A stretch of 64,000 bases of DNA from Deltaproteobacteria bacterium (GTDB lineage Bacteria > Bdellovibrionota > JACOXK01), in contig JACPKQ010000007.1 in the NCBI GenBank assembly GCA_016186995.1, positions 52,226 to 116,225 on the forward strand, read 5' to 3'. Shown here one piece after another: positions 1 through 64,000 of this stretch. Each line of letters starts with the position of its first letter. Within the stretch, counting starts at the first letter, position 1. A program made the position numbers and the translations under genes. Below the pieces are notes generated by a model. That model worked only from the letters and a program-made list of their open reading frames with translations, was not told the DNA's origin and did no database searches.

Positions 1-966
1 TTAATCCGTTGTTTCAATTTTTGTTTAGACGGCTGTAAACGTGTGGTTTCAAAGTGCTGAATACCTTGATATTCAATGGCAAGACCAAGATTCCTATTAT
101 ATAGGTCTAGTTCCATTCGATTACCTCTATCATTTACTAGCCAGCTTGGGCGTGTTTTTGGAAAGGATCTACCATACATTTTTTCTATATATCTTCTTAC
201 AATTGATTCAGATAGATGGTATTTGCATTGGGGACACCAGCTTTTTCTTATAACATCCCATGTTGTTGTCCAAGTATGTCCTATGCTACATTGCCACTTC
301 ATTTTTGTAGAAGAATCCCTGTATTTTTTAGATAGGCAGAAACCGCCTCTAGTTGCTGCTAATTCTTTTGCATTACTTATTGTAATGTGTTTTCCGGCAC
401 AAAATGGGCACCAAGAGCCTCGCTTGATGCTAGAAGGTCTTGCTTTCCATTTATGTCCTTTCTTGCATTTCCATAATAACTTTGCATGCACATTTTCATA
501 TTTTGACGATAAACAAAGACCACCACGCTTATGAGCAAGCTGCTTCATTTCTTCAATATTGGATTTTCGTCGGAATACATTTTTTTGAATAGCGCATTTT
601 GGACACCATGTTCCTTGTTTTACGGCGTTTGGTACAGCTTGCCAAATGTGTCCATTTTGACACTTCCATTTTAGTTTAGTTTGGCTATTTACATATCTCT
701 TAGCTAAACATTTTCCACCGCGTTTTTTTGCAAGCTGCTTCATTTCTTCAATAGAGCCACGTTGTTTAGATGCCCGCTTTTCGATTCCACAGCTTGGGCA
801 CCAAGTACCACTTTTTATACTATTATAGAGAGCGTTCCATTTGTGACCTTTTTCACACTGCCATTTCAATTTGGAGTGATTGTTAATATATTTCTTCGAA
901 AGACACTTTCCTCCCTTTTTCTTAGCGAGTTTCTGCACATCTTTAATTGAAAGCTTCTTACCCATG
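1..966 (-). CDS. Tandem zinc-ribbon repeat protein (DUF4379-like) with a C-terminal DUF559/Vsr-like endonuclease-like domain. Partial: the 3' end runs off the window.
   Basis: Minus-strand translation from ATG at 966-964 gives MGKKLSIKDVQKLAKKKGGKCLSKKYIN...KLKWQCEKGHKWNA...GTWCPSC. There are at least four repeats of the module GGxCLSxxY-x5-KLxWxCxxGHxW-x8-GxWCPxC. The C-terminal part, ELDLYNRNLGLAIEYQGIQH, resembles the DUF559/Vsr core. The start overlaps the upstream gene's stop as ATGGGTAA. This gene is absent from the supplied ORF track because it is edge-truncated. Confidence 0.6.
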
Positions 967-2445
967 ACTTTGTTTTATTTTTGGAAAGACAAGGTTATTT
1001 AAAACTTCAAATATCTTTAGCAATGCAAGTGTATCTAACTTGCAGTATTTTTTAAGATCCTGTTCTATTTTTTTAATTTTAGAAGAAGATAATTTTGTTT
1101 TTTGAACATTAAGATACGCAACGCTTGCTAGTGTGCCTTTATTTATATCAAGATCTTCATATGTAAGTTCAGGGCATAAAACGGGTAGAATGCTTTTTAA
1201 ACTAAGAGAGCCATAAAATTTAGGATCGTAATAAAATTTTTGAAAGACTTCTTCTAAGTCGATCATATTAGTTGCGATGTTGTTTATTTCGTCTTCAAAG
1301 GGAAGAAAGATTTTTGATAAGTTGTTAAGTATCATTTTTTCAAAACTGGCATGGTAAGCGATAACTGAGCCATTATCACCTATAGTATCTAACAAGTTTT
1401 GAATAAAAGCGGGCCTGGGATCTTTTTTATTTAAATCTAGAAAGTCTTTGTGGGTGATATTTCCTTCAGAATCTAAGATATGACAACTAAATTGAAATGG
1501 AAGTTGTTCATAGGGGTGTATGCCTTTAAAAAGTGGAATGGCTGGGTTTGCTGTTTCAAAATCAAGAAAATGAATGGGGTATTGAAGCTGGTTAATAAAG
1601 TTTTCAATTCCTTCTTTGTCGATATAAGGCTTATTTTCTTCAATGGTTTTCTTTTGGGCATACTGAAAGACATTGAGTTTATAATTTTCTGGAAGATCTT
1701 TTATTTTTAAAATACCTGATTTATACAGTTTAAACTTTTCTGTATTTTTTAAATGATAAAGTTCAAAGACTGAGTGCTCTGTTACATGTTGCCAACAGTG
1801 ACTTTTAAAAGGACATTCATAGGGCTCATTACAATAAGGACCAATATCAATATTAGGCGCAGTTTCTAGTTTCAATGTTTCAAATTGTCTTTTTAAATTA
1901 GATTCTATTCCAATTTGTTTTATTAGGACCTTGTCAGTTATGTCTTCTTTAATAAAAAAATTTGAGAGCTCTGGATAAGTACACTCTGTATTTACATGCA
2001 TAAGGAAGGTGTTTTCTATATTGATATTGTTGTTTTTAAGAACGTAATATTGAATAGCGACATCATCTATCAAATGATCTTCTACTTTAGTGGTTGATTT
2101 TACTTCTATAAGATTCCATCCCGTTTCGGTTTTTTCTAAAATATCAGCTTTAACAAGGATATCATTATATTCAAAAGTTGCTTCAAATATAGCTTGAGGT
2201 TCTTTTTCTAGGACTTTTTGCGTGAGTTCTATCTGTTTTTCTAATCCTCTTTCTTGTATGGTACATATATCGATACCGTCTTTAAAAAAGGTTTTAGCTA
2301 GATTGCCAACTTCATGGCCTTGTTGAAAAAGAAATTTTTCAGCCTCATCTAAGTTTTTCTTAAGTTTAGGTTGTTTGGTACCAAGGTAGAGTGCTTTTAA
2401 GCACTTTATTCCGGTTAAGTATCTTGATTTTGAAAGTTTAGCCAT
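958..2445 (-). CDS. DUF2779 family nuclease. The N-terminal half is a Cas4/RecB-like PD-(D/E)xK domain with a Cys cluster; the C-terminal half is a DnaQ-like DEDD exonuclease domain.
   Basis: The N-terminus KSRYLTGIKCLKALYL is typical of DUF2779. PD-(D/E)xK-like motif: DILVKADIL...IEVKS. Cys cluster: CNEPYECPFKSHCW. C-terminal motifs FLDFET and YHASFE match exonuclease motifs I and III. 495 aa. Confidence 0.6.
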   Translation of the reverse strand: MAKLSKSRYLTGIKCLKALYLGTKQPKLKKNLDEAEKFLFQQGHEVGNLAKTFFKDGIDICTIQERGLEKQIELTQKVLEKEPQAIFEATFEYNDILVKADILEKTETGWNLIEVKSTTKVEDHLIDDVAIQYYVLKNNNINIENTFLMHVNTECTYPELSNFFIKEDITDKVLIKQIGIESNLKRQFETLKLETAPNIDIGPYCNEPYECPFKSHCWQHVTEHSVFELYHLKNTEKFKLYKSGILKIKDLPENYKLNVFQYAQKKTIEENKPYIDKEGIENFINQLQYPIHFLDFETANPAIPLFKGIHPYEQLPFQFSCHILDSEGNITHKDFLDLNKKDPRPAFIQNLLDTIGDNGSVIAYHASFEKMILNNLSKIFLPFEDEINNIATNMIDLEEVFQKFYYDPKFYGSLSLKSILPVLCPELTYEDLDINKGTLASVAYLNVQKTKLSSSKIKKIEQDLKKYCKLDTLALLKIFEVLNNLVFPKIKQSHG

Positions 2446-2514
2446 AAGCTTTTTATCGGAATTCTTTTTAGAATCCTTAAGTCTATGTAACTATTATATT
2501 TTTTGATTTAATTG

Positions 2515-3021
2515 TTATAAAGCTTTTTCGGCTAGAGCAACAAGGTCAAGCTTTAGAAGGGATTCATATTTCTTAGGCAAAGCACTCATATTTTTTAGGT
2601 GTATGTTTTTGATATTACCTCGAATTACTTTCTGTAAATCAAAGCCCATGACAGACTTTTTAATTTCAAATAGAAGGTCATTTCCATTAAAAATATAAAA
2701 GTTGAGAGGTATTTTCTTTTCAACAAGTGTGTGAGGAAGGTTAAAGTTTTTTAGCTTTTTCTGAACTGCTTTTTCAAAGGAAGATATTACTTTCATAATA
2801 ATTGCAGTTGTTGAAACTGAAATTTCATATTTTCTAAGTTCCAGGGCCACAATAAACTCAAAAAGATTTTTTTGAGAGAACTTTCGCCATTGGCCCCGAC
2901 CTTGCGTTTGTTCAAATTCTGGAACGATGACGTTTTTTTCACAGAGGTGAATTAAAACATGCTGTGGCATGCCCAGTTTAATTTGAATTTCTTTAAGCGT
3001 TAGCTGTTCCATTATCGACAT
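2515..3021 (-). CDS. MerR-family HTH transcriptional regulator-like protein
   Basis: The N-terminus LTLKEIQIKLGMPQHVLIHLCEKNVIVPEFEQTQGRGQWRKFSQKNLFEF fits the MerR HTH plus its RxYS-like region. The C-terminal half has no recognisable domain. Confidence 0.4.
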   Translation of the reverse strand: MSIMEQLTLKEIQIKLGMPQHVLIHLCEKNVIVPEFEQTQGRGQWRKFSQKNLFEFIVALELRKYEISVSTTAIIMKVISSFEKAVQKKLKNFNLPHTLVEKKIPLNFYIFNGNDLLFEIKKSVMGFDLQKVIRGNIKNIHLKNMSALPKKYESLLKLDLVALAEKAL

Positions 3022-3068
3022 TGTCTATTAAAATTGATTCCAGGTCAATCTTAAGCTATGCTCAAATA

Positions 3069-3167
3069 ATGGCTCAAGTTAAAGGTATCCTTTTTGATCT
3101 CGACAACACGCTGATTGATTTTATGAAAATGAAGAGAATAACTTGTTTAGAGACTGCCTTTGCATGA
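3069..3167 (+). pseudogene. Fragment (32 codons) duplicating the N-terminus of the HAD hydrolase gene at 5589-6248
   Basis: Fragment: MAQVKGILFDLDNTLIDFMKMKRITCLETAFA*. Intact gene: MKKIKGILFDLDNTLIDFMKMKKMACSEAAAAM. DNA identity is about 75%, with many synonymous changes. The fragment terminates prematurely at TGA. Confidence 0.6.
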
Positions 3168-3446
3168 CTGCAAAACTACAAAATACAGTGTGGCTATAGC
3201 GACAAGTAGTGTAAAAATGTCAATACTTAGTGACCACTTAAACTTCTTAGAATCTCTTTCAGCTTTTAGCTTCATCTCCTTCATTATTTCGTTATGCATC
3301 TCCCGTGAATTTGACATAACTGTAGGATAGCAATGCTAAGATTAGCGTGCAAGACTCAAATGTAGCTCTAATAAATGTATATCTAATTTTATAGATATAC
3401 TATTGTATTGCTATAGTAATTATGATAAAAATGATATCTTGTTAGC

Positions 3447-4256
3447 ATGAAGGAAACGTTTTATAAAAAGGAAATTAAAGTTCATGGCAATGTATATCCT
3501 TCCATTCGACAAGCAGCGCTATATTTTCATCTGAAACCACAACTTGTATGGGCTAGATTGAAGAGAGGAAAATCTATAGACGAAGCATTTTCAAAAGTTT
3601 ACCTCAAGCGTATCGGTAAAGGAAAGCCCTTTTCTATAGAAGGGAATCATTTTGATTCAATTGCGGAAGCGGCAAGGTTTTATGATATAAATGAAAGCAC
3701 AGTTCGACACCGGCTAAAATCTGGATGGTCAAGAAAGCAAGCGTTTGGAATTGTAGGCCGGCCTCGAAAAGACCGCATAAAGATCAAGGTAAATAATATA
3801 GAATATTCTTCACTCACTGAAGCAGCACGCGCTCATAATTTAGCTCCTTCAATTGTTTGGCAAAGACGTCGACGAGGGTGTTCTATAGAAGAATTGTTCT
3901 CAAAAGATTGCTTGCCGTTGAAAGGCAAAAGTCGAACAATTGTCGTACAAGACAAAACATATCCTTCAGCAAAAATCGCAGCTGTAAAGTTTGGTGTTCA
4001 TTATAGCAAAGTACGTTGGCGTCTTAAGAATGGTTGGTCGCCAGAGCAAGCTTGTGGCATTGAGGAACGACCAGTTAAGCAGCGGAGACCTGTTTCATTC
4101 AGAGGTAAACAACATGAATCAATGTCTACTTTTGCACGGTATTACGAAAAAGATCCAAGATTAATTGGTGCGCGGTTAAGACGCGGATTGAGTATTGAGG
4201 AAGCGCTTGATATTAAAGAAAGGAATTATCGATCTAAGCCAATTACCTGTTTATAG
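3447..4256 (+). CDS. Protein made of five tandem NUMOD-like HTH DNA-binding repeats (nuclease-associated modular DNA-binding domain), with no nuclease domain
   Basis: Five roughly 45-aa repeats with the pattern (V/I)xGxxYxSxxxAAxxxxxxxxxVxxRLxxGWSxExA, for example IEGNHFDSIAEAARFYDINESTVRHRLKSGWSRKQAFG. ATG start. The 3' end overlaps the next ORF in another frame. Confidence 0.55.
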   Translation: MKETFYKKEIKVHGNVYPSIRQAALYFHLKPQLVWARLKRGKSIDEAFSKVYLKRIGKGKPFSIEGNHFDSIAEAARFYDINESTVRHRLKSGWSRKQAFGIVGRPRKDRIKIKVNNIEYSSLTEAARAHNLAPSIVWQRRRRGCSIEELFSKDCLPLKGKSRTIVVQDKTYPSAKIAAVKFGVHYSKVRWRLKNGWSPEQACGIEERPVKQRRPVSFRGKQHESMSTFARYYEKDPRLIGARLRRGLSIEEALDIKERNYRSKPITCL

Positions 4257-4980
4257 TGTGACCAATACAAAAGCCGGTAAGCAATATGTTGGCGAGTCCT
4301 CATGTACACTTGAAAAGCGTAGGCAATGGCACATGAAGCAAGTTTACGGTGAAAAGAGACCTGCTGAAGGTAGTTTGCAGGAGGCGATTAAAAGAGATGA
4401 ACCTGAGTATTTTAAATGGAAAGTGCTTGCACGCTGTAGGTCGATAGATCAAGCTAACAGACTCGAACGAAAATTTATCAGAGAGTTTAATACTTCATAC
4501 CCACATGGTTACAATCTTCGGCGAGGTGGGACAGGCATTTCAAAAAAAGGTAAAAAAATATTGGTGAATGGGAAGCCTTTTGACTCTTACAGAGCTGCAG
4601 CTGATGCCCATGGTGTAAATATTGGAACATTTCAGGATAGGTTGTACGCGGGGTATTCACCCGAACAGGCTGCTGGTTTGATTCCGCTTGATAAAGTGCA
4701 TCCAAAATCACGTAAAATTAAAATAGATAATATAGAATATCCAACAATAAAAGATGCTGCTAAAGCTGCTGGTCAGCCTGCAAATAGAGTGAGAAATAGA
4801 ATTCACTCTGGCTGGTCTGTAGAAAAGGCGCTTAAAACACCATTTTCGAGAAGAGATACTCCTGTGAAAATTGATGGTACCACTTATTCATCAATGGGGG
4901 TTGCTGCAAGGAAATTAGGTATTAATTATGACACATTGAGATACAGGCTGAAAAAGCAAAGGAAGAACATGTATGTTTAA
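4195..4980 (+). CDS. GIY-YIG family homing-endonuclease-like protein with three C-terminal NUMOD-like repeats. Either it starts on TTG or it is the frameshifted continuation of 3447-4256.
   Basis: PVYSVTNTKAGKQYVGES...LEKRRQWH...FNTSYPHGYNLRRGG matches the GIY-x10-YIG motif, the conserved Arg and the catalytic Glu region. It is followed by VNGKPFDSYRAAADAHGVNIGTFQDRLYAGYSPEQAAG-type repeats. There is no in-frame ATG upstream of the GIY motif. Confidence 0.6.
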   Translation: MRKRLILKKGIIDLSQLPVYSVTNTKAGKQYVGESSCTLEKRRQWHMKQVYGEKRPAEGSLQEAIKRDEPEYFKWKVLARCRSIDQANRLERKFIREFNTSYPHGYNLRRGGTGISKKGKKILVNGKPFDSYRAAADAHGVNIGTFQDRLYAGYSPEQAAGLIPLDKVHPKSRKIKIDNIEYPTIKDAAKAAGQPANRVRNRIHSGWSVEKALKTPFSRRDTPVKIDGTTYSSMGVAARKLGINYDTLRYRLKKQRKNMYV

Positions 4981-5067
4981 AATTAAAGATATTCTTTTCT
5001 TACAAAATAGAGTGGTTAGACATTTCGATGCAAAAATTAGAATGTCAGTAAATTGTGGAGATAAATC

Positions 5068-5592
5068 TTGAGTATTAAGATTGTTCCCTTGATAGAGGCA
5101 ATTCCAAATTCTGGATACGATTCCAATAAACGACGGTCTAGTTTATTAGCACATGCTGGCGTTGCTTATCTCGAGGCATATGAAGCTATGAGCAATCTAC
5201 CTGAAAAGGGATTTGCTGTTCATTTCGTTGAGCTACCTTTATTGCACATGACTTTGGAACTTTTGATAAAAGCGTATGTGTCGTGGATTGATGATAGTTT
5301 TGATCCAAAAAAAAGGGCATACAGACATTGTACAAAAAAAATTATTGAAGATTATGCGGATAAAATAAATGAATTCTCTTTGATAAAGAATAATCCTGAG
5401 AAAATTGCTCTCATTGAACAGCTAGAAAAAGCATGGAGATACTTGAGATATGGGGAAAGCACCCTTACGTGTGAAAGAAAAGATTTACATATGGCAAAAG
5501 ATTTAGCAATCGAACTTGCAGAAGCTTATCATAAAGCCACTGGTCTTCGCTTTTTTAGCCATCATTTTTCGCAAAAAGGAGCAAAAAGGTGA
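5068..5592 (+). CDS. Hypothetical all-helical protein; possibly HEPN-like (tentative)
   Basis: 174-aa ORF with a TTG start. The R-x3-H stretch (RKDLH) and the helical composition only loosely suggest HEPN. It sits between the GIY-YIG gene and the HAD gene. Confidence 0.3.
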   Translation: MSIKIVPLIEAIPNSGYDSNKRRSSLLAHAGVAYLEAYEAMSNLPEKGFAVHFVELPLLHMTLELLIKAYVSWIDDSFDPKKRAYRHCTKKIIEDYADKINEFSLIKNNPEKIALIEQLEKAWRYLRYGESTLTCERKDLHMAKDLAIELAEAYHKATGLRFFSHHFSQKGAKR

Positions 5593-6248
5593 AAAAAATA
5601 AAAGGTATACTCTTTGATTTGGATAATACACTCATAGATTTCATGAAAATGAAGAAAATGGCTTGTTCTGAGGCTGCAGCAGCCATGCTTGGTGCAGGGC
5701 TAAAAATAAAAGCAGAGAACTTGGCAGATGATCTTTTTAAATATTATTTAAATTATGGTATTGAGGGTGATTATCCTTTCACTGACTTTTTAAAAGAGCA
5801 TAATGCCTATAAAGATGAAATTCTGGCAGCAGCAATCAATGCTTATAATCGGGTGAAATCAGCTTTTCTAGAACCCTATCCAGGGGTGATTCCAACGTTC
5901 ATTAAGTTAATTAAAAAAGGAATAAAGCTTGGTATTGTGACAGATGCCCCTTCTTTAAAAGCTCACAGAAGAATTGACTCTATGAAGCTTCACGGATTTT
6001 TCGATGTCGTTGTTACTGAAGCAAATAAACCTGATCCGAAAGGTTTTTTGGAGGCTGTGAAGAAATTGAATCTGGAGCCAAAAGAAGTCATGATGCTCGG
6101 TGATTGGCCTGAGAAAGACATAGTTGGGGCTAAAAACGCAGGACTCATCACTTGTTTTGCAAAGTATGGGCAAATGGAAAATGTTAAAGAGAAAGTTGAA
6201 GCTGACTATGTGATTCAACGAATTGAGGAGGTTAATCAAATTTTATGA
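5589..6248 (+). CDS. HAD-superfamily hydrolase (subfamily IA; phosphatase or pyrophosphatase-like)
   Basis: Motif I DxDxT in ILFDLDNTLIDF. Motif III is K within VTEANKPDPKGF. Motif IV is GD in MLGDWPEKDIVGAKNAG. GTG start. Confidence 0.75.
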   Translation: MKKIKGILFDLDNTLIDFMKMKKMACSEAAAAMLGAGLKIKAENLADDLFKYYLNYGIEGDYPFTDFLKEHNAYKDEILAAAINAYNRVKSAFLEPYPGVIPTFIKLIKKGIKLGIVTDAPSLKAHRRIDSMKLHGFFDVVVTEANKPDPKGFLEAVKKLNLEPKEVMMLGDWPEKDIVGAKNAGLITCFAKYGQMENVKEKVEADYVIQRIEEVNQIL

Positions 6249-6766
6249 GTCAAGGATATAATAATACTGAAGAAAGAAAATTTCAATTTGCTAAAGATTA
6301 TTGGCAGGCAAATACACAATCGCAAAGAAATTATTTGGGATGGTTGATATCGATAAATGGAGGATTATGGGCTGCGCTTTATGCGATATCAAAGTCTTCA
6401 GATTATAGCGTAGAGTTTTGGGGTGGTTTAACAATGCTTGCCCTTATTTTAGTCAATCTTATTATATCGCTTCATTATACCAGACAGCACTATTTAAATG
6501 AGCTACTTTTTGACAAGATTTTATCCAAGTATAAATCAATAGAGGAAAACGAAGACAAATGGAAAGGTTGGGGATGGATTTTGACTCGATTAGTCTTATC
6601 ATTGATGGGAGCCATATCGATCATTTATGGAGTTAATTTTTTTTGTAAAGATTCATTGAATGTCTGTGTTTATGTTCTTGGAGTATTTATTGTAGTAATC
6701 GTTTGGTATTTTGCTCTGACACTACTTGGAAAAGCTAATAAGCCAATGGATCCTGATAAGAAATAA
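6245..6766 (+). CDS. Hypothetical integral membrane protein (about 4 TM segments)
   Basis: Hydrophobic segments such as GWLISINGGLWAALYAI, LTMLALILVNLIISL and VLGVFIVVIVWYFALTLL. No conserved motifs. Confidence 0.4.
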   Translation: MSQGYNNTEERKFQFAKDYWQANTQSQRNYLGWLISINGGLWAALYAISKSSDYSVEFWGGLTMLALILVNLIISLHYTRQHYLNELLFDKILSKYKSIEENEDKWKGWGWILTRLVLSLMGAISIIYGVNFFCKDSLNVCVYVLGVFIVVIVWYFALTLLGKANKPMDPDKK

Positions 6767-6822
6767 ATTTTTTAATTATCTTTTATACACAGGAAAATAT
6801 TTAAAAAAGTAGGAAGCCGAGA

Positions 6823-7530
6823 ATGAGTGATGTAACTTTTAAATACAAAGGTAAGACATATACAGAAGCAAAGAATGCTGAATCAAGCAAAGATTCTGAG
6901 CGATATAAGTGCTTTGATTCCATTATTCAACTGACAGATGACGAAGGCAGTACCCTTTCCGGTCTGTTTCATGACAAAGATTTGGAGGTCATTCAGCTTG
7001 GCCTTGTAGCTGGAGAATTTAAGCCTAAACTTTTATCGACTTTAAAAGTTACTCAAATGGTGACTTTCTTGCTTTATAGGTTCAATGTTTTTGACCTTCA
7101 GATGGGAATTGGGATTCTATATGCTAAAGCTTACAAAAAAGGAAATGCATCTTTTTATATGCCGAATGAATTGTTAAAAATGCTCAATGAACCTAAACTT
7201 TCTATTTTTAAAAAAAGAAAAGATAAATGTGGAACGCATGTTTCTGTGCCTGATAGAATTAATATGCTTAAGGAAAATAAAATCTGCCAAGATGATTCCC
7301 TTCTTAAATCTGTAAGGGCATTTGGTCATTTGAGAAATGTCTTAGTACATCCATTGTTTAAACAGCGAGAACCAATAACGGCTCTAAAAGAATTAGGATA
7401 TGATATCATTTTGATGAATATTTATGAAAAAGACATGCGCTCGATTGAGCAAGTAGGAAAACTTATTTTAGAAAGTTGGTATTGTATAAATCAGATAAAG
7501 CATTATGTTTGTGACTTGGTTAAAAATTAG
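6823..7530 (+). CDS. Hypothetical protein
   Basis: 235-aa ORF with RBS GGAAGCCGAGA upstream. No recognisable motif. Confidence 0.35.
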   Translation: MSDVTFKYKGKTYTEAKNAESSKDSERYKCFDSIIQLTDDEGSTLSGLFHDKDLEVIQLGLVAGEFKPKLLSTLKVTQMVTFLLYRFNVFDLQMGIGILYAKAYKKGNASFYMPNELLKMLNEPKLSIFKKRKDKCGTHVSVPDRINMLKENKICQDDSLLKSVRAFGHLRNVLVHPLFKQREPITALKELGYDIILMNIYEKDMRSIEQVGKLILESWYCINQIKHYVCDLVKN

Positions 7531-7726
7531 GGTAAGAAGTTTTTGAAAAAATTGCCTTTTTGACGGTTTTTTCATCAACCCCAAGAGCCTTTCCGATTTG
7601 ATAATAATTCATCCCTAATTTAAAAAGTTGTTTGGCTTTTGGGCTGATTTTTTGATAAAGAAAGAGTTCTTCTGTAAATATTGGGAAATCAAGGTCAATT
7701 TCAGAGATGGTGCGAATTGGTGGCAA
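7520..7726 (-). CDS. Small HTH-domain protein, possibly a transposase or resolvase HTH remnant
   Basis: NYYQIGKALGVDEKTVKKAI is a classic HTH. Only 68 aa. Confidence 0.3.
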   Translation of the reverse strand: MPPIRTISEIDLDFPIFTEELFLYQKISPKAKQLFKLGMNYYQIGKALGVDEKTVKKAIFSKTSYPNF

Positions 7727-7760
7727 ACGTGTCCACCAACTTCTATATTTTTTGTTATTA

Positions 7761-8228
7761 TTATTTATTTTCTTTTAAAACTTTTTTAAGATCCTTTAAA
7801 GTATCTCCAATATTCATATGGTCGGAAGGTAAAATTCCTTTTGCCTGATAATAAGCTTTTGAAAAAGTGTCTCCCATTGATCTAATAAGAGTTTCCACAA
7901 ATGGCTCACTATGGGGCATGTGTTGAACAAGTATTTTGTTAATGTCAATTTGAATTCCCTGTCCCTCACTAAAAACTTTTACAAGGGAGTCTTTGTTGTT
8001 TCCGTATTTGCACGTTAACCCATGCTTAAACTCTTCTTGAATAAATTTATAATCTTCTTTTTTTGACATTTCATTAAAAAGCCTAGCTCGTTCCAACTGC
8101 TTCCATATTTCAAAACGTAACTCATCACTGAATTTTTTAAGTTCACTTGCTTTTTGAAAAGGGAGCCCAGCTAATTTATCTCTTGTAGCTGAATTGTTTG
8201 CGTGGTTTTTTTTATTATTTTCTTGCAT
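7761..8228 (-). CDS. Hypothetical protein
   Basis: 155-aa ORF, charged, with no signal peptide. Confidence 0.35.
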   Translation of the reverse strand: MQENNKKNHANNSATRDKLAGLPFQKASELKKFSDELRFEIWKQLERARLFNEMSKKEDYKFIQEEFKHGLTCKYGNNKDSLVKVFSEGQGIQIDINKILVQHMPHSEPFVETLIRSMGDTFSKAYYQAKGILPSDHMNIGDTLKDLKKVLKENK

Positions 8229-8295
8229 ATAATGTATTAAAGATACTGGAAAATATTAAAAGTTTCAATATATTACGTCATGTCTTTACGAAAAC

Positions 8296-8385
8296 CTACA
8301 TAAAACTACATAAATATTTATTTAATATTTGAAAAATACATAAAAATATTATAAATATATAAAAATAACTAATATCTACATAAAA
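8296..8385. promoter_or_regulatory. Four direct copies of (C)TACATAAA in the divergent promoter region upstream of the response regulator gene
   Basis: ctacataaaa and ctacataaat are tandem at 8296-8314. tacataaaaa is at 8337-8346 and ctacataaaa at 8376-8385. Confidence 0.35.
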
Positions 8386-8423
8386 TAGAAAAAAATCTCA
8401 TTTGATTTTAAAAAAGGAGCACA

Positions 8424-8834
8424 ATGGAAGAGAAAATATCAGTTTTAGTTATTGATGATGACGACCTCTTTCGTCGAATGATGTTTAACTTTCTAAGTAA
8501 AAAGAAATTTGATGTTAATGAGTGTAAAAGCGGAAAAGAAGCAGTTAAGTGTGTGAAAGAAAGACATTTCGACATTATATTTTGTGATATGGCCATGCCT
8601 GAAATGAATGGAATCAAGACGGTAAAAGCACTTAAAAAAATTGATCCAGAAGCTAAAATAATCATAATGACAGGTTATGCAGATGAAGATGATTGGCGTG
8701 AAATCCAAAAATCAGGAGCCTGTGCGGGACTTCTTAAATCAGTTAAAATGGACAATATTTGTTTAATCATTGAAAAATCAATAGAATTGACCATTCCAGA
8801 ATTTGAAAAATGGATTCAAGAGACTCACAATTGA
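8424..8834 (+). CDS. Single-domain response regulator (CheY-like receiver)
   Basis: VLVIDDDDLFRRMMFNFL...DIIFCDMAMPEMNGI...KIIIMTGYAD carries the phospho-acceptor Asp, the T and K regions. RBS AAGGAG. No output domain. Confidence 0.85.
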   Translation: MEEKISVLVIDDDDLFRRMMFNFLSKKKFDVNECKSGKEAVKCVKERHFDIIFCDMAMPEMNGIKTVKALKKIDPEAKIIIMTGYADEDDWREIQKSGACAGLLKSVKMDNICLIIEKSIELTIPEFEKWIQETHN

Positions 8835-8935
8835 AGGAATAGAATATCTTTTCATTTGATCTCGGATTGATGATTGAGGGGTTTTCTATTGCACAATTCA
8901 AAAAATAAACTGTTTCTTCCGATAATGAAGAAGCG

Positions 8936-10429
8936 ATGAAGTATTTTAATAAATTAAGCCTTTTAACCAAAATCTCGCTGGTTGTGAGCTTTGCTATTAT
9001 TGTCATAGAAGTGATGATTGCCATTCCGTCCGTGATCAAGAGAAAAAAGGATGTATTTTTGCGTCATCATCATTTTAATTTTAGTCTTCTTCATACCATT
9101 CACAAACCCCTGATTCATTATCTAGATTCAAATCGAATAGTGGATAGTAAAATGCTCATGGATATGTTTCGTGTGCATGTCGAGGTTGGATTTAAAGAAT
9201 ATGCTATTACAGATCAATCGGGAAATCTTCTGGTCTCCTTATATAAAAAGACTTCATTTCATACCCAGAAAATTGATTATGATCTGACAGAGAACGAAAA
9301 TTTTTACTGGAAACACCTTAAGAAAAAAAATATGCTCATTTATAAATATAATATTACAAAAGAAAATAAACTCTTATATTCGATTTATCTTTCTTATTCA
9401 GATGCTTATTTTTGGAAACAGGTATGGGTTTATACTGGAAGCGTTTTGCTTTTGATCACTCTCATTATTATTTTTACATCTGCTGGAATAGTATTGCTTC
9501 TGAATCCGATTATTATTAGCCCTATTAAAAGAATAGTCCTTGCTAATAAGAAAAAGGAATTTATTGAGAGGCATTTTTTCCCTGGTGATGAATTGGGGAG
9601 TATTATGGAATCTCGCCATGAGATGTTGGAACAGTTAAGAGAATATCAATCAAATCTGGAAGACAAAATTCAGGAAAATACAGAAACGCTCAATCAAGCT
9701 TATAGAAAATTACAGGTTTTAGATAAAGCTAAAGATGATTTTTTAGATCTTATATCACATGAAATGAGAACCCCTCTAACGCTTATTGAAAATACGTTTA
9801 CGTTGTTTAAAGAGCAGATTGTGAAAGGAAAACAACAAAGTCTTCACCTTTTAGATGTCGGTATTAAAAACAGCAAACGCCTCGAAAAATTGGCAGATTT
9901 ATCGATAGATATTGCTGCTCTGAATGAAGAAAAGTTTATGCCAAAGCAGGAAAGTATGAATCTCAATGAAATTATTTTAAGTGCGATTCTATCAATGCGC
10001 CCGCACGCTCATCAAAAAGGAATTGTTATTAAAGCAGATTCTTTAGAAGACGGGGTTTTAATCATGAGTGACAAAGAGAGATTGGTTAAAGTTATTAAGA
10101 CTGTTTTAGAAAACGCTATCCAGTTCAGCCCCCAGAATAAAAAAGTAATAATTGAAGAAGAGTTCAGAGAAAATAATGTTATTATTAAAATTCAGGATTT
10201 TGGAGCAGGTATTAAGGAAGACCTCAAACATCTTGTTTTTGAGCCCTTTGCTTCAATAGAAGATATTTTATCTCATACGAAAGGTTTAGGTTTAAGTCTT
10301 TTTTGGTGCAAAAAAGTGATGGGAGTTCTGGGAGGATCGATCTCTTTTGAAAGCAAAGAAGGACAGGGTGCTACCTTTTTTATTCAACTTCCCCTTCTTC
10401 AAGAATTAAAGCGGAACAAGGCTGCTTAG
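8936..10429 (+). CDS. Membrane sensor histidine kinase (2 TM segments, HAMP-like region, HisKA, HATPase_c)
   Basis: The H box is LISHEMRTPLT. The N, G1 and G2 boxes are in NAIQFS...IQDFGAGI...GLGLSLF. The N-terminal TM is LVVSFAIIVIEVMIAIPSV and the second TM is VLLLITLIIIFTSAGIVLLL. Confidence 0.85.
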   Translation: MKYFNKLSLLTKISLVVSFAIIVIEVMIAIPSVIKRKKDVFLRHHHFNFSLLHTIHKPLIHYLDSNRIVDSKMLMDMFRVHVEVGFKEYAITDQSGNLLVSLYKKTSFHTQKIDYDLTENENFYWKHLKKKNMLIYKYNITKENKLLYSIYLSYSDAYFWKQVWVYTGSVLLLITLIIIFTSAGIVLLLNPIIISPIKRIVLANKKKEFIERHFFPGDELGSIMESRHEMLEQLREYQSNLEDKIQENTETLNQAYRKLQVLDKAKDDFLDLISHEMRTPLTLIENTFTLFKEQIVKGKQQSLHLLDVGIKNSKRLEKLADLSIDIAALNEEKFMPKQESMNLNEIILSAILSMRPHAHQKGIVIKADSLEDGVLIMSDKERLVKVIKTVLENAIQFSPQNKKVIIEEEFRENNVIIKIQDFGAGIKEDLKHLVFEPFASIEDILSHTKGLGLSLFWCKKVMGVLGGSISFESKEGQGATFFIQLPLLQELKRNKAA

Positions 10430-10447
10430 AGTTGCAGTTGGATAGTG

Positions 10448-12064
10448 TCAATGGATCAGCGCGCAGACTTTCCATGTAGAATCATAGCGCTTGAGATGAA
10501 TAAGAACTTTGTTTTTTGGAAATGACAGTATGGCTCTGTCGGGTGAAATAAGACGAAAGCGCCCGAATTGAAGTAGCGCATCAGCCGTCATATTCGAGGG
10601 GACAACTTTTCGAAAAAAATGAGAGAGTTCATTCGCAATAACATTTCTTCTGGAGAGGCTTTCTTGATGAACACTGTCCAGATAGCGCTGCCTTTTTTTT
10701 CTCTTAACTTCTTCTCGTGAAGTTTCACCCAGTCGATTTAACATCTGAAGCCTTTGTTTCCATTGAAGCAGATTTTGTGTGAGTGTCATGTGCTCTTGTT
10801 GTGTCAGGTTGTTTTTTAACAAATTTTCGATCTGAGAAATCTTGCTCTGACACAACCTTAAATCATTTTCCAACTGATCAAAGTGTTGGTCCACCTGCGC
10901 TTCCATCTCTTGAATTTTTTCTTGTACCGTTTTTGTTTCTGAAAATGCCAGTGGAAACCCATCCAGCTGAATAAAGAGTTCATCTATGGCAACAAATTGA
11001 TCTATAGTGTTAGCATGTAAATGTTCCTTTTGGAGAATGGATAAAAATTTTGTAGAATCGTTTTTTGCCTCTGCACGCAAAGCTTCTTTTTCTTCCAAAG
11101 AAAGTGTATCAAGCGCTTTTTTCCCCTCATCCACTCTCAGACGGCTTACTTCGGTAATTTTGCGAATTATTTTTTCATTTTCATCCCTGATTTGAACGAC
11201 CCCATTGCATTCTTGAACAACTGTGAGTGGGAATAATGAAGGCATCAATGAAAAAACAAAAGTCTTTTCGTTTGCCGCTGTCCCTTCAAATTCAAAGACT
11301 TCCACAGATAGTTTTTTCTTCTCCGCAAGATGATGAACGAAGATGGAATCTAATTTAATCGTTTTAATAGAGAGAAAACTTTTAATGTTTATTTTGGGAT
11401 AGATCTTCCAATCAATAGAAACTTTTTGGGGTTCCTTTTGCCCGGATTTTATCACTTCAAGATCAACAGAAGATTCATGGACTTTTGTCACCTTGATGAC
11501 TTCTCTATAGGGTCGATCTTCGGAGATCTCATATATTACATAATCTCCTTCTTGAACGCCCCCCCATAAATATTCTTTTGAATATTCGAAAGGATAAGAG
11601 ACAGAATCTTTCACATCTTCTTGATGTGTCACAACCTCAATATGTTCTATGGAGCGAAAAATTTCTGCCATGCGAAGATCCGCTTTTAAAAAGCTCTCTT
11701 CAGCCACAACATAGCCACTTAAAATGGCTCCACCGTCTGTAACCACCGCGGCTGCCAATAGGGGTTGGGTGACATCTTTTTCCACAATTTTAAGAGAAGA
11801 AAGATCTTGAAATTCAATTTGAATAAAATCAGCCTCTGATATTTTTTCAAAATCCACATCTCTTGAATAATAGAGACGAATGGGCGAAACAGATTTTTGT
11901 TCAACATCGAAACGAATTATTTTTTGTTCTTCTTGAGGATCTTTCGGTTTTTGAAAAGAGATCTCTACATCATACTGGCCTTCATTAAGAGTTGCTGAAT
12001 ATAAATTTACGGGGACCACAGATAGTGCGCACAATAGTGTCATGAAAAGGACATTCATCGCCAT
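10448..12064 (-). CDS. Secreted coiled-coil protein of unknown function
   Basis: Signal peptide MAMNVLFMTLLCALSVVPVNLYSA. A long Glu/Gln/Leu-rich heptad region lies in the C-terminal half. Confidence 0.4.
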   Translation of the reverse strand: MAMNVLFMTLLCALSVVPVNLYSATLNEGQYDVEISFQKPKDPQEEQKIIRFDVEQKSVSPIRLYYSRDVDFEKISEADFIQIEFQDLSSLKIVEKDVTQPLLAAAVVTDGGAILSGYVVAEESFLKADLRMAEIFRSIEHIEVVTHQEDVKDSVSYPFEYSKEYLWGGVQEGDYVIYEISEDRPYREVIKVTKVHESSVDLEVIKSGQKEPQKVSIDWKIYPKINIKSFLSIKTIKLDSIFVHHLAEKKKLSVEVFEFEGTAANEKTFVFSLMPSLFPLTVVQECNGVVQIRDENEKIIRKITEVSRLRVDEGKKALDTLSLEEKEALRAEAKNDSTKFLSILQKEHLHANTIDQFVAIDELFIQLDGFPLAFSETKTVQEKIQEMEAQVDQHFDQLENDLRLCQSKISQIENLLKNNLTQQEHMTLTQNLLQWKQRLQMLNRLGETSREEVKRKKRQRYLDSVHQESLSRRNVIANELSHFFRKVVPSNMTADALLQFGRFRLISPDRAILSFPKNKVLIHLKRYDSTWKVCALIH

Positions 12065-12204
12065 CTTTATAATCTGTCAAAAAAATTTAGCAATATGAAA
12101 AAATTTCATTGTTTTTTAATCCGTTAGTAAAACTTATTCATTTGAAAAAAACACTATATACTTGATGTCATTGAAAAATTATTTTTTTGACTGTTTTGCT
12201 TAAA

Positions 12205-12220
12205 TGGCACAATCATTGCT
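12205..12220 (+). promoter_or_regulatory. Sigma-54 (RpoN) -24/-12 promoter, TGGCAC-N5-TTGC
   Basis: tGGCACaatcaTTGCt matches the TGGCACG-N4-TTGCW consensus exactly. It lies 55 bp upstream of the GTG start at 12275. Confidence 0.6.
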
Positions 12221-12274
12221 AGTCTGCCTTCGTGGAAACGCCTATTGTAATTTCTGAAAAAATGAGGGGGTAAC

Positions 12275-13582
12275 GTGAAAAAAGTTTTCTTTCAAATCTC
12301 AATGATGCTTTATGTTTCATTAACATTTGTGGGCTGCAACTGGTTTGACAACGATGATTCTAATGATGCTCCTTTTTTATCCACCTTGGGAGGTATTGCA
12401 AGCAGAATACATGATATGCCCCATCCATTTTCTCAGATTAAAACCACAAATGTGAATAACAATGAAATTTTTATAAAAGGCACTGTCAGTCCAGATGGGA
12501 GTACTTTTGAAGATAGGGCTTATAAGTATAAAGATCAAGGTAACGAATATGTTGAGATCAATTTTGCAAGCTCCAGAGAGGATCTTGGAAATGGCAGACA
12601 ACAATTCAGTCAAACGTTGGTATCCGGTCCGGGAGGACCTGTTGTGCCCACGGACTCTGTGCTGATTATTGGCGGAATTACATCGAAGGGTATTTCCAAT
12701 ACAGCTGAATTTTATAATCCCTCTGAAAATGTGATTAAATCTTTAGGGAATTTAAAAGTTGCTCGTTACGGCCACACCGTCACTGAGATCAAAAATTCAG
12801 GGACACCCTTAGATGGACAGTTTTTGGTCGTGGGGGGAATGGGAGTGGGTCAAGGCCTTGTAAGAAATGAGTTGGTTTCAACGATTGAATTGTTTGATCC
12901 TATGACAGGAACCTTTAGCGTTTTAAATGCCCAACTCAAAGTTGGTCGTGAGCAACACACGGCTACGCGTTTGGCAGATGGTCGTGTTCTCATTACAGGC
13001 GGACGAACCTCTAGTGGCGTGAGCAATTCGGGGGAAATTTTTGATCCGGCGACAGCGACATTTACTGAGATTCCCAATGCAATGGCGGATGAACGTGTTT
13101 TTCATACAGCACTCTATTTAGATAATAAAACTCCTACTGATTCAGCAGATGATGCTGTTTTGCTCGCGGGCGGTCAGGATTCCATGGGTTTGGTTAATGA
13201 CTCTGCTGATTTTTTTAATCCTGCAACAGGACTTTTTCAACCGGTCAATAGCATGATTCCGCAGCCCATTTATCAGCATGCTGCCACAGCACTTCCTGCA
13301 ACTTCACCGCATGATGCTGTTTTGACGGGGGGGATGACAAAAATGCCAACCTTTGACGAAAGTTCATCAGGAGTGACTTTACATATCACAAATCAGGTTG
13401 TTGTCTTTGATTACACACATACATCGGCTGGCCCTGACGGATTCTTCACGCAAACCAGAGATATGCTCAAAAAAAGAGCCATGCACAGCACCGATTCTAT
13501 GGGAACCAATAAACTTGTGATTTTGGGGGGTGTCGATGAAACTGCCCTTGCTCACACGACAGGTGAAGAGTACGGATTTTAA
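12275..13582 (+). CDS. Kelch / galactose-oxidase-like beta-propeller lipoprotein
   Basis: The lipobox LTFVGC follows a signal peptide. Six blades are recognisable by LIIGGITSKG, FLVVGGMGVGQG, VLITGGRTSSG, VLLAGGQDSMG, VLTGGMTKMP and LVILGGVDE. Confidence 0.6.
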   Translation: MKKVFFQISMMLYVSLTFVGCNWFDNDDSNDAPFLSTLGGIASRIHDMPHPFSQIKTTNVNNNEIFIKGTVSPDGSTFEDRAYKYKDQGNEYVEINFASSREDLGNGRQQFSQTLVSGPGGPVVPTDSVLIIGGITSKGISNTAEFYNPSENVIKSLGNLKVARYGHTVTEIKNSGTPLDGQFLVVGGMGVGQGLVRNELVSTIELFDPMTGTFSVLNAQLKVGREQHTATRLADGRVLITGGRTSSGVSNSGEIFDPATATFTEIPNAMADERVFHTALYLDNKTPTDSADDAVLLAGGQDSMGLVNDSADFFNPATGLFQPVNSMIPQPIYQHAATALPATSPHDAVLTGGMTKMPTFDESSSGVTLHITNQVVVFDYTHTSAGPDGFFTQTRDMLKKRAMHSTDSMGTNKLVILGGVDETALAHTTGEEYGF

Positions 13583-13682
13583 ATCTTAAGCGAATCTGCT
13601 TTTTATAAATATGACATAGATCATATTATTTCACCTACATGAGCGTACGATTTATAAATCGTTTTCTTTTATTGAGGAGATA

Positions 13683-15353
13683 TTGTTGTTGAAAAAGACG
13701 CGGAGTTTATTAATCACTTTTTCCGGTTATCCTTACACTCCTTCAAGTTTCTTACCTGATAACGGTTTAGCCAATTTAGCCGCATGTTTGAAAGAGGCGG
13801 GACACCAAACCTTAATACTGGACTTTAATACGCCACACACCATGGAAGGTCTTGTCAGTGATGAATGGAAAGAAATAAATCAGCACATTGTAGATGACAT
13901 CTCACAATGGTCCTCCAAAAATACGTCATTTTCAGGAATTCATAAAAAACTAAACAAAATTGATCAGTTATTAACACAAGGTTTTAAGCACATTGCTCAT
14001 CAGATCTGTCAGACTATCGAAAAGGAAAAAATTGATTGGGTTGGGTTGAAAGTATGGAATGGTGATGGCTATACGGCTTCATGCGTCATTGCTAAAATGA
14101 TCAAAAAGAATTTTAAAAATATGCCTATTCTTGCCGGAGGCCCTCAGATCGACTGGTTTGGCCCATTTTTCTTAGAAGTCTCTCCCCATTTTGACTTTGC
14201 TGCATTTGGAGAAGGTGAGCCCACCGTTGTTGCCTTTGCAGAAATGGTATTAGGTCAAAGAAAATTATCTGAGGTTCCAAATCTTTATTATCGTAAAGGT
14301 AAAAAAATTCAGCAAACGCAGGTTGTTCGTGTAAAAAACTTAGATACTATTCCAACGGCTTGTTATGATGAAGATGTTTATCCAGCTCTTTACACTAATC
14401 AAAAAATCAATATTGGTATTTTAGAAGAAAGCCGAGGATGTCCTATTCAGTGTTATTTTTGTGAACACCCAATCAAATCAGGAGCTGTTTTACGCAAGAA
14501 GTCTATTGCAAGAGTTATTGAGGATGTAAAAAATTTTCAAAAAACTCCTGGGTTCCAAGCATATAAATTGGCAGGTTCCTTCACCCCTTCAAAACACATT
14601 CAACAAATAGCAAAAGCTTTATTAGATTTGCCATTTCCAATACAGTATGTGGCTTTTGGCCATCTCAAAGATAGTGGCAACGATTTCGATCTCTTAAAAC
14701 GCTCAGGATGTGTTGCTCTTTTCTTCGGGTTGGAAACGGGAAGTGACCTGATTTTAGATAGTAAAATGAAAAAAGGCTATGAAAGACAACAAGCACTGAA
14801 AGCCCTTAAGGACTGTAAGAATGCAGGTATATTTTCGATCACAAGCATCATTTATCCTTCTGCCGGAGAAACTGAGGAATCCAGACAAGCCACTCTGGAT
14901 TTTATAGAAGAAATTCAGCCAGATTCCATTCCATGTCACTTTCCCATTATTTTACCTCGTACCCGGTGGTGTTTAGAGCCCGAACGATTTGGGTTTTCTT
15001 TTAATGCCCCCTATCATCATATGAAGGATTATCTTTCATTTTTTATTAATTATAAGCCTCGGCTTTTATATCCTCCGGAATTTTGGCCACCTCTGCCGTA
15101 CAAAATTGATGATAAACCTTTTTCGGTGTTTGCGAAGGAAACTTCAAAAATGACACAAACATTGGAAGACAGGGGGCATCTGACATTAATGTCAGATGAG
15201 GTTATGCTTATAGGAAAGCACTCTCAAAAACCATTCAATCACTTTAGAGATGAGTGTCGAAAAGCTCTTTTCTATGGTGATTCACAGAAATTAAAAACGC
15301 TTGTGTCAGATGTTAATTCGAGCCTTAAGCAAATGAAATGTACGATCCCGTAA
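13683..15353 (+). CDS. B12-binding-domain radical SAM enzyme (class B radical SAM)
   Basis: The N-terminal Rossmann-like B12-binding region is LAACLKEAGHQTLILDF. The radical SAM motif CPIQCYFC is Cx3Cx2C. TTG start with GAGGAG RBS. Confidence 0.75.
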   Translation: MLLKKTRSLLITFSGYPYTPSSFLPDNGLANLAACLKEAGHQTLILDFNTPHTMEGLVSDEWKEINQHIVDDISQWSSKNTSFSGIHKKLNKIDQLLTQGFKHIAHQICQTIEKEKIDWVGLKVWNGDGYTASCVIAKMIKKNFKNMPILAGGPQIDWFGPFFLEVSPHFDFAAFGEGEPTVVAFAEMVLGQRKLSEVPNLYYRKGKKIQQTQVVRVKNLDTIPTACYDEDVYPALYTNQKINIGILEESRGCPIQCYFCEHPIKSGAVLRKKSIARVIEDVKNFQKTPGFQAYKLAGSFTPSKHIQQIAKALLDLPFPIQYVAFGHLKDSGNDFDLLKRSGCVALFFGLETGSDLILDSKMKKGYERQQALKALKDCKNAGIFSITSIIYPSAGETEESRQATLDFIEEIQPDSIPCHFPIILPRTRWCLEPERFGFSFNAPYHHMKDYLSFFINYKPRLLYPPEFWPPLPYKIDDKPFSVFAKETSKMTQTLEDRGHLTLMSDEVMLIGKHSQKPFNHFRDECRKALFYGDSQKLKTLVSDVNSSLKQMKCTIP

Positions 15354-15617
15354 TGTCTCAAGGGTTTGAAAGTGAGCTAAATCATCTTCAGCCTCTAATG
15401 AGATAGGTATATTAAACTTGCTATCTACTTTTTCTTCCACCGCGGTGATAATATCGACAAGATCTAAAGAATCGATTGTTTTCTTGGGGCCAAATAATTC
15501 AGTATCAAGGGATTTTTGGAGTTTACTTCCTTCAAAACTGTTTTCATTGAACTCATCCACCACATCATAAATGAGCTGTGTCAAACTTTCTTTAGTGAAA
15601 TTCGAAAATTTAGCCAT
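15306..15617 (-). CDS. Discrete acyl carrier protein
   Basis: MAKFSNFTKESLTQLIYDVVDEF...GPKKTIDSLDLVDIITAVEEKV contains the DSL phosphopantetheine-attachment Ser. RBS AAGGAAAG precedes the ATG at 15617. It is divergent from the KAS III gene. The 3' end overlaps the radical SAM gene by 48 nt. Confidence 0.65.
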   Translation of the reverse strand: MAKFSNFTKESLTQLIYDVVDEFNENSFEGSKLQKSLDTELFGPKKTIDSLDLVDIITAVEEKVDSKFNIPISLEAEDDLAHFQTLETLRDRTFHLLKARINI

Positions 15618-15710
15618 ATCTTCTTTCCTTTTTTTTAAATATTTTAACACGCACTTAATATTGACGCAATTTTATTTATATGAAAAAGTCTCCAAGAGAA
15701 GGTTATTGTT

Positions 15711-16721
15711 GTGAATATAAAAATTAAAGCAATAGAATATTATTTGCCTGAAAAAACACTCAGTAATTGCGAGCTCGACAAAGAAAACCCTAGCTGGAGA
15801 ATGAAAACAGTTGAAGCTCGAACCGGTATTTTAAAGCGCCACATAGCAACGGAAGATGAAACAGCTTTAGACCTTGCTTTTAAAGCCTGTCAAAAGCTAT
15901 TTGAAAAACATGATGGTCTTCGACATCAGATTGACGGCATTCTCTTTTGCACACAAAGCCCTGATTACGTCATGCCTCAAAATGCATGTATCTTACACAA
16001 ACTTTTAGAATTACCTGAAAATACATTTGCTGTGGATATTAACATGGCATGTTCAGGGTATATCTACACTTTAAGTATTGCACGCGGATTAATTCACACG
16101 GGAATAGCCCACAATGTTCTGCTCATAAATGCTGACACTTATTCCAAATATATTCATGATAAGGATCGAGCCACACGCGTCATTTTTGGAGATGGGGGTG
16201 CTGTTTCTTGGATCACTTCTGCCGAATCTCACGAAGGTATTATCGATATGCAATGTGCTACGTCTGGAGCAAATTATGATAAATTTATGATCAAAGCAGG
16301 CGCTTGTCGTATACCCAAATCAGAAGAGACATCTGTGCCAACAACGGATAGCTCAGGAAATGTTCACACAATGGAAACCATTGAAATGGATGGAGCTGGA
16401 ATATTAAAATTTGTTTCTGAAAAAGTGCCAAAACAAGTAGTATCAATTTTAGAGCGCAATAACTACACAATAGAAGATGTAGATTTATTTATCTTTCACC
16501 AAGCTAGTAAAATGGTCTTAGATTCTTTATCCCGATTATTGAGAATTAAAAAAGAAAAAGTTTTTTCCAATCTTCAAAACATAGGTAATACTGTTTCCGC
16601 ATCTATTCCCATTGCACTCAAAGATGCCATGGAGGAAGGAAAAATTTCAAAAGGGGATACTGTGTTAATTTCGGGCTTTGGAGTCGGCCTTTCATGGGGT
16701 ACTGCACTTATAAAAATATAA
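15711..16721 (+). CDS. 3-oxoacyl-ACP synthase III (FabH-like KAS III) family condensing enzyme
   Basis: The Cys-His-Asn triad context is present: NMACSGY (Cys), FHQASKM (the HQAN motif) and NIGNTVSASIPIAL (the GNTSAAS motif). GTG start. Confidence 0.8.
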   Translation: MNIKIKAIEYYLPEKTLSNCELDKENPSWRMKTVEARTGILKRHIATEDETALDLAFKACQKLFEKHDGLRHQIDGILFCTQSPDYVMPQNACILHKLLELPENTFAVDINMACSGYIYTLSIARGLIHTGIAHNVLLINADTYSKYIHDKDRATRVIFGDGGAVSWITSAESHEGIIDMQCATSGANYDKFMIKAGACRIPKSEETSVPTTDSSGNVHTMETIEMDGAGILKFVSEKVPKQVVSILERNNYTIEDVDLFIFHQASKMVLDSLSRLLRIKKEKVFSNLQNIGNTVSASIPIALKDAMEEGKISKGDTVLISGFGVGLSWGTALIKI

Positions 16722-16736
16722 AAGGAGAATAAGTCT

Positions 16737-17537
16737 ATGTTGACAAGAATTGCTGAAGACAAACAAGTGATGGATCATGTGGAATCGGTCAATGCTTACG
16801 ATGAAGGGGGCAAAAAGGGAAACCTTCTTCCCACGTATTATCTAGCCGCTGATATTATTTGTCAGTTGGCACCACAAGAGGGACACGCTGTGGATATTGC
16901 CTGCGGTAATGGGTTGCTTACTTTGACATTAGCACAATCTTTGCCCAACTTTAAATTTCTGGGATTAGAACTTTCTTCCACCATGCTTGAAAGAGCACAA
17001 GAAAATTCTAAATTATTTAACAAGCACGTTGAATTCACTCAAGCAAGCATGACTGACTTAAGTTCAATTCCTTCACATTCATCGGACTTAACACTGATCA
17101 CTTATGCTCTGCACCACACTGATTCAGAGAAAGATGCGCGAAGCATATTGTCTGAAATAAATCGCATTACAAAGAAAGACGGAGCTATTTTTATTATGGA
17201 TCTGATTCGTCCTCGAAGTCATATGATATATAAATTTATTTCAAAGGCACTTGGAACAAAAAATCCATATTTACAAAAAGACTTTGAAGCTTCTCTTAGA
17301 GCATCTTATAACACCTCAGAATTTCGAAGGCTCCTAGAATCCGCAGGTTTGACGAACCTGACATATCATCGTGATCTTATTTTACACATGGCTTTTAGAC
17401 CGCATCGCCAGGCTCAAAAAAACTCACCTGTTTTTTTCAATCAAGGTGAAAACTTACTTAAAACAAAAATGATTTACAACACATCAAGGCTTATTTTTAA
17501 CTTGAAGAAAAGGCTCCATCCACGATGGGAAGTGTAA
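16737..17537 (+). CDS. Class I SAM-dependent methyltransferase
   Basis: Motif I is AVDIACGNGLLT. Motif post-I is LGLELS. Motif II is IFIMDLI. Confidence 0.75.
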   Translation: MLTRIAEDKQVMDHVESVNAYDEGGKKGNLLPTYYLAADIICQLAPQEGHAVDIACGNGLLTLTLAQSLPNFKFLGLELSSTMLERAQENSKLFNKHVEFTQASMTDLSSIPSHSSDLTLITYALHHTDSEKDARSILSEINRITKKDGAIFIMDLIRPRSHMIYKFISKALGTKNPYLQKDFEASLRASYNTSEFRRLLESAGLTNLTYHRDLILHMAFRPHRQAQKNSPVFFNQGENLLKTKMIYNTSRLIFNLKKRLHPRWEV

Positions 17538-19198
17538 CGCACCCGGTATTGATTAAAAATGTGCTTCGGTTTGTTTCAGAGCAAAAAACGAACGTTTATT
17601 GTGAACTTGATCACAGGAAATTTCAGGGAACTCTTGCAATCCAAAAGGAAAACCTTGAAATGAGTATTCCTGGTATGAAACCAGACTCTTCTTGTATAAA
17701 AACCGGCGATACAATGACCGTTTCCTTTCAGGCGGGCGGTCAGGTTTATTCTTTTGTAACAACAATAGTAAGTATGACGTCACATGAACAATTTTTAACT
17801 TCTTATCCATCTAAAATCTCTAAAATGGGGCGTAGAAAATGCCCCAGATATGCTATTCCAAAGGATATTCATTTTTTTATCTCTTTCAGCGATCCGCAAG
17901 ATACATCCACAAAGATGACGGGAAGAGTAATTGATTTTAATACAACCGGCTTAAGGTTCAAGTTAGATCAGCACAAACTTAAACTTTCACAATATAAGTC
18001 TCCTATAATGTATACGCTTCATTTGTCTCCAAAGAAAATAATTCAAGTTAAGGGAGAGGTGAAGCACGAGATTGTTCATAATGATTCCTATTATTATGGG
18101 CTTTCTTTTTTAAATCTAAAATTAAGTGAGCAACAAGAGCTTTTTCAATACATCCTTGATACATTTTATCCTTCCCTGACTCATCGATGGGAAGTTGAGT
18201 TTGATAAATTCTGGGGACTTCTGGAAGATTCTGGATATCTTGGTGAAAAAGACAGTGTTTTTTTTCAAGGAATGCAGTGCCAAGCTCAAAAAGTATGGGG
18301 GACACTTGCCAAAGATCCATTTAAAATTTCTCAGGATCTGGTCTATGTCAGAAATGGCAAACCACTAGGCACCATTTCTGCAACGCGACTCTATGAAAAA
18401 AGCTGGCTTTTCCACCAATTGGCCGTTCATCCTAAAAATATTGCAGAAGGAACGGTTCATGCTGACCTCTATCTGGGTGCTTTTGGGGATTTTATCCTTA
18501 ACAACCCACACATAGATTTTTTAATGGGATTCTACAATATTCATAATACATGGCATCGAAAATTTTTTGACTATTTCGGTCAAACAGCTTCAGATGCTTC
18601 TAAATTCTATGTTGAGCATTTTCACCTGTTTGAGCCCCTCATACCTGAGAGTCCCTATGTTGACCCCTCTTATCCATGGGAGCTTGCAACAGCCGTTGGT
18701 GAAGAAAAGAAATGGATTCTCAAGCACATTCAAAAATGTGTCCCTATGATTATACAAGAAGCGTGTAATTTAGATGCTACCTCATTTGAAATTCCTAAAA
18801 CCCGGAAAACTTATATTGAAAAGGGTCTTGCACGAGATCGGAAACTTCTGATCTTAAAAAAAGATAGAGAAATCGTTGCTTTTGCACTTTTAGAAAACGC
18901 AACGACAGGCATTAATATATTCAATCTACTTGATCAGGCTTTTTTGTTTTATCTGGAAGAAACGCCACAGATTCAAACACTCCTTGTGAAGGGAGTTATG
19001 AATCACTACCGATCGCTTGGAAAAAAATCTTTTCTCTTACTTGCTCAAAAAGAAAACCTGGAACCCTATAGGACACTGAGGTTACAAGAGATATGTATTC
19101 TCAAGAGAGCTGTTTTTCATAGAGATCTTTTTTATGATTATCGCGACTATCTTTTTCTCATGTTCTCAAAAAGCTTGCACCTTTCTGCTCTTGTTTAA
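17525..19198 (+). CDS. PilZ-domain protein (YcgR-N-like plus PilZ) with an uncharacterised C-terminal domain of about 330 aa
   Basis: The PilZ c-di-GMP-binding motifs are RRKCPR (the RxxxR motif) and DFNTTGLRF (the D/NxSxxG motif). The C-terminal domain has no recognisable motif; it might be an acyltransferase. Confidence 0.5.
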   Translation: MGSVTHPVLIKNVLRFVSEQKTNVYCELDHRKFQGTLAIQKENLEMSIPGMKPDSSCIKTGDTMTVSFQAGGQVYSFVTTIVSMTSHEQFLTSYPSKISKMGRRKCPRYAIPKDIHFFISFSDPQDTSTKMTGRVIDFNTTGLRFKLDQHKLKLSQYKSPIMYTLHLSPKKIIQVKGEVKHEIVHNDSYYYGLSFLNLKLSEQQELFQYILDTFYPSLTHRWEVEFDKFWGLLEDSGYLGEKDSVFFQGMQCQAQKVWGTLAKDPFKISQDLVYVRNGKPLGTISATRLYEKSWLFHQLAVHPKNIAEGTVHADLYLGAFGDFILNNPHIDFLMGFYNIHNTWHRKFFDYFGQTASDASKFYVEHFHLFEPLIPESPYVDPSYPWELATAVGEEKKWILKHIQKCVPMIIQEACNLDATSFEIPKTRKTYIEKGLARDRKLLILKKDREIVAFALLENATTGINIFNLLDQAFLFYLEETPQIQTLLVKGVMNHYRSLGKKSFLLLAQKENLEPYRTLRLQEICILKRAVFHRDLFYDYRDYLFLMFSKSLHLSALV

Positions 19199-20594
19199 GT
19201 GGGAGTGAAATAATGAACGATGTGCCCTCAGATGGCTTGCTGTTTGCGCGTATTGTTCCTGAATGACTTTCTATAATCTTTTTACAAATTGCAAGCCCAA
19301 GACCCGTTCCCGTTCCTCTAGGTTTTGTCGTGAAAAAAGGTTCAAATATTTTTTTCTGAATATCAGGCGCAATTCCCTCTCCATTATCTCTAACCTCAAT
19401 TTCAATATGATGATTCAGTAATCGTGATGATAATTGAATGTGTGGTGTTTCACTATGAGATACTGCATCTTTAGCATTGTTTAATAAGTTTAATAAAACT
19501 TGCTCAAGTTGATTCGGCTCAGCCATAATAGAATGAATATCGGACTGAAGATTTTTGGTAATTCTAATGGATGCTTTTTTTGCCTTTGGTTCAAATAGCA
19601 AAACTGCGTTTTCAATGATTTCTTCGATTTCAGTTTCAACAAAAACAGGTTTTGAATAGGAAAAATTTCTCAAGTGTTCTGTAATCTTACTGATACTGTT
19701 GCACCCCTTATCAATGCCTTCCAAAAATTCTCTCAATTCACCCTTATATAAATTTCTATTTTCCAAGATTTCATGGAGCATTTCAGAATAGCCTTCAATA
19801 ACACCGAGTGGACTTTTGACCTCATGGATAATACCCGAGGTTAACTCCCCAATAGCTCCCATTTTCTCCGATTGAATGAGTTGTATCTGAGTCTCTTCTA
19901 ATTCTTTGATTTTGTTTTTTAAGTCATCGTTAAGTTGACTCACCTCATCATACTTTTCTTCAAGCATGCGATGGTTCTTTCTCAGTTCCTCAATAGCATG
20001 AAGATGCGTTTTGGGACGAATCACAAATTGATACCACAATCTTTGATACCAGGGAATACGAAGGTTCCAGGAAATTATGAAATGACAACTCGGCCCTTTT
20101 TTTACAGGAACTACCGTGGCTGACTTAACCCCCATATGTGCAGATGTTTTCTCAATAACACCTCTGGCAATATCAAAGAACGCCTGAGAGGGCTCATAGT
20201 CTGGTTTAAATGTATACCCAAGAGTCACCTTGTTCGGTGAGTTATTAACAACCTCACACTGAACACATCTAAACATAGAATTTACGTAATAAGGAAACTG
20301 TTTATAGATTGCTCTAGGAGAAGCAAGAAGGTGTATCATAATGCTTATAAAGCCAAAGGCTTTAGTATTTACAATTTCTCTGCCAATTTCTACAAAAACG
20401 TCTGGTTCAGGAAAGTGCTTTCGAATTTTTTCATATATTTTTAAGAGAGTTTCATAATCAATCCAATTATTTTGATCAAGAAAATAATCAATAGAATAGG
20501 GCATGTCTTTTAAAAATTCATTCAAATCGATGTCTTTTTCTTTTAAAAAAACAAATAGAATATTGAGCGCACGACAACTCACTTCTTTTTTCAT
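19158..20594 (-). CDS. Cytoplasmic sensor histidine kinase
   Basis: The H box is IHEVKSPLGVI. The HATPase boxes are in NAKDAV...VRDNGEGI...GTGLGLAI. There is no TM segment. The 3' end converges on and overlaps the PilZ gene by 41 nt. Confidence 0.8.
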   Translation of the reverse strand: MKKEVSCRALNILFVFLKEKDIDLNEFLKDMPYSIDYFLDQNNWIDYETLLKIYEKIRKHFPEPDVFVEIGREIVNTKAFGFISIMIHLLASPRAIYKQFPYYVNSMFRCVQCEVVNNSPNKVTLGYTFKPDYEPSQAFFDIARGVIEKTSAHMGVKSATVVPVKKGPSCHFIISWNLRIPWYQRLWYQFVIRPKTHLHAIEELRKNHRMLEEKYDEVSQLNDDLKNKIKELEETQIQLIQSEKMGAIGELTSGIIHEVKSPLGVIEGYSEMLHEILENRNLYKGELREFLEGIDKGCNSISKITEHLRNFSYSKPVFVETEIEEIIENAVLLFEPKAKKASIRITKNLQSDIHSIMAEPNQLEQVLLNLLNNAKDAVSHSETPHIQLSSRLLNHHIEIEVRDNGEGIAPDIQKKIFEPFFTTKPRGTGTGLGLAICKKIIESHSGTIRANSKPSEGTSFIISLPLKQEQKGASFLRT

Positions 20595-20727
20595 GCTTTA
20601 ATCTCCTCTTCAACGCTTTTCGTGAAAAAAATGAGAAAACTTAAAAAAAAGTTTAAGTTCTTACTTGCAATGAATTTTGCAGCAATGCTATACTTTTCTA
20701 AACTATTTCAAAAAAGGAGATACACAT

Positions 20728-21462
20728 ATGCAGACCCAAGTGCACAAGCAGTTGAATCCGACGCTTAGAGCGCCTTTTAAGAGTTATCAACCTACCTCTG
20801 GAGAGGAGTTTTGGGATGTTGTTGTTCGAGAAACAGCTGAAGCAAAGCGTAAATTATATGCAGATCCTTGTTTTAAGTCTCTTTGTGATGGAACTATGCC
20901 ACTCAATCAGTATAAAGAATGGCTTAAGGAGACTTATCATTTTACAAGAAATACCCCTCGATTTTTATCTGCAGCAGGCTCCCAAGTAGAAGATGACAAG
21001 CAATTCGTGAGAACACGCTTTTTTCAACACGCGGTTGAAGAAAATGGTCATCACTTAATGGCCCTCAAAGATCTCAGGAATCTGGGGGTTGATGAGGAAA
21101 GTGTGAAGAAAACCTATCCCTGTGCCGGCACAACGGCCATTGTTTCTATGCATTATTACTTAGCACATTACACAAATCCTATTGGTATTTTTGGGGCTGT
21201 TTTTTGCTTTGAAGGCTTGGCCTTTGACCTTTGTGACCAGTGGGCAAAGAATTTAAAGGCTCACCATGGCCTTTCTAATAATTGCCTGACATTTATCATT
21301 TCACATGGCCATTTTGATATAGAACATATTAAAGAGGCCAAAGAGGTCATTAATCATGAGGTTATAACGGAAACAGACAGGAGAGATATTATTTATACAG
21401 CTAATAAAATGTATGATTATTATCGCCTTACCTTTGAGGAAATTGGCCAACTCAAAGATTAA
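20728..21462 (+). CDS. Heme-oxygenase-like diiron oxidase (CADD / PqqC-like 'iron-containing redox enzyme' family)
   Basis: The HO-like helical fold carries conserved His/Glu ligand positions in FFQHAVEENGHH...CFEGLA...ISHGHFDIEH. RBS AAGGAGA precedes ATG 20728. An upstream in-frame extension to 20677 lacks an RBS. Confidence 0.55.
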   Translation: MQTQVHKQLNPTLRAPFKSYQPTSGEEFWDVVVRETAEAKRKLYADPCFKSLCDGTMPLNQYKEWLKETYHFTRNTPRFLSAAGSQVEDDKQFVRTRFFQHAVEENGHHLMALKDLRNLGVDEESVKKTYPCAGTTAIVSMHYYLAHYTNPIGIFGAVFCFEGLAFDLCDQWAKNLKAHHGLSNNCLTFIISHGHFDIEHIKEAKEVINHEVITETDRRDIIYTANKMYDYYRLTFEEIGQLKD

Positions 21463-21481
21463 GCACATTTTTACTTTAGTT

Positions 21482-21509
21482 CCTGCATACTCTGACCGGA
21501 GTATGCAGG
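21482..21509 (+). promoter_or_regulatory. Perfect 11-bp inverted repeat (CCTGCATACTC-N6-GAGTATGCAGG) enclosing the RBS and ATG of the downstream hybrid kinase gene
   Basis: The arms are 21482-21492 and 21499-21509. The GGAG RBS and the ATG at 21503 lie in the right arm. No U-tract follows on either strand. Confidence 0.45.
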
Positions 21510-23080
21510 ACAAAAAAGTCATTCTCATTATCGATGATAATAAAGATAATATCAGGATTGTTAGACATAGACTTAAGGCTATAGATCACGTCAACATACA
21601 CTCTGTCGAAAGTGGCGTAAACATCCTTTCTATTGTCAAAACATTAAATCCAGATCTCATTATTTTAGACCTTCTGCTTCCAAACATAAGCGGCTTTCAA
21701 ATAGCCAAAATCTTAAAATCGAACTCTTCTACGAAAAAAATACCGATTATTATGATATCAGCAATTTTTGATGAAGCTGATGTTCATGCTAGTTTAAAAT
21801 TGGGTGTTGAGAGATTTTATCCAAAATCAGAAATTTTTAAAAACTTTTCGAAACTAAATCATGTAGCATTTCTAGCCTCCATTAAAAATATATTAAGCCA
21901 TTCTGAGATAGCCTCCGAGGAAAAAATGGTTGGAAAAATTTTCTCTATTGGTAAGAGTTTGCAATCTCAAAATTTAAATCAACGGCTCCGTCAGAAGAAA
22001 TTTTACATACACTCCGAAAATGTTTCATCACATATATTCAAAAATATTAAAGAATTTATTCCTCAAGTTATCATATTTAATGCAAACAAGATTGCAGATT
22101 TTAAATCCTGGATGGCAGAATATAAAAAATCCAAAATTTTAGTACCAGTGATTGTCATTATTGAATCATTCTCAGAAGACGGAAGTACCGATAGTTTAGA
22201 GGTAGAAGCTTGTTTTCACTCTCCTCTTGATTATGATTATTTTGAAAATTATCTCAAGATATTATGTGATGAGGACGTGCTTAAGATATCGCAAAAAATA
22301 TTGCGTCACAACATGATTTCGAAAATACATGAGCTTGAAACTGTATATCAAAATTTAAAAAAATTAGATCAAAGGAAATCAGATTTTATTACCATTGCCA
22401 GCCATGAGCTTCAAACACCACTTACTATTATAAAGTCTGCACTGTCTTTCCTTCAAGAAATGAAACATACTTCTCCACCATTTCAGAAATTATTTGAAGC
22501 CATGGAAAGAAACGTAACCAAAATGGTGAATATTGTAAGAACATATTTGATGATTAATAATATAGAATCTTTTAACATGAAACTATCCAAAAAGGAGTTT
22601 TCTATTTCTGAGCTTACTCACGATGTTATTACAGCTTATGATCCCATCATTGCAGAAAATAATATGGCTATTTTACTTGATATTCCAGATCTCCTTCCCC
22701 TAGCTGAAGTCGATGGAGAAAGATTTAAAGATATCTTAGGGCATCTTTTAGAAAACGCGATTAAATTTTCATCGAAAGGTAAGGAAATAAAGATTTCAGC
22801 TAAGTATGAGAAAGATGATTTACATATCATCGTTGAAGATTTTGGAAAAGGCATATCCAAAGAAGATATAAACACAATTTTTGAAAAGTATGCCCAACTT
22901 GAAGATCCATTATTTCGGCAAGCACAGGGCAGTGGACTTGGGTTATATATTGTAAAAAGATTGGTAGAGCTTCATGGAGGACATATTTTCGTCAAAAGCA
23001 CCCCTCACAAAGGAAGCCGCTTTCATATCATTTTTCCTCAAGCCAAAGTTAAGCAAAAAGAAATTTCACAAGCAGCATAA
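21503..23080 (+). CDS. Hybrid sensor kinase: N-terminal receiver, a second degenerate receiver-like domain, then HisKA and HATPase_c
   Basis: The receiver is VILIIDDNKDN...IILDLLLPNISG...IIMISA. The H box is IASHELQTPLT. The ATP-binding region is in NAIKFS...VEDFGKGI...GSGLGLYIV. Confidence 0.8.
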   Translation: MQDKKVILIIDDNKDNIRIVRHRLKAIDHVNIHSVESGVNILSIVKTLNPDLIILDLLLPNISGFQIAKILKSNSSTKKIPIIMISAIFDEADVHASLKLGVERFYPKSEIFKNFSKLNHVAFLASIKNILSHSEIASEEKMVGKIFSIGKSLQSQNLNQRLRQKKFYIHSENVSSHIFKNIKEFIPQVIIFNANKIADFKSWMAEYKKSKILVPVIVIIESFSEDGSTDSLEVEACFHSPLDYDYFENYLKILCDEDVLKISQKILRHNMISKIHELETVYQNLKKLDQRKSDFITIASHELQTPLTIIKSALSFLQEMKHTSPPFQKLFEAMERNVTKMVNIVRTYLMINNIESFNMKLSKKEFSISELTHDVITAYDPIIAENNMAILLDIPDLLPLAEVDGERFKDILGHLLENAIKFSSKGKEIKISAKYEKDDLHIIVEDFGKGISKEDINTIFEKYAQLEDPLFRQAQGSGLGLYIVKRLVELHGGHIFVKSTPHKGSRFHIIFPQAKVKQKEISQAA

Positions 23081-23090
23081 CCGGATTTTC

Positions 23091-24197
23091 TTAAAAAAAC
23101 ATTGATAATTGTGTTCGAGATCTATAATCATTCTGATGAGATGCTCCATTGTTCCACAATCGACTCACCTCAAATTTCCATACAAGATGAGGAGCAGCCT
23201 GAAAATAATAACTAATACCCAAGGTGGCTTCTTCAGGGTCATAGGTTGCAGTTCCCAAAGCAGCATCTTTGTTAACTTTGGCATATCGGGCTGCCACTTC
23301 GAGATACCTTGGGATGAAAAAATAACCGCACTGTATCATATAGCCAAAATCAGTTTTACGTTTATTTTTGTTATGAACACCATTTGCCAATCCTAAAAAA
23401 GAAAATCCCAAATATCGAAACCCTACGTCTGAGGTCAAGTGATAGAGTGTATTCCCATTTACGCTATTATTTCGACTATTCAACCCTGCCACTCCGATAT
23501 TCAACTGAGGTTTTTGTGAGTGCATAAAATCAGGAACAATTGCATAATGCTTTCCCAGAAGAGAAAAATCAAGGCGCCCGCCCACAAGAAACGACGTATT
23601 GGCATTGGATTGGTGCCGACCTTCACCATTCATGACATGTGCATTATAAAAAATGAGGTCATTAAAAATCCACCCCTGGAGATTAATACCAAGCTCTCTC
23701 TCAAAACCTAGATTTGTGCTGATAATGGACCTGTCAACAAGCTGTAGAAACCATGTACGCTGCATATCTTCATGATCAAAGAAGAGAAAAAATTGTCCAA
23801 TTTTAAGATTAAAATATTTTTCAGGCTTCCAGTTGATCCAAGCATCTCTGAGATCAAAAGTTGCTCTGTCAATTCCTGCAACGAGCCCACCAGAAGTCGC
23901 TGCCATGGTGTATGAGATATAATAATCTAACTTCGGATAAAGAACATTACCTTCGTAATAGGTTTCACTATTAAGGGTAAATGTATTAACATTTGCAGCA
24001 CCTCCTTCGGTGTGACGATATTCGTACCTGGGTTGAAGAAGCCATTTAAGTTGGAAAGAAAACAACCCATCTGCTCTTTTAATGTAAAAATGCTCGTCAT
24101 AACCAAATTCAAGTGCTTTACCAGCTTCTTGAGGCGACTTCGCCTGTGCACTATGCCACATTAATATAATTATTAAAAAAAAGACGACCTTCTTCAT
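23091..24197 (-). CDS. Outer-membrane beta-barrel porin, phosphate-selective porin O/P (OprO/OprP)-like
   Basis: Signal peptide MKKVVFFLIIILMWHSAQA. Amphipathic beta strands alternate throughout. The C-terminal residue is Phe (...QLSMFF). Confidence 0.55.
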   Translation of the reverse strand: MKKVVFFLIIILMWHSAQAKSPQEAGKALEFGYDEHFYIKRADGLFSFQLKWLLQPRYEYRHTEGGAANVNTFTLNSETYYEGNVLYPKLDYYISYTMAATSGGLVAGIDRATFDLRDAWINWKPEKYFNLKIGQFFLFFDHEDMQRTWFLQLVDRSIISTNLGFERELGINLQGWIFNDLIFYNAHVMNGEGRHQSNANTSFLVGGRLDFSLLGKHYAIVPDFMHSQKPQLNIGVAGLNSRNNSVNGNTLYHLTSDVGFRYLGFSFLGLANGVHNKNKRKTDFGYMIQCGYFFIPRYLEVAARYAKVNKDAALGTATYDPEEATLGISYYFQAAPHLVWKFEVSRLWNNGASHQNDYRSRTQLSMFF

Positions 24198-24259
24198 CCT
24201 TTAGAAGATTAAATTGCAGTTGAAATGACGTCAATGTTTTTAACCAAAAAGAAAAAAAA

Positions 24260-27200
24260 TTAAGCTGCTTTTTTAAGCTGTTCTTCTTTAATGATACGTT
24301 TTCGGGGAATTCTAAAGGTGAATGTAGAACCTTTTCCATAAACACTTTTGACACAGATATTTCCTCCATGCAATGCAACAATCCTCTTGCAAAGAAAAAG
24401 TCCTAATCCAGACCCTTTTTCAGACTTTTCTACAGGCATTTCTGGAGTTTGGAACCTGTCAAAAATATGAGATATTTTTTCTTGCGAAATCCCTTGTCCT
24501 GTATCTGTAACAGAAACCTCAACAAACTCTTCTCCATTTTCTTTGATAGCTCTAGCTTTGAGAGTGATGGTACCACCCAATGAAGTAAATTTTAAAGCAT
24601 TGATTAAGAGATTTTCAATAACTTCTCGAATACGATCTGGATCACACGTCATGTTTTCAACAAGATCCTCTATTTTAAGATTTATGTGAATACCTCGACT
24701 CTGGGCAATTATTTTAGTATCTTCAAAAACATTCCTGATAAGCTCTTTCAGAAAAACATTTTTATATTGGAGAGAAAATTTTTCAGAATCCAGCTGAGAG
24801 ATGTTAAGAAATTGCTCTGTTAGTCTCGTCATTCTTTGTGTTTGTCGTGATATAATATCTAAAAACTTCCCATGATGTCTTGCCGGCATGGTGGAGAAAG
24901 ATTCAATACAATGTTGAATAATCATGAGTGGATTTTTAAGGTTATGGGAACAAAGTCCAAAGAATACATCTTTAAGGTTAGTAAGTGTTTTGAGTTTTTC
25001 GTAAGCCTGTTTAAGCTCTTCCATTTTCTCTTGAATAACTTCATGTGTCTTTGTAAGTTCTTGAGTTCTTAAATTTACCTTTTCTTCCAAAGATCGACGG
25101 AGTTGATCTAATTCATTGAAAGCCAGAGAGTTTTGAATAGCAATAGCTACTTGTGTCGCAAATACATTAAGTATTTCTAAATCATCTTTTGTAAAAAGGT
25201 TTGTAATAATTCTATTATCAATATAAATGATTCCCAATGTTTCTTTTTCAACTTTTAAAGGCACGCACAGAACAGATCTTAGCCCGTATTTGGTAACAGA
25301 TTTACTTGTCTTAAATTGAGGATCTGTTTGTGCATCGATGACAACAATGCCTTTGGCTTCCTTATAGACCTTTTGGAGTATTTTTTGACTTAAAGAGAAT
25401 TCATCCCCTGAGACTTGTGAAGTATCCACATGTCTTGAAATACGAATTTGAAGTTTTCCATCATTATCTTTTAACATGATAAAACCCCTCTCCCCTCCAA
25501 AGAGTTCAATAAGCGATTCCATCACGCTTGAAAGTAAAGTGGGCAGGTGACGAATGGAACTTAAATAATTACTGACTTTGATAATGGTTTCTAATCGACG
25601 ATTCCGCTTAACTTTTTCCAGCTGCATATCTTTTCTCTGAATGAGTTGTTGATACTTTGAGCAGAGAAGATTGAGATGATACTGATCATCACACTCCTCA
25701 AAAATATCTTTGGCAAGGTAAAGATAATGTATGGCGTTAGATTCAGCTTGTGCAAGAAGAAGTTCAGCATAGGAAAAATAGGTTTGTCCTAATAGATTCT
25801 TTGCCCCCAGCTTGTGTAGTGATTCAATGCTTTTTTTATAAACTCGCTTTGCTTGTGCATGTTTTCCAAAGGCTGTACAGATATCCCCATAAACGCGTAA
25901 AGCCCAACCACCATGGTTTGGATACCGCTGAACTTTTAAAATCTGTTTTCCCATTTTCCAGACTTTCTTTTTAAGTTCTTTATCTTTTTTTTCTTTCCAT
26001 TTTTCAAGATAGGCTTCCGCTAAAGTAAGTGGGGCACCTTGAACATAGCCGATGCGTATTTTGAATTTTTTGATCAGTCCTGTTGCCTTTTCTCCATATT
26101 CAATAGCCTTCTCAAAATTATGAAACAGCAAATACACCGCTGCCGCTGTGTCATAAAGTATTATTTGCCCAATGACATCCTTAATCTCATCAATCATTTT
26201 CAGAGTTTGATGGATACACTTAAATGCCTTTTCTTTATTTCCTCTTAAAGCTTCAAGAAGACCTATCCATGGTAAGATTTTTGTCCTAAAGGAAATATCC
26301 TGGACTTCGGTAGCTATATTGAACGCTATTTTGAAATTTTCTAAAGCTTTTCGTAAATCTCCTTTGATCCACCAACACAACGCTTTAAAACCGATTGCAT
26401 TAGAAAGCTCCCACGCATCACCAATTTTCTCACACCCCTCAATGGCTTTCTCTGTACACTCAATGGCTTTATCCGGATATCCATTATGATAATAGAAAAT
26501 ACCCATACAAGAATGAGTTTGGGCAACACCAAAGACATCGGCATTTTTTATATGAATAGCCAGGGCTTTTCTAGCATAATGAAGAGCTCTTTTCTTAAAA
26601 GGGGTTACTGCCAAATACACACTGTAAATTGATGAAGCTTGAGCTACTTCTTTTTCTTGTCCAACATCATCGGCAACATTTAAATAGCGCTGACAAGAAA
26701 GAAAGCCCTTTATGGGAGTGACAAACCAGTAAGTTAAACTAAGGGCCCGATGGATCCTATTTTGTTCTTGAAAGATTTTTGCCTGTTTTGAATGCTTTTT
26801 TCTTCCAAAGAAATAACGAGGGAATCGTCTATGAAAAAAGCGCATCATGAAAGTTTTTAAAAATGCCAAGACAAGCCCCGGGGTAGAAGAAGGCATTCTT
26901 GCGCCAAGAAATTGCAGGGCTTTTTCAGCATTTTCTATAGATTTTTCATAAGCCCCTTTTCGGAAAAAAAGATCTCCGCGTTTTCGATACAATCGGCACT
27001 TATCTAAAACTGACACTTTTTTTAGAAGAAGATCAGAGTAAATCTTTTCTGCGTCGCTATAATTTCCAATAAGAAGATTGATATCTGCTTTTTCTTCTAA
27101 AACTTCATCTTTAAGAACAAACTCATCTGACCGCATGAATGTTAATGCTCGATTGAAAAAAACAAGGGCTTCTTGTGTTGCATAAGAATGCGTAGCAACT

Positions 27201-29407
27201 TTGCCAGCACGGACCGAGTAATGAACAATTTTTTCAGGAATTTTAGCATGAAAAAAATGGTGAGCTAGTTTGTAAATGGCAAGGGGTCGATCTTTGTCTG
27301 CACTTTTTTCGATGGCAGTGCCCACAAGCTTGTGAATATGTTTCTTTTGTTCGTCTGGAACTTCTTGATAAATAGCTTCCTGAATACGGTCGTGAAGAAA
27401 ATTATAAGTTCCCATATGAAATAGCGATTCTTCTATGAGTTGTGCTTTTTTGGCTTCTTCTAAAGAGTGGTGCACCTCCAGCGGATTGGGATAAACATGC
27501 ATGAGGAGGTCTTGTGTCCACTCCTCTCCGATTGCAGAAGCAATTCTGAGAATTTTCTTAGTGACAGGAGTCACTCGTTTTAATCGTTCGATAAAGAAAC
27601 TAAGAATCTCTTCCGGAAACGGAGTCTTAAGAAGTTGTATCTTATTGAGCTGCCATTTATTTTCCTTGAGATAGAGAATTTCTTTCTCAAATAGCGTCCT
27701 GAATATCTGGGTAATATACAAAGGATTTCCTTCACTTCGAGAGTAGATATGTTTTCCAAGCTCCTCTACCCAAGAGGTTTGGGTCATTAAAATCTCATGA
27801 CAAAGCTCAACAATATCATTTTCTTTCAAAGGAGAGAGCTTTATTTCCATTGTTTTTTCAAACTTTTTAAACTCTTGTGAAAATGATTCTAACCATTCTG
27901 GCGCTTCTGAGGGACGGTAAGTGATCATAAGTTGAATCGGGGTGTGATCAACAGAAGATACTGTTTTCCGAAGCATCTGAAGTGTTTCATGGTCTACGCC
28001 GTGAAGATCATCGAGAAACAGAATGAGAGGATGGACAGAAGCTATAGCTTTCCACAAGGAATTAACACAGTTAAAAAGACGTTCTCTCGCTCTTTCTGGA
28101 GAAAGAGGGGAAATGGGAACAGTTGTTTCATTACATATCAGTTTGAGTTCAGGAACAAATTCCAAAACAACTTCCAACAAATCTTCGAGCTCATCTTCTA
28201 TTGCTTTTTTAATCTGATCTCGGGTTTTTTTAGAAAAGTTTGCATAAAGTTGAACATACTCTCGTATTGCTTGCTGTATCGGTGCATAAGGAAAACGTGT
28301 TAATAAAACATGTCCTTTCCCAGAAATAATAATACATTGGGAAAGCGTAGCATAAGAACGAAGTTCATTTAAAATTCGTGTTTTACCAATGCCAGCCTCT
28401 CCAAGGAGAAACGTGACACTTCCTTTGTTTTGCTTGAGTTGATTCACTTGTGAACGTAGCGTATTTATAACATTCTTCCTACCCATAAGGGGTAGCTCAT
28501 GCATTAATTTTCCTGTTCGATCCACTTTTCCAAGAGGAAAGTTTTCCATACTTCTTCCTTCCTTCAACTTCTGAAAAACAATCTTTAAATCATGAATGAG
28601 ACCTTCTCCAGTTTGATAGCGTTCTGAAGGGTCTTTAGAAAGGAGTTTAAAAACTATTTTTTCGAGTATTTCAGGAACTTGCTTATTTTTTTGTTGAGTC
28701 AGTGAGGGTGGTTGTTTGGTTAAATGATCATGGATAAGCACACCTGCATCTTGAGACTGAAAAGGAGGGGCACCGCTGAGAAATTCATACAAAATAACTC
28801 CAAGCGAATAAAGATCTGAACGAACATCACTGATGTGCCGGAAAAGTCCTGTCTGCTCTGGAGGGATATAGGCAAGAGAACCAACGAGTGCCTCTTTTTC
28901 AAAATAATCATCAATGGTGAGAAGTCTGGCCAAGCCAAAGTCTAAAATTTTTATATTTCCCTTTGAATCAAAAATAATGTTTTCAGGTTTAAGATCGCGA
29001 TGAATAATAAGATTCTGATGGAGATAATTAATAATTTCTATGAGATCAATGGTCCATTTGATGGATTCTTCTATACTTATCTTATGTCTACTTAAGATTT
29101 CCCGGAGTGTGAGCCCCTCAATATATTCTGTAACAAAATAAAGGCAATCTTGAACCTCTCCAAGATCTAATATTTTGACGACACCGGGATGAGAGAGTTT
29201 AAGAAGAATGTGCATTTCTTCTTTCAACCGAAAGACATTTTTCTCCCCCTGATGCTTAAGATCAAGATATTTTAAAATGACCTTGTTTTCAGTTTTAAGA
29301 TCTGTGGCCAAGTATACAAAACTCCCCCCCGACTCTTGAAGAAGCTTTTCTAAAGAATATCGATTATCAATAATATGATTTTTCTTTAAAGCCTGCACCT
29401 TCGCCAT
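24260..29407 (-). CDS. Giant multidomain signalling protein (1715 aa): Ser/Thr protein kinase, AAA+/NACHT-like ATPase, TPR repeats, GAF, HisKA and HATPase_c (HstK-like dual kinase)
   Basis: The Ser/Thr kinase subdomains are VILKYL, HRDLKPENIIF, DFGLAR and PPE. The P-loop is FLLGEAGIGKTR and Walker B is LILFLDDLH. A TPR-like helical array occupies roughly residues 700-1150. GAF is FGGERGFIMLKD. The H box is CSHNLKNPL. The ATP lid is TDTGQGIS...GSGLGLFLC. Confidence 0.85.
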   Translation of the reverse strand: MAKVQALKKNHIIDNRYSLEKLLQESGGSFVYLATDLKTENKVILKYLDLKHQGEKNVFRLKEEMHILLKLSHPGVVKILDLGEVQDCLYFVTEYIEGLTLREILSRHKISIEESIKWTIDLIEIINYLHQNLIIHRDLKPENIIFDSKGNIKILDFGLARLLTIDDYFEKEALVGSLAYIPPEQTGLFRHISDVRSDLYSLGVILYEFLSGAPPFQSQDAGVLIHDHLTKQPPSLTQQKNKQVPEILEKIVFKLLSKDPSERYQTGEGLIHDLKIVFQKLKEGRSMENFPLGKVDRTGKLMHELPLMGRKNVINTLRSQVNQLKQNKGSVTFLLGEAGIGKTRILNELRSYATLSQCIIISGKGHVLLTRFPYAPIQQAIREYVQLYANFSKKTRDQIKKAIEDELEDLLEVVLEFVPELKLICNETTVPISPLSPERARERLFNCVNSLWKAIASVHPLILFLDDLHGVDHETLQMLRKTVSSVDHTPIQLMITYRPSEAPEWLESFSQEFKKFEKTMEIKLSPLKENDIVELCHEILMTQTSWVEELGKHIYSRSEGNPLYITQIFRTLFEKEILYLKENKWQLNKIQLLKTPFPEEILSFFIERLKRVTPVTKKILRIASAIGEEWTQDLLMHVYPNPLEVHHSLEEAKKAQLIEESLFHMGTYNFLHDRIQEAIYQEVPDEQKKHIHKLVGTAIEKSADKDRPLAIYKLAHHFFHAKIPEKIVHYSVRAGKVATHSYATQEALVFFNRALTFMRSDEFVLKDEVLEEKADINLLIGNYSDAEKIYSDLLLKKVSVLDKCRLYRKRGDLFFRKGAYEKSIENAEKALQFLGARMPSSTPGLVLAFLKTFMMRFFHRRFPRYFFGRKKHSKQAKIFQEQNRIHRALSLTYWFVTPIKGFLSCQRYLNVADDVGQEKEVAQASSIYSVYLAVTPFKKRALHYARKALAIHIKNADVFGVAQTHSCMGIFYYHNGYPDKAIECTEKAIEGCEKIGDAWELSNAIGFKALCWWIKGDLRKALENFKIAFNIATEVQDISFRTKILPWIGLLEALRGNKEKAFKCIHQTLKMIDEIKDVIGQIILYDTAAAVYLLFHNFEKAIEYGEKATGLIKKFKIRIGYVQGAPLTLAEAYLEKWKEKKDKELKKKVWKMGKQILKVQRYPNHGGWALRVYGDICTAFGKHAQAKRVYKKSIESLHKLGAKNLLGQTYFSYAELLLAQAESNAIHYLYLAKDIFEECDDQYHLNLLCSKYQQLIQRKDMQLEKVKRNRRLETIIKVSNYLSSIRHLPTLLSSVMESLIELFGGERGFIMLKDNDGKLQIRISRHVDTSQVSGDEFSLSQKILQKVYKEAKGIVVIDAQTDPQFKTSKSVTKYGLRSVLCVPLKVEKETLGIIYIDNRIITNLFTKDDLEILNVFATQVAIAIQNSLAFNELDQLRRSLEEKVNLRTQELTKTHEVIQEKMEELKQAYEKLKTLTNLKDVFFGLCSHNLKNPLMIIQHCIESFSTMPARHHGKFLDIISRQTQRMTRLTEQFLNISQLDSEKFSLQYKNVFLKELIRNVFEDTKIIAQSRGIHINLKIEDLVENMTCDPDRIREVIENLLINALKFTSLGGTITLKARAIKENGEEFVEVSVTDTGQGISQEKISHIFDRFQTPEMPVEKSEKGSGLGLFLCKRIVALHGGNICVKSVYGKGSTFTFRIPRKRIIKEEQLKKAA

Positions 29408-29548
29408 TTAATTCTTTCCTTAGCTAAATGAATAAATGATAAGAAATATGAGGATATTCCACTCTTGCTACTATTTTATCATATAAAAACCAGTCGTGCT
29501 AAAATAACTTAAGAGTTTGATTTTATTACTATAAATTTATCATAGGAA

Positions 29549-30235
29549 CTACTCTTTTTGGAATGAGACAAAAATATTGTCATTCAAGAGGATGTTAAAC
29601 GAATCTAAACGGTTGATAAATACTTGTGTTTCTTTATCTTTCGAAATCGATTTTAGATAAGTAATTATTTTTTTTACGCAGCATAGTAGCACATAGCGAT
29701 ACATAGAAGGTTTGATTTTTATGGAATGAACTTTATTAAGGGAGAGCCCATATTTTTTTGCAAAAGAAATGAGAAATGAGAGGTTGATAGGAGACATATG
29801 CACATGCTCACCCTCAGAAGGCATTTTTACGAAGTGTGGAAATCCTCTGTATGTACCCATTGTAAAAAAACGCATTCTACTTTTGATATTGAGAGGATTA
29901 GGTGTAGAAACTAACAAAACTCCCTTTTTTCTTAATATCCTATGAAATTCTCGCAATACATGATGCTCATTTTCTATATGCTCAAGGCCCTCTAGACATG
30001 CGATATAGTCAAACGAATTATCATCATAGGGAAGAGATTTATTTAAATCTACACTTTTGAAATTTCGAGAAAAACACGGAGTTGCTGGATCCATATCAGC
30101 AGCATAATAGTGCCAAGCATCATCCTTTAATTCATTATAAAGCCAGCCATTACCACATGGAATATCCAGTATTTTCCCAGGTTGAGCATTGCTTAGCAAA
30201 AAGGAAATGATGCTTTGTTTCAGATTGGCTTGCAT
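29549..30235 (-). CDS. Class I SAM-dependent methyltransferase
   Basis: Motif I is KILDIPCGNGWL. Motif II is YIACLEGLEH. Motif III is GVLLVST. Confidence 0.7.
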   Translation of the reverse strand: MQANLKQSIISFLLSNAQPGKILDIPCGNGWLYNELKDDAWHYYAADMDPATPCFSRNFKSVDLNKSLPYDDNSFDYIACLEGLEHIENEHHVLREFHRILRKKGVLLVSTPNPLNIKSRMRFFTMGTYRGFPHFVKMPSEGEHVHMSPINLSFLISFAKKYGLSLNKVHSIKIKPSMYRYVLLCCVKKIITYLKSISKDKETQVFINRLDSFNILLNDNIFVSFQKE

Positions 30236-30335
30236 GTCAAGGTATACTGGTAATTTATTGGAATTACACCGTCAAGATGCCATCACTCAATATTTTTTTG
30301 TACCTTCCGATATGACTATAAAAGGAGATAACTCT

Positions 30336-31541
30336 ATGCGACGAATCCACACAGTAAAGATCATAATGATAGTTTTCGCTGTTCTCACGAGTATAAATCT
30401 GCCAGAACTTACAGCTCAAGATAACAGAAAAGTTGATGAACTTATCAAACAATTAAATAGCCCGGATCCAAAGGTAAGAGAAACAGCAGCATGGGACCTT
30501 GCCTTTACGCAACCTCTTCCAGAAAAATCCGCGTATCCTCTTATTCAAATTTTTAAGAACGACAATAATCCAAAAGTAAGAATTGCTGCGGCTTCTGCCC
30601 TTGCATATTTAAAGAGTACTGCTCAAGAAACAATTCCTCTTTTTATGAAAACTCTCAAAGAAGAGACTCACGACGAAGTGAGGGCAAGTGCAGCTCAGGC
30701 TCTTGGCTATTTAGGTCCGGTTGCTAAAGACGCCATTCCTTTGTTGATCATAACTCTAAACGATAAAAATAAACAAGTAAGAAAGAATGCAGCTTATGCT
30801 CTTGGGAATATGGGCGCATTAGCTCAAGAAGCAATTCCTCAGCTCATCGAGGTCCTTAGGGATGATGATGCCTTTGTGAGATTCAATGCTGCAGAAGCGC
30901 TCGCGCGTATGAGTAGGGATGTTAAAACGATCATTCCTCTTCTTGTTAAGAAACTTGAGCAGGGTGATCGACGTTATACATTGGGTATTATAAAAGTTAT
31001 TGATAATTCGGATAAGCAGCTTGGTAAGCCAGCCGTCCCTGAGCTGCTTAAATTGTTAAAGGATAGTGATCAAAATGTCAGAAGAGAAGCTGCCGGAGCA
31101 ATCGTCAGAACAGGCACGACCCCTCAAGAAGCCCTTCCTCCACTGATTGAAGCACTTCAACATCAGGATGGGGGTGAGAGATCTGGGGCGCTGTCTTCTC
31201 TAGCCTTCTTTGAAGGTAAGAAGAACTCAGAAGCAATCACTCCTCATCTCATAAGCGCTCTAAAAGATAAAGACTGGCGTGTCATTCTAACCGCTGGAAT
31301 CACACTGTCTTGGCGTGGTAAGAAAGATCCTAAAGTTGTGATGCCTTATCTTATCGAGGCGTTAGCGAAAAGCGAGTCTGCTTATGTCAGAAAAGGCGTG
31401 GCAGAGGCGCTTGGAACAATGGGGGCACAAGCTAAAGATGCCGTACCTGCCCTTAAAAAAGCGGAAAAAGATCAAGATAAGAATGTCAGAGAGTCTGCAA
31501 CGAGAGCTATTTCTTCTATTAATTCAAAACTGGGTAAATAA
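30336..31541 (+). CDS. Secreted HEAT-repeat (PBS-lyase-type) protein
   Basis: Signal peptide MRRIHTVKIIMIVFAVLTSINLPELTAQ. There are at least nine repeats of the DxxVRxxAAxALGxLG type: VRETAAWDLA, VRIAAASALAYL, VRASAAQALGYLG, VRKNAAYALGNMG and VRFNAAEALARM. RBS AAAGGAGA precedes ATG 30336. Confidence 0.7.
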   Translation: MRRIHTVKIIMIVFAVLTSINLPELTAQDNRKVDELIKQLNSPDPKVRETAAWDLAFTQPLPEKSAYPLIQIFKNDNNPKVRIAAASALAYLKSTAQETIPLFMKTLKEETHDEVRASAAQALGYLGPVAKDAIPLLIITLNDKNKQVRKNAAYALGNMGALAQEAIPQLIEVLRDDDAFVRFNAAEALARMSRDVKTIIPLLVKKLEQGDRRYTLGIIKVIDNSDKQLGKPAVPELLKLLKDSDQNVRREAAGAIVRTGTTPQEALPPLIEALQHQDGGERSGALSSLAFFEGKKNSEAITPHLISALKDKDWRVILTAGITLSWRGKKDPKVVMPYLIEALAKSESAYVRKGVAEALGTMGAQAKDAVPALKKAEKDQDKNVRESATRAISSINSKLGK

Positions 31542-31566
31542 CATGTGAAGTTTTTATGAACTTTTT

Positions 31567-33852
31567 TTATTTATCTTTAGCTTCAACAACTGTTATGGCT
31601 GTCATATTCACAATGTCTGTGACAGAACAATTGTGTTGTAATACGTGAACAGGCTTTTTCATTCCAAGTAAAATGGGTCCTACAACCTCAGCCTGTCCAA
31701 TAGATTTCATCAGTTTATAACTGATATTCCCAGACTGGAGATCTGGAAATATTAAAACGTTGGCGCCATTTCTGAGTTCTGAAAATGAAAACGACATGTT
31801 GATAAGTTCTGGTAAAACAGCAACATCTGCTTGAATTTCTCCATCAACAACAATATTGGGTTTTTTGCTTCTCACAATGTCTACTGCTTTTTTAACCTTA
31901 TCAACTAAAGGGTGTTTTGCAGAACCAAAGTTTGAAAAAGAAAGCATGGCAATTCGAGGCTCAACATCAAAAGAATGAACACGATTTGCAGTGCTGATGG
32001 CAATCTCAGCTAATTGTTCGGAGGTGGGTTCAATATTTACTGTTGTATCAGCAAAAAAGAAAACGCCTTTTTCTGTTAACACCACAAAAAGACCAGCGAC
32101 AACATGGACTTCTTTTTTCATGCCTACAATTTCAAGAGCCGGTCGAATTGTTTCTGGGTAGCTTGTTGTGACCCCACTTACAAGGCCGTCTGCAGAGCCC
32201 TCTCTGACCATCATGCAACCCACATGTATGGGAGAAGTAAGCATGGTATGTTCCGCCTTTTCAAGGGTCATGCCTTTTCTTTTTCGAAGTTGATAGTACT
32301 TTTCTATATAAGATTGAAGTTTTGGGTGATTGGGTGGAAAAATAATTTCAGCTTTTCGTAAATCATAATGATTTTCTTTTTCAATTTTTTGGATGATTTC
32401 TTTTTTTCCTAATAATACAGGTGTTGCAATGCCTTCTTCTATAATAATTTGGGCTGCTCGAATTACTTTTTTGTTATGTCCTTCAGGAAGCACAATACGC
32501 TTAAGATCGTTTTGTTTTTTGATAGGAAGATGGCCGACTCCACCCCGTGCTTTATTAATGACATCTCTCATAAAACCACGTGAACGTCCTAAAAGTTTAT
32601 CGAGTGATTGTCTGTAAGCCTCTAAATCTTTGATGGGTTTTCGGGCAACACCTGTTTCCATAGCTGCTTTGGCAACTGCAGGAGCTACCCAGAGAAGTGC
32701 TCTGTAATCAAAGGGTTTTGGAATGATATAGTCAGATCCAAACTTGATTGAAATATTTCCATAAACTTTACGTACAGATTCTGGCACAGCTTCACGTGCT
32801 AAACTTGATAAAGCCTTGGCTGCTGCAATTTTCATTTTTTCATTAACCGTCTGGGCTCCTACATCGAGAGCTCCTCGAAAAATAAAAGGGAATCCAAGAA
32901 CATTATTCACTTGATTGGGGTAATCTGACCTGCCTGTGGCAATAATGGCATCTTTTCTAACAGATTGAACTTCCTGAGGTGTAATTTCAGGATCAGGGTT
33001 GGCTAAGGCAAAAATAATTGGATTTTGTGCCATATTTTTAACCCAAGCTTTTTTTAAAGCCCCTTTGGCAGAGAGCCCTACAAATACATCCGCTTTTTTA
33101 AGTGCTTCTTCTAGTGTTCTTAATTTTGTTTTTTGTGCAAACTGTTCTTTATAGGAGTTCATCCGTTCTGTTCTTCCTTGATAAATAACCCCTGCTGTAT
33201 CTATCATTGTAATATTTTTTTTCATAACTCCTAAAGAAACAAAAAAGTTTGCACAGGAAATAGCTGAAGCGCCTGCTCCGTTAAAAACAATTTTAATTTT
33301 TTTTATATTCTTTTTTGTTAAGTGAGTTGCATTTAAAAGAGCAGCCCCCGTGATAATGGCAGTTCCATGTTGATCATCATGAAAAACAGGAATTTTCATT
33401 GTTTTTCGAAGTTCTTCTTCGATGTAAAAGCAATCCGGGCTTCGGATATCTTCAAGATTGATTCCACCAAAGGTAGGCTCCAATGCTTGAACCGCGCGAA
33501 CAACTTCTTTTGGATCAAGGGCGTTGAGTTCAATATCAAAAACATCAATGTCTGCAAATTTTTTAAATAAAACACCCTTGCCTTCCATAACAGGTTTGGC
33601 AGCCAAGGGGCCTATGTTACCTAACCCCAAAACCGCTGTTCCGTTTGTTACCACAGCGACTAAATTTCCTTTGGCAGTGTAAGTGTAGGCTTTGGAAGGA
33701 ACACGTTGAATTTCTAAGCATGGTTCTGCTACACCAGGGCTGTAGGCAAGAGATAAATCACGTTGTGTTTCACACGGCTTTGTGGACACAACCTGAATTT
33801 TTCCTTTTCGTCCTCGTGAGTGGTATTCAAGAGCCTCTTTTTTTCGTCTCAT
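31567..33852 (-). CDS. maeB: NADP-dependent malic enzyme (malic enzyme domains plus C-terminal phosphotransacetylase-like domain)
   Basis: [29 protein letters not shown] and FNGAGASAI are malic enzyme signatures. The 330-aa PTA-like C-terminal domain is typical of MaeB. Confidence 0.9.
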
Positions 33853-33925
33853 ATAATTTATCTCCGTGAGTATCTCAGAAATTCCTCAAAATGAAAATGA
33901 GTTGATTTTTAAAATATGATGTAGA

Positions 33926-35296
33926 TCATGTCTGAGGTCCCCCTTCTTCTTTTTCAAAAAAATCTTTAAGAATAATCATGGCATTCCAGCCTCGGGCAAG
34001 CCCTATAAGAGGGCGTGCTTTAACAACGCTAAAGAAAAGTCGAAGGCTTGAAACTTGATGTTGTACGGCCCTTACTTCTTTAAAGTGGTGAAAGAGAAAA
34101 ATATAAGAAGCAAAACGTAAGATTCCAGAAATAAGAAAAAGTGTCAGTAAATGAAAGCCTTTGATGGTAGGAAGGTGGGGAATAATAAATCCACCCGATG
34201 TACTTCCTATAAAAATGGCGATCCCGTTAATAAGTGTAAAGTAACTGAGGCATCTCATTCTTTTTGGAGGAGTGACAGCATCATAAATAAAATTAATAGC
34301 ACACAAATTAAAACCACCCCACAGAATACCTCCTATAAGCTCAACACAGAAAAGATAATAAAAATGAGGTGAAACAAGAACAGCAATGGGAACAAGAGGG
34401 ATAAGAACGCTTGAAAGTTTTAACATTTTTGCATTGCCTACAAGATCTGCATGCTTGCCCCAAATAGGAAAGGCAACAAGCCCTCCAATAACTGCGGCAA
34501 CTTGAATAATCATGTAAGAGCCGTAACTAAATTTTAAATCTTGTAATAAATAAACAGCATAATAAGGGGCGGAAATATAGGTAGCAAGCGTTAAACTTCC
34601 AACAAAAAATGTGAATTTTGCAAAATTGCTTTTTCGAAAACTTTTGATAAACATTTTGAAGGTAAATTGATGTTCTGGATTATAAGTAGTTGGTAAGTCT
34701 TTCATCTTTGTAAAATAATAAGCTGAAAAAAAACGGCAGAGGCATCCTAAAGCAAATAAAATAAAAAAAGCTTTTCCTGTAAACCCGTTTTCAAAGAAGT
34801 GAAGGGTCATTCCGCCAAACGCAACTCCACCTAAACCAGCAAGTCCCACAATTTGAGATCGCCAACCAAAATAAATACCTCTTTTTTCTGGCGGTAAGTA
34901 TTCGCTGACAAGGCTTCCCCAAAAAGCGCCTAAAATGTTTGCAAGAATTCTAAATAAAATGGTCAGAACCATAAGAAAGTAAATAGAGAGAGGAGAAGAA
35001 ATAAAAATAAGAGAGGCAATAAAGATGAGAAGGCTTCCCTGAAGAATAGAAAAGTTTATGAGTAACTTTTGGCGACTTTGTATTTTTTTTGCGATGTTCA
35101 CAGAAAAAATTTGAGAAAGTGAACCTAATAGATGTGAAAAGGCCACAAGAAAACCAATCTGTAAATTTTTAGCCCCTAAAAAAAGCGCAAAAGGAATGAG
35201 GTAATAATCAAAAATACCAAGCATGACGTTGGCAAAAGCGCCTTCTACCCAGCAAGCCTTAAGACTTTCTTTAATTGTGATATTTTTTTTGTGCAT
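33926..35296 (-). CDS. MFS-family transporter
   Basis: About 12 predicted TM helices. A G-x3-D/R-x-G-R-R-like loop (PPEKRGIYFGWRSQ) lies after TM2-equivalent positions. Confidence 0.6.
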   Translation of the reverse strand: MHKKNITIKESLKACWVEGAFANVMLGIFDYYLIPFALFLGAKNLQIGFLVAFSHLLGSLSQIFSVNIAKKIQSRQKLLINFSILQGSLLIFIASLIFISSPLSIYFLMVLTILFRILANILGAFWGSLVSEYLPPEKRGIYFGWRSQIVGLAGLGGVAFGGMTLHFFENGFTGKAFFILFALGCLCRFFSAYYFTKMKDLPTTYNPEHQFTFKMFIKSFRKSNFAKFTFFVGSLTLATYISAPYYAVYLLQDLKFSYGSYMIIQVAAVIGGLVAFPIWGKHADLVGNAKMLKLSSVLIPLVPIAVLVSPHFYYLFCVELIGGILWGGFNLCAINFIYDAVTPPKRMRCLSYFTLINGIAIFIGSTSGGFIIPHLPTIKGFHLLTLFLISGILRFASYIFLFHHFKEVRAVQHQVSSLRLFFSVVKARPLIGLARGWNAMIILKDFFEKEEGGPQT

Positions 35297-35544
35297 AAAA
35301 GTTTAATCCCAATTCTGGCAGGTCCTCCTTTAAATATCGATCTCGGATTTGAGAAGGTCAAGACGCTTTTTGTAAGGAGTCCGTTCCCTTTTGCATAAAA
35401 AGTAGACGTCTTTGTCTAGCTTTTAGATAGGCTTATCTTATTGTTTTCAAAGGAGAAATTCGTGTGACGGAATTGTGACTAAAATTGAAGAATTTTCATG
35501 CGGGAAGATGAAGCTAACCTATTGAAATGATTATTTTTTGACTT

Positions 35545-35559
35545 TGGCATCTGATTTGC
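35545..35559 (+). promoter_or_regulatory. Sigma-54 -24/-12 promoter candidate, TGGCAT-N5-TTGC
   Basis: tTGGCATctgatTTGCa. It lies 68-86 bp upstream of the lipoprotein gene start at 35627/35645. Confidence 0.5.
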
Positions 35560-35626
35560 AGTTTTAATGAACTAAGACTGGATCCTTCGACGAGCTCAGG
35601 ATGACAGAGAGGGTCGCGGGAATGAC

Positions 35627-36508
35627 ATGTCAAAGAAGGCTATGAGAATGGGGTATCGGGTTTACATTCTATTTTTTTGTTCCTTTTTATTATTGTGGGG
35701 GTGTGGTGGTAATACAGATGGGCGAAGCCCATCGAGTGCACATCAACTTTTACCAACAGGAACCGCTCAAGCCCACAATTCAAATTGTTTTGTAGAGAAC
35801 TACAGAGGGTTTGATTTAAGATGTTTAAGTCCGCACAATGCTTCCCAAAGTCTTAAAGACGACATGGTCAAAGAATGGCTTGATTTTTTAAGGTTTGACA
35901 CCCATCAATACGATTTTCTTGGGGCTGAAAAAGATCCGTTTACCTTTGTACTTAATAGAGCTGATATTTTTACCTATCTTGCAGATGATGATGTTTATCG
36001 AGATATAAAAACCTCCTATTATGACCCGCAAGATTTTTATAGCCACATAGGAAATGCAAGTGGTGTGAATATTTATGGATTACAAGAAAAAGTAGTAGGC
36101 ATTTTTCCACTCGCTTTTTTAGATATTCAATATTGGCAAAGCCCACGTTTTTTAAGTCAGGAATCCATTCAAATATTACAAAATAGTTTTTTATTACCCC
36201 TTAAGCAAAGTAATGTACATCGTGCTATGGGAGCAGCTCTTTTACTTCATGAAGCAGATCATTCAACGTATGGGCCACATCAAACCCAGGTAGGATTGAG
36301 TGATCCTTATGGACTTCAAATGCAGTATCTTATAGAAGTTGCTTTAAGTGGACATCACCCACTTTTAAATCAGTGCTTTGATCGAAAGCAGATCATTCAA
36401 GAAGCCCTTGTTCTAGGAGATTCAAATATGAATCAACAAGAGTTTGATAATTATCACGCTTCACTTCTTCTACGTCTTGCTACTTTTTACTCTCAAGCCT
36501 GTCCTTAA
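35627..36508 (+). CDS. Lipoprotein of unknown function
   Basis: Signal peptide with lipobox LLLWGCGG. An alternative start lies at ATG 35645. Confidence 0.5.
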   Translation: MSKKAMRMGYRVYILFFCSFLLLWGCGGNTDGRSPSSAHQLLPTGTAQAHNSNCFVENYRGFDLRCLSPHNASQSLKDDMVKEWLDFLRFDTHQYDFLGAEKDPFTFVLNRADIFTYLADDDVYRDIKTSYYDPQDFYSHIGNASGVNIYGLQEKVVGIFPLAFLDIQYWQSPRFLSQESIQILQNSFLLPLKQSNVHRAMGAALLLHEADHSTYGPHQTQVGLSDPYGLQMQYLIEVALSGHHPLLNQCFDRKQIIQEALVLGDSNMNQQEFDNYHASLLLRLATFYSQACP

Positions 36509-36558
36509 AATATTTTTTCTTGCATCCTACTCCTTTTTCCTATTAGTCTGGTGAGGCT

Positions 36559-38172
36559 ATGGGAAAATGCTCTCAGTACGATGCCATTATTATTGGTGCG
36601 GGCCACAACGGGCTTATCACAGCCGCTTATTTAGGAAAAGCAGGGAAGAAAGTTCTGCTTTTGGAAAAGCGCCCTGTGATAGGGGGATCTTGTGTTACTG
36701 AAGAAGTTATTCCAGGCTTTAAAATTTCAACCACTTCTTATGTATGTTCACTTTTAAGACCTGAGGTTATTCATGATTTAGAGCTTAAAAAATTTGGATT
36801 TAAACTTTTGCTTCGTGATCCTTCATCTCTTTCTCTTTTCCCAGATGGAAAGTATTTTTATTTTTGGCGAGATCCCAAAAAAACTCATCAAGAGATTGCA
36901 AAACTTTCAGAAAAAGATGCCCGAAACTGGGCTCATTATCATGAAGATTTAGAACAAATCGCAAGTATTGTAGAACCCATGATGATAAAACCAGCGCTTG
37001 ATCCTCAAACAAAAAAAATCAAAGAACTTTTTGAAATGGCAAAACTAGGTTTGCGTGTAAGAAAAGAAGATAAAGCCCTTTCGAATCTGTTGCGCATGTT
37101 TTCTATGAGTGTGGCTGATTTTTTGGATTCTTACTTTGAAAGTACAGAGCTTAAAGCAACCCTTGCCACAGATGGGGTGATTGGGGCTTTTGCAGGGCCT
37201 TATATGCCGGGTACAGCTTATGTTCTTTTTCATCATGTGATGGGTGAAGCCGAAGGTGTAAAGGGTGCGTGGGGTTATGTTGAAGGGGGCATGGGCGGTA
37301 TTACCCAAGCTCTTTATAAATCAGCCACACGTTTTAAAGTAGAGGCTTTAACGAATGCATCTGTTCACAAGATATTAGTTAAAAATGGAGAGGCTTATGG
37401 TGTTGCACTCCAAGATGGACGTGAATTTTACGCCAAAGCTATTATTTCAAATGCAGATCCTAAAAAAACATTTTTAGATTTTGTTTCTTCTCATGATTTA
37501 CCTAGTGATTTTATTCGCGGTGTAAAAAATATTAAATTTCGAAGTGCTTCTTTTAAAATTAATTTAGCTTTGGATTCACTTCCTTCGTGGAAGGCTATCC
37601 CAGGAAGTGAATTAGGCCCGCAACACAGGGGAACCATTCATCTTTCTCCAAGCATGGAATACATTGAAAGAGCTTTCGATGATGCAAAATATGGAAGGCC
37701 TTCAAGACAACCTGTTTTAGAGTGTACGATTCCAACAAGTGTGGATCCTACGATTGCTCCATTAGGAAAACATATTATGGGAATGTTTGTGCAGTATTTC
37801 CCCTATGATTTAAAAGAAGGAAATGTGGTTCAAGAAAAAGAAAAGTTTGTAAAAACGTGTCTTAATCTTTTAGAAGAATATGCACCAGGAATTCAAAATA
37901 AAATAAGTGGGGTGCATGCCTTAAGCCCACAAGATTTAGAAAAAGAATACGGCCTTACAGGAGGAAATCTTTTTCATGGAGAGATGACTTTAGACCAACT
38001 TCTTTTTATGAGACCACAACCTGGGTGGTCAAGGTATCGAACTCCTTTACCGCATCTTTATTTATGTGGATCAGGGGCTCATCCTGGTGGCGGTGTTTTA
38101 GGGGCACCAGGGTATTTGGCTGCCAAAACCATTCTTTCGCTCGAGTCATCACGAACCCAAAGGACGTGGTGA
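36559..38172 (+). CDS. FAD/NAD(P)-binding oxidoreductase of the phytoene-desaturase (CrtI/COG1233) family
   Basis: The N-terminal dinucleotide-binding motif is YDAIIIGAGHNGLITAAYLGKAGKKVLLLEKR-x-IGG. It is followed by a C-terminal amine-oxidase-like fold. Confidence 0.7.
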   Translation: MGKCSQYDAIIIGAGHNGLITAAYLGKAGKKVLLLEKRPVIGGSCVTEEVIPGFKISTTSYVCSLLRPEVIHDLELKKFGFKLLLRDPSSLSLFPDGKYFYFWRDPKKTHQEIAKLSEKDARNWAHYHEDLEQIASIVEPMMIKPALDPQTKKIKELFEMAKLGLRVRKEDKALSNLLRMFSMSVADFLDSYFESTELKATLATDGVIGAFAGPYMPGTAYVLFHHVMGEAEGVKGAWGYVEGGMGGITQALYKSATRFKVEALTNASVHKILVKNGEAYGVALQDGREFYAKAIISNADPKKTFLDFVSSHDLPSDFIRGVKNIKFRSASFKINLALDSLPSWKAIPGSELGPQHRGTIHLSPSMEYIERAFDDAKYGRPSRQPVLECTIPTSVDPTIAPLGKHIMGMFVQYFPYDLKEGNVVQEKEKFVKTCLNLLEEYAPGIQNKISGVHALSPQDLEKEYGLTGGNLFHGEMTLDQLLFMRPQPGWSRYRTPLPHLYLCGSGAHPGGGVLGAPGYLAAKTILSLESSRTQRTW

Positions 38173-38314
38173 TCTCGAGGGGCGTGTTTACTTGGAGCAT
38201 TTATTTTTTAAATATCACATATTTTAGTGTTTACAGTATTGACGCTGCGACGTGCCATTGATAGAAACGAAATGTTGTTGTGTAAAAAGTTCCGTATTAT
38301 GTAAGGAGGTATGT

Positions 38315-39076
38315 ATGGTGTGGAAAGGTATCGTTAAGTGTAGTTTTCTACTTTCTTTCCTTGTTATTCCCACTTCATTTGCCATTCCAAAAGATCACAG
38401 AGATCTTGATCGTCTAGATCATTCTCGTGTTCGTGTTTTGGCTGATCAAGTGAGTAGGAAGGCACGTGAAGTGCGTTCTGAGGCAGAAAGATATTACCAG
38501 GGTGGAGAAGTTGAACGAAGAGCCATTGAAGATTTAAGAGAACTTGACAGAGAAGCCACCCTTTTTCAACAAGAGGTGGATCATGCTCGAGATCTTGAAC
38601 GAGAGTTTGATCGTTTAGAACGTGCTTATGATAAAGCATACGTCACCGTTTCTCGCGCACGTTTTTATCGCTATCTTGAGAGAAATTTTCTTGAAATAGG
38701 TCGTTTACTGAAAGAACTTGAGAGAGAGTTAGATGATGGTCTTTTTGGAGACCCATTATTAAAACTTTCAAAAAGTGTAGAGCTTAAAACTGAAAGTCTT
38801 TATAGACTGGCACAAAAATCTATACTTGGCTGGAATTACCAAGATGGCAAAGCCCTTGAAGATTTAAGAATGCTTGCTGAAGATGCAAGACGTCACTTTG
38901 AAGCTGCAAGGCGTGATCGTCGTTATAGTTCACAATACGAGTTTAGAAAACTTTTAGCTTCTTATAGAGAGGCAAAGATTTCTTTACGGTTATCTCCGTC
39001 ATTGAATTATTTGCATGGGCATCTTGATGAAATTGAAGCTGATTTAAGAGAATTGAGAAATCTTTATGGAGAATAG
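38315..39076 (+). CDS. Secreted Arg/Glu-rich coiled-coil protein (paralogue of 39103-39903)
   Basis: RBS AAGGAGG precedes ATG 38315. Signal peptide MVWKGIVKCSFLLSFLVIPTSFA. The mature protein contains SRARFYRYLERNFLE, which is shared with the next gene (SRATFFRFIMDDLNR). Confidence 0.55.
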   Translation: MVWKGIVKCSFLLSFLVIPTSFAIPKDHRDLDRLDHSRVRVLADQVSRKAREVRSEAERYYQGGEVERRAIEDLRELDREATLFQQEVDHARDLEREFDRLERAYDKAYVTVSRARFYRYLERNFLEIGRLLKELERELDDGLFGDPLLKLSKSVELKTESLYRLAQKSILGWNYQDGKALEDLRMLAEDARRHFEAARRDRRYSSQYEFRKLLASYREAKISLRLSPSLNYLHGHLDEIEADLRELRNLYGE

Positions 39077-39102
39077 GTTTTTAAAGTATTAAAGGAGGTC
39101 TT

Positions 39103-39903
39103 ATGTCACTCAGAAAGTCGATATTTGTTTTAGTGACTGTATGTGCTGGATTGTTTTATCAGCCTGTGAATGCAGCGGAAAGTGTGGGCCTGTTAGGTAG
39201 CACTCTTCGTGAGCATGCACGAGAAATCCACAGAGCTTCAGAAAGAATGGTAGCTCAAGCCGAAGCCTACAAAGGCTATTACGATTCTGATAACTTTCAT
39301 GTAGTTTATCAGTTAAGAGACTTAGAAAGCTCAGCCAGACGCTTCCGTAGCCGGGTAGATTCGTGGTTGCAAGATCCTTCTCTTGCCTACAACGAATTTT
39401 ATGATGTTGCAGGCGATCTTGAAGATGTAAAAATGGTAGCTTCACGAGCTACTTTTTTTCGTTTCATTATGGATGATTTGAATCGAGCAAGTGAAAGCGT
39501 AAGAGAGCTTCGTTTGTATTATTATGGTTATGGTTACCGTCATTGGGATGATCATTATAGAGATGATCGTGAAAGACGTCGCCATGAAGAACGTGAACGT
39601 CGTGAGCGTGAAAGAAGAGACCATTGGGATCGAGATGGACATCGCTACGATCGAGATCGTCATGAACGTGAAAGAAGAGATCGCGAACGTTGGGACAGAG
39701 ACCGTCGTGATCGTGAAGAGCGCGACAGAAATGAACGTGAACGTCGTGAAAGAGAAAGACGTGAACGTGAAGATCGTGAAAGGCGCGATCGTGATAACCG
39801 AGATCGAGACCGTTGGGATAGAGACAGAGATCGTGATCGCGGAGATCGAGACCGTCGCGATCGTGAAGACCGTGAAAGACGCGATAGAAATCGCCATAGA
39901 TAA
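39103..39903 (+). CDS. Secreted protein with an N-terminal domain paralogous to 38315-39076 and a roughly 120-aa C-terminal Arg-Asp/Arg-Glu dipeptide-repeat tail
   Basis: Signal peptide MSLRKSIFVLVTVCAGLFYQPVNA. The tail reads RDDRERRRHEERERRERERRDHWDRDGHRYDRDRHERERRDRERWDRDRRDRE...RDRNRHR. The underlying DNA at 39538-39900 is an imperfect cgtga(a/t)cg(t/a)-type tandem repeat. Confidence 0.6.
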   Translation: MSLRKSIFVLVTVCAGLFYQPVNAAESVGLLGSTLREHAREIHRASERMVAQAEAYKGYYDSDNFHVVYQLRDLESSARRFRSRVDSWLQDPSLAYNEFYDVAGDLEDVKMVASRATFFRFIMDDLNRASESVRELRLYYYGYGYRHWDDHYRDDRERRRHEERERRERERRDHWDRDGHRYDRDRHERERRDRERWDRDRRDREERDRNERERRERERREREDRERRDRDNRDRDRWDRDRDRDRGDRDRRDREDRERRDRNRHR

Positions 39904-39926
39904 GATCAAGATACGTAATTGGAAAG

Positions 39927-40015
39927 CTGTCATCGCGAGGGAATGAAATGACCGTGGCGATCTCATCGCAGTAGCGATGGGCATGGCGCAGCACCCTTAC
40001 CTCGCAATGACGAGG
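39927..40015. repeat. Copy of a dispersed palindromic repeat family with imperfect inverted termini CTGTCATCGCGAGG ... CCTCGCAATGACGAGG
   Basis: The termini are at 39927-39940 and 40000-40015. Internal small palindromes include gcgatctcatcgc. Confidence 0.55.
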
Positions 40016-40071
40016 CCTTTTGCAATGATACGCTTTCGTGTGGGACGTTTCTCTGCTATAATCAAAAATAT

Positions 40072-40539
40072 ATGAGGGGTTTTCTAAAACCTTTCGCTTT
40101 TATTGCTTTTTTCCTTCCTTTTTTTTCTTTTTCTCTGTGGACAGGTGAATGGCAGGGTGAAGCAGAAATGCATTCTTATACCTTGCCTGCTTCAAAGGGA
40201 ATACTTTATGTTTCTTATACACAAACAGGGGTACAATTAGTTCTTAATAAAGCTCAGTACAAAACAAAATATACACAACAAGAATGGGGGCCCGAAACTT
40301 ACGAAATTCGAAACGGTGACCTTTTTGATGAGAGTAAAAAAATTGGAGAAGTGAGCGAAAATCACATTTCTATTTTTAGAGAAGCCCTGACTCCGCAAGG
40401 AAAGTATTATTTTGAAACCCATGTCACAAAAACAGGTGAACATTCTGTTTCTTATGATGAAAATTGGTTTACTCAGAAAAAGCCTGTTTACTCTTTAAAG
40501 GGCGTTCTCGAAGTAGTTCCAAGTCAAAAATTGCCTTGA
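40072..40539 (+). CDS. Secreted hypothetical protein
   Basis: Signal peptide MRGFLKPFAFIAFFLPFFSFSLW. TATAAT lies at 40056-40061. Confidence 0.4.
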   Translation: MRGFLKPFAFIAFFLPFFSFSLWTGEWQGEAEMHSYTLPASKGILYVSYTQTGVQLVLNKAQYKTKYTQQEWGPETYEIRNGDLFDESKKIGEVSENHISIFREALTPQGKYYFETHVTKTGEHSVSYDENWFTQKKPVYSLKGVLEVVPSQKLP

Positions 40540-40601
40540 TTTCAGAAAACATTAAAGTTAAAAATGAAAAATGCTTTTCTTTAAGGAAAAAGGGTTAAAA
40601 T

Positions 40602-41765
40602 ATGCCGCGGGGTAAAATTGAACTTGGAAGTGTTGAAACACTTTCTATTTTAGATTGTAAGGGCACTGTTGACGAGGGGCTTATGCCTCTACTTGATAAT
40701 AAAACTCTTCTTAAGGCTTATCGTCTCATGCTTTTGGGAAGGCGCTTAGATGAACAAGCGATGCGCTATCAAAGACAAGGACGAATTGGAACTTTTGCAC
40801 CTAATATTGGACAAGAGGCTGCTCAAGTGGGTGCAGGGCTTGCCATGAAAAAAGAAGATTGGTTTGCCCCTTCATTTCGTGAATTGGGTGTGTGGCTTGC
40901 TCGCGGAATGACCATTAAAAATTATTTTTTAGGATGGATGGGAATTGAAGACGGAAACAGTGGGCTTAAAGGAACTGCCAACGTTCCTGTTGCTGTTCCT
41001 GTTGCAACTCAATGTACTTACGCTGCGGGTATTGCCTGGGGAATTAAACTTGATAAGAAAAAAGCAGCGTGCGTTGTTTTTTTTGGTGATGGGGCAACCT
41101 CAGAGGGAAGTTTTCATGAAGGAATTAATTTTTGCGGGGCTATGAATTTACCTGCCGTGTACTTTTGCCAAAATAATCAATGGGCCATTTCAACACCTCG
41201 TAAAAAACAAACAAAATCAGAAACCATTGCTCAAAAAGCAATAGCTTATGGCATTCATGGTATTCAAGTGGATGGGAATGATTTTTTTTCTGTTTATGTT
41301 GCTTCGATTGAGGCTTTGAAAAGGGCTTATGAAGGTAAGGGGCCTACACTCGTAGAAGCCATCACCTATCGTCGTTCTGTTCATACGACAGCTGACGATC
41401 CGCGTGTGTATCGAAGTGAAAAAGAAGAAAAGGAATGGGATGAAAAAGATCCTATTCATAGAATGAGAAGTTATTTAGAAAAGAAAAAGATTTTAACGAA
41501 AGAAGATAACGAAAAATTAGAGGCCGTTATTGCAGCTGAAATTAAAGCTGGTTATGTCGAAGCTGAAGCCTATCGAAATAGTAATATAGATCCTCTTTCT
41601 TATTTTGATTATATTTATAAAGAAATACCCCCTTATCTAAAATGGCAAAAAGAAATAGCCCGTCATCATCTTAAAGGACGTAATGTTATTAAAGGAGCGA
41701 CCGAACCTGTGAAAGGCACAGGCGGGGCTGCTGCTGTTGGGCAACTTGAGGAGGCAGAAGATTAA
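40602..41765 (+). CDS. pdhA: 2-oxo-acid (pyruvate/acetoin) dehydrogenase E1 component alpha subunit, TPP-dependent
   Basis: The TPP-binding motif is GDGATSEG...N (FFGDGATSEGSFHEGINFCGAMNLPAVYFCQNNQWAIST). This is the heterotetrameric E1 alpha fold. Confidence 0.8.
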   Translation: MPRGKIELGSVETLSILDCKGTVDEGLMPLLDNKTLLKAYRLMLLGRRLDEQAMRYQRQGRIGTFAPNIGQEAAQVGAGLAMKKEDWFAPSFRELGVWLARGMTIKNYFLGWMGIEDGNSGLKGTANVPVAVPVATQCTYAAGIAWGIKLDKKKAACVVFFGDGATSEGSFHEGINFCGAMNLPAVYFCQNNQWAISTPRKKQTKSETIAQKAIAYGIHGIQVDGNDFFSVYVASIEALKRAYEGKGPTLVEAITYRRSVHTTADDPRVYRSEKEEKEWDEKDPIHRMRSYLEKKKILTKEDNEKLEAVIAAEIKAGYVEAEAYRNSNIDPLSYFDYIYKEIPPYLKWQKEIARHHLKGRNVIKGATEPVKGTGGAAAVGQLEEAED

Positions 41766-42754
41766 TGGCTGAAACAAAACGCTTAACCATGGTTGAGGCT
41801 TTAAACTTAGCTCTTTTTGAAGAGATGGAAAGAGACAAAAACGTTCTTGTTTTAGGTGAAGATGTTGGGGTAGATGGCGGAGTTTTTCGTGTGACCAAAG
41901 GGCTTGTAGAAAAGTATGGAGAAGAGCGCGTTGTTGATACGCCCTTAGCCGAAGAAGGTATTATGGGTGCAGCGGTTGGGTTGGCTCTTTATGGAAAAAG
42001 ACCTGTGTGTGAAATTCAATTTAGTGGTTTTATTTTTGAAGGCTATGAACAGTTAGAATCTCATGCCAGGCGTCTTCGTTTGAGAACTCACGGGGCGCTT
42101 GAGTGTCCTATGGTTTTAAGAGCGCCTTGTGCAGGTGGTATTCGTGCTTTGGAACATCATAATGAATCAGCAGAAATGATTTATGGACACATGCCAGGTT
42201 TAGTTGTTGTTATGCCTTCTGGACCCAGAAATGCTCGTGGACTTTTAAAAGCAGCCATTCGTTCAAATGACCCTGTGGTTTTTTTAGAACCTAAATCAGT
42301 GTACCGATCTATTCGTGAAGATGTACCTCTTCATGATGATGTGTATCCACTTGGAAAAGCCGCTGTCCTGAGAGAAGGCTCTCAGTTTACTGTTGTAACC
42401 TACGGAGCCCAAGTCAAGCTTGTTAAAGAAGTTATGAAAAAAGGAATTGAAGAGCAAGGTTGGGATCCTGAAATTATTGATCTTCAAACAATAATGCCTT
42501 TTGATTATGAAACAGTGGTACAAAGCGTTCAGAAAACAGGGCGTTGCCTTATTGTGCATGAAGCACCCAGGTCAGGTGGTTTAGGTGCTGAAATTGTGGC
42601 TCGTCTTATTGAGTTTTCTTTCCTTTACTTGGAGGCCCCTATTGAAAGAGTCACAGGGTGGGATACCCCATTTCCATTTTATGCAAGAGAAGATACTTAT
42701 CTTCCGGATGCCCAAAGAATTACTTCAGCCGTTCATAATATTTTAAGTTATTAG
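41765..42754 (+). CDS. pdhB: 2-oxo-acid dehydrogenase E1 component beta subunit
   Basis: VLGEDVGVDGGVFRVTKGL...VVDTPLAEEGIMGAAVGLA is the transketolase-like pyrimidine-binding region. TAATG start/stop coupling with pdhA. Confidence 0.8.
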   Translation: MAETKRLTMVEALNLALFEEMERDKNVLVLGEDVGVDGGVFRVTKGLVEKYGEERVVDTPLAEEGIMGAAVGLALYGKRPVCEIQFSGFIFEGYEQLESHARRLRLRTHGALECPMVLRAPCAGGIRALEHHNESAEMIYGHMPGLVVVMPSGPRNARGLLKAAIRSNDPVVFLEPKSVYRSIREDVPLHDDVYPLGKAAVLREGSQFTVVTYGAQVKLVKEVMKKGIEEQGWDPEIIDLQTIMPFDYETVVQSVQKTGRCLIVHEAPRSGGLGAEIVARLIEFSFLYLEAPIERVTGWDTPFPFYAREDTYLPDAQRITSAVHNILSY

Positions 42755-42760
42755 GAATTT

Positions 42761-42870
42761 TGTCATTGCGAGGCGAGGCCGAAGCAATCTCCTAGAATTG
42801 CTTTAGCAATTCTAGGACAACACTTGCGTGTTGGGATCGCCACGTCGCTTATAGCTCCTCGCGATGACAG
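42761..42870. repeat. Copy of the palindromic repeat family (termini TGTCATTGCGAGG ... CCTCGCGATGACA) with a nested perfect palindrome TCCTAGAATTGC-ttta-GCAATTCTAGGA
   Basis: The arms are at 42761-42773 and 42858-42870 with 1 mismatch. The nested palindrome is at 42790-42817. It lies between the convergent pdhB and bcp genes. Confidence 0.55.
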
Positions 42871-42883
42871 ACTTGTATGCTAT

Positions 42884-43378
42884 TTAGGCTTTTCTTAGAA
42901 AATCCACAACTTCTTCAGCATGGCCTTCGGATTTTACTTTTTCATAAATTTTTTCAATTTTCCCATCTTTTCCAACAATAAAAGTAGTTCGAGCAACCCC
43001 CCAATACTTTTTGCCATACATATTTTTTTCTATCCACACGCCGTAATCTTGGCAGGTCTTTTTTTCTTCATCGGATAAAAGAATAAAAGGTAAATTAAAT
43101 TTTTCTATAAACTTATGATGTGATTCAATGCCATCAGGGCTGATACCTAAAATAACCGCATTTTGATTTTCTATTTTTTTATGGCTGTCTCTAAAACCAC
43201 AGGATTCTACTGTACAACCTGGTGTGTCATCTTTTGGATAAAAATAAAGAACAACTCTTTTTTTACCTTTAAAATCAGAAAGCTTCACTTTTTCTCCAGA
43301 ACTAGCAGTTAAGTGAATAGCAGGGGCACGATCTCCTTCTTTTAAGTGTGACATCATTATGTTCTCTTTAGAATTCAT
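42884..43378 (-). CDS. bcp: Peroxiredoxin Bcp (thiol peroxidase, AhpC/TSA family)
   Basis: YFYPKDDTPGCTVESCGFRD contains the peroxidatic Cys in TPGC and a resolving Cys 5 residues later, as in Bcp. Confidence 0.8.
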   Translation of the reverse strand: MNSKENIMMSHLKEGDRAPAIHLTASSGEKVKLSDFKGKKRVVLYFYPKDDTPGCTVESCGFRDSHKKIENQNAVILGISPDGIESHHKFIEKFNLPFILLSDEEKKTCQDYGVWIEKNMYGKKYWGVARTTFIVGKDGKIEKIYEKVKSEGHAEEVVDFLRKA

Positions 43379-43445
43379 ATTTTAAAGCGATATCATGGTA
43401 AAGATCTGCTTGCAATCTTAAGGAAGTGGGTATTAATATCAAGCA

Positions 43446-43781
43446 ATGAAAAAAATCCTTCTTTTTTTATTTTTATTTTCTTTAGCTTTGTTTGAAGCAC
43501 TTACAGCGGCACCACAAGGTGAACAAATTTTCAATACAAAGTGTGCTTTGTGTCACACCATGGGTGGTGGGAAAAAGATTGGCCCTGATCTTAAAGGGGT
43601 CACTAAAAAGAGGACAAAAGAGTGGATGAGGAAAATGATTAAAGATCCCATGAATTTTGTAAAAACAGATCCAGAAGCTAAAAAAATTTTTGAAGAATAC
43701 AAAAAAATGCCCATGGTTGTAGCCCCTCCTCTTACAGATGCAGAAATAGATGCTGTTATCAAGTATTTAGAAAAGAAGTAA
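43446..43781 (+). CDS. Class I c-type cytochrome (c553/c6-like), secreted
   Basis: Signal peptide MKKILLFLFLFSLALFEALTA. Heme-binding CALCH (CxxCH). A distal Met is present in KKMPM. Confidence 0.75.
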   Translation: MKKILLFLFLFSLALFEALTAAPQGEQIFNTKCALCHTMGGGKKIGPDLKGVTKKRTKEWMRKMIKDPMNFVKTDPEAKKIFEEYKKMPMVVAPPLTDAEIDAVIKYLEKK

Positions 43782-43813
43782 ATACCTAGTTTTGTTGTTG
43801 TGGGTAGTTTTTT

Positions 43814-45505
43814 ATGAAGCTCAAAATTGTTGTTGGTATTTTTATTATTCTTACTTTTTCCTGTATTTTTAGTTATTTAAGTTTAGATCAAGAGTATTTA
43901 AAACAAACAGCTCCGGATAAGTGGGTGCATTGGGTTTCTGTATTACCCCCGCTCATTGCCATTGTTTTAGCTTATTTAACAGGCGAGATTATTTCTGCAC
44001 TTTTTGTGGCTGTTCTTTTAGGTGGTTTTATTGCTTCACCCAAAAACCCATTTTTGGCTCTCAAATTAAGTTTTTTTGATTTTATGTGGAAAAGTGTTCA
44101 AGATGAATTCCATATTCTTGTTGTTGTTTTCATTATAACGCTTGTGGGAATGGTTGCTGTGATGAGTCGAATGGGTGGAACTCAAGCCATTATTAATGTG
44201 TTTTCAAAAAAGGTAGGAACTGGACGTGGAGCAGAAATCATTACAGCCCTTTTGGGTATTTTTATTTTTTTTGACGATTATGCCAATACTATTTTAGTGG
44301 GAAGTTCAGCAAGACCTCTCACAGATAAATACAGAGTATCTCGAGAAAAACTTGCCTATCTTGTAGATTCAACCGCAGCTCCTGTAGCAGGGTTGGCTGT
44401 TCTTTCAACCTGGATTGGTTATGAAGTAGGGTTGTTTCAAACTGTTTTGTCCGAAATGCATTTAAATATTTCCGGTTACGAAGCTTTTTTTAGGGCTTTA
44501 CCTTTTCGTTTTTATTGTATTTTTACAATTTTTTTTGTTTTTTTAAATGTTATTTTAGGGAGGGATTTTGGAAGCATGCTTAAAGCGCAGAAAAGGGCCT
44601 ATCATGAGAATAAACTCTATGCAGATGATGCAGAGTTTAAAACATCCATTGCTGTTGAAAAAACAACAATGCATCATGGTGTTAAACCCAAATTGAGAAA
44701 TGCGACCTTACCTTTGATAGTTGTTATTTTAGTTATTTGGGTGGGGCTTTATTTAAGTGGTATGCGTAACATGTCATCCTCCGGTTTAACCGGAGGATCT
44801 CTCAGCATTATCCATCTTTTTTCTTTTGATATAATGCGACAATGTTTTTCAAATGCAGATAATCTTTTTGTTTTAGCAATGAGTGGAGTCATAGGCTCTC
44901 TTGTTGCACTTTTTTTAGCTGTATCTCAGAAGATTTTATCTTTTAAAGAAAGTCTTGCTACGTGGAGTTCTAGTTTTAAAGCTATTATCTCTCCACTTTG
45001 TATTCTTATTTTAGCCTGGTCTATTCAAAGGGTGTGTGATCATCTTGGAACAAGTCTTTTTTTAACGGCGACACTTAAAAATTTTGTGTCACCTGGGTTT
45101 TTACCACTTCTTATTTTTATTCTGGCCGGCGTTATTGCTTTTGCTACAGGAACCTCTTGGGGAACTATGGCCATTCTTATTCCTACAGCCATTCCTCTGA
45201 CTTATCACATGGGTGGATTAGAACTTACTTTCATTTCAATGGCAGCTGTGTTAGATGGTGCCATTTTTGGAGATCACTGCTCTCCTGTTTCGGATACAAC
45301 GCTGATGTCTTCTATAGCTTCAGCCTGCGATCACATGCACCATGTTAAAACTCAACTTCCCTATGCACTTGTATGTATGGTTCTGTCTTCAACTCTAGGA
45401 TATTATCTAAGCATTTCGGGTATTCATGTTGTGATCTCTTATGTTTTAGGTGGACTCGCCAGTTTTTTTATTCTTATGTTTATAGGCAAGAGGGTGAGAA
45501 CGTGA
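43814..45505 (+). CDS. Na+/H+ antiporter NhaC-family membrane transporter
   Basis: About 12 TM segments. The NhaC-type conserved stretch is GSSARPLTDKYRVSREKLAYLVDSTAAPVAGLA. Confidence 0.55.
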   Translation: MKLKIVVGIFIILTFSCIFSYLSLDQEYLKQTAPDKWVHWVSVLPPLIAIVLAYLTGEIISALFVAVLLGGFIASPKNPFLALKLSFFDFMWKSVQDEFHILVVVFIITLVGMVAVMSRMGGTQAIINVFSKKVGTGRGAEIITALLGIFIFFDDYANTILVGSSARPLTDKYRVSREKLAYLVDSTAAPVAGLAVLSTWIGYEVGLFQTVLSEMHLNISGYEAFFRALPFRFYCIFTIFFVFLNVILGRDFGSMLKAQKRAYHENKLYADDAEFKTSIAVEKTTMHHGVKPKLRNATLPLIVVILVIWVGLYLSGMRNMSSSGLTGGSLSIIHLFSFDIMRQCFSNADNLFVLAMSGVIGSLVALFLAVSQKILSFKESLATWSSSFKAIISPLCILILAWSIQRVCDHLGTSLFLTATLKNFVSPGFLPLLIFILAGVIAFATGTSWGTMAILIPTAIPLTYHMGGLELTFISMAAVLDGAIFGDHCSPVSDTTLMSSIASACDHMHHVKTQLPYALVCMVLSSTLGYYLSISGIHVVISYVLGGLASFFILMFIGKRVRT

Positions 45506-45654
45506 AAGAAGATTTTATTGTGCTAGGTATGATTTTGGTCTTATGAATGATGTATTTGATTAAAAATTCATCGTTTTCTCATATTAATTGAGAGCTGAGA
45601 TCCTTAAATTTTGATATAATAAAAACAAGTATTTTAAAAAAAGGAGAGGTGTGT

Positions 45655-46029
45655 ATGTTAAGAAAATTTTTGGGTTGCGGAGTTTTGTTAGCGTTAGTGT
45701 TGGGTGTTTCTTTAGTAGAAGCACGAAAAGGAAAAGGTTCTCATGATCGCACGCAAATGAAAAAGCATCAGAAGATGAGAGAACACAAAAAAGAATCCTC
45801 TGAAAGAAAGGGCAAACGAACGCAGGAAGAAAAAAGGGCTGCGCTTGAAAAGCAGCATGATCGAAAACTTAAAAAAGCAGAAGCTCAAAAAGAAAAAAGA
45901 TTGACTCATTGTAAAGGAGATCAGAAGTGTATGGATCGTGCTAATCAGATTTATGAGAAGCAAAAAAGCCAAGTTGAAAAGCAATATGAGAAAAGAAGTA
46001 AGGGTTTAGCAAGCACCGAAAGTAGATAA
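45655..46029 (+). CDS. Secreted Lys/Glu-rich low-complexity protein
   Basis: RBS AAGGAGAGG precedes ATG 45655. Signal peptide MLRKFLGCGVLLALVLGVSLVEA. The mature part is roughly 40% K/E/R/Q. Confidence 0.5.
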   Translation: MLRKFLGCGVLLALVLGVSLVEARKGKGSHDRTQMKKHQKMREHKKESSERKGKRTQEEKRAALEKQHDRKLKKAEAQKEKRLTHCKGDQKCMDRANQIYEKQKSQVEKQYEKRSKGLASTESR

Positions 46030-46050
46030 TTTAAAATATCTAAAAATTTT

Positions 46051-46078
46051 AAAAGGGGCCTTTTGAGGTCCCTTTTTC
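46051..46078 (+). terminator. Rho-independent terminator
   Basis: GGGGCC-ttttga-GGTCCC forms a stem with one G-U pair, followed by TTTTT. It lies 25 nt after the stop at 46029. Confidence 0.6.
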
Positions 46079-46137
46079 ATTCAGGGGGGGGACTCAACTT
46101 TTATACACATTAATCCGATCAGAAAGGTAGGAAGGAA

Positions 46138-47469
46138 ATGAAAAAAACTCTTTTCACCCTTTTGCTTTCCTTAACTCCTCTTTTCAGTTTTGCTGGAATT
46201 CAAACAGCTCCAAAAGCTCCATGGTTTAATACCATTCCTAACCTTTTCACGAAAGAAGCACTCATCGAAAAAAGAACTTTAGAGATGGTAACACCAACAG
46301 GACTTCTTCTCTACAAAGCCTACTTCCCATGGACGGATAAAGAAAAATATTTGATAAGTCATGATATAGCCGACCTCCCTGCCTGGCAGGGATATCTTAT
46401 GGCTAGCTATGCTTTTAAAGAAGCTGTGACAGGAAAAGACTTTGATCCCGAAATTTCAAAACTAGCAGACGGGCTTTTAAAGTTTTACGAGGTCACAGGA
46501 ATTCCAGGTCTTTTAGGACGATCTGTCATGCCAGATTACACAGGACCTATGCTTCCATGGATGGTCACAAAGGAGCAGCGTCCAACAGCATATTGGATAC
46601 AAGGACCTAAAGGCCAATGGTGGCGAAACGGTGTTGCTAAAGACCATGTAAACTTAGCTGTTTTTGGGTGCTCCATTCCTCTTGCTTTAGAGCGAAGAGG
46701 CCAGATTCATTTAACAGATGAAACACGCCAAAAACTTATTTCTTTCATGCTTCCTCTTGTTCAGAGAATTGTGTACCACGGATTTCAAATTATAGATTGG
46801 AATGGACAAAGAACCGAGTATGGTAGTTTACGCTCGGCAGCAAACGGATTTAACCAGCTTTTAATGCTTCATATGTTGGCTACTGCTGCCCCTTATGACA
46901 GAGGTATGTACAAAGTCTATCGAAGTAAAATTAAAGGGTGGCATAGAACAATTGGTTGGTCACTTGAAGCTCTTGGACAAGGTGTTCATAAAATAATCGA
47001 AAATCGCAGAGGCACATACGACAAACCAAGCTTCTCGGACATGCAAGCTTTAGGTCTTGCCTATCTTTCGCTTTATTTCCAGGAACACAGAAGAAAGTAT
47101 ATGAAATCAATTAGAAGAGGAATGGAAGGTGTGTGGAAATTTATGCGCTATGAAAGAAACCCTATGTTTGCTATTCCTTATGTCGCCACGATTCGCGCAC
47201 AAGAGGTTCACCGTATCTTTCCTATTATAGAAGATTTAAGAGATTTCCCAGTGGATAAATATGAGGCTAATACAAGTCGAAGAGATACAAAGTATATCCA
47301 ACCTCTTGCAAACCGTCCTTATAATACAAACTATTGGAAGAGCAGTCCGTTTAGAGCGATTGCTCACACTCCACCTCCGAAAACAGGAAATGAGCAAGTT
47401 TTTGCAGGTATGGATTACCTCTTAGCTTATTGGACGGGGAGATACTTTAATTTAGTACCACACGAATAA
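46138..47469 (+). CDS. Secreted hypothetical protein
   Basis: Signal peptide MKKTLFTLLLSLTPLFSFA. 443 aa with no recognisable motif. RBS GGAAGGAAATG. Confidence 0.45.
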   Translation: MKKTLFTLLLSLTPLFSFAGIQTAPKAPWFNTIPNLFTKEALIEKRTLEMVTPTGLLLYKAYFPWTDKEKYLISHDIADLPAWQGYLMASYAFKEAVTGKDFDPEISKLADGLLKFYEVTGIPGLLGRSVMPDYTGPMLPWMVTKEQRPTAYWIQGPKGQWWRNGVAKDHVNLAVFGCSIPLALERRGQIHLTDETRQKLISFMLPLVQRIVYHGFQIIDWNGQRTEYGSLRSAANGFNQLLMLHMLATAAPYDRGMYKVYRSKIKGWHRTIGWSLEALGQGVHKIIENRRGTYDKPSFSDMQALGLAYLSLYFQEHRRKYMKSIRRGMEGVWKFMRYERNPMFAIPYVATIRAQEVHRIFPIIEDLRDFPVDKYEANTSRRDTKYIQPLANRPYNTNYWKSSPFRAIAHTPPPKTGNEQVFAGMDYLLAYWTGRYFNLVPHE

Positions 47470-47514
47470 TTTATAAACTATGTGAGTTGTGTCGTATTTG
47501 CTTGGGTTTTTTTA

Positions 47515-48834
47515 TTACTCAAACAACTTGAAAATACTTCTCACTAATGGAATATCTTCGATGATTTTTTTGAAAAATCCAGTTGGATTATCTCCAAAAG
47601 GACCTTTTTTCCATTCTTCTAGTTTCCTATCCAATTGTTCTGCTCTTTGTTGAAGAGAAGACTGCCAACCATCATTATCCATACCATCTTTAACAATATT
47701 GAGACCCTCTGTAGCTAGCTTGAAACCTTTAATATCCCATTTAAGAACTTCTTTCAGCACATAGCCAGGAGCTCCAGCCATAGCAGGACTTGCCTGTATT
47801 GGAATAATATCAATGAGATCTAAAACCTTGTCTTCTTCAAAATTGTTTGGATCAAACACTTGAGCTATTGTTAAAAGCTTATCTGTTTTTGAAATAAGCC
47901 CACCAAATACTTTTGTCACTTCTGGCGCGCCCAGGTTTTCTCCAATATCTAAAATAGCCCCAGCTTTACTTAATTGTTCTTTCATGGCAGCTATATTTTC
48001 TTCTTTTGGAAAAACAGGCTCTTTTGAAAAACCCGTATCCATTTTTAAAAGTTGATCGAGAAGTTCTTCGGCCACATTAAGAAATGGATCTTTTAATTTT
48101 TTAAGTTCCTCTTTTTTCTCGTTTTCTTTTTTTGCTGAGGCAATCATGAGTCGTGTTGCACGAATGAGTACTTCTCTTTTTTCTGAAGATTCACGAGCTT
48201 CTTTTAAGATTTTTTCCTTTTTTTCTGCAGCTATGACATCGTATCTTTTTTTAAGATGTTCGCGTGCCCTATCTTGGCACAACCCCATGGCACCTATGTT
48301 TTTAAACCATTGTTCATTACCTGTATGATAAAATCTTTCTAGTTCCATAACTGGTCCGTTGAGAGGACGCAGAAAACTACCGTTATAATAACCTTTTAAA
48401 TGATTACCCATAGGCATCATGGTGAGATAATAATCTTTATAAGAAAAGGCATAAACAACTTCATGAAAAACGGCGACAACTTTATCATCTGTAAAATTGA
48501 GAGGTCCATGAAGGCTAACATAATCTGTAAATTCAAAATCTGGACTCTTTCGAAGTTCCTCAACGCTTTCATAGCCTGGTTTTACGATAATAGCACTATT
48601 AGAACGAAGACCATGAGTGGCTATGTATTTTTTATCATCACGCGTGAAAAAATAAGGAACGCCAGCTTCTTTTTCAATAAAAATGCTTGCATTATAAATC
48701 CATTCACCGTCATAATAACAAAACTTCCAATGACCCTCTAAAGAATCAGCGTAAGATACAGAACTGATAGACAAAAAACACACAAATAGAACGTACTTGA
48801 ATAAAGACTTGAACAACACAACGACCTCCTTCAT
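47515..48834 (-). CDS. Secreted hypothetical protein
   Basis: Signal peptide MKEVVVLFKSLFKYVLFVCFLSISSVSYA. A charged coiled-coil segment (EKKEKILKEARESSEKRE) lies in the middle. Confidence 0.45.
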   Translation of the reverse strand: MKEVVVLFKSLFKYVLFVCFLSISSVSYADSLEGHWKFCYYDGEWIYNASIFIEKEAGVPYFFTRDDKKYIATHGLRSNSAIIVKPGYESVEELRKSPDFEFTDYVSLHGPLNFTDDKVVAVFHEVVYAFSYKDYYLTMMPMGNHLKGYYNGSFLRPLNGPVMELERFYHTGNEQWFKNIGAMGLCQDRAREHLKKRYDVIAAEKKEKILKEARESSEKREVLIRATRLMIASAKKENEKKEELKKLKDPFLNVAEELLDQLLKMDTGFSKEPVFPKEENIAAMKEQLSKAGAILDIGENLGAPEVTKVFGGLISKTDKLLTIAQVFDPNNFEEDKVLDLIDIIPIQASPAMAGAPGYVLKEVLKWDIKGFKLATEGLNIVKDGMDNDGWQSSLQQRAEQLDRKLEEWKKGPFGDNPTGFFKKIIEDIPLVRSIFKLFE

Positions 48835-48981
48835 TGATAAACAATGAAAAACAACACCTTAATTCAAGAAATTTTTATATTAATCTAATAGTAATGGCAA
48901 GAGGTTTCGAAAGCAGACTTTAACACAAACATAATAAATATAACTGGGCTCAGTGCCATCCTGATGTTCGCAAGAATGCTG

Positions 48982-48996
48982 TGGCACATGAATTGC
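48982..48996 (+). promoter_or_regulatory. Sigma-54 -24/-12 promoter, TGGCAC-N5-TTGC
   Basis: gTGGCACatgaaTTGCt. It lies 100 bp upstream of ATG 49096. Confidence 0.55.
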
Positions 48997-49095
48997 TATA
49001 TTAGCGAGATGTGATACAAGTCGTGCTTGTGTCACTATAAAATAGTGCCGTTTTAGGGCATTTTGTAAACAAAATGTTAATTTTCAGAATATATT

Positions 49096-50610
49096 ATGAA
49101 CATTAAAAATTTAATATTATTTTTTGTTTTTGGACTATTTCTTGTTTCATGTAATAGTAATGATAGTAACGATCAGGTTAATAACCTTTCAGCTGAAGAA
49201 GCATTTACCACATTAGCTGGTTCAAAAATCCCAGCAAATGAGATTCAGGCATTATTAAAAGTTCAGACATTTCAGGACATGTTTCAGCTTATTGACAATG
49301 ACCCGAGTGTTGAACTTGTAGCTCTTCCGACAAGATTGGGAACAAGAACAGCTATTAACATACCAGATAATTATTTCTCAGAAGATCCAGTTCTTACTGA
49401 AAAACTGGGAGAAAATAAAGGAATATATGTTGCAATTGGAAAAAAAGTTTATACTCAAAAGGTCGCAAAAATACTTGTAGTACGGGATGTATCTCTTATG
49501 ACACTACGCCATGAATGGTTTCATCATTTAGTAGCTAAACATTCCGGGGACATCCTATCTTATTATTCATACATACATAAAAAACAAATGAGTAATGGTG
49601 ATATTGCGGGAGAATTTAACGAACAAATTATAGAAAAACTTGATGCTTTATCTCGAAACGAAGAATTAAATGGTGGGCTTACGGAGGAAGAATTTACGGA
49701 ATTTTATTTTCTGAATATACAGCGCAGTATTCTTTTTTGTTTGTTCAATTTATTTTCACATATTAGTGAAATTGAAGACTATTTTTTCTTTCTTCAATAT
49801 CGACACAATTATGAAGTGACCAAATTTGAATTAGTTGAAATTAAATTTGCTTTGAATGATTACTTTAAGAAGATAGATGAAAGTATAGAAAGAATAAAAG
49901 AATTTGTTCAGGAGATGCAACAAGAATTAAAAACACACCTTGGAAAAGAAACTCTTCCTCAATATATTCAAGCTTATTTAGATGCTTGGAATAAACAAAA
50001 CGAAGTTTATGAAGAGCAAAGAATTATTGTTCAAAATGAAATAAAAAAATTAGAAAATGAGAATACTCTAGTATTTGTGAAAATTTACTCACATGAAATA
50101 TCTCTCTTTGCTGATCTCAATCTGGATGGTGCAGTCAATCTTACTGATCGTTCAATTCTTGAAAATCTCGTGACTGATCCAGATATGACAGTTGATGAAT
50201 ACATAAACAATACAGCAGACTTAGATGGAGATCATGTTATTACTCAAAATGACTTAGTATGGATGGATCATCTATTAGAAGTTATGCCACTTGATGAGTT
50301 TTCATCTTTTCAACAGCTATTGGCTGCCCTCGCAAAAGAAAGAGGTTATGAAATTGATTTTACAAGTCTTCATACAAATACCAACATCAATAGAGGTTTT
50401 TCTACAATCAAGAGATGTGCATACATTGCTCTCTATCTTGTATTAAAGGATGAACGTTCCAAAAATAAGGATATACAGTTCATTCGCTTTACAGAGGATG
50501 AGTATCAATACAGTCAAAGTGAAAAACAAATATTTATTAAGCCTGCATGGATATCTGAGATAGAAGATTTGTCAGATTTTTTCTTTGCCTTGCCAGAGAA
50601 ATCAGACTAA
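49096..50610 (+). CDS. Lipoprotein with an HExxH zinc-metallopeptidase-like motif and a dockerin-like Ca-binding repeat pair
   Basis: Lipobox FLVSCNSN. The HExxH motif is RHEWFHH. The dockerin-like repeats are DLNLDGAVNLTDRSIL and ADLDGDHVITQNDL. Confidence 0.5.
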   Translation: MNIKNLILFFVFGLFLVSCNSNDSNDQVNNLSAEEAFTTLAGSKIPANEIQALLKVQTFQDMFQLIDNDPSVELVALPTRLGTRTAINIPDNYFSEDPVLTEKLGENKGIYVAIGKKVYTQKVAKILVVRDVSLMTLRHEWFHHLVAKHSGDILSYYSYIHKKQMSNGDIAGEFNEQIIEKLDALSRNEELNGGLTEEEFTEFYFLNIQRSILFCLFNLFSHISEIEDYFFFLQYRHNYEVTKFELVEIKFALNDYFKKIDESIERIKEFVQEMQQELKTHLGKETLPQYIQAYLDAWNKQNEVYEEQRIIVQNEIKKLENENTLVFVKIYSHEISLFADLNLDGAVNLTDRSILENLVTDPDMTVDEYINNTADLDGDHVITQNDLVWMDHLLEVMPLDEFSSFQQLLAALAKERGYEIDFTSLHTNTNINRGFSTIKRCAYIALYLVLKDERSKNKDIQFIRFTEDEYQYSQSEKQIFIKPAWISEIEDLSDFFFALPEKSD

Positions 50611-50622
50611 CCGTCAAGAGAA

Positions 50623-50697
50623 GGGTGAGTGATGGGACTTGAACCCACGGCCGCTGGAGCCACAATCCAGAGCTCTACCAACTGAGCTACACTCACC
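50623..50697 (-). tRNA. tRNA-His (anticodon GTG) with the encoded G-1 residue
   Basis: The minus-strand sequence is GGTGAGTG TAGCTCAGTTGGTAGAGC TCTGGATTGTGGCTCCAG CGGCC GTGGGTTCAAGTCCCAT CACTCACC. This gives an 8-bp acceptor stem including G-1:C73. Anticodon loop tTGTGGc. T-loop TTCAAGT. CCA is not encoded. Confidence 0.9.
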
Positions 50698-50831
50698 ACA
50701 CGAAAAATGTTAAAACAACAAAACAATTCCCCAGTTTGAGGGGATCCCGGATATTCGGCTAAAGCCTCTTCCGGGACTCGTCTTTTTGGGACTGGCGTTT
50801 CCCAAAAATACTTCGGCTACACTCACCACAC

Positions 50832-50859
50832 AAAAAATAAGATCCCTGCTTTCGCAGGG
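50832..50859 (-). terminator. Rho-independent terminator for the minus-strand kefB/CaCA transcription unit
   Basis: On the minus strand, CCCTGC-GAAA-GCAGGG is followed by ATCTTATTTTTTG. Confidence 0.55.
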
Positions 50860-50916
50860 ATGACAGACAGTATAGAAGTAAAATGACTTCCTTATAAAGT
50901 CAATGAGATTGCCGCG

Positions 50917-50947
50917 CCTCATTTCATTCGGCTCGCAATGACGAGGA
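50917..50947. repeat. Half-copy of the palindromic repeat family (CCTCATTTCATTCGGCTCGCAATGACGAGG)
   Basis: About 80% identical to the reverse complement of the left half of the 39927-40015 element. A further degenerate arm, GGGATGACAGACAGTAT, lies at 50857-50875. Confidence 0.45.
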
Positions 50948-50954
50948 GGTTTTG

Positions 50955-51905
50955 TTAATATCGATAGAGAAAATAAAGAAATGTGGCATACCCAAGCAAG
51001 AAAAAGATACCTGTTTTTTTACCTATGTGAACGTGTTTAAAGGCAAGGGGTGCAAAAATAAATGTGACGAGAAGCATAACAGGTATAGAAAGATAAAGAA
51101 TATCATTGCTGATTGTTACATTTGAAAACCCAACGATACCCCCAATGACAAGAATATTAAGAATATTGCTTCCGATAATAGTTCCTAAAGAAATTTGAGG
51201 TTTTCCTTTTAAAACAGCCATGAGACTCACAGACAGTTCTGGAAGGGAAGTGCCCACGGCTATAATAGAGGTTCCGATGATAGAGTCTGAGATTCCAAAA
51301 TAAGTTGCAATATGAACCCCTGTTTTGGTCACGACTTCCCCACCAATAACAAGAAAGACAAGTCCAAGAACAATGAGTAAAAGATCTCTGGCATAATTTC
51401 CTTCTTTTTGAATATCTTCTATATCAAGCTGCTTTTTAAATTGTTTGTCTTCACGAAAAGCTAGTTTTAAATAATAAAAAAGAAATAGTGCTAAAGCTAC
51501 AAGGAGAATAACACTTTCATAAGGTTGTAAAACTTTATCAAAGCAAAAAAGAGCAAAAAGAAGAGAAGCAGCATAAACAGCAACAAGTTCTTTGATAATG
51601 TTTTCAGATTTAATGTTGATATCAAGAAATAAAAGACAGATTCCAAATATCAAAGCAATGTTTGCAATATTGCTTCCTACTATGTTTCCAACGGCAATAC
51701 CAGAGGCCCCATGCCACGCAGCGAGAACACTCACACACACTTCTGGTAGTGAAGTTCCTAGGGCAATAATGGTAGCTGCAATAACAATAGGTTTTATACC
51801 CAAAAGAAGGGCAAGGTTGGAGGCCCCATCTACAAGAACCTTAGCCCCGTAGGAGAGAAAAAGAATTCCGCCAAACAAAAGTAAAAAAGAAATTCCAATA
51901 CTCAT
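50955..51905 (-). CDS. Ca2+/Na+ antiporter of the CaCA family (YrbG-like)
   Basis: Two alpha-repeat signatures: LGTSLPEVCVS and VGTSLPELSVS. I place the start at ATG 51905 (MSIGISFLLL). The supplied ORF extends to 52004 through a 33-bp palindrome. Confidence 0.7.
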   Translation of the reverse strand: MSIGISFLLLFGGILFLSYGAKVLVDGASNLALLLGIKPIVIAATIIALGTSLPEVCVSVLAAWHGASGIAVGNIVGSNIANIALIFGICLLFLDINIKSENIIKELVAVYAASLLFALFCFDKVLQPYESVILLVALALFLFYYLKLAFREDKQFKKQLDIEDIQKEGNYARDLLLIVLGLVFLVIGGEVVTKTGVHIATYFGISDSIIGTSIIAVGTSLPELSVSLMAVLKGKPQISLGTIIGSNILNILVIGGIVGFSNVTISNDILYLSIPVMLLVTFIFAPLAFKHVHIGKKTGIFFLLGYATFLYFLYRY

Positions 51906-51975
51906 TTCTTTTTTATACCAAAGAAATAGGATTCTTGATAGGAAAGATATGGTGAAAAATGATGTAGTTGTTGAT

Positions 51976-52008
51976 TTTTGTGGCACTTTTATCAAAAGTG
52001 CCACAAAA
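51976..52008. promoter_or_regulatory. Perfect palindrome with 15-bp arms, TTTTGTGGCACTTTT-atc-AAAAGTGCCACAAAA
   Basis: It lies 10 nt downstream of the kefB-like stop and about 70 nt upstream of the CaCA start. No U-tract follows on the minus strand. Confidence 0.5.
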
Positions 52009-52017
52009 CCGCAGGGC

Positions 52018-53742
52018 TTATGGGTGCAGTTCGTTGTTCGTCATGTGACCCATCTTATCAATAACAGTTTCAATATCGTTAATGATTTCTTCTTTTGTTT
52101 TTCCAAGCGTTTTGAGAGTGTTTCTTAAAAGATCGATAATGATTTCAAGTTCTGTGTAGGTGACATAGGTTTTTTCACCCCCGAGTTGTTTAAAAAGTAG
52201 AGCTTCATTTTTATAATTTGCCCGAACAATAAGAGGAATATTTTCATTGATATCTCGAACTGTTTTAATAATGTGATGGGTTGCAATGGGGTCTGGAAGT
52301 GTAATCACAATAACTTGTGCATTATGAATACCTGCTTTCTCGAGTAAAAAGGGGGTTGAGGCATCTCCTAAAATAGTTTCAAAACCATCTTTCTTTGCCC
52401 GTTCCACATTATAAATATAGGTATCTATAACAACAGTGTGGGTTTTGTGTTTTTTTAAAATTTTTCCAATAGCACTGCCTACTGTTCCGTAACCTGCAAT
52501 AACAATATGGTTTTTTGGATCTGCTTGAACTTGAATGTCTTTATCGATGTAAAACTTTTTCAAGAATGCAAGAAAAGAAAGATTGGCCATCCACTTTCCA
52601 GCGGGGTGAGAAATTCTAAAAAGAAGAGGGGAGAGTAACATAGAAATAAGTGCTGATGAAACTGTAAGTTGAAATGTTCTTTCACCAATGAGATTGGCTT
52701 TGAGTCCTTCACTTGCAAGAACAAAGGAAAACTCTCCTATTTGAGAAAGTAAAAGGCCTGCTGTGATAGAAAGTGAGAGTGGATATCTAGCAAAAATAAA
52801 AACAAGCGTACAGATAAGAGCTTTTCCAATCACAATAAAAGAAAGTATCATTGATATTTCAAAAATATTTTCTTGAACAAAAACTGGGTTTAAAAAAAGG
52901 CCAATAGAGATAAAAAAAATAGATTCAAAAAAACCCCTAAAAGAAAGTATGTGGGCTGACATTTGATAAGAATATTCAGAAGAGGCAAGCATGACACCTG
53001 CAATAAAAGCCCCAAGAGCAAGAGATAAACCAAACTGATGACTTATAAAAGCAACTCCAAAACAGGTGAGTACGATCATCAGAACAAAAACTTCTCTATT
53101 TCGAGTTTTTACAATTTCTTTAAAAAGTTGATCCATCACAAAACGATTGAGCAAGTAAATGATGGCAAGAAAAACTCCTGTTTTAAAAACCGCGTTGAGT
53201 AAAAGTATAGGGTTAAAATCTTCTCCTCCAAAAATAGGAAGAAGTATCAGCATGGGAATAACAGCAATATCTTGGAAGATAAGAATAGCCATACTCATTC
53301 TTCCGGAAACGGTTGCCATCATCCCTTTTTCTGAAAGAAGTTTAATAACAATAGAAGTACTACTGAGTGAGAGAATACCCCCTAGAAAAATGGCTTTATA
53401 AACGCTTAGATTGAGAAGGTTTGAAAAAAGACAGGTGAGTAAAATAGTGAGAATAATCTGAGCTGTGCCTCCAAAAAGGGCAAGTTTAAAATATCTTTTA
53501 AAGTCATTGAGGGGAAACTCCAGCCCTATTGAGAAGAGGAGAAGAATAACCCCAATTTCTGCAATGGTATTGATGTCTTGAGAGTTTTGAATAATAGAAA
53601 GCCCATGAGGGCCCAGAAGAGTACCTGATAAAAGAAACCCAATAAGAGGTGGAACTTTAATAAATTTTAAAAGATAAACAACAATGAGAGCAACTAAAAT
53701 AATAACAACAAGATGCGAAAGAAGGGTTGCGTCACCGTGCAT
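52018..53742 (-). CDS. Monovalent cation:proton antiporter-2 (CPA2) family K+ efflux/antiport protein with a C-terminal TrkA-N (RCK) domain (KefB/KefC-like)
   Basis: About 12 TM helices. The Rossmann motif HIVIAGYGTVGSAIGKIL lies in the C-terminal RCK domain. Confidence 0.75.
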   Translation of the reverse strand: MHGDATLLSHLVVIILVALIVVYLLKFIKVPPLIGFLLSGTLLGPHGLSIIQNSQDINTIAEIGVILLLFSIGLEFPLNDFKRYFKLALFGGTAQIILTILLTCLFSNLLNLSVYKAIFLGGILSLSSTSIVIKLLSEKGMMATVSGRMSMAILIFQDIAVIPMLILLPIFGGEDFNPILLLNAVFKTGVFLAIIYLLNRFVMDQLFKEIVKTRNREVFVLMIVLTCFGVAFISHQFGLSLALGAFIAGVMLASSEYSYQMSAHILSFRGFFESIFFISIGLFLNPVFVQENIFEISMILSFIVIGKALICTLVFIFARYPLSLSITAGLLLSQIGEFSFVLASEGLKANLIGERTFQLTVSSALISMLLSPLLFRISHPAGKWMANLSFLAFLKKFYIDKDIQVQADPKNHIVIAGYGTVGSAIGKILKKHKTHTVVIDTYIYNVERAKKDGFETILGDASTPFLLEKAGIHNAQVIVITLPDPIATHHIIKTVRDINENIPLIVRANYKNEALLFKQLGGEKTYVTYTELEIIIDLLRNTLKTLGKTKEEIINDIETVIDKMGHMTNNELHP

Positions 53743-53762
53743 AACCTAAAGTATACAGTGTA

Positions 53763-55859
53763 CTAAAAAAGAATGCTACCTACTTGATAAACAAGAAGTG
53801 CTGCAACGTAAGCAAGGGCAGTCATATAGGCAACCATAAAAAGTGGCCAACGCCACGAGTTTGTTTCACGTCTCACAATGGCAATAGTTGACATACACTG
53901 GCAGGCAAAAACATAAAAAACAAGAAGACTCATGGCAACAAGTGGGGTTAAGTTAGTATCTCTTTGAAGGGATTCTCTTAAAGAGAGAGATTCTTCATCG
54001 GCCCCTTCAACTTGATAGATCGTTGCCATCGTGCTTACAAAAACTTCTCGTGCGGCAAAAGAAGCAACAAGACCAATACCAATTTTCCAATCAAACCCAA
54101 GGGGTTTAATAACAGGTTCAATAAACTTTCCAATTCTTCCTGCATAGCTTTGTTCAAGCATGTTTGAAGAAACAACTTGAGGTGAAGCACCTTCAAGAAC
54201 AAGCTTATTTTCAAGTTCTGGATTTTTAGGAAAAGAGCTTAAAAGCCAAAGCACAATGGACATGCTTAAGATAATTGTTCCAGCACGTCTTACAAACATT
54301 TTAGATCTGTTCCACATGTTTCTTAAAACAACTTTAAGTTGAGGCATTTTGTAAGTGGGAAGTTCTAAAATAACAGGAGGAGCTTCCCCTCGAAAAATAG
54401 TTTTCCTAAAAACCCAGGCTGCACCAATAACCCCTATAATTCCTAAAAGATAAAGACCAAAAAGAGTGACACCTGGAAGAGTGAGTCCAAAAGCAAGGGG
54501 TATAGCGGGTACAAAGGCTCCAATCAAAAGAGCATAAACAGGAAGTCTTGCTGAACATGTTGTAAGTGGTGCTACAAGCATTGTTGTAAAACGATCTCTT
54601 TTGTTTTCAATCGTTCTGCAAGCCATAACTCCCGGAATGGCACAAGCAAAAGAGCTAAGAAGCGGAATAAAAGATTTTCCAGAAAGCCCCACACGAGCCA
54701 TCAGACGGTCCATTAAAAATGCAGCTCGTGCCATATAACCAGTATCTTCTAAAAGACAAATGAAGAAAAAAAGAAGAAGAATTTGAGGTAAAAAGATGAT
54801 CACAGATCCCACGCCTCCAATCACACCTTCGACAAAAAGATCACGAAGAAAACTAGAGGGCACAATATTTTCAACCTGAACGGAAAGCCATCCAAAAGTC
54901 GTATCAATCACATCCATAGGATAAGTAGCCCATGTAAAAATAGATTGGAAAAGAATGGCAATCAGTCCAAAAAAGATAAAGGGGCCGGCGACCTTATGAA
55001 GAAGAACTTTGTCGATTTTTTCAGTCCATGTAATTTGGCTTTCAGAGGGGTGATGAAGTACTGTTGAAAGAATTTTTTCAATCCATTGGTATCGAGCACT
55101 AATTTCTTCTTCTGAAAAGTGAATACCTTGCCAGGCAAGTTGATTGAGACATTGTGTAAGGTATTTTTGTAAATCTTCTGGAAGTTTTAAAACTTGAGAG
55201 AGTGGAGAATTTTTAGTGCGTAAAAGTCCACGAGCATAAAAATCTGAAACTTCTTCAGCCACTAGGTTTTTTAAAACAAGTTTTTGACTGACTCGAGAGC
55301 ACAACTCTTCAAGTGGGGGTGAAAGCTTCCATTTTCTTTGTATATCAATAGATGTAAATTTTTCTTCTTCTAGAAAATCTTTAAGTGCTTGAATACCTAA
55401 TTCAGAACGTGCCACCATGGGCACAACAGGAACACCTAATTTATTTGAAAGTTCTTCAATATTAATTTTTTTGTTATGTCGTTGTGCGATATCCATCATG
55501 TTAAGGGCAATAATAATGGGAGTACCCGTTTCTTTGAGTTGTAAAGTTAAATAAAGGTGTCTTTCAAGATTATCGGCGTCAACAACGACCACAATAGCAT
55601 GGGGTTTTTCTGTATCTTTTCTTAAACCTAGAAGAACTTCTTGTGCAATTTGTTCATCGGGCGATGTAGCATCCAAGCTATAAGTACCCGGAAGATCAAG
55701 AACAATAATGTTTTTCCCTTTTTTAGATTTAAAAGCACCTTCTTTTTTTTCAACTGTAACCCCACCATAATTAGCAATTTTTTGCTGGCTTCCTGTAAGA
55801 GCATTAAAAACGGTTGTTTTTCCAGAGTTTGGATTACCGGCAAGAGCAATGCGTATCAT
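53763..55859 (-). CDS. feoB: Ferrous iron transport protein B
   Basis: The N-terminal G domain contains IALAGNPNSGKTTVFNALTG (G1), DLPGTYS (G3) and NMMD (G4). It is followed by a polytopic membrane domain. 698 aa. Confidence 0.9.
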   Translation of the reverse strand: MIRIALAGNPNSGKTTVFNALTGSQQKIANYGGVTVEKKEGAFKSKKGKNIIVLDLPGTYSLDATSPDEQIAQEVLLGLRKDTEKPHAIVVVVDADNLERHLYLTLQLKETGTPIIIALNMMDIAQRHNKKINIEELSNKLGVPVVPMVARSELGIQALKDFLEEEKFTSIDIQRKWKLSPPLEELCSRVSQKLVLKNLVAEEVSDFYARGLLRTKNSPLSQVLKLPEDLQKYLTQCLNQLAWQGIHFSEEEISARYQWIEKILSTVLHHPSESQITWTEKIDKVLLHKVAGPFIFFGLIAILFQSIFTWATYPMDVIDTTFGWLSVQVENIVPSSFLRDLFVEGVIGGVGSVIIFLPQILLLFFFICLLEDTGYMARAAFLMDRLMARVGLSGKSFIPLLSSFACAIPGVMACRTIENKRDRFTTMLVAPLTTCSARLPVYALLIGAFVPAIPLAFGLTLPGVTLFGLYLLGIIGVIGAAWVFRKTIFRGEAPPVILELPTYKMPQLKVVLRNMWNRSKMFVRRAGTIILSMSIVLWLLSSFPKNPELENKLVLEGASPQVVSSNMLEQSYAGRIGKFIEPVIKPLGFDWKIGIGLVASFAAREVFVSTMATIYQVEGADEESLSLRESLQRDTNLTPLVAMSLLVFYVFACQCMSTIAIVRRETNSWRWPLFMVAYMTALAYVAALLVYQVGSILF

Positions 55860-56536
55860 ACATAAACCTCTTCAGAGAGGCTTACTTCAATTTGTGAAGC
55901 TTCTTGTTTTCGAATCGAGACAAGAGAACCTCTTACCTGAATTTCAAACGGATCTCCTAAAGGAGCTATTTTTAAAAGTTTAATTTTTGTTCCTGAAAGA
56001 ACTCCCATTTCCATGAGACGTGTTTTAGTAGAGCCATCTGAACGAATAGATTCAATGCGAGCCACTTGTCCTGGTTTAAGTTGATCCGCGGTGAGAGGAA
56101 TCGACATAGAGTGATTGAGCTTTTGTAATGTGTTGAAAAATAAATCGACCTCACCGGGGTTTAAAATTTCTCTAATTTTTTTTGTGAGATTTTTGTGAAA
56201 CTGTGTGTGCCAGTAGTTGAGTTTGTTTCCACGTTCAGTGAGTTCAAGAGAAACAATTCTACGATCTGATTCATCGCGCGTTCTTTTAAGATATTTTTTT
56301 TCCTCAATGCGGTTTACAAGTGAGGTCAGAGAGGATTGTGTAATTTGAAGATCCTGTGCAATAACATTCATAGGTTGAGGCGCTTCGTATTTTCCTAATT
56401 CGTAAACAACGTGAATTTCGGTATAGGTAAGATCTTTGGCCAACAATTCATTTTCAAATGCTTTTTCTTCAATTTCATGTACACGATTGATAAAATTAAA
56501 AAGCCACTGATTGTACTTATCCGGTTGATACATCAA
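55856..56536 (-). CDS. MarR-type winged-helix regulator fused to a C-terminal FeoA (SH3-like) domain
   Basis: The wHTH is MNVIAQDLQITQSSLTSLVNRIEEKKYLKRTRDESDRRIVSLELTERG. The FeoA domain is LKPGQVARIESI...RLMEMGVLSGTKIKLLKIAPLGDPFEIQVRGSLVSIRKQEASQIEV. The stop overlaps the feoB start (ATGA). Confidence 0.65.
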   Translation of the reverse strand: MMYQPDKYNQWLFNFINRVHEIEEKAFENELLAKDLTYTEIHVVYELGKYEAPQPMNVIAQDLQITQSSLTSLVNRIEEKKYLKRTRDESDRRIVSLELTERGNKLNYWHTQFHKNLTKKIREILNPGEVDLFFNTLQKLNHSMSIPLTADQLKPGQVARIESIRSDGSTKTRLMEMGVLSGTKIKLLKIAPLGDPFEIQVRGSLVSIRKQEASQIEVSLSEEVYV

Positions 56537-56669
56537 TCCCCCACCATTATAATGTTTGAATGCCTAATAGTTAGGCTAACTAACTATTTTTAGTGTAGAA
56601 AGTCAATCCCCTTTTAAGTTATTGAAATTCCAAGGGGGATAGACAATAATAATAGTTATAAGAGAGGTA

Positions 56670-57485
56670 TTGCTTGTGATTTTGTCATTACACGACATTT
56701 TTTTCCAATTTACTGTCCTTTTTGGGGTGGGTATTTTTCTCCTTTTAATACCTTTGCCAGTCAAATTTATAGGGGAAAAGTTTTTCGAATCACAAACATG
56801 GTTTGCTGTAGGTTGTCTTTCTTTAGGTTTATTAGGACGCTTTTATCAGTTTATCTCGCAGCACAGGGAGCTTCCTTTTTATCTTTTTCTTTATGTTTTG
56901 GTGGTGGGGCTTTCTTTTCTTTATGTTCGTTTTTTAAGAGAAACCCAATTTCAAAGTGCTAAAGTGGTTCTTTTTCTTCAAGCTGTGCTTATTATTGTAG
57001 GACTCTATTTTCATGCAGGAGATCTTTCAAGAAATCGTTTTTATTTTGAAAACATAGGTATTTTTACACAATTTTTAATGTCTTCTTTTTTATTGGGTTC
57101 TGTTTTTACCTCGATGATGCTCTGTCATTGGTTTTTTATGAATCATAAACTTCCTATTAAGTATTTAAAAAGAATGAGTCAGATTTTTACGTTTTCTCTG
57201 ATTGCTAAAATATTTTTTACAGGCGTTGTTCTCTGGGTTTGGAAAATTTACTTTTCAGATGATTTTTCACGTCTTGTTGCCTTTGAGGGTGGGTTTATAT
57301 ACCTCATGATGCGATTTATATTAGGGCTTTTATTTCCATTGATTCTGGCTTTTGGAACAGAGGTTACTATTAAACTTCCCACAAATCATGCAGCTATTGG
57401 TATTCTTTATGTAGCTGTTATTTTCATTTTTATGGGTGAGGTGTTAGGGCAATACCTTTCATTAATACAGAGGATCCCACTTTAA
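56670..57485 (+). CDS. Hypothetical integral membrane protein (about 8 TM segments)
   Basis: Highly hydrophobic 271-aa ORF, possibly starting at TTG. No motif. Confidence 0.4.
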   Translation: MLVILSLHDIFFQFTVLFGVGIFLLLIPLPVKFIGEKFFESQTWFAVGCLSLGLLGRFYQFISQHRELPFYLFLYVLVVGLSFLYVRFLRETQFQSAKVVLFLQAVLIIVGLYFHAGDLSRNRFYFENIGIFTQFLMSSFLLGSVFTSMMLCHWFFMNHKLPIKYLKRMSQIFTFSLIAKIFFTGVVLWVWKIYFSDDFSRLVAFEGGFIYLMMRFILGLLFPLILAFGTEVTIKLPTNHAAIGILYVAVIFIFMGEVLGQYLSLIQRIPL

Positions 57486-57492
57486 GTTTAAT

Positions 57493-58035
57493 ATGAGACT
57501 TTTTTTATCTATAGATATTGACCGTTCTGTTTTGTTAAAAGTTGAAGAGATTCAAAAAGAGATCAAGCAAAAAGTAGGTTTTAATTGGGTGCCACCAGAA
57601 AATTTTCATATTACGCTTAAGTTTCTAGATGCCTTTAAAAAAGATCAGGTAGAAGGGCTTAAAATTCTTTTAGGAAGTATTAAACTACCTTCTTTTAAAT
57701 TAAGTTTAGAAAAACTTGAACTTTTTCCAACAGTTTCCGAACCCAAAGTTTTTATTTATTCTTTAGGTGGGGATAGTGAAAGGCTTGAAGAATTGCATGA
57801 GCTTATTGAAAAAAGTTGTCGCACACTGGGCTTTGCAAGAGAAAAAAGAAAGTTTCATCCACATTTAACATTAGCTCGAGTTAAAAAATTAAGTGAGGTT
57901 AAAAAAGTGTTTTCTTATTTAAATAAAAAATGTGGATTAGAGTTTAACGTTAATAGTTTTTGTCTTATGCACAGTACTCTCACCCCTGAAGGTGCCCAAT
58001 ACTCACTGATTAAGGAGTTTAAACTTCATGAATAA
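57493..58035 (+). CDS. thpR: RNA 2',3'-cyclic phosphodiesterase / 2'-5' RNA ligase (2H phosphoesterase family)
   Basis: Two H-x-T-x motifs, HITLKFL and HLTLARV. The length of 180 aa is typical of LigT/ThpR. Confidence 0.8.
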   Translation: MRLFLSIDIDRSVLLKVEEIQKEIKQKVGFNWVPPENFHITLKFLDAFKKDQVEGLKILLGSIKLPSFKLSLEKLELFPTVSEPKVFIYSLGGDSERLEELHELIEKSCRTLGFAREKRKFHPHLTLARVKKLSEVKKVFSYLNKKCGLEFNVNSFCLMHSTLTPEGAQYSLIKEFKLHE

Positions 58036-58687
58036 ATATAAATCTTTTCTATTGGGTAAAAGTGCTCAAGATCGAAATATAGAGGGTTTTGAATTTGGTA
58101 CAAGTGGGCGTTCACTTCATATTTATGGCGGTATTCATGGAGATGAACCAGAAAGTGTCGATGTTCTCTTACGATTCATAGAAGTTTTGAAAGAAGAGGG
58201 AAGTGTGTATGATGGTAAACATGTTTATATTATTCCTAATTTAAATCCTGATGGATGGTTTTTAAAAACACGTGTGAATGCCAATAAGGTAGATTTAAAT
58301 AGAAATTTTCCAAGTAGTAATTGGAGCCCTCAATTTGAACTTTTAAAAAACAATCCTGGCAAAAAACCTCTTTCAGAACCTGAAATAAAATTGTTAGTAC
58401 AGTTTGTTGAAAAACATCCTCCACAAGTTGTTCTTTCTGTGCATTCTTGGTTACCTCAAGTAAATTATGATGGCCCTGCGCTTTCGATAGCACGCACACT
58501 TGCTAAGGCCACAGGCTATAAAGTGACCGATCACATAGGATATGCAACGCCAGGCTCTTTAGGGGCTTGGTTGGGGGATGATCAAAAAATTCCTGTTGTT
58601 ACGCTTGAGGTGCCTGAAAAAACAAATTTTGACAGAGTGTGGATGGAGAACAAAAAAGCCCTTTTAACCTTTATCAAAAAGGCATAG
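58028..58687 (+). CDS. M14-family zinc carboxypeptidase-like protein (MpaA / succinylglutamate desuccinylase-aspartoacylase-type)
   Basis: The zinc ligands are in GGIHGDEPES (HxxE) and a downstream His in SVHSW. NPDG and DLNRNFP are typical of the M14/AstE-AspA family. Confidence 0.55.
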   Translation: MNKYKSFLLGKSAQDRNIEGFEFGTSGRSLHIYGGIHGDEPESVDVLLRFIEVLKEEGSVYDGKHVYIIPNLNPDGWFLKTRVNANKVDLNRNFPSSNWSPQFELLKNNPGKKPLSEPEIKLLVQFVEKHPPQVVLSVHSWLPQVNYDGPALSIARTLAKATGYKVTDHIGYATPGSLGAWLGDDQKIPVVTLEVPEKTNFDRVWMENKKALLTFIKKA

Positions 58688-58706
58688 CTCTTATTTTGAG
58701 TAATAA

Positions 58707-60692
58707 TTGGGCATTTTTTTGACTTTTAGGGTTTTCTCCGAGATACTTCAGAAAGAAATGAGAGATCTCTCTCGAAAAGACGACGTTCTTGTCATATCTG
58801 ATGATTCTCAATTTTTGAAATCATTTCTTGAAAAGTTTCAAGATCCTTTATTTTCTTTTTCCTATTTTTCAAGTAAAGAAGAGGCTCAAGATTTTTTGAA
58901 GGTCCGAAAACCGCTTATTATTTTAGGTGGAGAAAACTTTGTTTCCTTTCTTGAAGAAGCAAAAAAAGTTTCGCCTTATTCTGTAAGAGTTTTTTTGTCT
59001 GAAGAAAATAATTTAGAAACAATTCAAGAGGCCATTAATCAAGCTGATGTTTATCGTGTCATTTCTTCTGATTCTGATCTGATTCATTTAAGAAAAACAC
59101 TTCGAGAGGTAAGAGAATACGGCATGATTTATAGTGAAAACCAAAAACTTCTTCAAAAAGCAGAAGAGCAATCTTTAGAATTAGATCAGATGATTCTTTC
59201 TTTAGAAAAAAATATTGAAGAAAGAACAAAAATACTAGCAGAATCTCGTCTTGAAATTTCTCAAACTGAAGCTGAGTTAGAGCATCTTAATAAATTTCTT
59301 AAGAACATTAGTATGGCTATGACTATAGAGGATATTAAAGTATGGCTTGAAAAAGAGCTTAAAAACATTCTTCCTATTGATGAACTTTCTTTAGTGGTGA
59401 ACGAGCCGCAACCACGGGGTTTTAAGAATGCCGATAAATTTACGGTGGCTTTTCCTCTTATTTACGGAACAAAACTTTTAGGACATTTTTATTTACGTGG
59501 AAAAGATGAAGAACTTTTAAAACAAGCAGAACTTCTTCTAGGGTTTTTACAACAAGTAACTCATACTATTGCTATTACGGTTGATCGTATTCAATCTTTT
59601 GAAGCGATTGCTCAAGATAAAAAGGCATGGGAGGCTTCTTTTGATGCGATTGTCGATCCGGTTGCTATTTTAAATCATCATTATGAAGTGATTCGTGCGA
59701 ATTCAGCTTATGCTCGTGCAAGTGGAACCTCTCTTCAAAAACTTTTTGGAAGAAAATGTTATGAAGTTTTTGAAAATAGAAAAACATTTTGTGAGGGGTG
59801 TTATGTAAAAGAAGCATTTTCAGCTAACCAAGGTGTCATGTCTGATATTTCAAGTTTAAAACAAAATAAAAAGTATAAGGCAACAAGTTACCCAGTTTTG
59901 GACAAAAACGGAAAAGTAAAATTTATTGTTCAGTATTATAAGGATGTGACTCGAGAACACAGTTATAGGGATCAGCTTGTAAGAGCTGAAAAAACAGCAG
60001 AATTGGGCATTTTAGCAGGAAGTATTGCCCATGAAATTAATAATCCGTTAGGGGGTATTTTGGCTTTTGTGCAAATTCTTAAGTCTGAACTACAAGAAAA
60101 AGAACCACTTTTTGAAGATATTCTTGATATTGAAGAAGCGGCACTTCGTTGTAAACGTATTATTGAAAATCTGCTTAAATTTGCAAGACAGTCTAGAGAT
60201 GAGAAAAGAAAAAAATATTACCTTCAAAATATTTTAAAACTTTCTATTGCGTTGATTGAGTTTCAAGCCAAACATTTTAATATTTCAATCACAAAAAAAA
60301 TATCTTCAAAACCTATTTATATTTTAGGGCACTTCAATCAACTCTGGCAGGCAATTGTAAATATATTAGAAAATGCCATTGAAGCTGTAGTTGAAAAAAA
60401 AGAGGGGGCAAAAAAAATAAAAATTACTGTGCAAACCTTTTCGAAGAAAACGGAGAAAGGTATAGAAAAATGTGTACGTATTGCTCTTATCAATAATGGT
60501 AAACCCATTTCAAAGTCTGAGTTATCAAAAATTTTTGATCCTCTTTACACCACAAAAGACCCACAAAAAAATCCAGGGCTTGGGCTTTCCATGAGTCAGA
60601 GTATTGTACAAGATCATGGTGGGCAATTAAGAGTGTATCAAACCCCCAAAAAAGAGACAGTATTTGCCATAACGCTGCCTGTTTTTGAGTAA
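58707..60692 (+). CDS. Sensor histidine kinase (NtrB/AtoS-like) with an N-terminal pseudo-receiver, coiled coil, PAS/GAF-like region, HisKA and HATPase_c
   Basis: The H box is AGSIAHEINNPLGGI. The N/G boxes are in NAIEAV...NNGKPI...GLGLSMS. A probable ATG start lies at 58762. Confidence 0.8.
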   Translation: MGIFLTFRVFSEILQKEMRDLSRKDDVLVISDDSQFLKSFLEKFQDPLFSFSYFSSKEEAQDFLKVRKPLIILGGENFVSFLEEAKKVSPYSVRVFLSEENNLETIQEAINQADVYRVISSDSDLIHLRKTLREVREYGMIYSENQKLLQKAEEQSLELDQMILSLEKNIEERTKILAESRLEISQTEAELEHLNKFLKNISMAMTIEDIKVWLEKELKNILPIDELSLVVNEPQPRGFKNADKFTVAFPLIYGTKLLGHFYLRGKDEELLKQAELLLGFLQQVTHTIAITVDRIQSFEAIAQDKKAWEASFDAIVDPVAILNHHYEVIRANSAYARASGTSLQKLFGRKCYEVFENRKTFCEGCYVKEAFSANQGVMSDISSLKQNKKYKATSYPVLDKNGKVKFIVQYYKDVTREHSYRDQLVRAEKTAELGILAGSIAHEINNPLGGILAFVQILKSELQEKEPLFEDILDIEEAALRCKRIIENLLKFARQSRDEKRKKYYLQNILKLSIALIEFQAKHFNISITKKISSKPIYILGHFNQLWQAIVNILENAIEAVVEKKEGAKKIKITVQTFSKKTEKGIEKCVRIALINNGKPISKSELSKIFDPLYTTKDPQKNPGLGLSMSQSIVQDHGGQLRVYQTPKKETVFAITLPVFE

Positions 60693-60839
60693 AATTGACA
60701 GAAAAGTAATCAAAATGATACTGTGAATTTAGGGTTATGGTTGTGTTGCTGTTCTCAATTTTTCAATCGTACGTGTAGAAGTAGGGTTGCTTGTTGATTA
60801 CTTTTCATCCCTTATGGAGAGGAGACGGGCAAGACTATT

Positions 60840-62222
60840 ATGTCTTTAAAAAAAATTCTCATTATCGATGACGAATCTTCCTGCCGAATAGCTCTTGGAA
60901 AATTTCTCACAAAAGAAAATTACGATGTTAAATCTGTTCGAAAAGGTGAAGAAGCTTTAGAACTTTTTAAAAACCAACATTTTGATCTTGTCATTACTGA
61001 TTTAAAAATGCCAGATGTAGATGGCATGGAAATTGTTTCTTTCATTTCAAAAAATTTTCCAGAAACACATTCTATTGTGATGACGGGTTTTGGAAGTATT
61101 GAATCTTCTATTGAAGCTTTAAAAAGAGGAGCCTTTCACTACATTACAAAACCGTTTCGTCTTGAAGAAATAAAAAATCTTGTTCAAAAAGCAATAGGTG
61201 AAAAAGAACTTCAAAAAGCAAATCAACTTTACAGAAAAGAGCTTCAAGCAACTTATCAGTTTGAAAACATTATAGGCGAAAGTCGTAAAATGAAAGACGT
61301 TTTTGAACTTATTGAAAAGGTGGCGGTTACTGATTGTACGGTGCTTATAACGGGCGAAAGTGGTACTGGGAAAGAACTTGTGGTACGGGCTATCCATTAT
61401 AATAGTTTAAGGTCTAAAAAACCCTTGGTTACAGTTAATTGTGGAGCTATTCCTGAAAGCCTTCTTGAATCAGAGCTTTTTGGGCATATGAAAGGTTCGT
61501 TCACAGGGGCCATTTCTAATAGAGAGGGGCGTTTTGAAACGGCAGACAAGGGGACCCTTTTTTTAGATGAAATTGGAAGCATGCCTTTCGCTTTACAAGT
61601 AAAACTTCTTCGTGTTCTTCAAACAAAGTCTTTTGATCCTGTCGGAGGAAAAACAAGACAAGTTGATGTTCGAATTATAGCTGCTACGAATCGTGATTTA
61701 GAGCAAGCAGTGAACAAAAATGAGTTTCGTGAAGATCTTTTCTATCGCTTGAATGTTATTCCTATTCACATTGCTCCTTTAAGAGAGCGAAAAGAAGATA
61801 TACCCCTGTTGATTGACCACTTTGTTAAAAACTTTAATAAAAGAAATCCTAACAAGAAGGTATCAGGTATTTCAGGAGAAGCCCTTCGTATTATGCTCGA
61901 TTATGATTGGCCGGGTAATGTAAGACAGCTTGAAAATATTATTGAAAGAATTTTAATACTCAAGGAAAAAGGGGGTATTCTTCCAAAAGACTTGCCACTT
62001 AAAATGTATCAAGATCAAAATGGTAAAAAACACTTTGATGTTTCTATTCCAGAAGATGGTCTTGATTTTAATAATATGATTGATGAATTTGAAGAGAATA
62101 TTTTAAGACAGGCGCTTCATCAAACAAAGTGGAATCAAAACAAAGCTGCAAAACTTTTAAAATTAAAACGCACCACTCTTATCGAAAAACTCAAAAGAAA
62201 AAAAATCTCAAAACCTCTTTAA
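60840..62222 (+). CDS. Sigma-54-dependent response regulator (NtrC/AtoC family enhancer-binding protein): receiver, AAA+ sigma-54 activator domain and Fis-type HTH
   Basis: The receiver is ILIIDDE...LVITDLKMPDVDG. Walker A is GESGTGKE. The GAFTGA-like loop is GSFTGA. ESELFGH is present. The C-terminal HTH is NQNKAAKLLKLKRTTLIEKLKR. Confidence 0.9.
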   Translation: MSLKKILIIDDESSCRIALGKFLTKENYDVKSVRKGEEALELFKNQHFDLVITDLKMPDVDGMEIVSFISKNFPETHSIVMTGFGSIESSIEALKRGAFHYITKPFRLEEIKNLVQKAIGEKELQKANQLYRKELQATYQFENIIGESRKMKDVFELIEKVAVTDCTVLITGESGTGKELVVRAIHYNSLRSKKPLVTVNCGAIPESLLESELFGHMKGSFTGAISNREGRFETADKGTLFLDEIGSMPFALQVKLLRVLQTKSFDPVGGKTRQVDVRIIAATNRDLEQAVNKNEFREDLFYRLNVIPIHIAPLRERKEDIPLLIDHFVKNFNKRNPNKKVSGISGEALRIMLDYDWPGNVRQLENIIERILILKEKGGILPKDLPLKMYQDQNGKKHFDVSIPEDGLDFNNMIDEFEENILRQALHQTKWNQNKAAKLLKLKRTTLIEKLKRKKISKPL

Positions 62223-62806
62223 AAAATACAAAAGTCAGTAAATTATTTTATGCTGTTTGTTGTTTTAGAAATATCAAACTTCCAAGCCATGAGGAGGCAT
62301 AACCATATCTCCTAATGAGCCCGCTGTAAGATTGAGAATGTTGAAGTCCACCCTCTCCCTAGCCCTCTCCCATCAAGGGAGAGGGAATAGCTGATAACTA
62401 CCAGGAAGTGACATCGGAATTCACTGCTATAAACCAGGGGACCTCCTCGGCCACTTCTGTGGCCTCGAGGTGAAATGCACGCAGTGCATTTCATCCTGGT
62501 GTTCGCGAGATGGTGATTCATCTGCTTGAGAAATGTTTGACAGTCTTGTAACGTGGGCCGGATGAAAAAAGCCAAAATTCGAGATTTCTCATTCAAAGAT
62601 TTTATCTTGGATCAACTTTCTGACTTGCCCGAGACGATTGCTTCTCCAATGTTTAGCAGCTACGGTCTTTACTCCAACGATATATTCTTCGGGATCATAA
62701 ACGATGGCATCCTTAAGATTAAAGCAACCTGTTAGATTTGTGACGCTGTCTAATATTTGAATACTTTTGAGTATGGAAAAGGGGTACGTTTAAGCTTGAA
62801 AAGGGG

Positions 62807-62821
62807 TGGCACGTGAGTTGC
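62807..62821 (+). promoter_or_regulatory. Sigma-54 -24/-12 promoter, TGGCAC-N5-TTGC
   Basis: gTGGCACgtgagTTGCa. It lies 35 bp upstream of ATG 62856 and immediately downstream of the sigma-54 activator gene. Confidence 0.6.
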
Positions 62822-62855
62822 AAAGAAAACCCCTATCTTGAAAAAAGGGGGGACC

Positions 62856-63929
62856 ATGACATACCGAAAGCGTTTGTTAGCGATTCTTTTAGGAATTTTT
62901 TCCTTAGCGATTTTAGGCTGTGGGGCCAGAACCTCAGAAGCTCCTAAGCCTTTTTACTCTGAATTTCTCTGGACGGCGCAAAACATAGACTCGAAAGAGC
63001 CCATGCAATTTGCCAGCATGAGTGAGAATCAAATAGTAGAAACTTTAAGAACAAAATATGGAATAAAAGTGATTATTTTAAGTAGTGCTGAAACCCCCAA
63101 CCCTCACTTAACGATTGGAAATTTAAGAGAAGACAGAGATCTGGTCTCCTATTTTGAACAGGACGCAGAAGATCAAATTTGTGTAAAAACAGGAACTTGT
63201 AAAGAAGAAAGTGAAGTTGCAGCAGGACAGTTCTTATATCCTTATGAACATAGGCATTCCTCTGTAGACAATTTAGAAGCAGGCACTCATCGTCCAGGCT
63301 TAAATAAACCTATTATTGTTTTAACAAAAAGTTCGACTCGCCGGCATATGATTCATGAGTTTATGCATTATTATTTAGGGACTTTAACCAACGATGATGT
63401 TCCTCAAACAATAGATGGAGTGCTTCATTGTAATCGCTGCTCTCGAATTGTAGAAACATTGCAACTCAATCGCCTTCTTTCTGAGAAACAAAAATTTCAT
63501 GATGAGAATATCAACACATTTTCTTCTCAGGCCCATTATAATTTAGATATGGAGTTAGAAAAAATAAGAACACAAATAATCATCAATAATTTCACAACTC
63601 TTTTGAAAAAAGGAGAAGAGATTGATATTCATCGTTTTTGCTTTGATCATAGAAAAAAGTTGGGTTTTAACACAGAAGAAGCCGCGCAAGATTTGGGAGC
63701 CATTGTTGGATATGTAAAGGAAATTTCTAAGAAAATGAAAGATATGAATATGGAAACCGTAGCCAAAAATATCCAAAAAAATATTAATTTATATTCTCCA
63801 GATGTCCAATCCACACTTTCTAAATTAGAAGATCTTTTTGAAAAGATTAACTCTAAAATAACGGAGTCCAAAGGATGGATCAGCTCTATTGGGATACCCG
63901 GTTCAATATGGGAGGAAGATCTTAACTAA
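62856..63929 (+). CDS. Lipoprotein with an HExxH metallopeptidase-like motif
   Basis: Lipobox LAILGCGA. The HExxH motif is MIHEFMHYY. The TTG at 62838 is an alternative upstream start. Confidence 0.5.
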   Translation: MTYRKRLLAILLGIFSLAILGCGARTSEAPKPFYSEFLWTAQNIDSKEPMQFASMSENQIVETLRTKYGIKVIILSSAETPNPHLTIGNLREDRDLVSYFEQDAEDQICVKTGTCKEESEVAAGQFLYPYEHRHSSVDNLEAGTHRPGLNKPIIVLTKSSTRRHMIHEFMHYYLGTLTNDDVPQTIDGVLHCNRCSRIVETLQLNRLLSEKQKFHDENINTFSSQAHYNLDMELEKIRTQIIINNFTTLLKKGEEIDIHRFCFDHRKKLGFNTEEAAQDLGAIVGYVKEISKKMKDMNMETVAKNIQKNINLYSPDVQSTLSKLEDLFEKINSKITESKGWISSIGIPGSIWEEDLN

Positions 63930-64000
63930 GTTTTTTAGAGATACAGTCAAACCGCTGATAGAGTGTGTAGCTACCAGACTTAAAGCCTGAGATTCTTCGC

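What the first reader, a model, noticed from the sequence alone, without database searches (positions are those of the whole stretch)
12275..19198. Candidate acyl-ACP-based lipid or natural-product biosynthetic cluster
The cluster holds a discrete, atypically long ACP and a FabH-type KAS III with an intact Cys-His-Asn triad. It also has a class-B (B12-dependent) radical SAM enzyme, which usually performs C-methylation or other difficult C-C/C-H chemistry on lipids or antibiotics. An O/N/C-methyltransferase, a Kelch-propeller lipoprotein and a c-di-GMP-binding PilZ protein complete it, and histidine kinases flank it on both sides. Related toolkits are seen in dialkylresorcinol (DarB-type KAS III), ornithine-lipid/N-acyl-amino-acid and hopanoid-methylation loci. 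I do not recognise this exact combination with PilZ and Kelch partners.
Basis: partly seen in the sequence, partly recalled or inferred. Interest (0 to 1): 0.6.

Follow-up and report, generated by a model that had tools for sequence, protein, structure and literature searches.

The report
c-di-GMP-gated acyltransferase operon with KAS III/ACP

Summary
Observation confirmed. Window 12275-19198 holds a Kelch lipoprotein, a B12-binding radical SAM enzyme, a divergent antisense ACP-like gene, a FabH-type KAS III with an intact Cys-His-Asn triad, a class-I methyltransferase and a PilZ protein, with histidine kinases on both sides.

Interpretation partly supported. This is not the primary fab locus, and the KAS III is not DarB-like.

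New points:
- The 557-aa PilZ protein is a YcgR-like PilZN-PilZ receptor fused to a tandem GNAT fold that no Pfam model detects (AF2 pLDDT 93.6). Its family has at least 835 cluster representatives. Members include a Myxococcaceae protein with the architecture published for PixB, and 12 proteins over 1,400 aa; the four scanned are NRPS with the module at the N terminus.
- Seven of seven stand-alone loci have a histidine kinase one or two genes away. A methyltransferase also recurs.
- The KAS III/ACP pair is 51-59% identical to pairs in ACP-SDR-MBL-KASIII-AMP-ligase cassettes of sugar-nucleotide loci, against 29% to E. coli FabH.
- In the nearest relative genome, ACP|KASIII-MTase-PilZ-GNAT|HK is kept intact. 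The radical SAM and a heme-oxygenase-like gene lie 6 kb away, and Kelch is absent.

Best reading: a PixB-type, c-di-GMP-gated acyltransferase operon that recruited a dedicated acyl-ACP supply. The acceptor is unknown.

The parts
13683..15353 (+). B12-binding (class B) radical SAM enzyme, 556 aa, from an uncharacterised family. A probable but movable member of the island.
   Evidence: PF02310 plus PF04055, with CxxxCxxC at residue 253. No NCBIfam equivalog cut-off is reached; the best is ApyD at 101 of 750 bits. Best PDB sequence hits are the B12 rSAM methylases CysS and TokK, E about 1e-9. More than 200 homologues occur across phyla. It lies in the same island in the relative genome but 6 kb from the operon, directly downstream of an X-domain (tandem-GNAT) protein in L006, and alone in L003.
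15306..15617 (-). Divergent acyl-carrier-protein-like gene, 103 aa from Met12 (the ORF extends to 15650). The putative phosphopantetheine Ser sits in the DSLD motif. It is transcribed divergently from KAS III.
   Evidence: TIGR00517 E 0.004 and no Pfam hit. Homologues lie next to KAS III in L007, L009, L011, L012, L014 and L015. D49 and S50 are invariant in alignment A5. The A5 profile hits only carrier proteins in the PDB, weakly. An AGGAAAG sequence lies upstream of the ATG at 15617.
15711..16721 (+). FabH-type beta-ketoacyl-ACP synthase III (336 aa) from a non-housekeeping clade.
   Evidence: PF08545 plus PF08541. NF006829 scores 279 bits (cut-off 249); TIGR00747 scores 264 (cut-off 292). 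Triad C114/H263/N293. Best PDB hit is 3gwa at 262 bits, against 137 for E. coli FabH and 118 for PqsD. It is 51-59% identical to KAS III genes in ACP-SDR-MBL-KASIII-AMP-ligase cassettes.
16737..17537 (+). Class-I SAM-dependent methyltransferase (266 aa); substrate unknown.
   Evidence: Methyltransf_25/11/31/12. The UbiE family is the best NCBIfam hit at 63 bits, far below its cut-off. It is 65% identical to the gene in the same position in L007. A class-I MTase also flanks the Myxococcaceae PilZ-GNAT gene, but the two share only generic similarity.
17525..18169 (+). YcgR-like c-di-GMP receptor part of the 557-aa protein: PilZN (about residues 1-100) plus PilZ (about 101-215).
18182..19198 (+). 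Tandem GNAT-fold acyltransferase domain ('X', about residues 220-557) of the same protein. No Pfam model covers it.
19158..20594 (-). Histidine kinase (478 aa) with an N-terminal domain of about 200 aa that has no Pfam hit. It is convergent with the PilZ-GNAT gene and overlaps it by 41 bp.
   Evidence: HisKA plus HATPase_c. It is 57% identical over its full length to the HK in the same position in L007. An HK lies within two genes of PilZ-GNAT in 7 of 7 stand-alone loci.
20677..21462 (+). Heme-oxygenase-like (Haem_oxygenas_2/TENA family) putative di-iron oxidase. The probable true start is Met17 at 20725. It is co-conserved in the island.
   Evidence: PF14518 E 1e-23. It is 69% identical to its L007 homologue, the most conserved protein of the island. 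Best PDB hit is 3dde; the hit to CADD is only weak.
21413..23080 (+). Response-regulator/histidine-kinase hybrid. The probable true start is near 21503, 40 bp after the oxidase stop codon.
   Evidence: ORF and translation. It is 41% identical to the REC-HisKA-HATPase protein in the L007 island, with the alignment starting at residue 34.
12275..13582 (+). Kelch-repeat lipoprotein. It is an upstream neighbour and probably not part of the system.
   Evidence: Kelch repeats. No homologue appears in the L007 island or in any other fetched locus.

Best explanation
The core of the locus is the operon KASIII-MTase-(PilZN-PilZ-tandem GNAT), with a divergent dedicated ACP and a convergent cognate histidine kinase.

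The 557-aa protein is a c-di-GMP receptor fused to a tandem-GNAT acyltransferase. It has the same kind of architecture as M. xanthus PixB and works like the Caulobacter c-di-GMP effector HfsK.

Proposed mechanism (inferred):
1. The KAS III condenses a short acyl-CoA primer with malonyl-ACP on the dedicated carrier protein, giving a short beta-ketoacyl-ACP. This is what the same KAS III/ACP clade is placed to do in sugar-N-acylation cassettes.
2. The methyltransferase, and possibly the B12 radical SAM enzyme and the di-iron oxidase encoded in the same conserved island, tailor the acyl group or the acceptor.
3. The tandem GNAT transfers the acyl group to an amine acceptor. The acceptor could be a small molecule, an envelope sugar or a signalling protein.
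5. The output is functionally tied to the adjacent two-component system.

Shown: gene content, folds, motifs, operon structure, synteny and family distribution. Inferred: substrates, direction of regulation, the acceptor, and the involvement of the rSAM and the oxidase.
For: Fold and c-di-GMP motifs:
- The AF2 model has pLDDT 93.6 and pTM 0.90.
- Its N-terminal half matches YcgR, PP4397 and MrkH. Its C-terminal half matches tandem GNATs.
- RxxxR is conserved in 96% of family members, and the X-domain residues R288/Y290/W343/R439/E457/N464 are conserved in all architectural classes.

Operon and synteny:
- The operon has a 15-bp gap and a 13-bp overlap.
- The relative genome has the same order, ACP(-)|KASIII-MTase-PilZX|HK(-), at 47/65/65/44/57% identity, while the flanks differ.
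- The rSAM (63%), the oxidase (69%) and the RR-HK (41%) are in the same island.

Origin of the KAS III/ACP pair:
- The pair is 51-59% and about 20-40% identical, respectively, to pairs in other phyla.
- Pfam confirmed the ACP-SDR-MBL-KASIII-AMP-ligase cassette beside aminotransferase, acyltransferase and sugar-nucleotide genes in L010 and L011. Same gene sizes and spacing, not scanned, in L014 and L015.

Links to other genes:
- An X-domain protein lies directly upstream of an rSAM homologue in L006.
- An HK is adjacent in 7 of 7 stand-alone loci, and MTase plus HK sit downstream of the Myxococcaceae homologue.

Precedents:
- PixB binds c-di-GMP and needs its acetyltransferase domain (PMC8316039).
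- HfsK is a tandem-GNAT c-di-GMP effector proposed to acylate an exopolysaccharide (PMC5362036).
- Among the top 150 hits, 12 proteins over 1,400 aa carry the module at their N terminus. The four scanned (P0139, P0162, P0166, P0227) are NRPS, which places it in carrier-protein chemistry.
Against: - Outside the window and its one relative, no PilZ-GNAT locus examined has a KAS III or an ACP. The family as a whole therefore probably uses a common donor such as acetyl-CoA, and use of acyl-ACP here rests on operon linkage alone.
- The window protein lacks the canonical GNAT Q/RxxGxG/A loop, and its second PilZ motif has Asn instead of Ser. Neither catalysis nor c-di-GMP binding is assured, although PixB also lacks that Ser and still binds.
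- The ACP is only weakly recognisable.
- No FabD, phosphopantetheinyl transferase, acceptor-synthesis gene or exporter lies nearby.
- The position of the rSAM is not fixed, and it occurs without any partner in L003.
- The window genome is rich in histidine kinases, five in 64 kb. HK adjacency in this genome alone would be weak evidence.
Confidence: 0.45

Rival explanations
1. Two or three unrelated modules happen to lie together. A PixB-like signalling trio (MTase, PilZ-GNAT, HK) acetylates a protein or small molecule from acetyl-CoA. The KAS III/ACP pair and the radical SAM enzyme serve other, separate functions.
For: Most PilZ-GNAT loci have no KAS III or ACP. The Myxococcaceae locus has the trio alone. 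The rSAM moves about and can stand alone. In M. xanthus, the PixB acetyltransferase domain is needed and there is no reported link to fatty-acid genes.
Against: KASIII-MTase-PilZ-GNAT are translationally coupled (15-bp gap, 13-bp overlap). The same arrangement, with the divergent ACP, persists in a relative whose proteins are only 44-65% identical and whose flanks are unrelated. The KAS III/ACP clade normally travels with an acyltransferase, which here would be missing unless the GNAT fills that role.
Confidence: 0.25
2. One reading: a biosynthetic cluster for a methylated membrane lipid or an antibiotic-like natural product (dialkylresorcinol, ornithine-lipid/N-acyl amino acid or methylated-lipid type). 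In this view the radical SAM enzyme acts as a C-methylase and PilZ and Kelch are accessories.
For: ACP, KAS III, a SAM MTase and a B12 rSAM are all present. In Elusimicrobia-type loci, homologues of this rSAM sit beside FabF-type ketosynthases, further B12 rSAMs and FadL-like porins. A tandem GNAT could be an N-acyl amino acid synthase.
Against: DarB, StlD, HpnR, HpnJ and TIGR04072 all score far below their cut-offs. There are no DarA, OlsA/B, hopanoid, elongation (FabF/G/Z/I), thioesterase or export genes within 10 kb or more. Kelch is not conserved. KAS III alone makes only a C4-C6 beta-ketoacyl unit. The closest relatives of the KAS III serve sugar acylation, not lipid synthesis.
Confidence: 0.15
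3. A signal synthase with its sensor. The operon makes a small hydrophobic N-acyl signal when c-di-GMP is high, and the adjacent histidine kinase senses it, as in CqsA/CqsS or LuxM/LuxN-type pairs.
For: An HK is invariably adjacent. The full-length HK, including its unknown N-terminal domain, is conserved with the operon. FadL/Toluene_X porins lie in related loci L007, L021 and L005. Acyl-ACP-using GNAT-fold enzymes include the LuxI-type synthases (established knowledge).
Against: The window HK has no recognised ligand-binding domain. Whether it is membrane-bound was not tested. There is no Toluene_X gene in the window; the nearby porin at 23091-24197 is Porin_O_P-like. The fold search did not return LuxI-type synthases among the top matches. 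The support is purely contextual.
Confidence: 0.1
4. This is simply the primary fatty-acid synthesis (fab) locus.
For: KAS III passes the broad NF006829 subfamily threshold and has the FabH triad.
Against: It is 29% identical to E. coli FabH and scores below the fabH equivalog cut-off. No plsX, fabD, fabG, acpP or fabF is found in the 64 kb. The ACP fails PP-binding.
Confidence: 0.02

Closest known systems
PixB (MXAN_2604) of Myxococcus xanthus: PilZ-PilZ-GNAT c-di-GMP effector (PMC8316039)
   Same: - PilZ module(s) N-terminal to a GNAT acyltransferase.
- RxxxR is present but the Ser of the second motif is missing, as in the window protein.
- pixB is thought to form an operon with two downstream genes.
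- A Myxococcaceae family member (P0127, E 8e-33 to the window protein) is followed by a class-I MTase and a hybrid HK, the same trio as in the window.
   Different: - PixB-type proteins are about 800 aa, with an extra N-terminal receiver-like region and an extra PilZ domain.
- No KAS III, ACP, rSAM or di-iron oxidase lies nearby.
- The substrate of PixB is unknown.
- I could not obtain the PixB sequence, so its homology to the window protein is inferred from the Myxococcaceae homologue and the published architecture.
HfsK of Caulobacter crescentus: tandem-GNAT c-di-GMP effector proposed to acylate holdfast polysaccharide (PMC5362036)
   Same: A soluble tandem-GNAT enzyme whose activity or localisation is switched by c-di-GMP. 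It is proposed to transfer an acyl group to an amine on a sugar polymer. This fits the sugar-acylation ancestry of the window KAS III/ACP pair.
   Different: HfsK has no PilZ domain: it binds c-di-GMP through surface and C-terminal arginines, and it is FemX-like. The window locus contains no polysaccharide genes.
ACP-SDR-MBL-KASIII-AMP-ligase cassettes in sugar-nucleotide/polysaccharide loci (L010 Oligoflexia, L011 Flavobacteriaceae; same gene sizes and spacing in L014 Chloroflexia and L015 Bacteroidetes, not scanned with Pfam)
   Same: The same KAS III clade (53-59% identity in these loci) and the same divergent ACP family with an LDSLGLVNL-type motif. An N-acyltransferase is encoded alongside (GNAT Acetyltransf_3 or hexapeptide).
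   Different: The window lacks the SDR, MBL-fold protein, AMP-ligase, aminotransferase, glycosyltransferases and sugar-nucleotide enzymes. Its ACP is inverted. Its acyltransferase is the PilZ-tandem GNAT.
Housekeeping FabH (E. coli, T. thermophilus)
   Same: The fold, the two Pfam domains, the Cys-His-Asn triad and the length.
   Different: 29% identity. It scores 137 bits (E. coli) and 180 bits (T. thermophilus), against 262 for the B. pseudomallei paralogue 3gwa. There is no fab gene context.
Class B (cobalamin) radical SAM methylases: CysS, TokK, PhpK, HpnR, ApyD
   Same: An N-terminal B12-binding domain plus a radical SAM core with CxxxCxxC. A CobA adenosyltransferase gene lies beside the homologue in L007.
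   Different: No equivalog threshold is reached: the best score is 101 of 750 bits. It belongs to a separate, widespread family of about 550 aa with no characterised member.
cAMP-regulated protein lysine acetyltransferases of mycobacteria (cNMP-binding domain fused to GNAT), cited as a parallel in PMC8316039
   Same: A cyclic-nucleotide sensor domain fused N-terminally to a GNAT enzyme, with allosteric activation of the enzyme.
   Different: A different sensor domain and ligand. The GNAT is single rather than tandem, and the target is a protein, using acetyl-CoA.

Membership tests
FabH / KAS III condensing enzymes | ACP_syn_III and ACP_syn_III_C domains, with the Cys-His-Asn catalytic triad | tested here: met
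   PF08545 E 1e-21 and PF08541 E 3e-32.
FabH / KAS III condensing enzymes | Housekeeping equivalog score and fab operon context (plsX-fabH-fabD-fabG-acpP-fabF) | tested here: not met
   TIGR00747 scores 264 bits, below its cut-off of 292. No fab genes occur in the 64-kb window.
DarB/StlD dialkylresorcinol ketosynthases | Score above the family threshold, with DarA/DarC neighbours | tested here: not met
   NF053539 scores 61 bits (cut-off 550) and NF005293 scores 69 (cut-off 450). The neighbours are an MTase and a PilZ-GNAT gene.
Acyl carrier protein | Small helical protein with a conserved Asp-Ser-Leu phosphopantetheine site | tested here: inconclusive
   DSLD is present, and D49 and S50 are invariant in 8 homologues. 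However, Pfam PP-binding is not hit, TIGR00517 gives E 0.004, hhalign probability to E. coli AcpP is 23%, and the profile hits only carrier proteins in the PDB at E of 1e-3 or weaker.
Class B (B12-binding) radical SAM | N-terminal cobalamin-binding domain plus radical SAM core with CxxxCxxC | tested here: met
   PF02310 E 5e-12 and PF04055 E 1e-15. CPIQCYFC at residue 253.
Hopanoid methylases HpnR/HpnJ, ladderane-type TIGR04072, PhpK, ApyD | Equivalog score cut-off | tested here: not met
   HpnR 35/650, HpnJ 86/578, TIGR04072 82/360, PhpK 96/600, ApyD 101/750.
YcgR-like PilZ c-di-GMP receptors | PilZN plus PilZ beta-barrel fold | tested here: met
YcgR-like PilZ c-di-GMP receptors | RxxxR and (D/N)xSxxG binding motifs | tested here: inconclusive
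   RRKCPR at 103-108 is present. The second motif is DFNTTG, Ser to Asn. Asn or Thr at this site occurs in several family members, and PixB also lacks the Ser yet binds c-di-GMP.
YcgR-like PilZ c-di-GMP receptors | Measured c-di-GMP binding | not testable with these tools
   This needs ITC, DRaCALA or MST on purified protein.
PixB-type PilZ-GNAT effectors | PilZ module(s) fused N-terminally to a GNAT acyltransferase domain | tested here: met
   AF2 model with PDB fold matches.
PixB-type PilZ-GNAT effectors | Sequence homology to PixB itself | not tested
   The PixB sequence was not obtainable with the tools. A Myxococcaceae MAG homologue (P0127) matches the window protein at E 8e-33 over residues 58-549.
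GNAT acyltransferases | GNAT fold | tested here: met
GNAT acyltransferases | Acyl-CoA pyrophosphate-binding loop Q/RxxGxG/A | tested here: not met
   A regular-expression scan finds no such motif in the 557-aa protein. The family's conserved residues are instead R288, Y290, W343, R439 and E457.
Ornithine-lipid / N-acyl amino acid synthases (OlsB, NAS) | Match to the family models | tested here: not met
   The PilZ-GNAT protein has no NCBIfam hit at E below 0.01, and none of the ten proteins scanned across 8.9-21.5 kb hits an OlsB or NAS model.

The most novel reading that the evidence does not exclude
The PilZ-tandem-GNAT module is a c-di-GMP-gated initiation or acyl-loading device for carrier-protein-dependent assembly. 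In this window it stands alone and draws on a dedicated KAS III/ACP pair. In Clostridia and other lineages the same module, with all its conserved residues, is fused to the N terminus of NRPS megasynthases, for example WP_036940527.1 of Pseudobacteroides cellulosolvens (PilZ-X-C-A-T-TE). That would be direct, post-translational second-messenger control of secondary-metabolite or lipid-signal biosynthesis, with the product read by the neighbouring histidine kinase.
Probability: 0.2. Interest if true: 0.8.

Novelty: new variant of a known kind. Interest (0 to 1): 0.55.

Why it matters
c-di-GMP effectors are mostly known to control motility, adhesin and exopolysaccharide machines, and transcription. 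Enzymes gated directly by PilZ domains are few, and the substrate of the one studied PilZ-GNAT protein (PixB) is unknown.

This locus gives that family a concrete chemical context: a dedicated ACP and KAS III, an MTase, and nearby a B12 rSAM and a di-iron oxidase. That makes the donor and the product experimentally approachable.

The analysis also shows three further things:
- The family is large, with at least 835 cluster representatives at 50% identity.
- It is linked to histidine kinases in all seven stand-alone loci examined here.
- It is fused to NRPS assembly lines in cultured Clostridia.

If the acyl-transfer model holds, it would connect second-messenger signalling directly to small-molecule or envelope acylation chemistry.

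Tried and rejected
- Word-indexed homologue searches with the PilZ-GNAT protein, and with its family alignment, returned only the protein itself.
- Single-sequence AlphaFold gave an unusable model, pLDDT 35.
The metagenome scan with subgroup alignment A3 gave one 2-kb contig.
- The afdb50 fold library was unavailable.
- tblastn of the PilZ-GNAT protein against plasmids found nothing.
- The promoter and terminator scan of 11.9-21.6 kb was not above shuffled expectation (33 against 28.9; 10 against 7.3), so no operon boundaries were drawn from it.
- A 92-aa ORF beside the multidomain ACC in L006 was tested as a possible ACP and rejected.
- Literature searches for PilZ-NRPS fusions found nothing relevant. 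A search for 3-hydroxybutanoyl/FabH/ACP sugar-acylation cassettes gave no directly useful paper.
- Rejected readings: primary fab locus, DarB-type resorcinol cluster, hopanoid methylation, ornithine-lipid synthesis, and Kelch as a cluster member. Reasons are given under the rivals and the membership test.
- The window MTase and HK share only generic similarity with those next to the Myxococcaceae homologue. The MTase-GNAT-HK trio is therefore a recurrence of gene types, not demonstrated orthology.

Full report
**Observation**

The window is low-GC (about 36%). Its radical SAM protein is identical to one annotated from a 'Deltaproteobacteria bacterium' MAG, and the next relatives are Bdellovibrionota-type MAGs.

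- A Kelch-repeat protein with a lipoprotein-like signal, 12275-13582.
- A B12-binding radical SAM enzyme, 13683-15353, with CPIQCYFC at residue 253.
- A FabH-type KAS III, 15711-16721.
- A class-I SAM methyltransferase, 16737-17537.
- A PilZ-domain protein, 17525-19198.
- Histidine kinases at 8936-10429 and 19158-20594.

The ACP is an antisense ORF, 15306-15650. Its likely start is at 15617, behind an AGGAAAG sequence. It fails Pfam PP-binding but carries DSLD. It matches TIGR00517 at E 0.004 and PDB ACPs at E about 0.1. A profile of eight homologues hits only carrier proteins in the PDB, best E 1e-3. It is therefore a divergent carrier protein; the identification is reasonable but not proven.

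**KAS III**

The protein passes the broad NF006829 subfamily cut-off but not the fabH equivalog (264 < 292). DarB/StlD models score only 61-69 bits. In the PDB the best match is the Burkholderia pseudomallei paralogue 3gwa at 262 bits, against 137 for E. coli FabH and 118 for PqsD.

A scan of one genome per species found 11 loci with 51-59% identical KAS III genes. They come from Phycisphaerae, Oligoflexia, Flavobacteriaceae, Rhodopirellula, Chloroflexia, Bacteroidetes, Planctomycetales, Ignavibacteria and Omnitrophota.

tblastn shows a homologue of the window's ACP-like protein 0.7-1.7 kb upstream of the KAS III in five of these loci. The alignment keeps an LDSLGLVNL-type motif.

Pfam annotation of two loci shows a recurrent cassette, ACP-SDR-MBL-KASIII-AMP-ligase. 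It is embedded among a DegT aminotransferase, GNAT or hexapeptide acyltransferases, glycosyltransferase, epimerases and GDP-mannose dehydratase (L011; L010). L014 and L015 have ORFs of matching size and spacing between the ACP homologue and KAS III, but I did not scan them.

The KAS III/ACP pair therefore belongs to a clade whose usual job, judged by context, is to build a short acyl group on a private carrier protein for transfer to an amino sugar.

No fab, polysaccharide or GGDEF/EAL genes occur anywhere in the 64 kb.

**The PilZ protein**

Pfam sees only PilZ, at residues 103-211. A faint Acetyltransf_1 signal (E 0.066) appears in the C-terminal 350 residues. A full HMMER scan of 1.84 billion cluster representatives found 835 relatives at E below 1e-3 and 337 below 1e-10. 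Most cover residues 55-550 of the query.

With a 104-sequence alignment, AlphaFold gave a confident model, pLDDT 93.6 and pTM 0.90. A single-sequence run had failed.

The family profile also hits MrkH and YcgR by sequence at E 1e-12.

RRKCPR (103-108) is intact. The second motif reads DFNTTG, with Asn for Ser. Asn or Thr occurs there in several relatives.

The tandem GNAT lacks the canonical Q/RxxGxG/A loop. It does have a family-wide set of conserved residues: R288, Y290, W343, R439, E457 and N464.

**Family architectures and literature**

Four kinds of family member were seen.
- X-only proteins of about 350-450 aa.
- PilZN-PilZ-X proteins of about 550 aa, like the window protein.
- Proteins of about 680-810 aa with an extra N-terminal receiver-like region and an extra PilZ domain.
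- Proteins over 1,400 aa with the module at their N terminus, 12 among the top 150 hits. The four scanned are NRPS: P0139 PilZ-X-C-A-T-C, P0162 ending in a reductase, P0166 with three modules, and P0227.

One NRPS fusion, P0227, is WP_036940527.1 of the cultured Pseudobacteroides cellulosolvens, with the order PilZ-X-C-A-T-TE. All 12 large fusion proteins keep the conserved X residues and RxxxR, with minor exceptions.

The literature holds one studied protein of this architecture, M. xanthus PixB (two PilZ domains plus a GNAT acetyltransferase).
- It binds c-di-GMP in vitro although it lacks the motif-2 Ser.
- It needs its acetyltransferase domain for motility control.
- It needs all of its domains for development.
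- Its substrate is unknown (PMC8316039).

A Myxococcaceae MAG protein (P0127) is the seventh-best hit to the window protein, at E 8e-33. I could not fetch the PixB sequence, so its membership in this family is inferred.

Caulobacter HfsK is a functional parallel. It is a tandem-GNAT c-di-GMP effector without a PilZ domain, proposed to acylate holdfast polysaccharide (PMC5362036). I found no paper on PilZ-NRPS fusions.

**Gene context**

In the nearest relative genome (GCA_040960175; L007) the order is as follows:
- ACP-like (-), 47% identical
- KAS III, 65%
- MTase, 65%
- PilZ-GNAT, 44%
- HK (-), 57% over its full length
- RR
- RR-HK (-), 41%
- heme-oxygenase-like protein, 69%
- Toluene_X porin
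- rSAM, 63%
- a 181-aa protein
- CobA (-)

The flanks are unrelated to those of the window, and there is no Kelch gene. Three conclusions follow.
- ACP|KASIII-MTase-PilZ-GNAT|HK is a conserved core. The operon is tight in both genomes (in the window, a 15-bp gap and a 13-bp overlap).
- The rSAM, the oxidase and the RR-HK belong to the same conserved island, but their positions are not fixed.
- Kelch and the 538-aa unknown protein upstream are not part of it.

In other stand-alone PilZ-GNAT loci a histidine kinase lies within two genes every time.
- L021: HK, then an ICMT-like MTase and Toluene_X.
- L022: HK, then a sigma-54 RR and another RR.
- L023: ThiF, then HK and an RR-HD protein.
- L006: a divergent HK-RR on one side and the rSAM homologue directly downstream.
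- L025 (Myxococcaceae): MTase, then a hybrid HK.

With the window and L007 this makes 7 of 7. The window genome is itself rich in HKs, five in 64 kb, so the cross-phylum recurrence carries the weight.

The MTases and HKs of L025 and the window share only generic similarity. What recurs is therefore a set of gene types.

The rSAM family has more than 200 homologues across Elusimicrobia, Omnitrophota, Armatimonadota and others. It occurs alone in L003. In L004 and L005 it sits with other B12 rSAMs, FabF-like ketosynthases, an ICMT-like MTase, ThiF, Toluene_X and HKs.

The ThiF next to the rSAMs in L004 and the ThiF next to PilZ-GNAT in L023 both hit the same NCBIfam model best (NF006077; 228 and 222 bits). 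This hints at a wider, loosely connected neighbourhood network that I could not resolve.

**Mechanism**

Shown:
- the folds, motifs, operon structure, synteny and family distribution.

Inferred from the families involved:
- KAS III condenses an acyl-CoA primer with malonyl-ACP on the private carrier protein, giving a short beta-ketoacyl-ACP.
- The MTase, and possibly the rSAM and the di-iron oxidase, tailor the acyl group or the acceptor. The nearest solved sequence relatives of the rSAM are the cobalamin-dependent methylases CysS and TokK, at E about 1e-9.
- The tandem GNAT moves the acyl group to an amine.
- c-di-GMP, acting through the YcgR-like module, switches the enzyme.
- The adjacent two-component system either responds to the product or is its target.

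The chief weakness is that KAS III/ACP accompany PilZ-GNAT only in this lineage. Use of acyl-ACP as donor therefore rests on operon linkage plus the analogy with the sugar-acylation cassettes, where an acyltransferase always accompanies the pair. I put this reading at 0.45.

Rivals:
- Unrelated modules lying together, with acetyl-CoA as the donor: 0.25.
- A signal synthase with its sensor kinase: 0.1.
- The primary fab locus: about 0.02.

**Comparison and novelty**

PilZ-GNAT effectors (PixB), c-di-GMP-regulated tandem GNATs (HfsK), KAS III/ACP acylation cassettes and class B rSAM enzymes are each known kinds. What I did not find described is:
- their combination in one conserved operon and island;
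- the recognition that the C-terminal domain is a Pfam-invisible tandem GNAT;
- the size of the family;
- its constant histidine-kinase partnership;
- its fusion to NRPS.

I rate this a new variant of a known kind, with interest about 0.55. The most novel reading not excluded is that the PilZ-tandem-GNAT module acts as a c-di-GMP-gated initiation device for carrier-protein-dependent assembly lines. I give that a probability of about 0.2; it would deserve about 0.8 if true.

Noticed in passing
P0227 / L024:10001-15631 (Pseudobacteroides cellulosolvens WP_036940527.1); also P0139, P0162, P0166 and eight other large proteins: The PilZ-tandem-GNAT module is fused to the N terminus of NRPS megasynthases (PilZ-X-C-A-T-TE, ...-R and three-module forms), with the conserved X-domain residues and RxxxR retained. 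I found no literature on PilZ-NRPS fusions.
   Followed up: partly
L004:3538-4311 and L023:1864-2649: The same ThiF-like subfamily (best NCBIfam model NF006077/PRK08223; 228 and 222 bits, below its cut-off of 266) lies next to the rSAM family in an Elusimicrobia-type locus and next to a PilZ-GNAT gene in a Firmicutes MAG. ICMT-like methyltransferases and FadL/Toluene_X porins recur in L004, L005, L007 and L021. This may be a wider conserved neighbourhood network of unknown function.
   Followed up: partly
L010:1635-6316, L011:8285-12362 (likely also L014 and L015): A five-gene cassette, ACP-like/SDR/MBL-fold/KAS III/AMP-ligase, lies inside sugar-nucleotide or polysaccharide loci in Oligoflexia and Flavobacteriaceae. 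The Chloroflexia and Bacteroidetes loci have ORFs of matching size and spacing but were not scanned. Its ACP escapes Pfam PP-binding in both loci where it was scanned (L010, L011).
   Followed up: partly
window 20677-21462: A heme-oxygenase-like (Haem_oxygenas_2/TENA) putative di-iron oxidase is the most conserved protein of the island, 69% identical to its L007 homologue. Its best PDB match is the uncharacterised 3dde, and it only weakly resembles CADD. The RR-HK appears to be co-transcribed 40 bp downstream.
   Followed up: partly
window 24260-29407 (-): A 1715-aa multidomain signalling protein: Ser/Thr kinase, AAA_16 ATPase, TPR, GAF, HisKA and HATPase_c. With it, the 64-kb window holds five histidine kinases.
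   Followed up: no
window 3447-4256 and 4195-4980 (+): Two adjacent, overlapping ORFs carry NUMOD1 and I-TevI-type DNA-binding repeats, which are homing-endonuclease DNA-binding modules, with no nuclease domain detected. A DUF2779 protein lies nearby at 958-2445.
   Followed up: no
window 15306-15353 and 19158-19198: There are two convergent 3'-end overlaps. The ACP-like gene overlaps the rSAM gene by 48 bp, and the HK overlaps the PilZ-GNAT gene by 41 bp. In the relative genome L007 the corresponding genes do not overlap.
   Followed up: no
window 10448-12064 (-), 35627-36508, 38252-39903, 46138-48834, 62838-63929: Several sizeable ORFs (270-540 aa) have no Pfam match at all. The 504-aa ORF at 49096-50610 has only a weak dockerin hit.
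   Followed up: no
L006:1-1551: A very large (over 1835 aa) single-chain acetyl-CoA carboxylase lies about 3 kb upstream of the X-domain/rSAM pair in that genome. It has biotin carboxylase, BCCP, ACC_central and carboxyltransferase domains, a layout like that of eukaryotic ACC.
   Followed up: no

Follow-up and report, generated by a model that had tools for sequence, protein, structure and literature searches.

The joining of a Hanks-type Ser/Thr kinase and a histidine kinase in one polypeptide is a known arrangement. The described class is that of the cyanobacterial dual protein kinases (STK family III), which include HstK (Alr2258), Pkn40 (Alr0709) and Pkn41 (Alr0710) of Anabaena PCC 7120, and HstK itself probably carries an AAA_16 module. 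Dual protein kinases have been defined by the presence of at least one GAF domain between both kinase modules (PMC2176072), and the class is also described in PMC1262709. The STAND ATPases have been described by a switch model, and Ser/Thr kinases, PknK for one, are among the relatives of MalT (PMC4381067, PMC6468293).

The gene described here lies in a 64,000-nucleotide stretch of DNA, analysed as a whole and referred to as the window, and a protein identical to its product is already in NCBI (MBI2608323.1, "protein kinase", Deltaproteobacteria MAG). From the N- to the C-terminus, Pfam finds a Hanks Ser/Thr kinase, an AAA_16 STAND ATPase, TPR, GAF, HisKA and HATPase_c (Table 1), which bears out the initial annotation in its description of a Ser/Thr kinase, a STAND-type ATPase, TPR, GAF and a histidine kinase in one polypeptide. 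The domain hallmarks of a dual protein kinase are present, namely an N-terminal Hanks kinase, a GAF domain between the kinases and C-terminal HisKA and HATPase_c domains. The reading frame is uninterrupted, with no internal stops on translation, and an AAGGA ribosome-binding site is found 11 nt 5' of the ATG; the number of promoter-like sites in the region was not above that in shuffled sequence by consensus scan. The fusion protein is predicted to be soluble with no membrane segments, its highest 19-residue hydropathy (1.45) being under the typical membrane-helix level. The GC content of the gene is the same as that of the remainder of the window.

Table 1. Features of the kinase-fusion gene and its flanks, with positions counted from the first letter of the window.
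Feature	Residues	Position	Strand	Basis or remark
Promoter-like site TTAGCA, 18 nt, TG-TAAAAT		29473..29502	minus	in 141-nt gap upstream of kinase-fusion gene; consensus scan, weak match
Kinase-fusion gene		24260..29407	minus	1715 aa, ATG start; ORF list and translation
Hanks-type Ser/Thr kinase domain, PknB/Stk1-like	10-285	28553..29380	minus	Pfam Pkinase 3.6e-49
Degenerate glycine-rich loop QESGGSFV	24-31	29315..29338	minus	alignment with 44 homologues and PknB
STAND nucleotide-binding oligomerisation domain, winged helix and arm	290-800	27008..28540	minus	
Walker A GEAGIGKT	336-343	28379-28402	minus	
Walker B ILFLDD	462-467	28007-28024	minus	
TPR-like helical repeat sensor region	801-1255	25643..27007	minus	Pfam TPR_12 6.3e-20, TPR_2 4e-10, weak TPR_MalT
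GAF domain	1288-1424	25136..25546	minus	Pfam GAF 1.3e-18, GAF_2 5.7e-14, GAF_3 1.2e-10
Charged linker, GAF to DHp	1427-1485	24953..25129	minus	read from sequence
HisKA (DHp) domain	1486-1542	24782..24952	minus	Pfam HisKA 6.7e-7
H-box SHNLKNPL		24926-24949	minus	phospho-acceptor His1488, H+1 Asn1489, H+4 Asn1492
HATPase_c ATP-binding domain	1589-1703	24299..24643	minus	Pfam HATPase_c 1.1e-27
Kinase-porin gap, 62 nt		24198..24259	minus	
Porin gene, Porin_O_P superfamily		23091..24197	minus	368 aa, N-terminal signal peptide; downstream of kinase gene; Pfam 1.3e-9

At the N-terminal end, the Pkinase profile aligned with residues 28-272, and a search of PDB sequences with the kinase domain returned PknB and Stk1-type kinases at 1.6e-48 to 4e-41. 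The catalytic residues are largely in place: the lysine of VILK (K46), the helix-C glutamates (E63/E64), HRDLKPEN at 136-143 (with the HRD aspartate at D138, and N143) and the DFG motif at 156-158 (D156), with PPE (182-184) at the position of APE. The glycine-rich loop is the exception. Its sequence, QESGGSFV, compares with GEGGMSxV as the family consensus, GFGGMSEV in PknB and QQSSGSFV in the orthologue described below, and relative to the GxGxxG/S pattern Gln and Ser stand for the first and second glycines, two of the three being gone. From its sequence, this degenerate loop would make the level of Ser/Thr kinase activity uncertain. Since the activation loop is acidic across the family and is without the phospho-acceptor threonines of the PknB type, proximity or conformation is a better fit as the means of control than phosphorylation of that loop.

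The central ATPase had been described as AAA+/NACHT-like and as STAND-like, and of these terms NACHT-like does not hold. AAA_16 was matched at residues 307-489 (1e-19), the P-loop domain is followed by a helical domain, a winged helix and an arm (the NOD fold of the MalT clade), and GNP and LHD motifs occupy the places of the GxP and MHD-like motifs. Three residues, G339, G341 and K342, do not vary across 46 sequences, and D467 hardly varies. There was neither a NACHT family match nor a NACHT protein as the closest fold; the fold search of the STAND-TPR core pointed to MalT, and a PDB sequence search with the same core found generic TPR matches only (LGN/Pins). The ATPase is a MalT-clade STAND protein and not NACHT-like. 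In the sensor region that follows, the TPR_12 and TPR_2 matches span residues about 940-1116, it was the TPRs of LGN/Pins that were matched in the PDB, and the homologues are collinear throughout.

The GAF domain is the segment best conserved with the orthologue (67% identity), and the charged linker that joins it to the DHp domain is probably a signalling helix, judging from its sequence. The HATPase_c domain retains all of its boxes: N (NLLINA 1599), G1 (DTGQG 1635), F (FDRF) and G2 (GSGLG 1665). In the HisKA domain the acidic residue at H+1, which serves as general base in autophosphorylation, is replaced by Asn1489, while the Thr/Asn at H+4 that marks phosphatase competence is present as Asn1492. 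Glu or Asp is found at H+1 in 31/33 chassis homologues (see below), in 113 of the 119 nearest histidine-kinase modules and in the four other histidine kinases of the window; among the homologues and modules compared, Asn at this position is confined to the present protein, its orthologue and one other protein. The acidic H+1 residue is necessary for kinase activity and dispensable for phosphatase activity, for which Thr/Asn at H+4 is required (PMC3510030). Substitution of H+1 abolished the autokinase of CrdS (A, D, Q, G), HK853, HK1190 and HK4262 (PMC3510030), as did replacement of the acidic residue in Agp1 (PMC8292422). Since the combination of H+1 Asn and H+4 Asn is kinase-deficient and phosphatase-competent in characterised HisKA kinases, the C-terminal module is most likely a weak autokinase, or mainly a regulated phosphatase. 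The orthologue carries both motif deviations too, and therefore the histidine-kinase end may, by analogy with these enzymes, be mainly a phosphatase. Other residues could make up for a natural Asn at H+1, and the intact CA boxes may allow residual autokinase activity, although such boxes agree equally well with an ATP-stimulated phosphatase.

The orthologue (P0002) shares 60% identity over 99% of the length and was found in three independent assemblies; each of nine segments is 48-67% identical with 0-2 gaps, and the two proteins are collinear. It also has HLD for HRD, and Asn in place of the G1-box Asp that binds ATP. Non-orthologous homologues are only about 24-30% identical, and a scan of species-representative genomes returned generic kinase or histidine-kinase domain matches only (Acidobacteriota, Chitinophagales), with no close relative. 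The family in the wider sense is very large. The STAND-TPR core alone matched 4,792 cluster representatives at E<=1e-30, the matches beginning at residue 280-300 in nearly all of the top homologues and leaving kinase-sized room at the N-terminus, and essentially no full-length homologue lacks AAA_16. Among the 120 best matches the outputs were 22 HisKA kinases, 21 HisKA_3 kinases, 18 GGDEF, 14 AraC, 10 SpoIIE, 6 sigma-54 activators, 3 GerE and 1 cyclase. On these alignments, the protein belongs to a very large modular chassis of kinase, STAND, TPR, GAF and a variable C-terminal output, and, on domain content, the version of this chassis bearing HisKA and HATPase_c is the class already known as "dual protein kinase" (HstK-type). 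The initial annotation had considered such fusions rare and had taken the STAND ATPase and GAF for additions to an HstK-like protein. Neither view can be maintained, given the 22 HisKA outputs and the size of the STAND-TPR family on the one hand and, on the other, the GAF in the class definition and the near-universal AAA_16 module. The architecture is already catalogued and not rare, and what is unusual is the pair of non-canonical catalytic motifs.

We consider it probable that the protein is best explained as a soluble, cytoplasmic member of this multi-domain chassis, with a STAND-switch mechanism and a phosphatase-biased C-terminus. In the resting state, the ADP-bound STAND core would be held shut by the arm and the TPR sensor. 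Binding of a cytoplasmic ligand to the TPR and/or GAF region would open the core, ADP would be exchanged for ATP and the protein would multimerise, bringing the N-terminal kinase domains together and switching them on, and also fixing the register in which the GAF, helix and DHp output lies. The C-terminal module would then act on a response regulator encoded elsewhere and not adjacent to the gene. The steps of nucleotide exchange and multimerisation are inferred from MalT and PH0952 (PMC4381067, PMC6468293) and, for multimerisation, from Apaf-1, and the mechanism as a whole is modelled on the STAND and HisKA literature. A stronger proposal, which we put forward only tentatively, is that the "dual kinase" of this lineage is not dual, the HisKA module being a STAND/GAF-gated, kinase-off, phosphatase-on enzyme that leaves the Ser/Thr kinase as the sole source of forward phosphorylation. 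If so, one polypeptide would oppose a two-component pathway while driving a Ser/Thr pathway.

A fully bifunctional dual kinase, with both ends competent and feeding phosphoserine/threonine and His-Asp pathways simultaneously, would be the natural reading if all catalytic motifs of both kinase types were intact, as originally described. This description stands for K46, D138, N143, D156, Walker A/B, His1488 and the N, G1, F and G2 boxes, and, the Walker motifs apart, it is on these residues that the bifunctional reading depends. Every domain is moreover conserved with the orthologue, at about 50-67%, suggesting that both ends are under selection. The description fails at the glycine-rich loop, which is without two of its three glycines, and at H+1, where the residue is acidic in the great majority of nearest relatives and where substitution of the acidic residue abolished autokinase activity in the enzymes cited above. 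With the further HLD and G1-box substitutions in the orthologue also against it, we regard full competence at both ends as rather unlikely, and favour the phosphatase-biased chassis member. It is extremely improbable that the protein is an artefact of assembly or sequencing in which two or three genes have been fused. Unusual ORF length is all that speaks for such a join, and the check that had been called for found no in-frame stops, a collinear orthologue in three independent assemblies and hundreds of homologues that cover every domain junction as a single matched stretch; a chimera was rejected on these grounds. Hardly more probable is a role as a STAND-type (Avs-like) anti-phage or conflict system, or as a kinase-based defence protein. 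A STAND ATPase with an enzymatic effector would suit such a role, and the PADLOC models PD-T4-6, mad6 and MkoA match the protein with strong scores. These matches all fall within residues about 5-330, for the most part on the generic kinase domain (to about 290), and the reading was rejected since the scores cover that domain only; the surrounding genes are ordinary chromosomal ones, the GC content does not set the gene apart and the outputs of the chassis family are classical signalling modules.

The neighbourhood offers a further alternative, a functional kinase-porin operon in which phosphate or another anion is sensed and the porin is controlled by, or together with, the kinase. As originally noted, the gene of an OprO/P-like porin is directly downstream on the same strand with no terminator: its product matches Porin_O_P, no terminator-like site was found in the 62-nt gap by consensus scan, and the gap holds only a 4-bp stem ahead of a U8 tract that is not more stable than shuffled sequence (z 0.76). 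Co-transcription of kinase and porin is therefore possible. A functional link is not borne out, since no porin lies beside the closest orthologue, which has a WG-repeat protein on its upstream side and a cyclophilin on its downstream side. Distant homologues of the same architecture also have different neighbours, the kinase gene contains, within its 3' end, a promoter-like site for the porin, and the Porin_O_P match, at 38.3 bits against a curated cut-off of 20.9, is weak and partial (profile positions 40-160 of 370). We therefore consider the operon improbable and the porin probably an incidental neighbour of the chassis protein; the neighbours of the kinase gene are a methyltransferase, a HEAT-repeat protein, malic enzyme and the porin. 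The nearby REC-HisKA-HATPase gene at 21413-23080 was tried as a conserved partner and gave no sign of being one, its identity to the REC-kinase directly following one homologue (P0004) being only 23% and generic. As to the density of signalling genes in the window, the three receivers, one sigma-54 enhancer-binding protein and one PilZ protein reported previously were found, and five HisKA+HATPase_c proteins in place of the six histidine kinases counted.

Little depends on this single gene. Its architecture has been in catalogues since 2001-2007, and thousands of genomes are now seen to contain it. A full-text literature search for AAA_16, Pkinase and GAF combined found no papers, and one on STAND with kinase and on Pkn40/41 found nothing mechanistic. 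In the searched literature there was no ligand, structure or demonstrated oligomerisation for any chassis member, and the gene is a reminder that a very large chassis is biochemically almost unstudied. The lineage is a natural test case in that both enzymatic ends are substituted at activity-controlling positions, and a dedicated phosphatase, if confirmed, would mean that single-residue changes can retune the modular outputs of STAND signalling proteins.

The sibling proteins of the same chassis, with GGDEF, SpoIIE, sigma-54 activator, AraC, GerE or HisKA_3 outputs, are collinear with the protein described here over the first 1250-1430 residues at 25-30% identity and share the same invariant STAND motifs, and the C-terminal output module alone differs. 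MalT and PH0952 have DNA-binding effectors, whereas the protein described here has an enzymatic module at each end. PknK is not known to have GAF and histidine-kinase modules. From the cyanobacterial dual protein kinases the present protein differs in its host, a low-GC "Deltaproteobacteria" MAG, and in having Asn at H+1 together with a degenerate glycine-rich loop. At the histidine-kinase end it resembles DrBphP of Deinococcus radiodurans in combining HisKA, a non-acidic H+1 residue and an intact CA domain with a sensor upstream (PMC8292422). DrBphP has no kinase activity and a regulated phosphatase activity (PMC8292422). Its H+1 residue is His and its H+4 residue Glu, where Asn occupies both positions here, and the sensor and architecture of the two proteins are unrelated.

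The large kinase, whose domains the initial annotation had read correctly and in the order that Pfam returns, is a real feature. It is encoded by one open reading frame running from 29407 to 24260 with an ATG start, a ribosome-binding site (AAGGA) 11 nt 5' of the start, and an upstream gap of 141 nt containing a weak promoter-like site. Translation of 24260-29407 gave no internal stops, and the GC content of the gene is like that of the surrounding window. Since no segment of the protein attains membrane-helix-level hydropathy, the large kinase is cytoplasmic. A sequencing or assembly error joining separate genes had been put forward as what could overturn this reading, and it is ruled out by a copy in NCBI, an orthologue and junction-spanning homologues. 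NCBI lists the identical protein, from a contig of 175 kb, as MBI2608323.1 ("MAG: protein kinase [Deltaproteobacteria bacterium]"). The orthologue P0002 (L001:8001-13112; 1703 aa, 60% identity, 99% coverage) is collinear and present in three independent assemblies, namely two GenBank MAGs and one Logan run, and in more distant homologues the domain junctions are spanned by a single continuous match. Identity to P0002 was even along the protein (kinase 62%, NOD 60%, winged helix/arm 63%, TPR 58%, GAF 67%, linker helix 48%, DHp 54%, CA 61%) with 0-2 gapped positions per segment, and therefore every part is under selection.

Domains of the large kinase and features of the window
Feature	Position	Strand	Remarks
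NUMOD1 + I-TevI DNA-binding domain protein	3447-4256	plus
Receiver	8424-8834
HisKA+HATPase_c protein	8936-10429
PilZ-domain protein	17525-19198	plus	557 aa
HisKA+HATPase_c protein	19158-20594
HisKA+HATPase_c protein	21413-23080	plus	555 aa, N-terminal receiver
Porin gene	23091-24197	minus	368 aa, signal peptide, partial Porin_O_P match (1.3e-9)
Palindrome	24226-24233		TGACGTCA
Large kinase	24260-29407	minus	1715 aa, HisKA+HATPase_c
Pkinase	residues 28-272		Pfam 3.6e-49
AAA_16	residues 307-489		Pfam 1e-19
NB-ARC (weak)	residues 511-577		Pfam 2.2e-4
TPR_12, TPR_2, weak TPR_MalT	residues about 940-1116		Pfam 6.3e-20 (TPR_12)
GAF	residues 1288-1424		Pfam 1.3e-18
HisKA	residues 1486-1542		Pfam 6.7e-7
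HATPase_c	residues 1589-1703		Pfam 1.1e-27
SAM-dependent methyltransferase gene	29549-30235	minus	upstream of large kinase
HEAT-repeat gene	30189-31541	plus	divergent, upstream of large kinase, HEAT_2 2.8e-73
FeoB	53763-55859
MarR-type winged helix + C-terminal FeoA domain	55856-56536	minus	226 aa
HisKA+HATPase_c protein	58707-60692		PAS
NtrC-type sigma-54 activator	60840-62222		receiver

The description of the ATPase as NACHT-like does not hold. In comparisons of the module, E. coli MalT scored 22.0 (8bob_D, 361 residues aligned), followed by the plant NLR NRC2 (17.9), Apaf-1 (15.5), the TPR-sensor STAND PH0952 (14.6) and the NACHT proteins NLRP3 (13.2) and NOD2 (11.7), and the Pfam results for the large kinase included no match to the NACHT family. 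The alignment showed that the GR motif at residue 310, Walker A (G339/G341/K342), Walker B (D467), the GxP motif (G560-N-P562) and F670-x-H672-D are kept across the family, the last of which we take, from what is known of STAND proteins, to correspond to the ADP-sensing MHD/LHD motif. On this signature and the MalT-like comparison, we place the ATPase in the MalT clade, as a STAND core with an arm and a TPR sensor.

The architecture is very common. A whole-protein search, in which 8,000 candidates were scored, gave at least 5,936 proteins with E<=1e-10, and nearly all of the best 120 have the first 1250-1430 residues in common at 24-30% identity, comprising Pkinase, AAA_16, TPR and usually GAF, with a C-terminus that varies. 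Counted from precomputed Pfam lists, the outputs of these 120 were HisKA+HATPase_c (22, some with extra PAS, REC or Hpt), HisKA_3+HATPase_c (21), GGDEF (18), AraC HTH (14), SpoIIE phosphatase (10), sigma-54 activator with HTH_8 (6), GerE (3) and nucleotide cyclase (1); the remainder end past the TPR region or are truncated proteins. With the STAND-TPR core (residues 290-1270) as the query against 1.84 billion cluster representatives, 4,792 relatives passed E<=1e-30 and 47,457 passed E<=1e-10, so that the fusion can no longer be called rare. For almost all of the 150 best relatives the match starts at target residue 280-300, so that an N-terminal domain as large as a kinase could precede it. 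Cultured Marinoscillum (Bacteroidota) contribute one cluster of this architecture, which RefSeq names "ATP-binding sensor histidine kinase" or "AAA family ATPase". Close sampling is sparse only for the lineage of the large kinase, with one relative above 50% identity in the cluster-representative search.

The catalytic motifs of both kinase types had been considered intact, which is true of the core residues and boxes (Lys46 in VILK, the helix-C Glu, HRDLKPEN, DFG and PPE at one end; His1488 and the N, G1, F and G2 boxes at the other) but not of the glycine-rich loop or the residue following the phospho-acceptor histidine (H+1). The loop reads QESGGSFV, with the first and second glycines replaced, compared with GEGGMSxV in the family consensus, GFGGMSEV in PknB and QQSSGSFV in P0002. 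Going by glycine-triad mutants of PKA, replacements of this kind lower the catalytic efficiency, though they do not necessarily abolish it. Across the kinase-STAND family (homologues P0003-P0045 and the large kinase) the activation loop (28850-28940, residues 156-185 in the large kinase) is acidic and Glu-rich, with no threonine where PknB has T171/T173, which suggests that activation is independent of loop phosphorylation. The P+1 loop has GS in the large-kinase lineage versus the usual GT.

The H-box is S-H-N-L-K-N-P-L, with Asn1489 at H+1 and Asn1492 at H+4. Among 33 H-boxes from homologues with this chassis, 31 have Glu or Asp at H+1, the only exceptions being the large kinase and P0002. 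The four other kinases of the window all have Glu there, and of the 119 closest histidine-kinase modules from a separate database search 113 have an acidic residue, the other six having A (three), K, Q and N (one each). The one further protein with Asn at H+1 is P0298, a metagenomic 383-aa REC-HisKA-HATPase protein (H-box IIHNLKNPL), and Ala is found in the short GAF-linked kinases P0284, P0297 and P0302. Autokinase activity depends on the acidic residue and phosphatase activity does not, as found with CrdS E372A/D/Q/G, HK853 E261A, HK1190, HK4262 and NtrB E140A/Q, while Thr or Asn at H+4 is required for phosphatase activity (PMC3510030). Judged by these two residues, the large kinase would thus be a natural match to the engineered "kinase-minus, phosphatase-plus" genotype. 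P0002 shares both the degenerate glycine-rich loop and Asn at H+1, and further has HLD for HRD in the catalytic loop and SNTGKG rather than DTGQG in the G1 box, so that the adenine-binding Asp is lost to Asn. The deviations may bear on the activity of both kinase ends. Being paired, lineage-conserved and at activity-determining positions, they are the only point of some interest here, and they make the "dual kinase" label appear doubtful for this lineage.

The large kinase combines its domain order and MalT-like fold with conserved nucleotide-switch motifs and non-canonical catalytic residues, and we propose the following mechanism. At rest the STAND core would be ADP-bound, with the arm and the TPR sensor acting as a clamp in the manner of MalT and PH0952 (PMC4381067, PMC6468293). 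Some cytoplasmic ligand at the TPR and/or GAF domain would release the clamp, allowing ADP to be swapped for ATP and the protein then to multimerise. Multimerisation could switch on the N-terminal kinase by proximity and also set the DHp conformation via GAF and the charged helix 1427-1485. Because of Asn1489, the net effect on a partner response regulator would probably be dephosphorylation or only weak phosphorylation.

No co-oriented receiver gene adjoins the large kinase, and receiver-containing genes directly adjoin two of three distant homologues examined, both of the same architecture. A REC-HisKA-HATPase gene (L007:10178-11437) lies adjacent to and 3' of P0004 on the same strand, and kinase and stand-alone receiver genes (L008:2907-4959) lie adjacent to and 5' of P0082, also on the same strand. 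The neighbouring REC gene of one distant homologue is 23% identical to the REC-kinase of the window (21413-23080), which is generic similarity only. Of the receiver domains in the window, that of this REC-kinase lies closest to the large kinase; its gene is convergent with the porin gene, their stop codons being 10 nt apart. The porin gene is, as first described, the next same-strand gene downstream; the 62-nt gap contains no terminator-like site or stable hairpin, which makes read-through plausible. However, P0002 is flanked by genes for a WG-repeat protein and a cyclophilin, and more distant homologues of the same architecture have other neighbours again, and therefore the porin link is not conserved and probably incidental. 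The gap also holds the perfect 8-bp palindrome TGACGTCA, about 30 nt 5' of the porin start codon, which could be a regulator binding site or due to chance. Upstream, the 5' ends of the methyltransferase and HEAT-repeat genes share 47 nt in their listed coordinates, and the TTG start of the latter was probably called too far upstream. A role of the large kinase in defence is unlikely because its PADLOC matches are confined to the generic kinase domain.

The three receivers, one sigma-54 enhancer-binding protein and one PilZ protein counted in the window were all recovered, with five rather than six HisKA+HATPase_c proteins. The remaining genes are ordinary chromosomal content. The same-strand run at 13683-19198 (plus) encodes a B12-binding radical SAM enzyme, a KAS III-like 3-oxoacyl-ACP synthase, a methyltransferase and the PilZ-domain protein, and is possibly a small cluster for a lipid or a secondary metabolite. 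The MarR-FeoA gene lies directly upstream of FeoB. The domains of the 3447-4256 product are typical of homing endonucleases, and Pfam detected no nuclease domain in it; a window-wide count gave a second protein with both domains at a looser threshold, which is not the one at 4195-4980, where Pfam had no match at E<=1e-6.

The large kinase is a further member of a populated and already named class, and is neither a rare nor an augmented fusion. "Dual protein kinases" have been in the literature since 2001-2007 (PMC2176072, PMC1262709). Their defining features are a Ser/Thr kinase at the N-terminus, a His kinase at the C-terminus and one or more GAF domains (PMC2176072), just as found here. The GAF domain and STAND ATPase had been regarded as additions; since GAF belongs to the class definition and AAA_16 to the chassis, neither is an extra. 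Filamentous nitrogen-fixing cyanobacteria have 38 such proteins, those of Anabaena including HstK/Alr2258 and Pkn40/41 (PMC2176072), with 12 in Nostoc PCC 7120 and 11 in N. punctiforme, and the class has also been noted in Leptospira, Ralstonia, Rhodopseudomonas and Pseudomonas putida (PMC1262709). In its STAND core, arm and TPR sensor the large kinase resembles E. coli MalT, whose clade includes Ser/Thr kinases such as PknK (PMC4381067, PMC6468293). In its non-acidic H+1 residue it resembles the phytochrome DrBphP, which is without kinase activity and is a regulated phosphatase (PMC8292422).

Follow-up and report, generated by a model that had tools for sequence, protein, structure and literature searches.

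Among the described repeats closest to the elements of this locus is a superfamily of CGTC-tagged REPs with the families CGTC-1 to -4, which includes Neisseria dRS3 and the Rickettsia repeats RPE-4 and RPE-6 (Di Nocera et al. 2013, BMC Genomics 14:522, PMC3733652). As set out in the text of that paper, the units carry a C/TGTC tag that stays unpaired; their stem opens with A-T followed by T-A, their tail is short, and they are mostly found as inverted dimers. They lie less than 20 nt behind the 3' ends of ORFs, and intragenic in-frame copies are occasional. The same text assigns no dedicated transposase to them and reports that CGTC units were not found around any tyrosine transposase gene; its table of REP-encoded peptides lists VIPAKAGI and SFPRKRES (PMC3733652).

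A second system, consisting of the Neisseria repeat NTS (CGTCATTCCCGCGMAVGCGGGAATCYRG) and the enzyme SsnA, was described by Chenal et al. (2025, Nat Commun 16:2388, PMC11893778). According to the text of that study, SsnA is a 94-aa single-domain GIY-YIG nuclease that binds the NTS in a single orientation and solely when it is single-stranded, cuts a few nt upstream of the motif and displays no interaction with RNA. Binding depends critically on the C that follows the NTS palindrome, whereas cleavage requires the three bases ahead of the palindrome (GTC). In meningococci the NTS/SsnA system restricts transformation. Such motifs are present in the flanks of 71% of the ssnA homologues, an SsnA homologue is absent in 19% of the genomes with more than 200 SRM, and an IS-like architecture is hypothesised by the authors (PMC11893778).

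The window, that is, the whole 64-kb stretch of DNA that was analysed, has a G+C content of 36.4%. In a preliminary description, palindromic elements with at least two full copies had been reported from it, and both palindromes were found where they had been placed. Comparison with 137 full elements of other genomes revealed that the true unit is a module of ~30-40 nt and not the palindrome. The module runs in the order unpaired YGTC tag, ATYGC, GAG(G), variable insert, CGNR, GCRAT and C. Its structure comprises a 5-bp basal stem (ATYGC/GCRAT), topped by a conserved non-canonical step (G.N and A.G followed by G-C) and by an upper stem-loop that is variable, and a C comes right after the stem; the core measures 18 nt (range 10-50) and the upper stem 3-50 nt. 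A full element is made up of two inverted modules with their tags outward and a variable spacer between them, and the palindromes of ~80-110 bp are built in this way, both heads pointing outward. The sub-family is referred to as the ATTGCGAGG type (ATYGCGAGG). Modules were scored with a covariance model, R1, for which 60 modules were taken from other genomes and none from the window. The two palindromes are organised as follows:

39928-40012: copy 1, full palindrome
39928-39962, plus strand: left module of copy 1, intact, with a TGTC tag, the basal stem ATCGC/GCGAT, the core GAGG-GAATGAAATGACCGTG and a 3' C
39963-39999: centre of copy 1, a small hairpin ATCGC-AGTA-GCGAT (39965-39978) and then the degenerate body of the right arm, from sequence and fold
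40000-40012, minus strand: right arm of copy 1, head CGTCATTGCGAGG intact (exact 12-mer, 40000-40011), GCRATC tail unrecognisable
42761-42869: copy 2, full palindrome
42761-42789, plus strand: left module of copy 2, intact, TGTCATTGCGAGG-CGAGGCCGAA-GCAATC (R1 36.3 bits, E 1e-7)
42790-42834: central spacer of copy 2, two small hairpins (42792-42815 and 42817-42833), from sequence and fold
42835-42869, minus strand: right module of copy 2, intact, TGTCATCGCGAGG-AGCTATAAGCGACGTG-GCGATC (R1 38.5 bits, E 2.6e-8)

The designation as full copies holds for copy 2, which has both arms intact, but not entirely for copy 1, in which the right arm is a decayed module that has kept its head, lost its tail and gives no R1 match. 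The left module of copy 1 scored 33.3 bits (E 6.7e-7) and carries the C-G version of the covarying stem pair described below. The 12-mer that forms the palindrome termini, GTCATYGCGAGG, occurs five times in the window with one mismatch or fewer, against 0.18 occurrences expected from dinucleotide shuffles, and none of 100 shuffles reached five. Copy 1 begins 24 nt past the stop of ORF 39103-39903 and lies ~60 nt ahead of ORF 40072-40539. The neighbours of copy 2 are convergent genes: the one for the E1 beta subunit of a pyruvate/2-oxoacid dehydrogenase has its stop at 42754, and the one for a peroxiredoxin of the AhpC/Bcp type at 42884. The left module of copy 2 was also found on the Logan contig L134, a separate assembly of another sequencing run; this contig ends within the central hairpin of copy 2.

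The base ahead of GTC was C in 152 of 270 arms (56%) and T in 105 (39%). Between head position 6 and the tail, 221 T-A, 28 C-G, 5 T.G and 1 C.A combinations were counted (Fisher p = 4e-31). Since head position 6 is frequently not the same in both arms of a dimer, this pairing takes place within the module. For 60 distinct modules with the 18-nt core, the covariation score was 0.214 vs 0.081 in shuffles, and none of 500 shuffles attained that value; doubly changed cells numbered 56 against 15 expected, and slid controls scored 0.10 at most. Columns 5/32 and 6/31 were AU and UA, respectively, in all 60 modules. In the pair tables, the basal stem is topped by a near-invariant A.G, by a step that is G.A, G.T or G-C, and by a G-C, while higher up the pairs compensate freely and the loop is mostly GNA. 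Each module is an independent, conserved, strand-specific and irregular hairpin. The earlier view of a REP-like palindromic family was right as far as the family is concerned, but its functional unit is this strand-specific hairpin module and not the whole palindrome.

When the window was scanned with R1, exactly four significant matches were obtained (E from 1e-6 to 3e-8), the next best having an E value of 0.23. Three belong to the palindromes and the fourth is a single module near 50.9 kb. A scan with the general grammar (YGTC-AT-stem...AT-C) gave eight sites in the window, where mononucleotide shuffles gave 0.94 on average and never more than five; among the eight were hairpins with other stems (35581-35606, 44772-44802 and 50841-50865). 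In total, the window contains four R1 modules plus four hairpins of sister types, one of which is inside the NhaC gene. Every module in the window begins with TGTC or CGTC, and in all of them the stem opens with A-T and T-A. The sites outside the two palindromes are:

35581-35606, minus strand: sister-type hairpin of a third type, TGTC-ATCCT-GAGCTCGTCGA-AGGAT-C
35611-35627, minus strand: truncated head, TGTCATTCCCGCGACCC, an NTS-like head that lacks the 3' half (compare the NTS consensus, CGTCATTCCCGCG...)
44772-44802, plus strand: intragenic hairpin, TGTCATCCTCCGGTTTAACCGGAGGATCTCT, in frame in the NhaC-family ORF 43814-45505
50841-50865, minus strand: sister-type hairpin, TGTC-ATCCCTGC-GAAA-GCAGGGAT-C (full sequence TGTCATCCCTGCGAAAGCAGGGATC), with an 8-bp stem and a 4-nt GAAA loop
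50907-50943, minus strand: single complete module, CGTCATTGCGAGC...GCAATC (R1 32.6 bits, E 1e-6)

Three of these places had been taken for degenerate half-copies of the palindrome. In each case the site is real, but its nature is different. The supposed half-copy at 50917-50947 is the complete module 50907-50943, which lies 12 nt downstream of the stop of a Na/Ca-exchanger gene (ORF 50955-52004, minus strand) and the core of which is related to the core of the copy 1 left module (GAATGAAATGA). The one at 50857-50875 corresponds to the head of the complete sister-type hairpin 50841-50865, located between the 50.9-kb module and tRNA-His, with a DNA fold of -8.6 kcal/mol. Its translation is VIPAKAGI, and by this signature peptide, as tabulated in the text of Di Nocera et al. 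(PMC3733652), the hairpin can be assigned to the CGTC-1 type (CGTC-1 / NTS-like). The one at 35595-35625 comprises a complete third-type hairpin plus the truncated head; hairpins of the third type also flank the Ssn-family gene of another locus (L188). The overlap between the 35.6-kb copy and the 5' end of a lipoprotein ORF could not be upheld, as the head 35611-35627 abuts the ATG at 35627 (ORF 35627-36508) and shares 1 nt with it.

The hairpin at 44772-44802 had been overlooked. It encodes residues 320-330 of the NhaC-family protein, MSSSGLTGGSL, and is situated in a loop of variable length that is 6 residues longer than in most homologues.

The full-palindrome pattern was recovered from at least 120 matching stretches in bacterial contigs of one genome per species, covering many phyla, and from 13 matching stretches in viral contigs. 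Among the matches listed, the carriers include Pedobacter, Mucilaginibacter, Flavobacterium, Bradyrhizobium, Rhodomicrobium and a Rickettsiaceae symbiont, as well as members of the Bacteroidota, Chloroflexota, Omnitrophota, Verrucomicrobiota, Gemmatimonadota, Bacillota, CPR, Bdellovibrionales and the Alpha-, Beta- and Gammaproteobacteria, with G+C contents that span 0.32-0.72. The inner motif CGNRGCAATC was conserved throughout the matches, even though it was absent from the search pattern. Because the same termini and inner motif are found across many phyla, the family is not confined to this locus, and the proposal of a dispersed family was borne out at the level of many genomes.

The modules resemble the CGTC REPs, as these are described in the text of Di Nocera et al. 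(PMC3733652), in their C/TGTC tag, in the A-T/T-A start of the stem, in a tail that starts with C and in the occurrence of inverted dimers. The likeness extends to their location behind the 3' ends of ORFs and rarely between divergent genes, to the lack of a transposase and to the in-frame intragenic copy. On the other hand, the stem of the CGTC REPs measures 8-9 bp and their loop 4-5 nt, whereas the ATYGCGAGG module has 5 Watson-Crick pairs and a structured core; a stem and loop of the former dimensions were found in the window only in the sister hairpin 50841-50865.

With the NTS and SRM, in turn, as presented in the text of Chenal et al. (PMC11893778), the modules share the character of a strand-specific hairpin repeat with a YGTC head, an AT stem start and a C right after the stem. 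Copies on both sides of a single-domain GIY-YIG gene of ~100 aa with their heads outward, a distribution over many phyla and copy numbers in the hundreds in some genomes are also common to both. The published body is a simple perfect stem of 8-10 bp, in contrast to the 5-bp stem, the non-canonical GAG/CGN step and the variable upper stem found here. The published SRM motif, HGTCWYN(0-2)YYVSBRHN(0-5)WNVSBRGN(0-2)RNCYNB, was matched by none of 410 ATYGCGAGG modules and by one of 80 gene flanks; as a regular expression, it matched a single site in the window, the NhaC hairpin 44772-44802. By this measure the ATYGCGAGG modules would belong to a specificity class that is beyond the reach of the motif search described in the text of that study (PMC11893778). 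Judged from their sequence, the modules are best classed within the REPs with a YGTC ('CGTC') tag, also called Ssn-related motifs, of which they form a sub-family, and not as a new kind of element. Set against the text descriptions of the CGTC REPs and the SRM, as distinct from their consensus figures or lists, this sub-family is apparently undescribed and structurally distinct, with an Ssn clade of its own. Bradyrhizobium units with 'loops of different length', which are listed among the CGTC REPs (PMC3733652), might be a case of it.

The connection to Ssn-type nucleases became visible at one locus of Flavihumibacter soli (L096), where a 101-aa GIY-YIG gene is located within arrays of GTCATTGCGAGG modules. 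A GIY-YIG gene was near the element in only this one of 133 element loci, which looked at first like a lack of association; the association appears only when the gene is taken as the starting point. A set of 80 metagenome loci that had been fetched purely by homology to the ~100-aa GIY-YIG protein of L096 was evaluated. The density of the 12-mer was 6.7/kb within 0-100 bp of the gene, 4.0/kb at 100-250 bp, 0.9/kb at 250-500 bp and 0.11-0.24/kb beyond 500 bp, which represents a 40-60-fold higher density within 100 bp than beyond 500 bp in these 80 loci. Of the 80 loci, 68 had the 12-mer within 500 bp of the gene and 48 had it on both sides, and the association persisted at contig G+C contents from 0.32 to 0.64. 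In 50 of 64 loci the nearest downstream module had the orientation opposite to that of the gene, and in 35 of 56 the nearest upstream module had the same orientation as the gene. These counts indicate that the typical unit is YGTCAT...ATC, gene, GAT...ATGACR. The gene occupies the position of the spacer in dimers, clear examples being L140, L186, L214 and L096, and it is this position that is taken by the spacer 42790-42834 in copy 2. Genes of an Ssn clade have members of the module family as their flanking repeats, a fact that had been missed in the preliminary description.

The partner protein has a length of ~100 aa, with PF01541 as its sole domain. By tblastn, matches were obtained in two gonococcal chromosomes that are filed as plasmids. 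The gonococcal orthologue of SsnA (family cd10448) consists of 94 aa, with the catalytic residues Y6, Y17 and E64, and 16 NTS are present within ~1 kb on either side of it. The L096 protein is 46% identical to this orthologue over 91 aa (E 4e-28), and its residues Y13, Y24 and E72 align with Y6, Y17 and E64. Across the clade Y24 and E72 never vary, and the conservation of Y13 is 90% or more. Taken together with the alignment, the protein can be regarded as a true SsnA relative. Close homologues in the clade are flanked by other stem types, namely NTS-like (L173), ATCCT, ATTCT and ATCCC. A search of the PDB returned only a distant UPF0213 entry, 1zg2.

The elements were found just behind genes, as had been claimed. 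In the window, copy 2, copy 1 and the module 50907-50943 lie 7, 24 and 12 nt past stop codons, respectively. In other genomes 33 elements were flanked by co-directional, 9 by convergent and 2 by divergent genes, at a median of 32 nt past the stop. Being just behind stop codons, the elements are co-transcribed, and a secondary effect on transcript 3' ends is possible. An explanation purely at the RNA level would go further and regard them as REP-like elements whose 3'-end hairpin shields the mRNA from 3' exonucleases or blocks convergent read-through, the link to a nuclease being incidental. The position of the elements in the window and elsewhere speaks for it, and so does the RNA fold of copy 2, which is strong on both strands (z-scores of -6.5 and -6.3); the same conclusion is drawn for the CGTC REPs in the text of Di Nocera et al. 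(PMC3733652). The sense-strand fold of copy 1, however, is weak (z -1.7). The sequences past the two elements are GAGGCCTTTTGC and AGACTTGTATGC, neither of them with a T-tract, and a scan for intrinsic terminators yielded none that ends at the border of either element, which lends no support to the terminator role that had been suggested. In addition, this explanation accounts neither for the conservation of a strand-specific tag and a 3' C across phyla, nor for the concentration of the 12-mer at Ssn genes, nor for the intragenic copy 44772-44802, and SsnA, as stated in the text of Chenal et al. (PMC11893778), does not interact with RNA. An RNA-level function as the main role of the elements is thus conceivable, but we consider it doubtful.

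The suggestion that the elements are non-autonomous mobile elements of the MITE type was also evaluated. A classical MITE would be a deletion derivative of an IS with a DDE transposase, bounded here by terminal inverted repeats of 12 bp. Such repeats are present, and the elements are small, intergenic and found in many copies. The Correia/NEMIS MITEs, which are likewise short, intergenic and co-transcribed, with terminal inverted repeats and many copies, provide a comparison, but in the present elements there is neither a target-site duplication nor a DDE parent IS, and the functional unit is a single hairpin. Over 135 elements, target-site duplications were at chance level, with 7 at k=2 (8.4 expected), 3 at k=3 (2.1 expected) and none at k=4-5. 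Clustering of neighbour genes detected no conserved neighbour protein or transposase within 1.5 kb of 133 element loci. The existence of solitary modules that covary as hairpins also speaks against a MITE, and this origin is extremely improbable.

As for the neighbour-gene clustering itself, the only 'cluster' that it produced was the repeat, translated. Complementarity between the flanks past position -1 was weak (0.29-0.41 vs 0.25 expected), and no empty sites for the elements were found. Rfam covariance models gave nothing over the elements even at E <= 10, the sole match at gathering score in the window being a tRNA. Queries of the literature with the DNA string of the repeat and the encoded peptides returned unrelated primers or nothing. 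The Coxiella QMITE was considered as a relative and rejected, as QMITE2 is of the GTAG type and unrelated.

A REPIN, which is mobilised by a RAYT, an HUH tyrosine transposase of the IS200/IS605 type, has the same layout: a pair of inverted hairpins on either side of a spacer, with a tag at the 5' end and an extragenic location. REPIN-RAYT systems (Bertels and Rainey 2011, PMC3116915) are alike in that two inverted hairpins and a spacer form a non-autonomous replicating unit, that a single-copy enzyme gene is flanked by the repeats and that hairpins are recognised in single-stranded DNA. The differences reside in the tag, which is YGTC here and not GTAG or GTGG, in the flanked gene, which encodes a GIY-YIG nuclease and not an HUH tyrosine transposase, and in the distribution, since REPINs are lineage-specific whereas the module termini are near-identical across phyla. 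The 133 element loci without a conserved neighbour protein and the text of Di Nocera et al. (PMC3733652), in which CGTC units flank no tyrosine transposase, further weaken the case, and mobilisation by a RAYT appears very unlikely.

The palindromes are probably head-out dimers of an Ssn-related hairpin module that are nicked by a cognate Ssn nuclease and derive, as non-autonomous forms, from a gene-carrying unit. The module would fold into a hairpin whenever its strand becomes single-stranded, as in replication, in transcription bubbles or in incoming DNA. A cognate Ssn-type GIY-YIG nuclease, which is presumably encoded outside the window, would bind the folded module and, if it behaves like the Ssn enzymes of the literature, nick the single strand a few nt 5' of the tag. 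With one site per strand, a dimer would receive two nicks, on opposite strands, at its two outer borders. The dimers would correspond to the unit 'module -> ssn gene <- module' minus the gene, and this shared architecture makes them most likely non-autonomous derivatives, which may multiply or persist through the activity of the nuclease. The position behind stop codons may reflect where insertions are tolerated.

The window copies, among which copy 1 has a decayed right arm, may be relics. A stronger form of this idea would regard them as fossils, that is, as decaying remnants of a past expansion on which nothing acts, the cognate nuclease having been lost. The missing tail of the copy 1 right arm and the truncated head 35611-35627 agree with it, as does the 64-kb window, in which hmmsearch at E <= 1 with the profile of the clade detected no GIY-YIG ORF. 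Likewise, genomes with more than 200 SRM and no SsnA homologue are reported in the text of Chenal et al. (19%; PMC11893778). Against it, four modules still match a model of other phyla at E <= 1e-6 and have kept the covarying stem pair. Moreover, in a related MAG, whose E1 beta subunit shows 71% identity, the stop of the orthologous E1 beta gene is immediately followed by a dimer that is intact and obeys the same grammar, although it is a different one. We therefore judge it rather unlikely that the elements are fossils, and the reading as dimers nicked by a cognate nuclease is preferred.

More tentatively, the palindromes could be the gene-less form of a selfish unit of ~0.45-0.5 kb, composed of a module, a 100-aa GIY-YIG gene and an inverted module, that spreads by nuclease-made single-strand breaks and their repair instead of by a transposase, across phyla and into phages. 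This is a possibility that we would not favour at present. Ssn nucleases act by hydrolysis, and no strand-transfer step is known for them. The head-out orientation counts, together with the position of the gene at the dimer spacer, provide new support for the hypothesis of an IS-like architecture. If the selfish-unit reading is true, it would define a class of IS/MITE-like mobile DNA built on a hydrolytic endonuclease of single-stranded DNA.

The results suggest that the hairpin/Ssn-nuclease system extends past its published motif, with a sub-family that occurs in phage contigs as well as widely across bacterial phyla, and that seemingly anonymous intergenic clutter of an uncultured bacterium is part of this recently described system. 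Ssn enzymes are under development as site-specific cutters of single-stranded DNA. The module points to a candidate new Ssn specificity class, in which a 5-bp stem is combined with the conserved G.A step and a variable upper stem is tolerated, and for which the proteins of the gene-carrying loci would be the matching enzymes. The finding that gene-carrying units are mirrored by gene-less dimers bears on how REPs of the CGTC type multiply without a transposase. From a practical point of view, the elements interrupt short-read assemblies and seed spurious small ORFs.

Immediately 3' of the E1 beta stop, a dimer (an inverted pair of hairpin modules, heads outward) was also found at the orthologous gene of a related MAG, GCA_016182335.1:

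L135 4319-4403, dimer immediately downstream of the orthologous E1 beta stop

This dimer shares its grammar with the window element but differs in its stems, which are ATTCT/AGAAT on the left and ATTGC/GCAAT on the right. The gene downstream is not the one found in the window, showing that synteny stops at the element. The hairpin repeats seem to break assemblies. A short-read contig of the same organism as the window (L134, Logan SRR12113420) ends within the central hairpin of copy 2, and many homologous GIY-YIG genes lie on contigs of just 0.5-1 kb.

A hairpin repeat was also located inside a coding sequence of the window:

44772-44802, + strand, intragenic hairpin repeat TGTCATCCTCCGGTTTAACCGGAGGATCTCT, in frame in the NhaC-family antiporter ORF 43814-45505

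It encodes the peptide MSSSGLTGGSL, and the loop holding this peptide is 6 residues longer than in most homologues. The arrangement resembles the RPE insertions in antiporter genes of Rickettsia.

Modules were also recorded in other genomes:

L096 (Flavihumibacter soli) 1745-1870 and 2530-2600, head-only fragments (CGTCATTGCGAGGAACGATCC-TCTTT) repeated in tandem beside a GIY-YIG gene
L107 2251-2331 and 4876-4956, two dimers 2.5 kb apart
L220 (Spirosoma oryzicola plasmid) 1048-1150, modules either side of an Ssn-family gene

The L096 fragments are without the tail half of the module. At L107, the outer and inner flanks of the two dimers are mutually reverse-complementary. A response-regulator ORF is contained in the segment that the pair encloses, and the arrangement may represent an inversion or a composite structure. 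The L220 modules have the basal stem ATCCC/GGGAT, yet their core, GAGG-AAC-GA, is still that of the minimal ATTGC module, which suggests that the stem can change independently of the core. The hairpin repeats reside in phage genomes too, as several identical dimers and module clusters were found between tail, baseplate and lysis-type genes on a phage contig (IMG/VR contigs L012, L003 and L009).

A further Ssn-family gene was found on another plasmid:

L221 (Planktothrix agardhii plasmid p1) 18847-19131, Ssn-family gene

With an MmeI-type restriction-modification gene on one side and DISARM drmA on the other, its setting is a defence-island context. Two PLSDB "plasmids", NZ_CP119140.1 (L219) and NZ_CP119142.1, are in fact 2.17-Mb Neisseria gonorrhoeae chromosomes, and their distributed gene table has no entry for the ssnA orthologue.

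Two other features of the window were recorded:

39103-39903, + strand, ORF with a signal-peptide-like N-terminus
3076-3157 and 5596-5677, 82-nt direct repeat

The ORF has no Pfam match. About 120 C-terminal residues consist almost entirely of an R/D/E/W repeat (RDRERR...), which accounts for the tandem DNA repeats D1-D4. The copies of the direct repeat, 2.5 kb apart, are 78% identical and probably derive from two paralogous genes.
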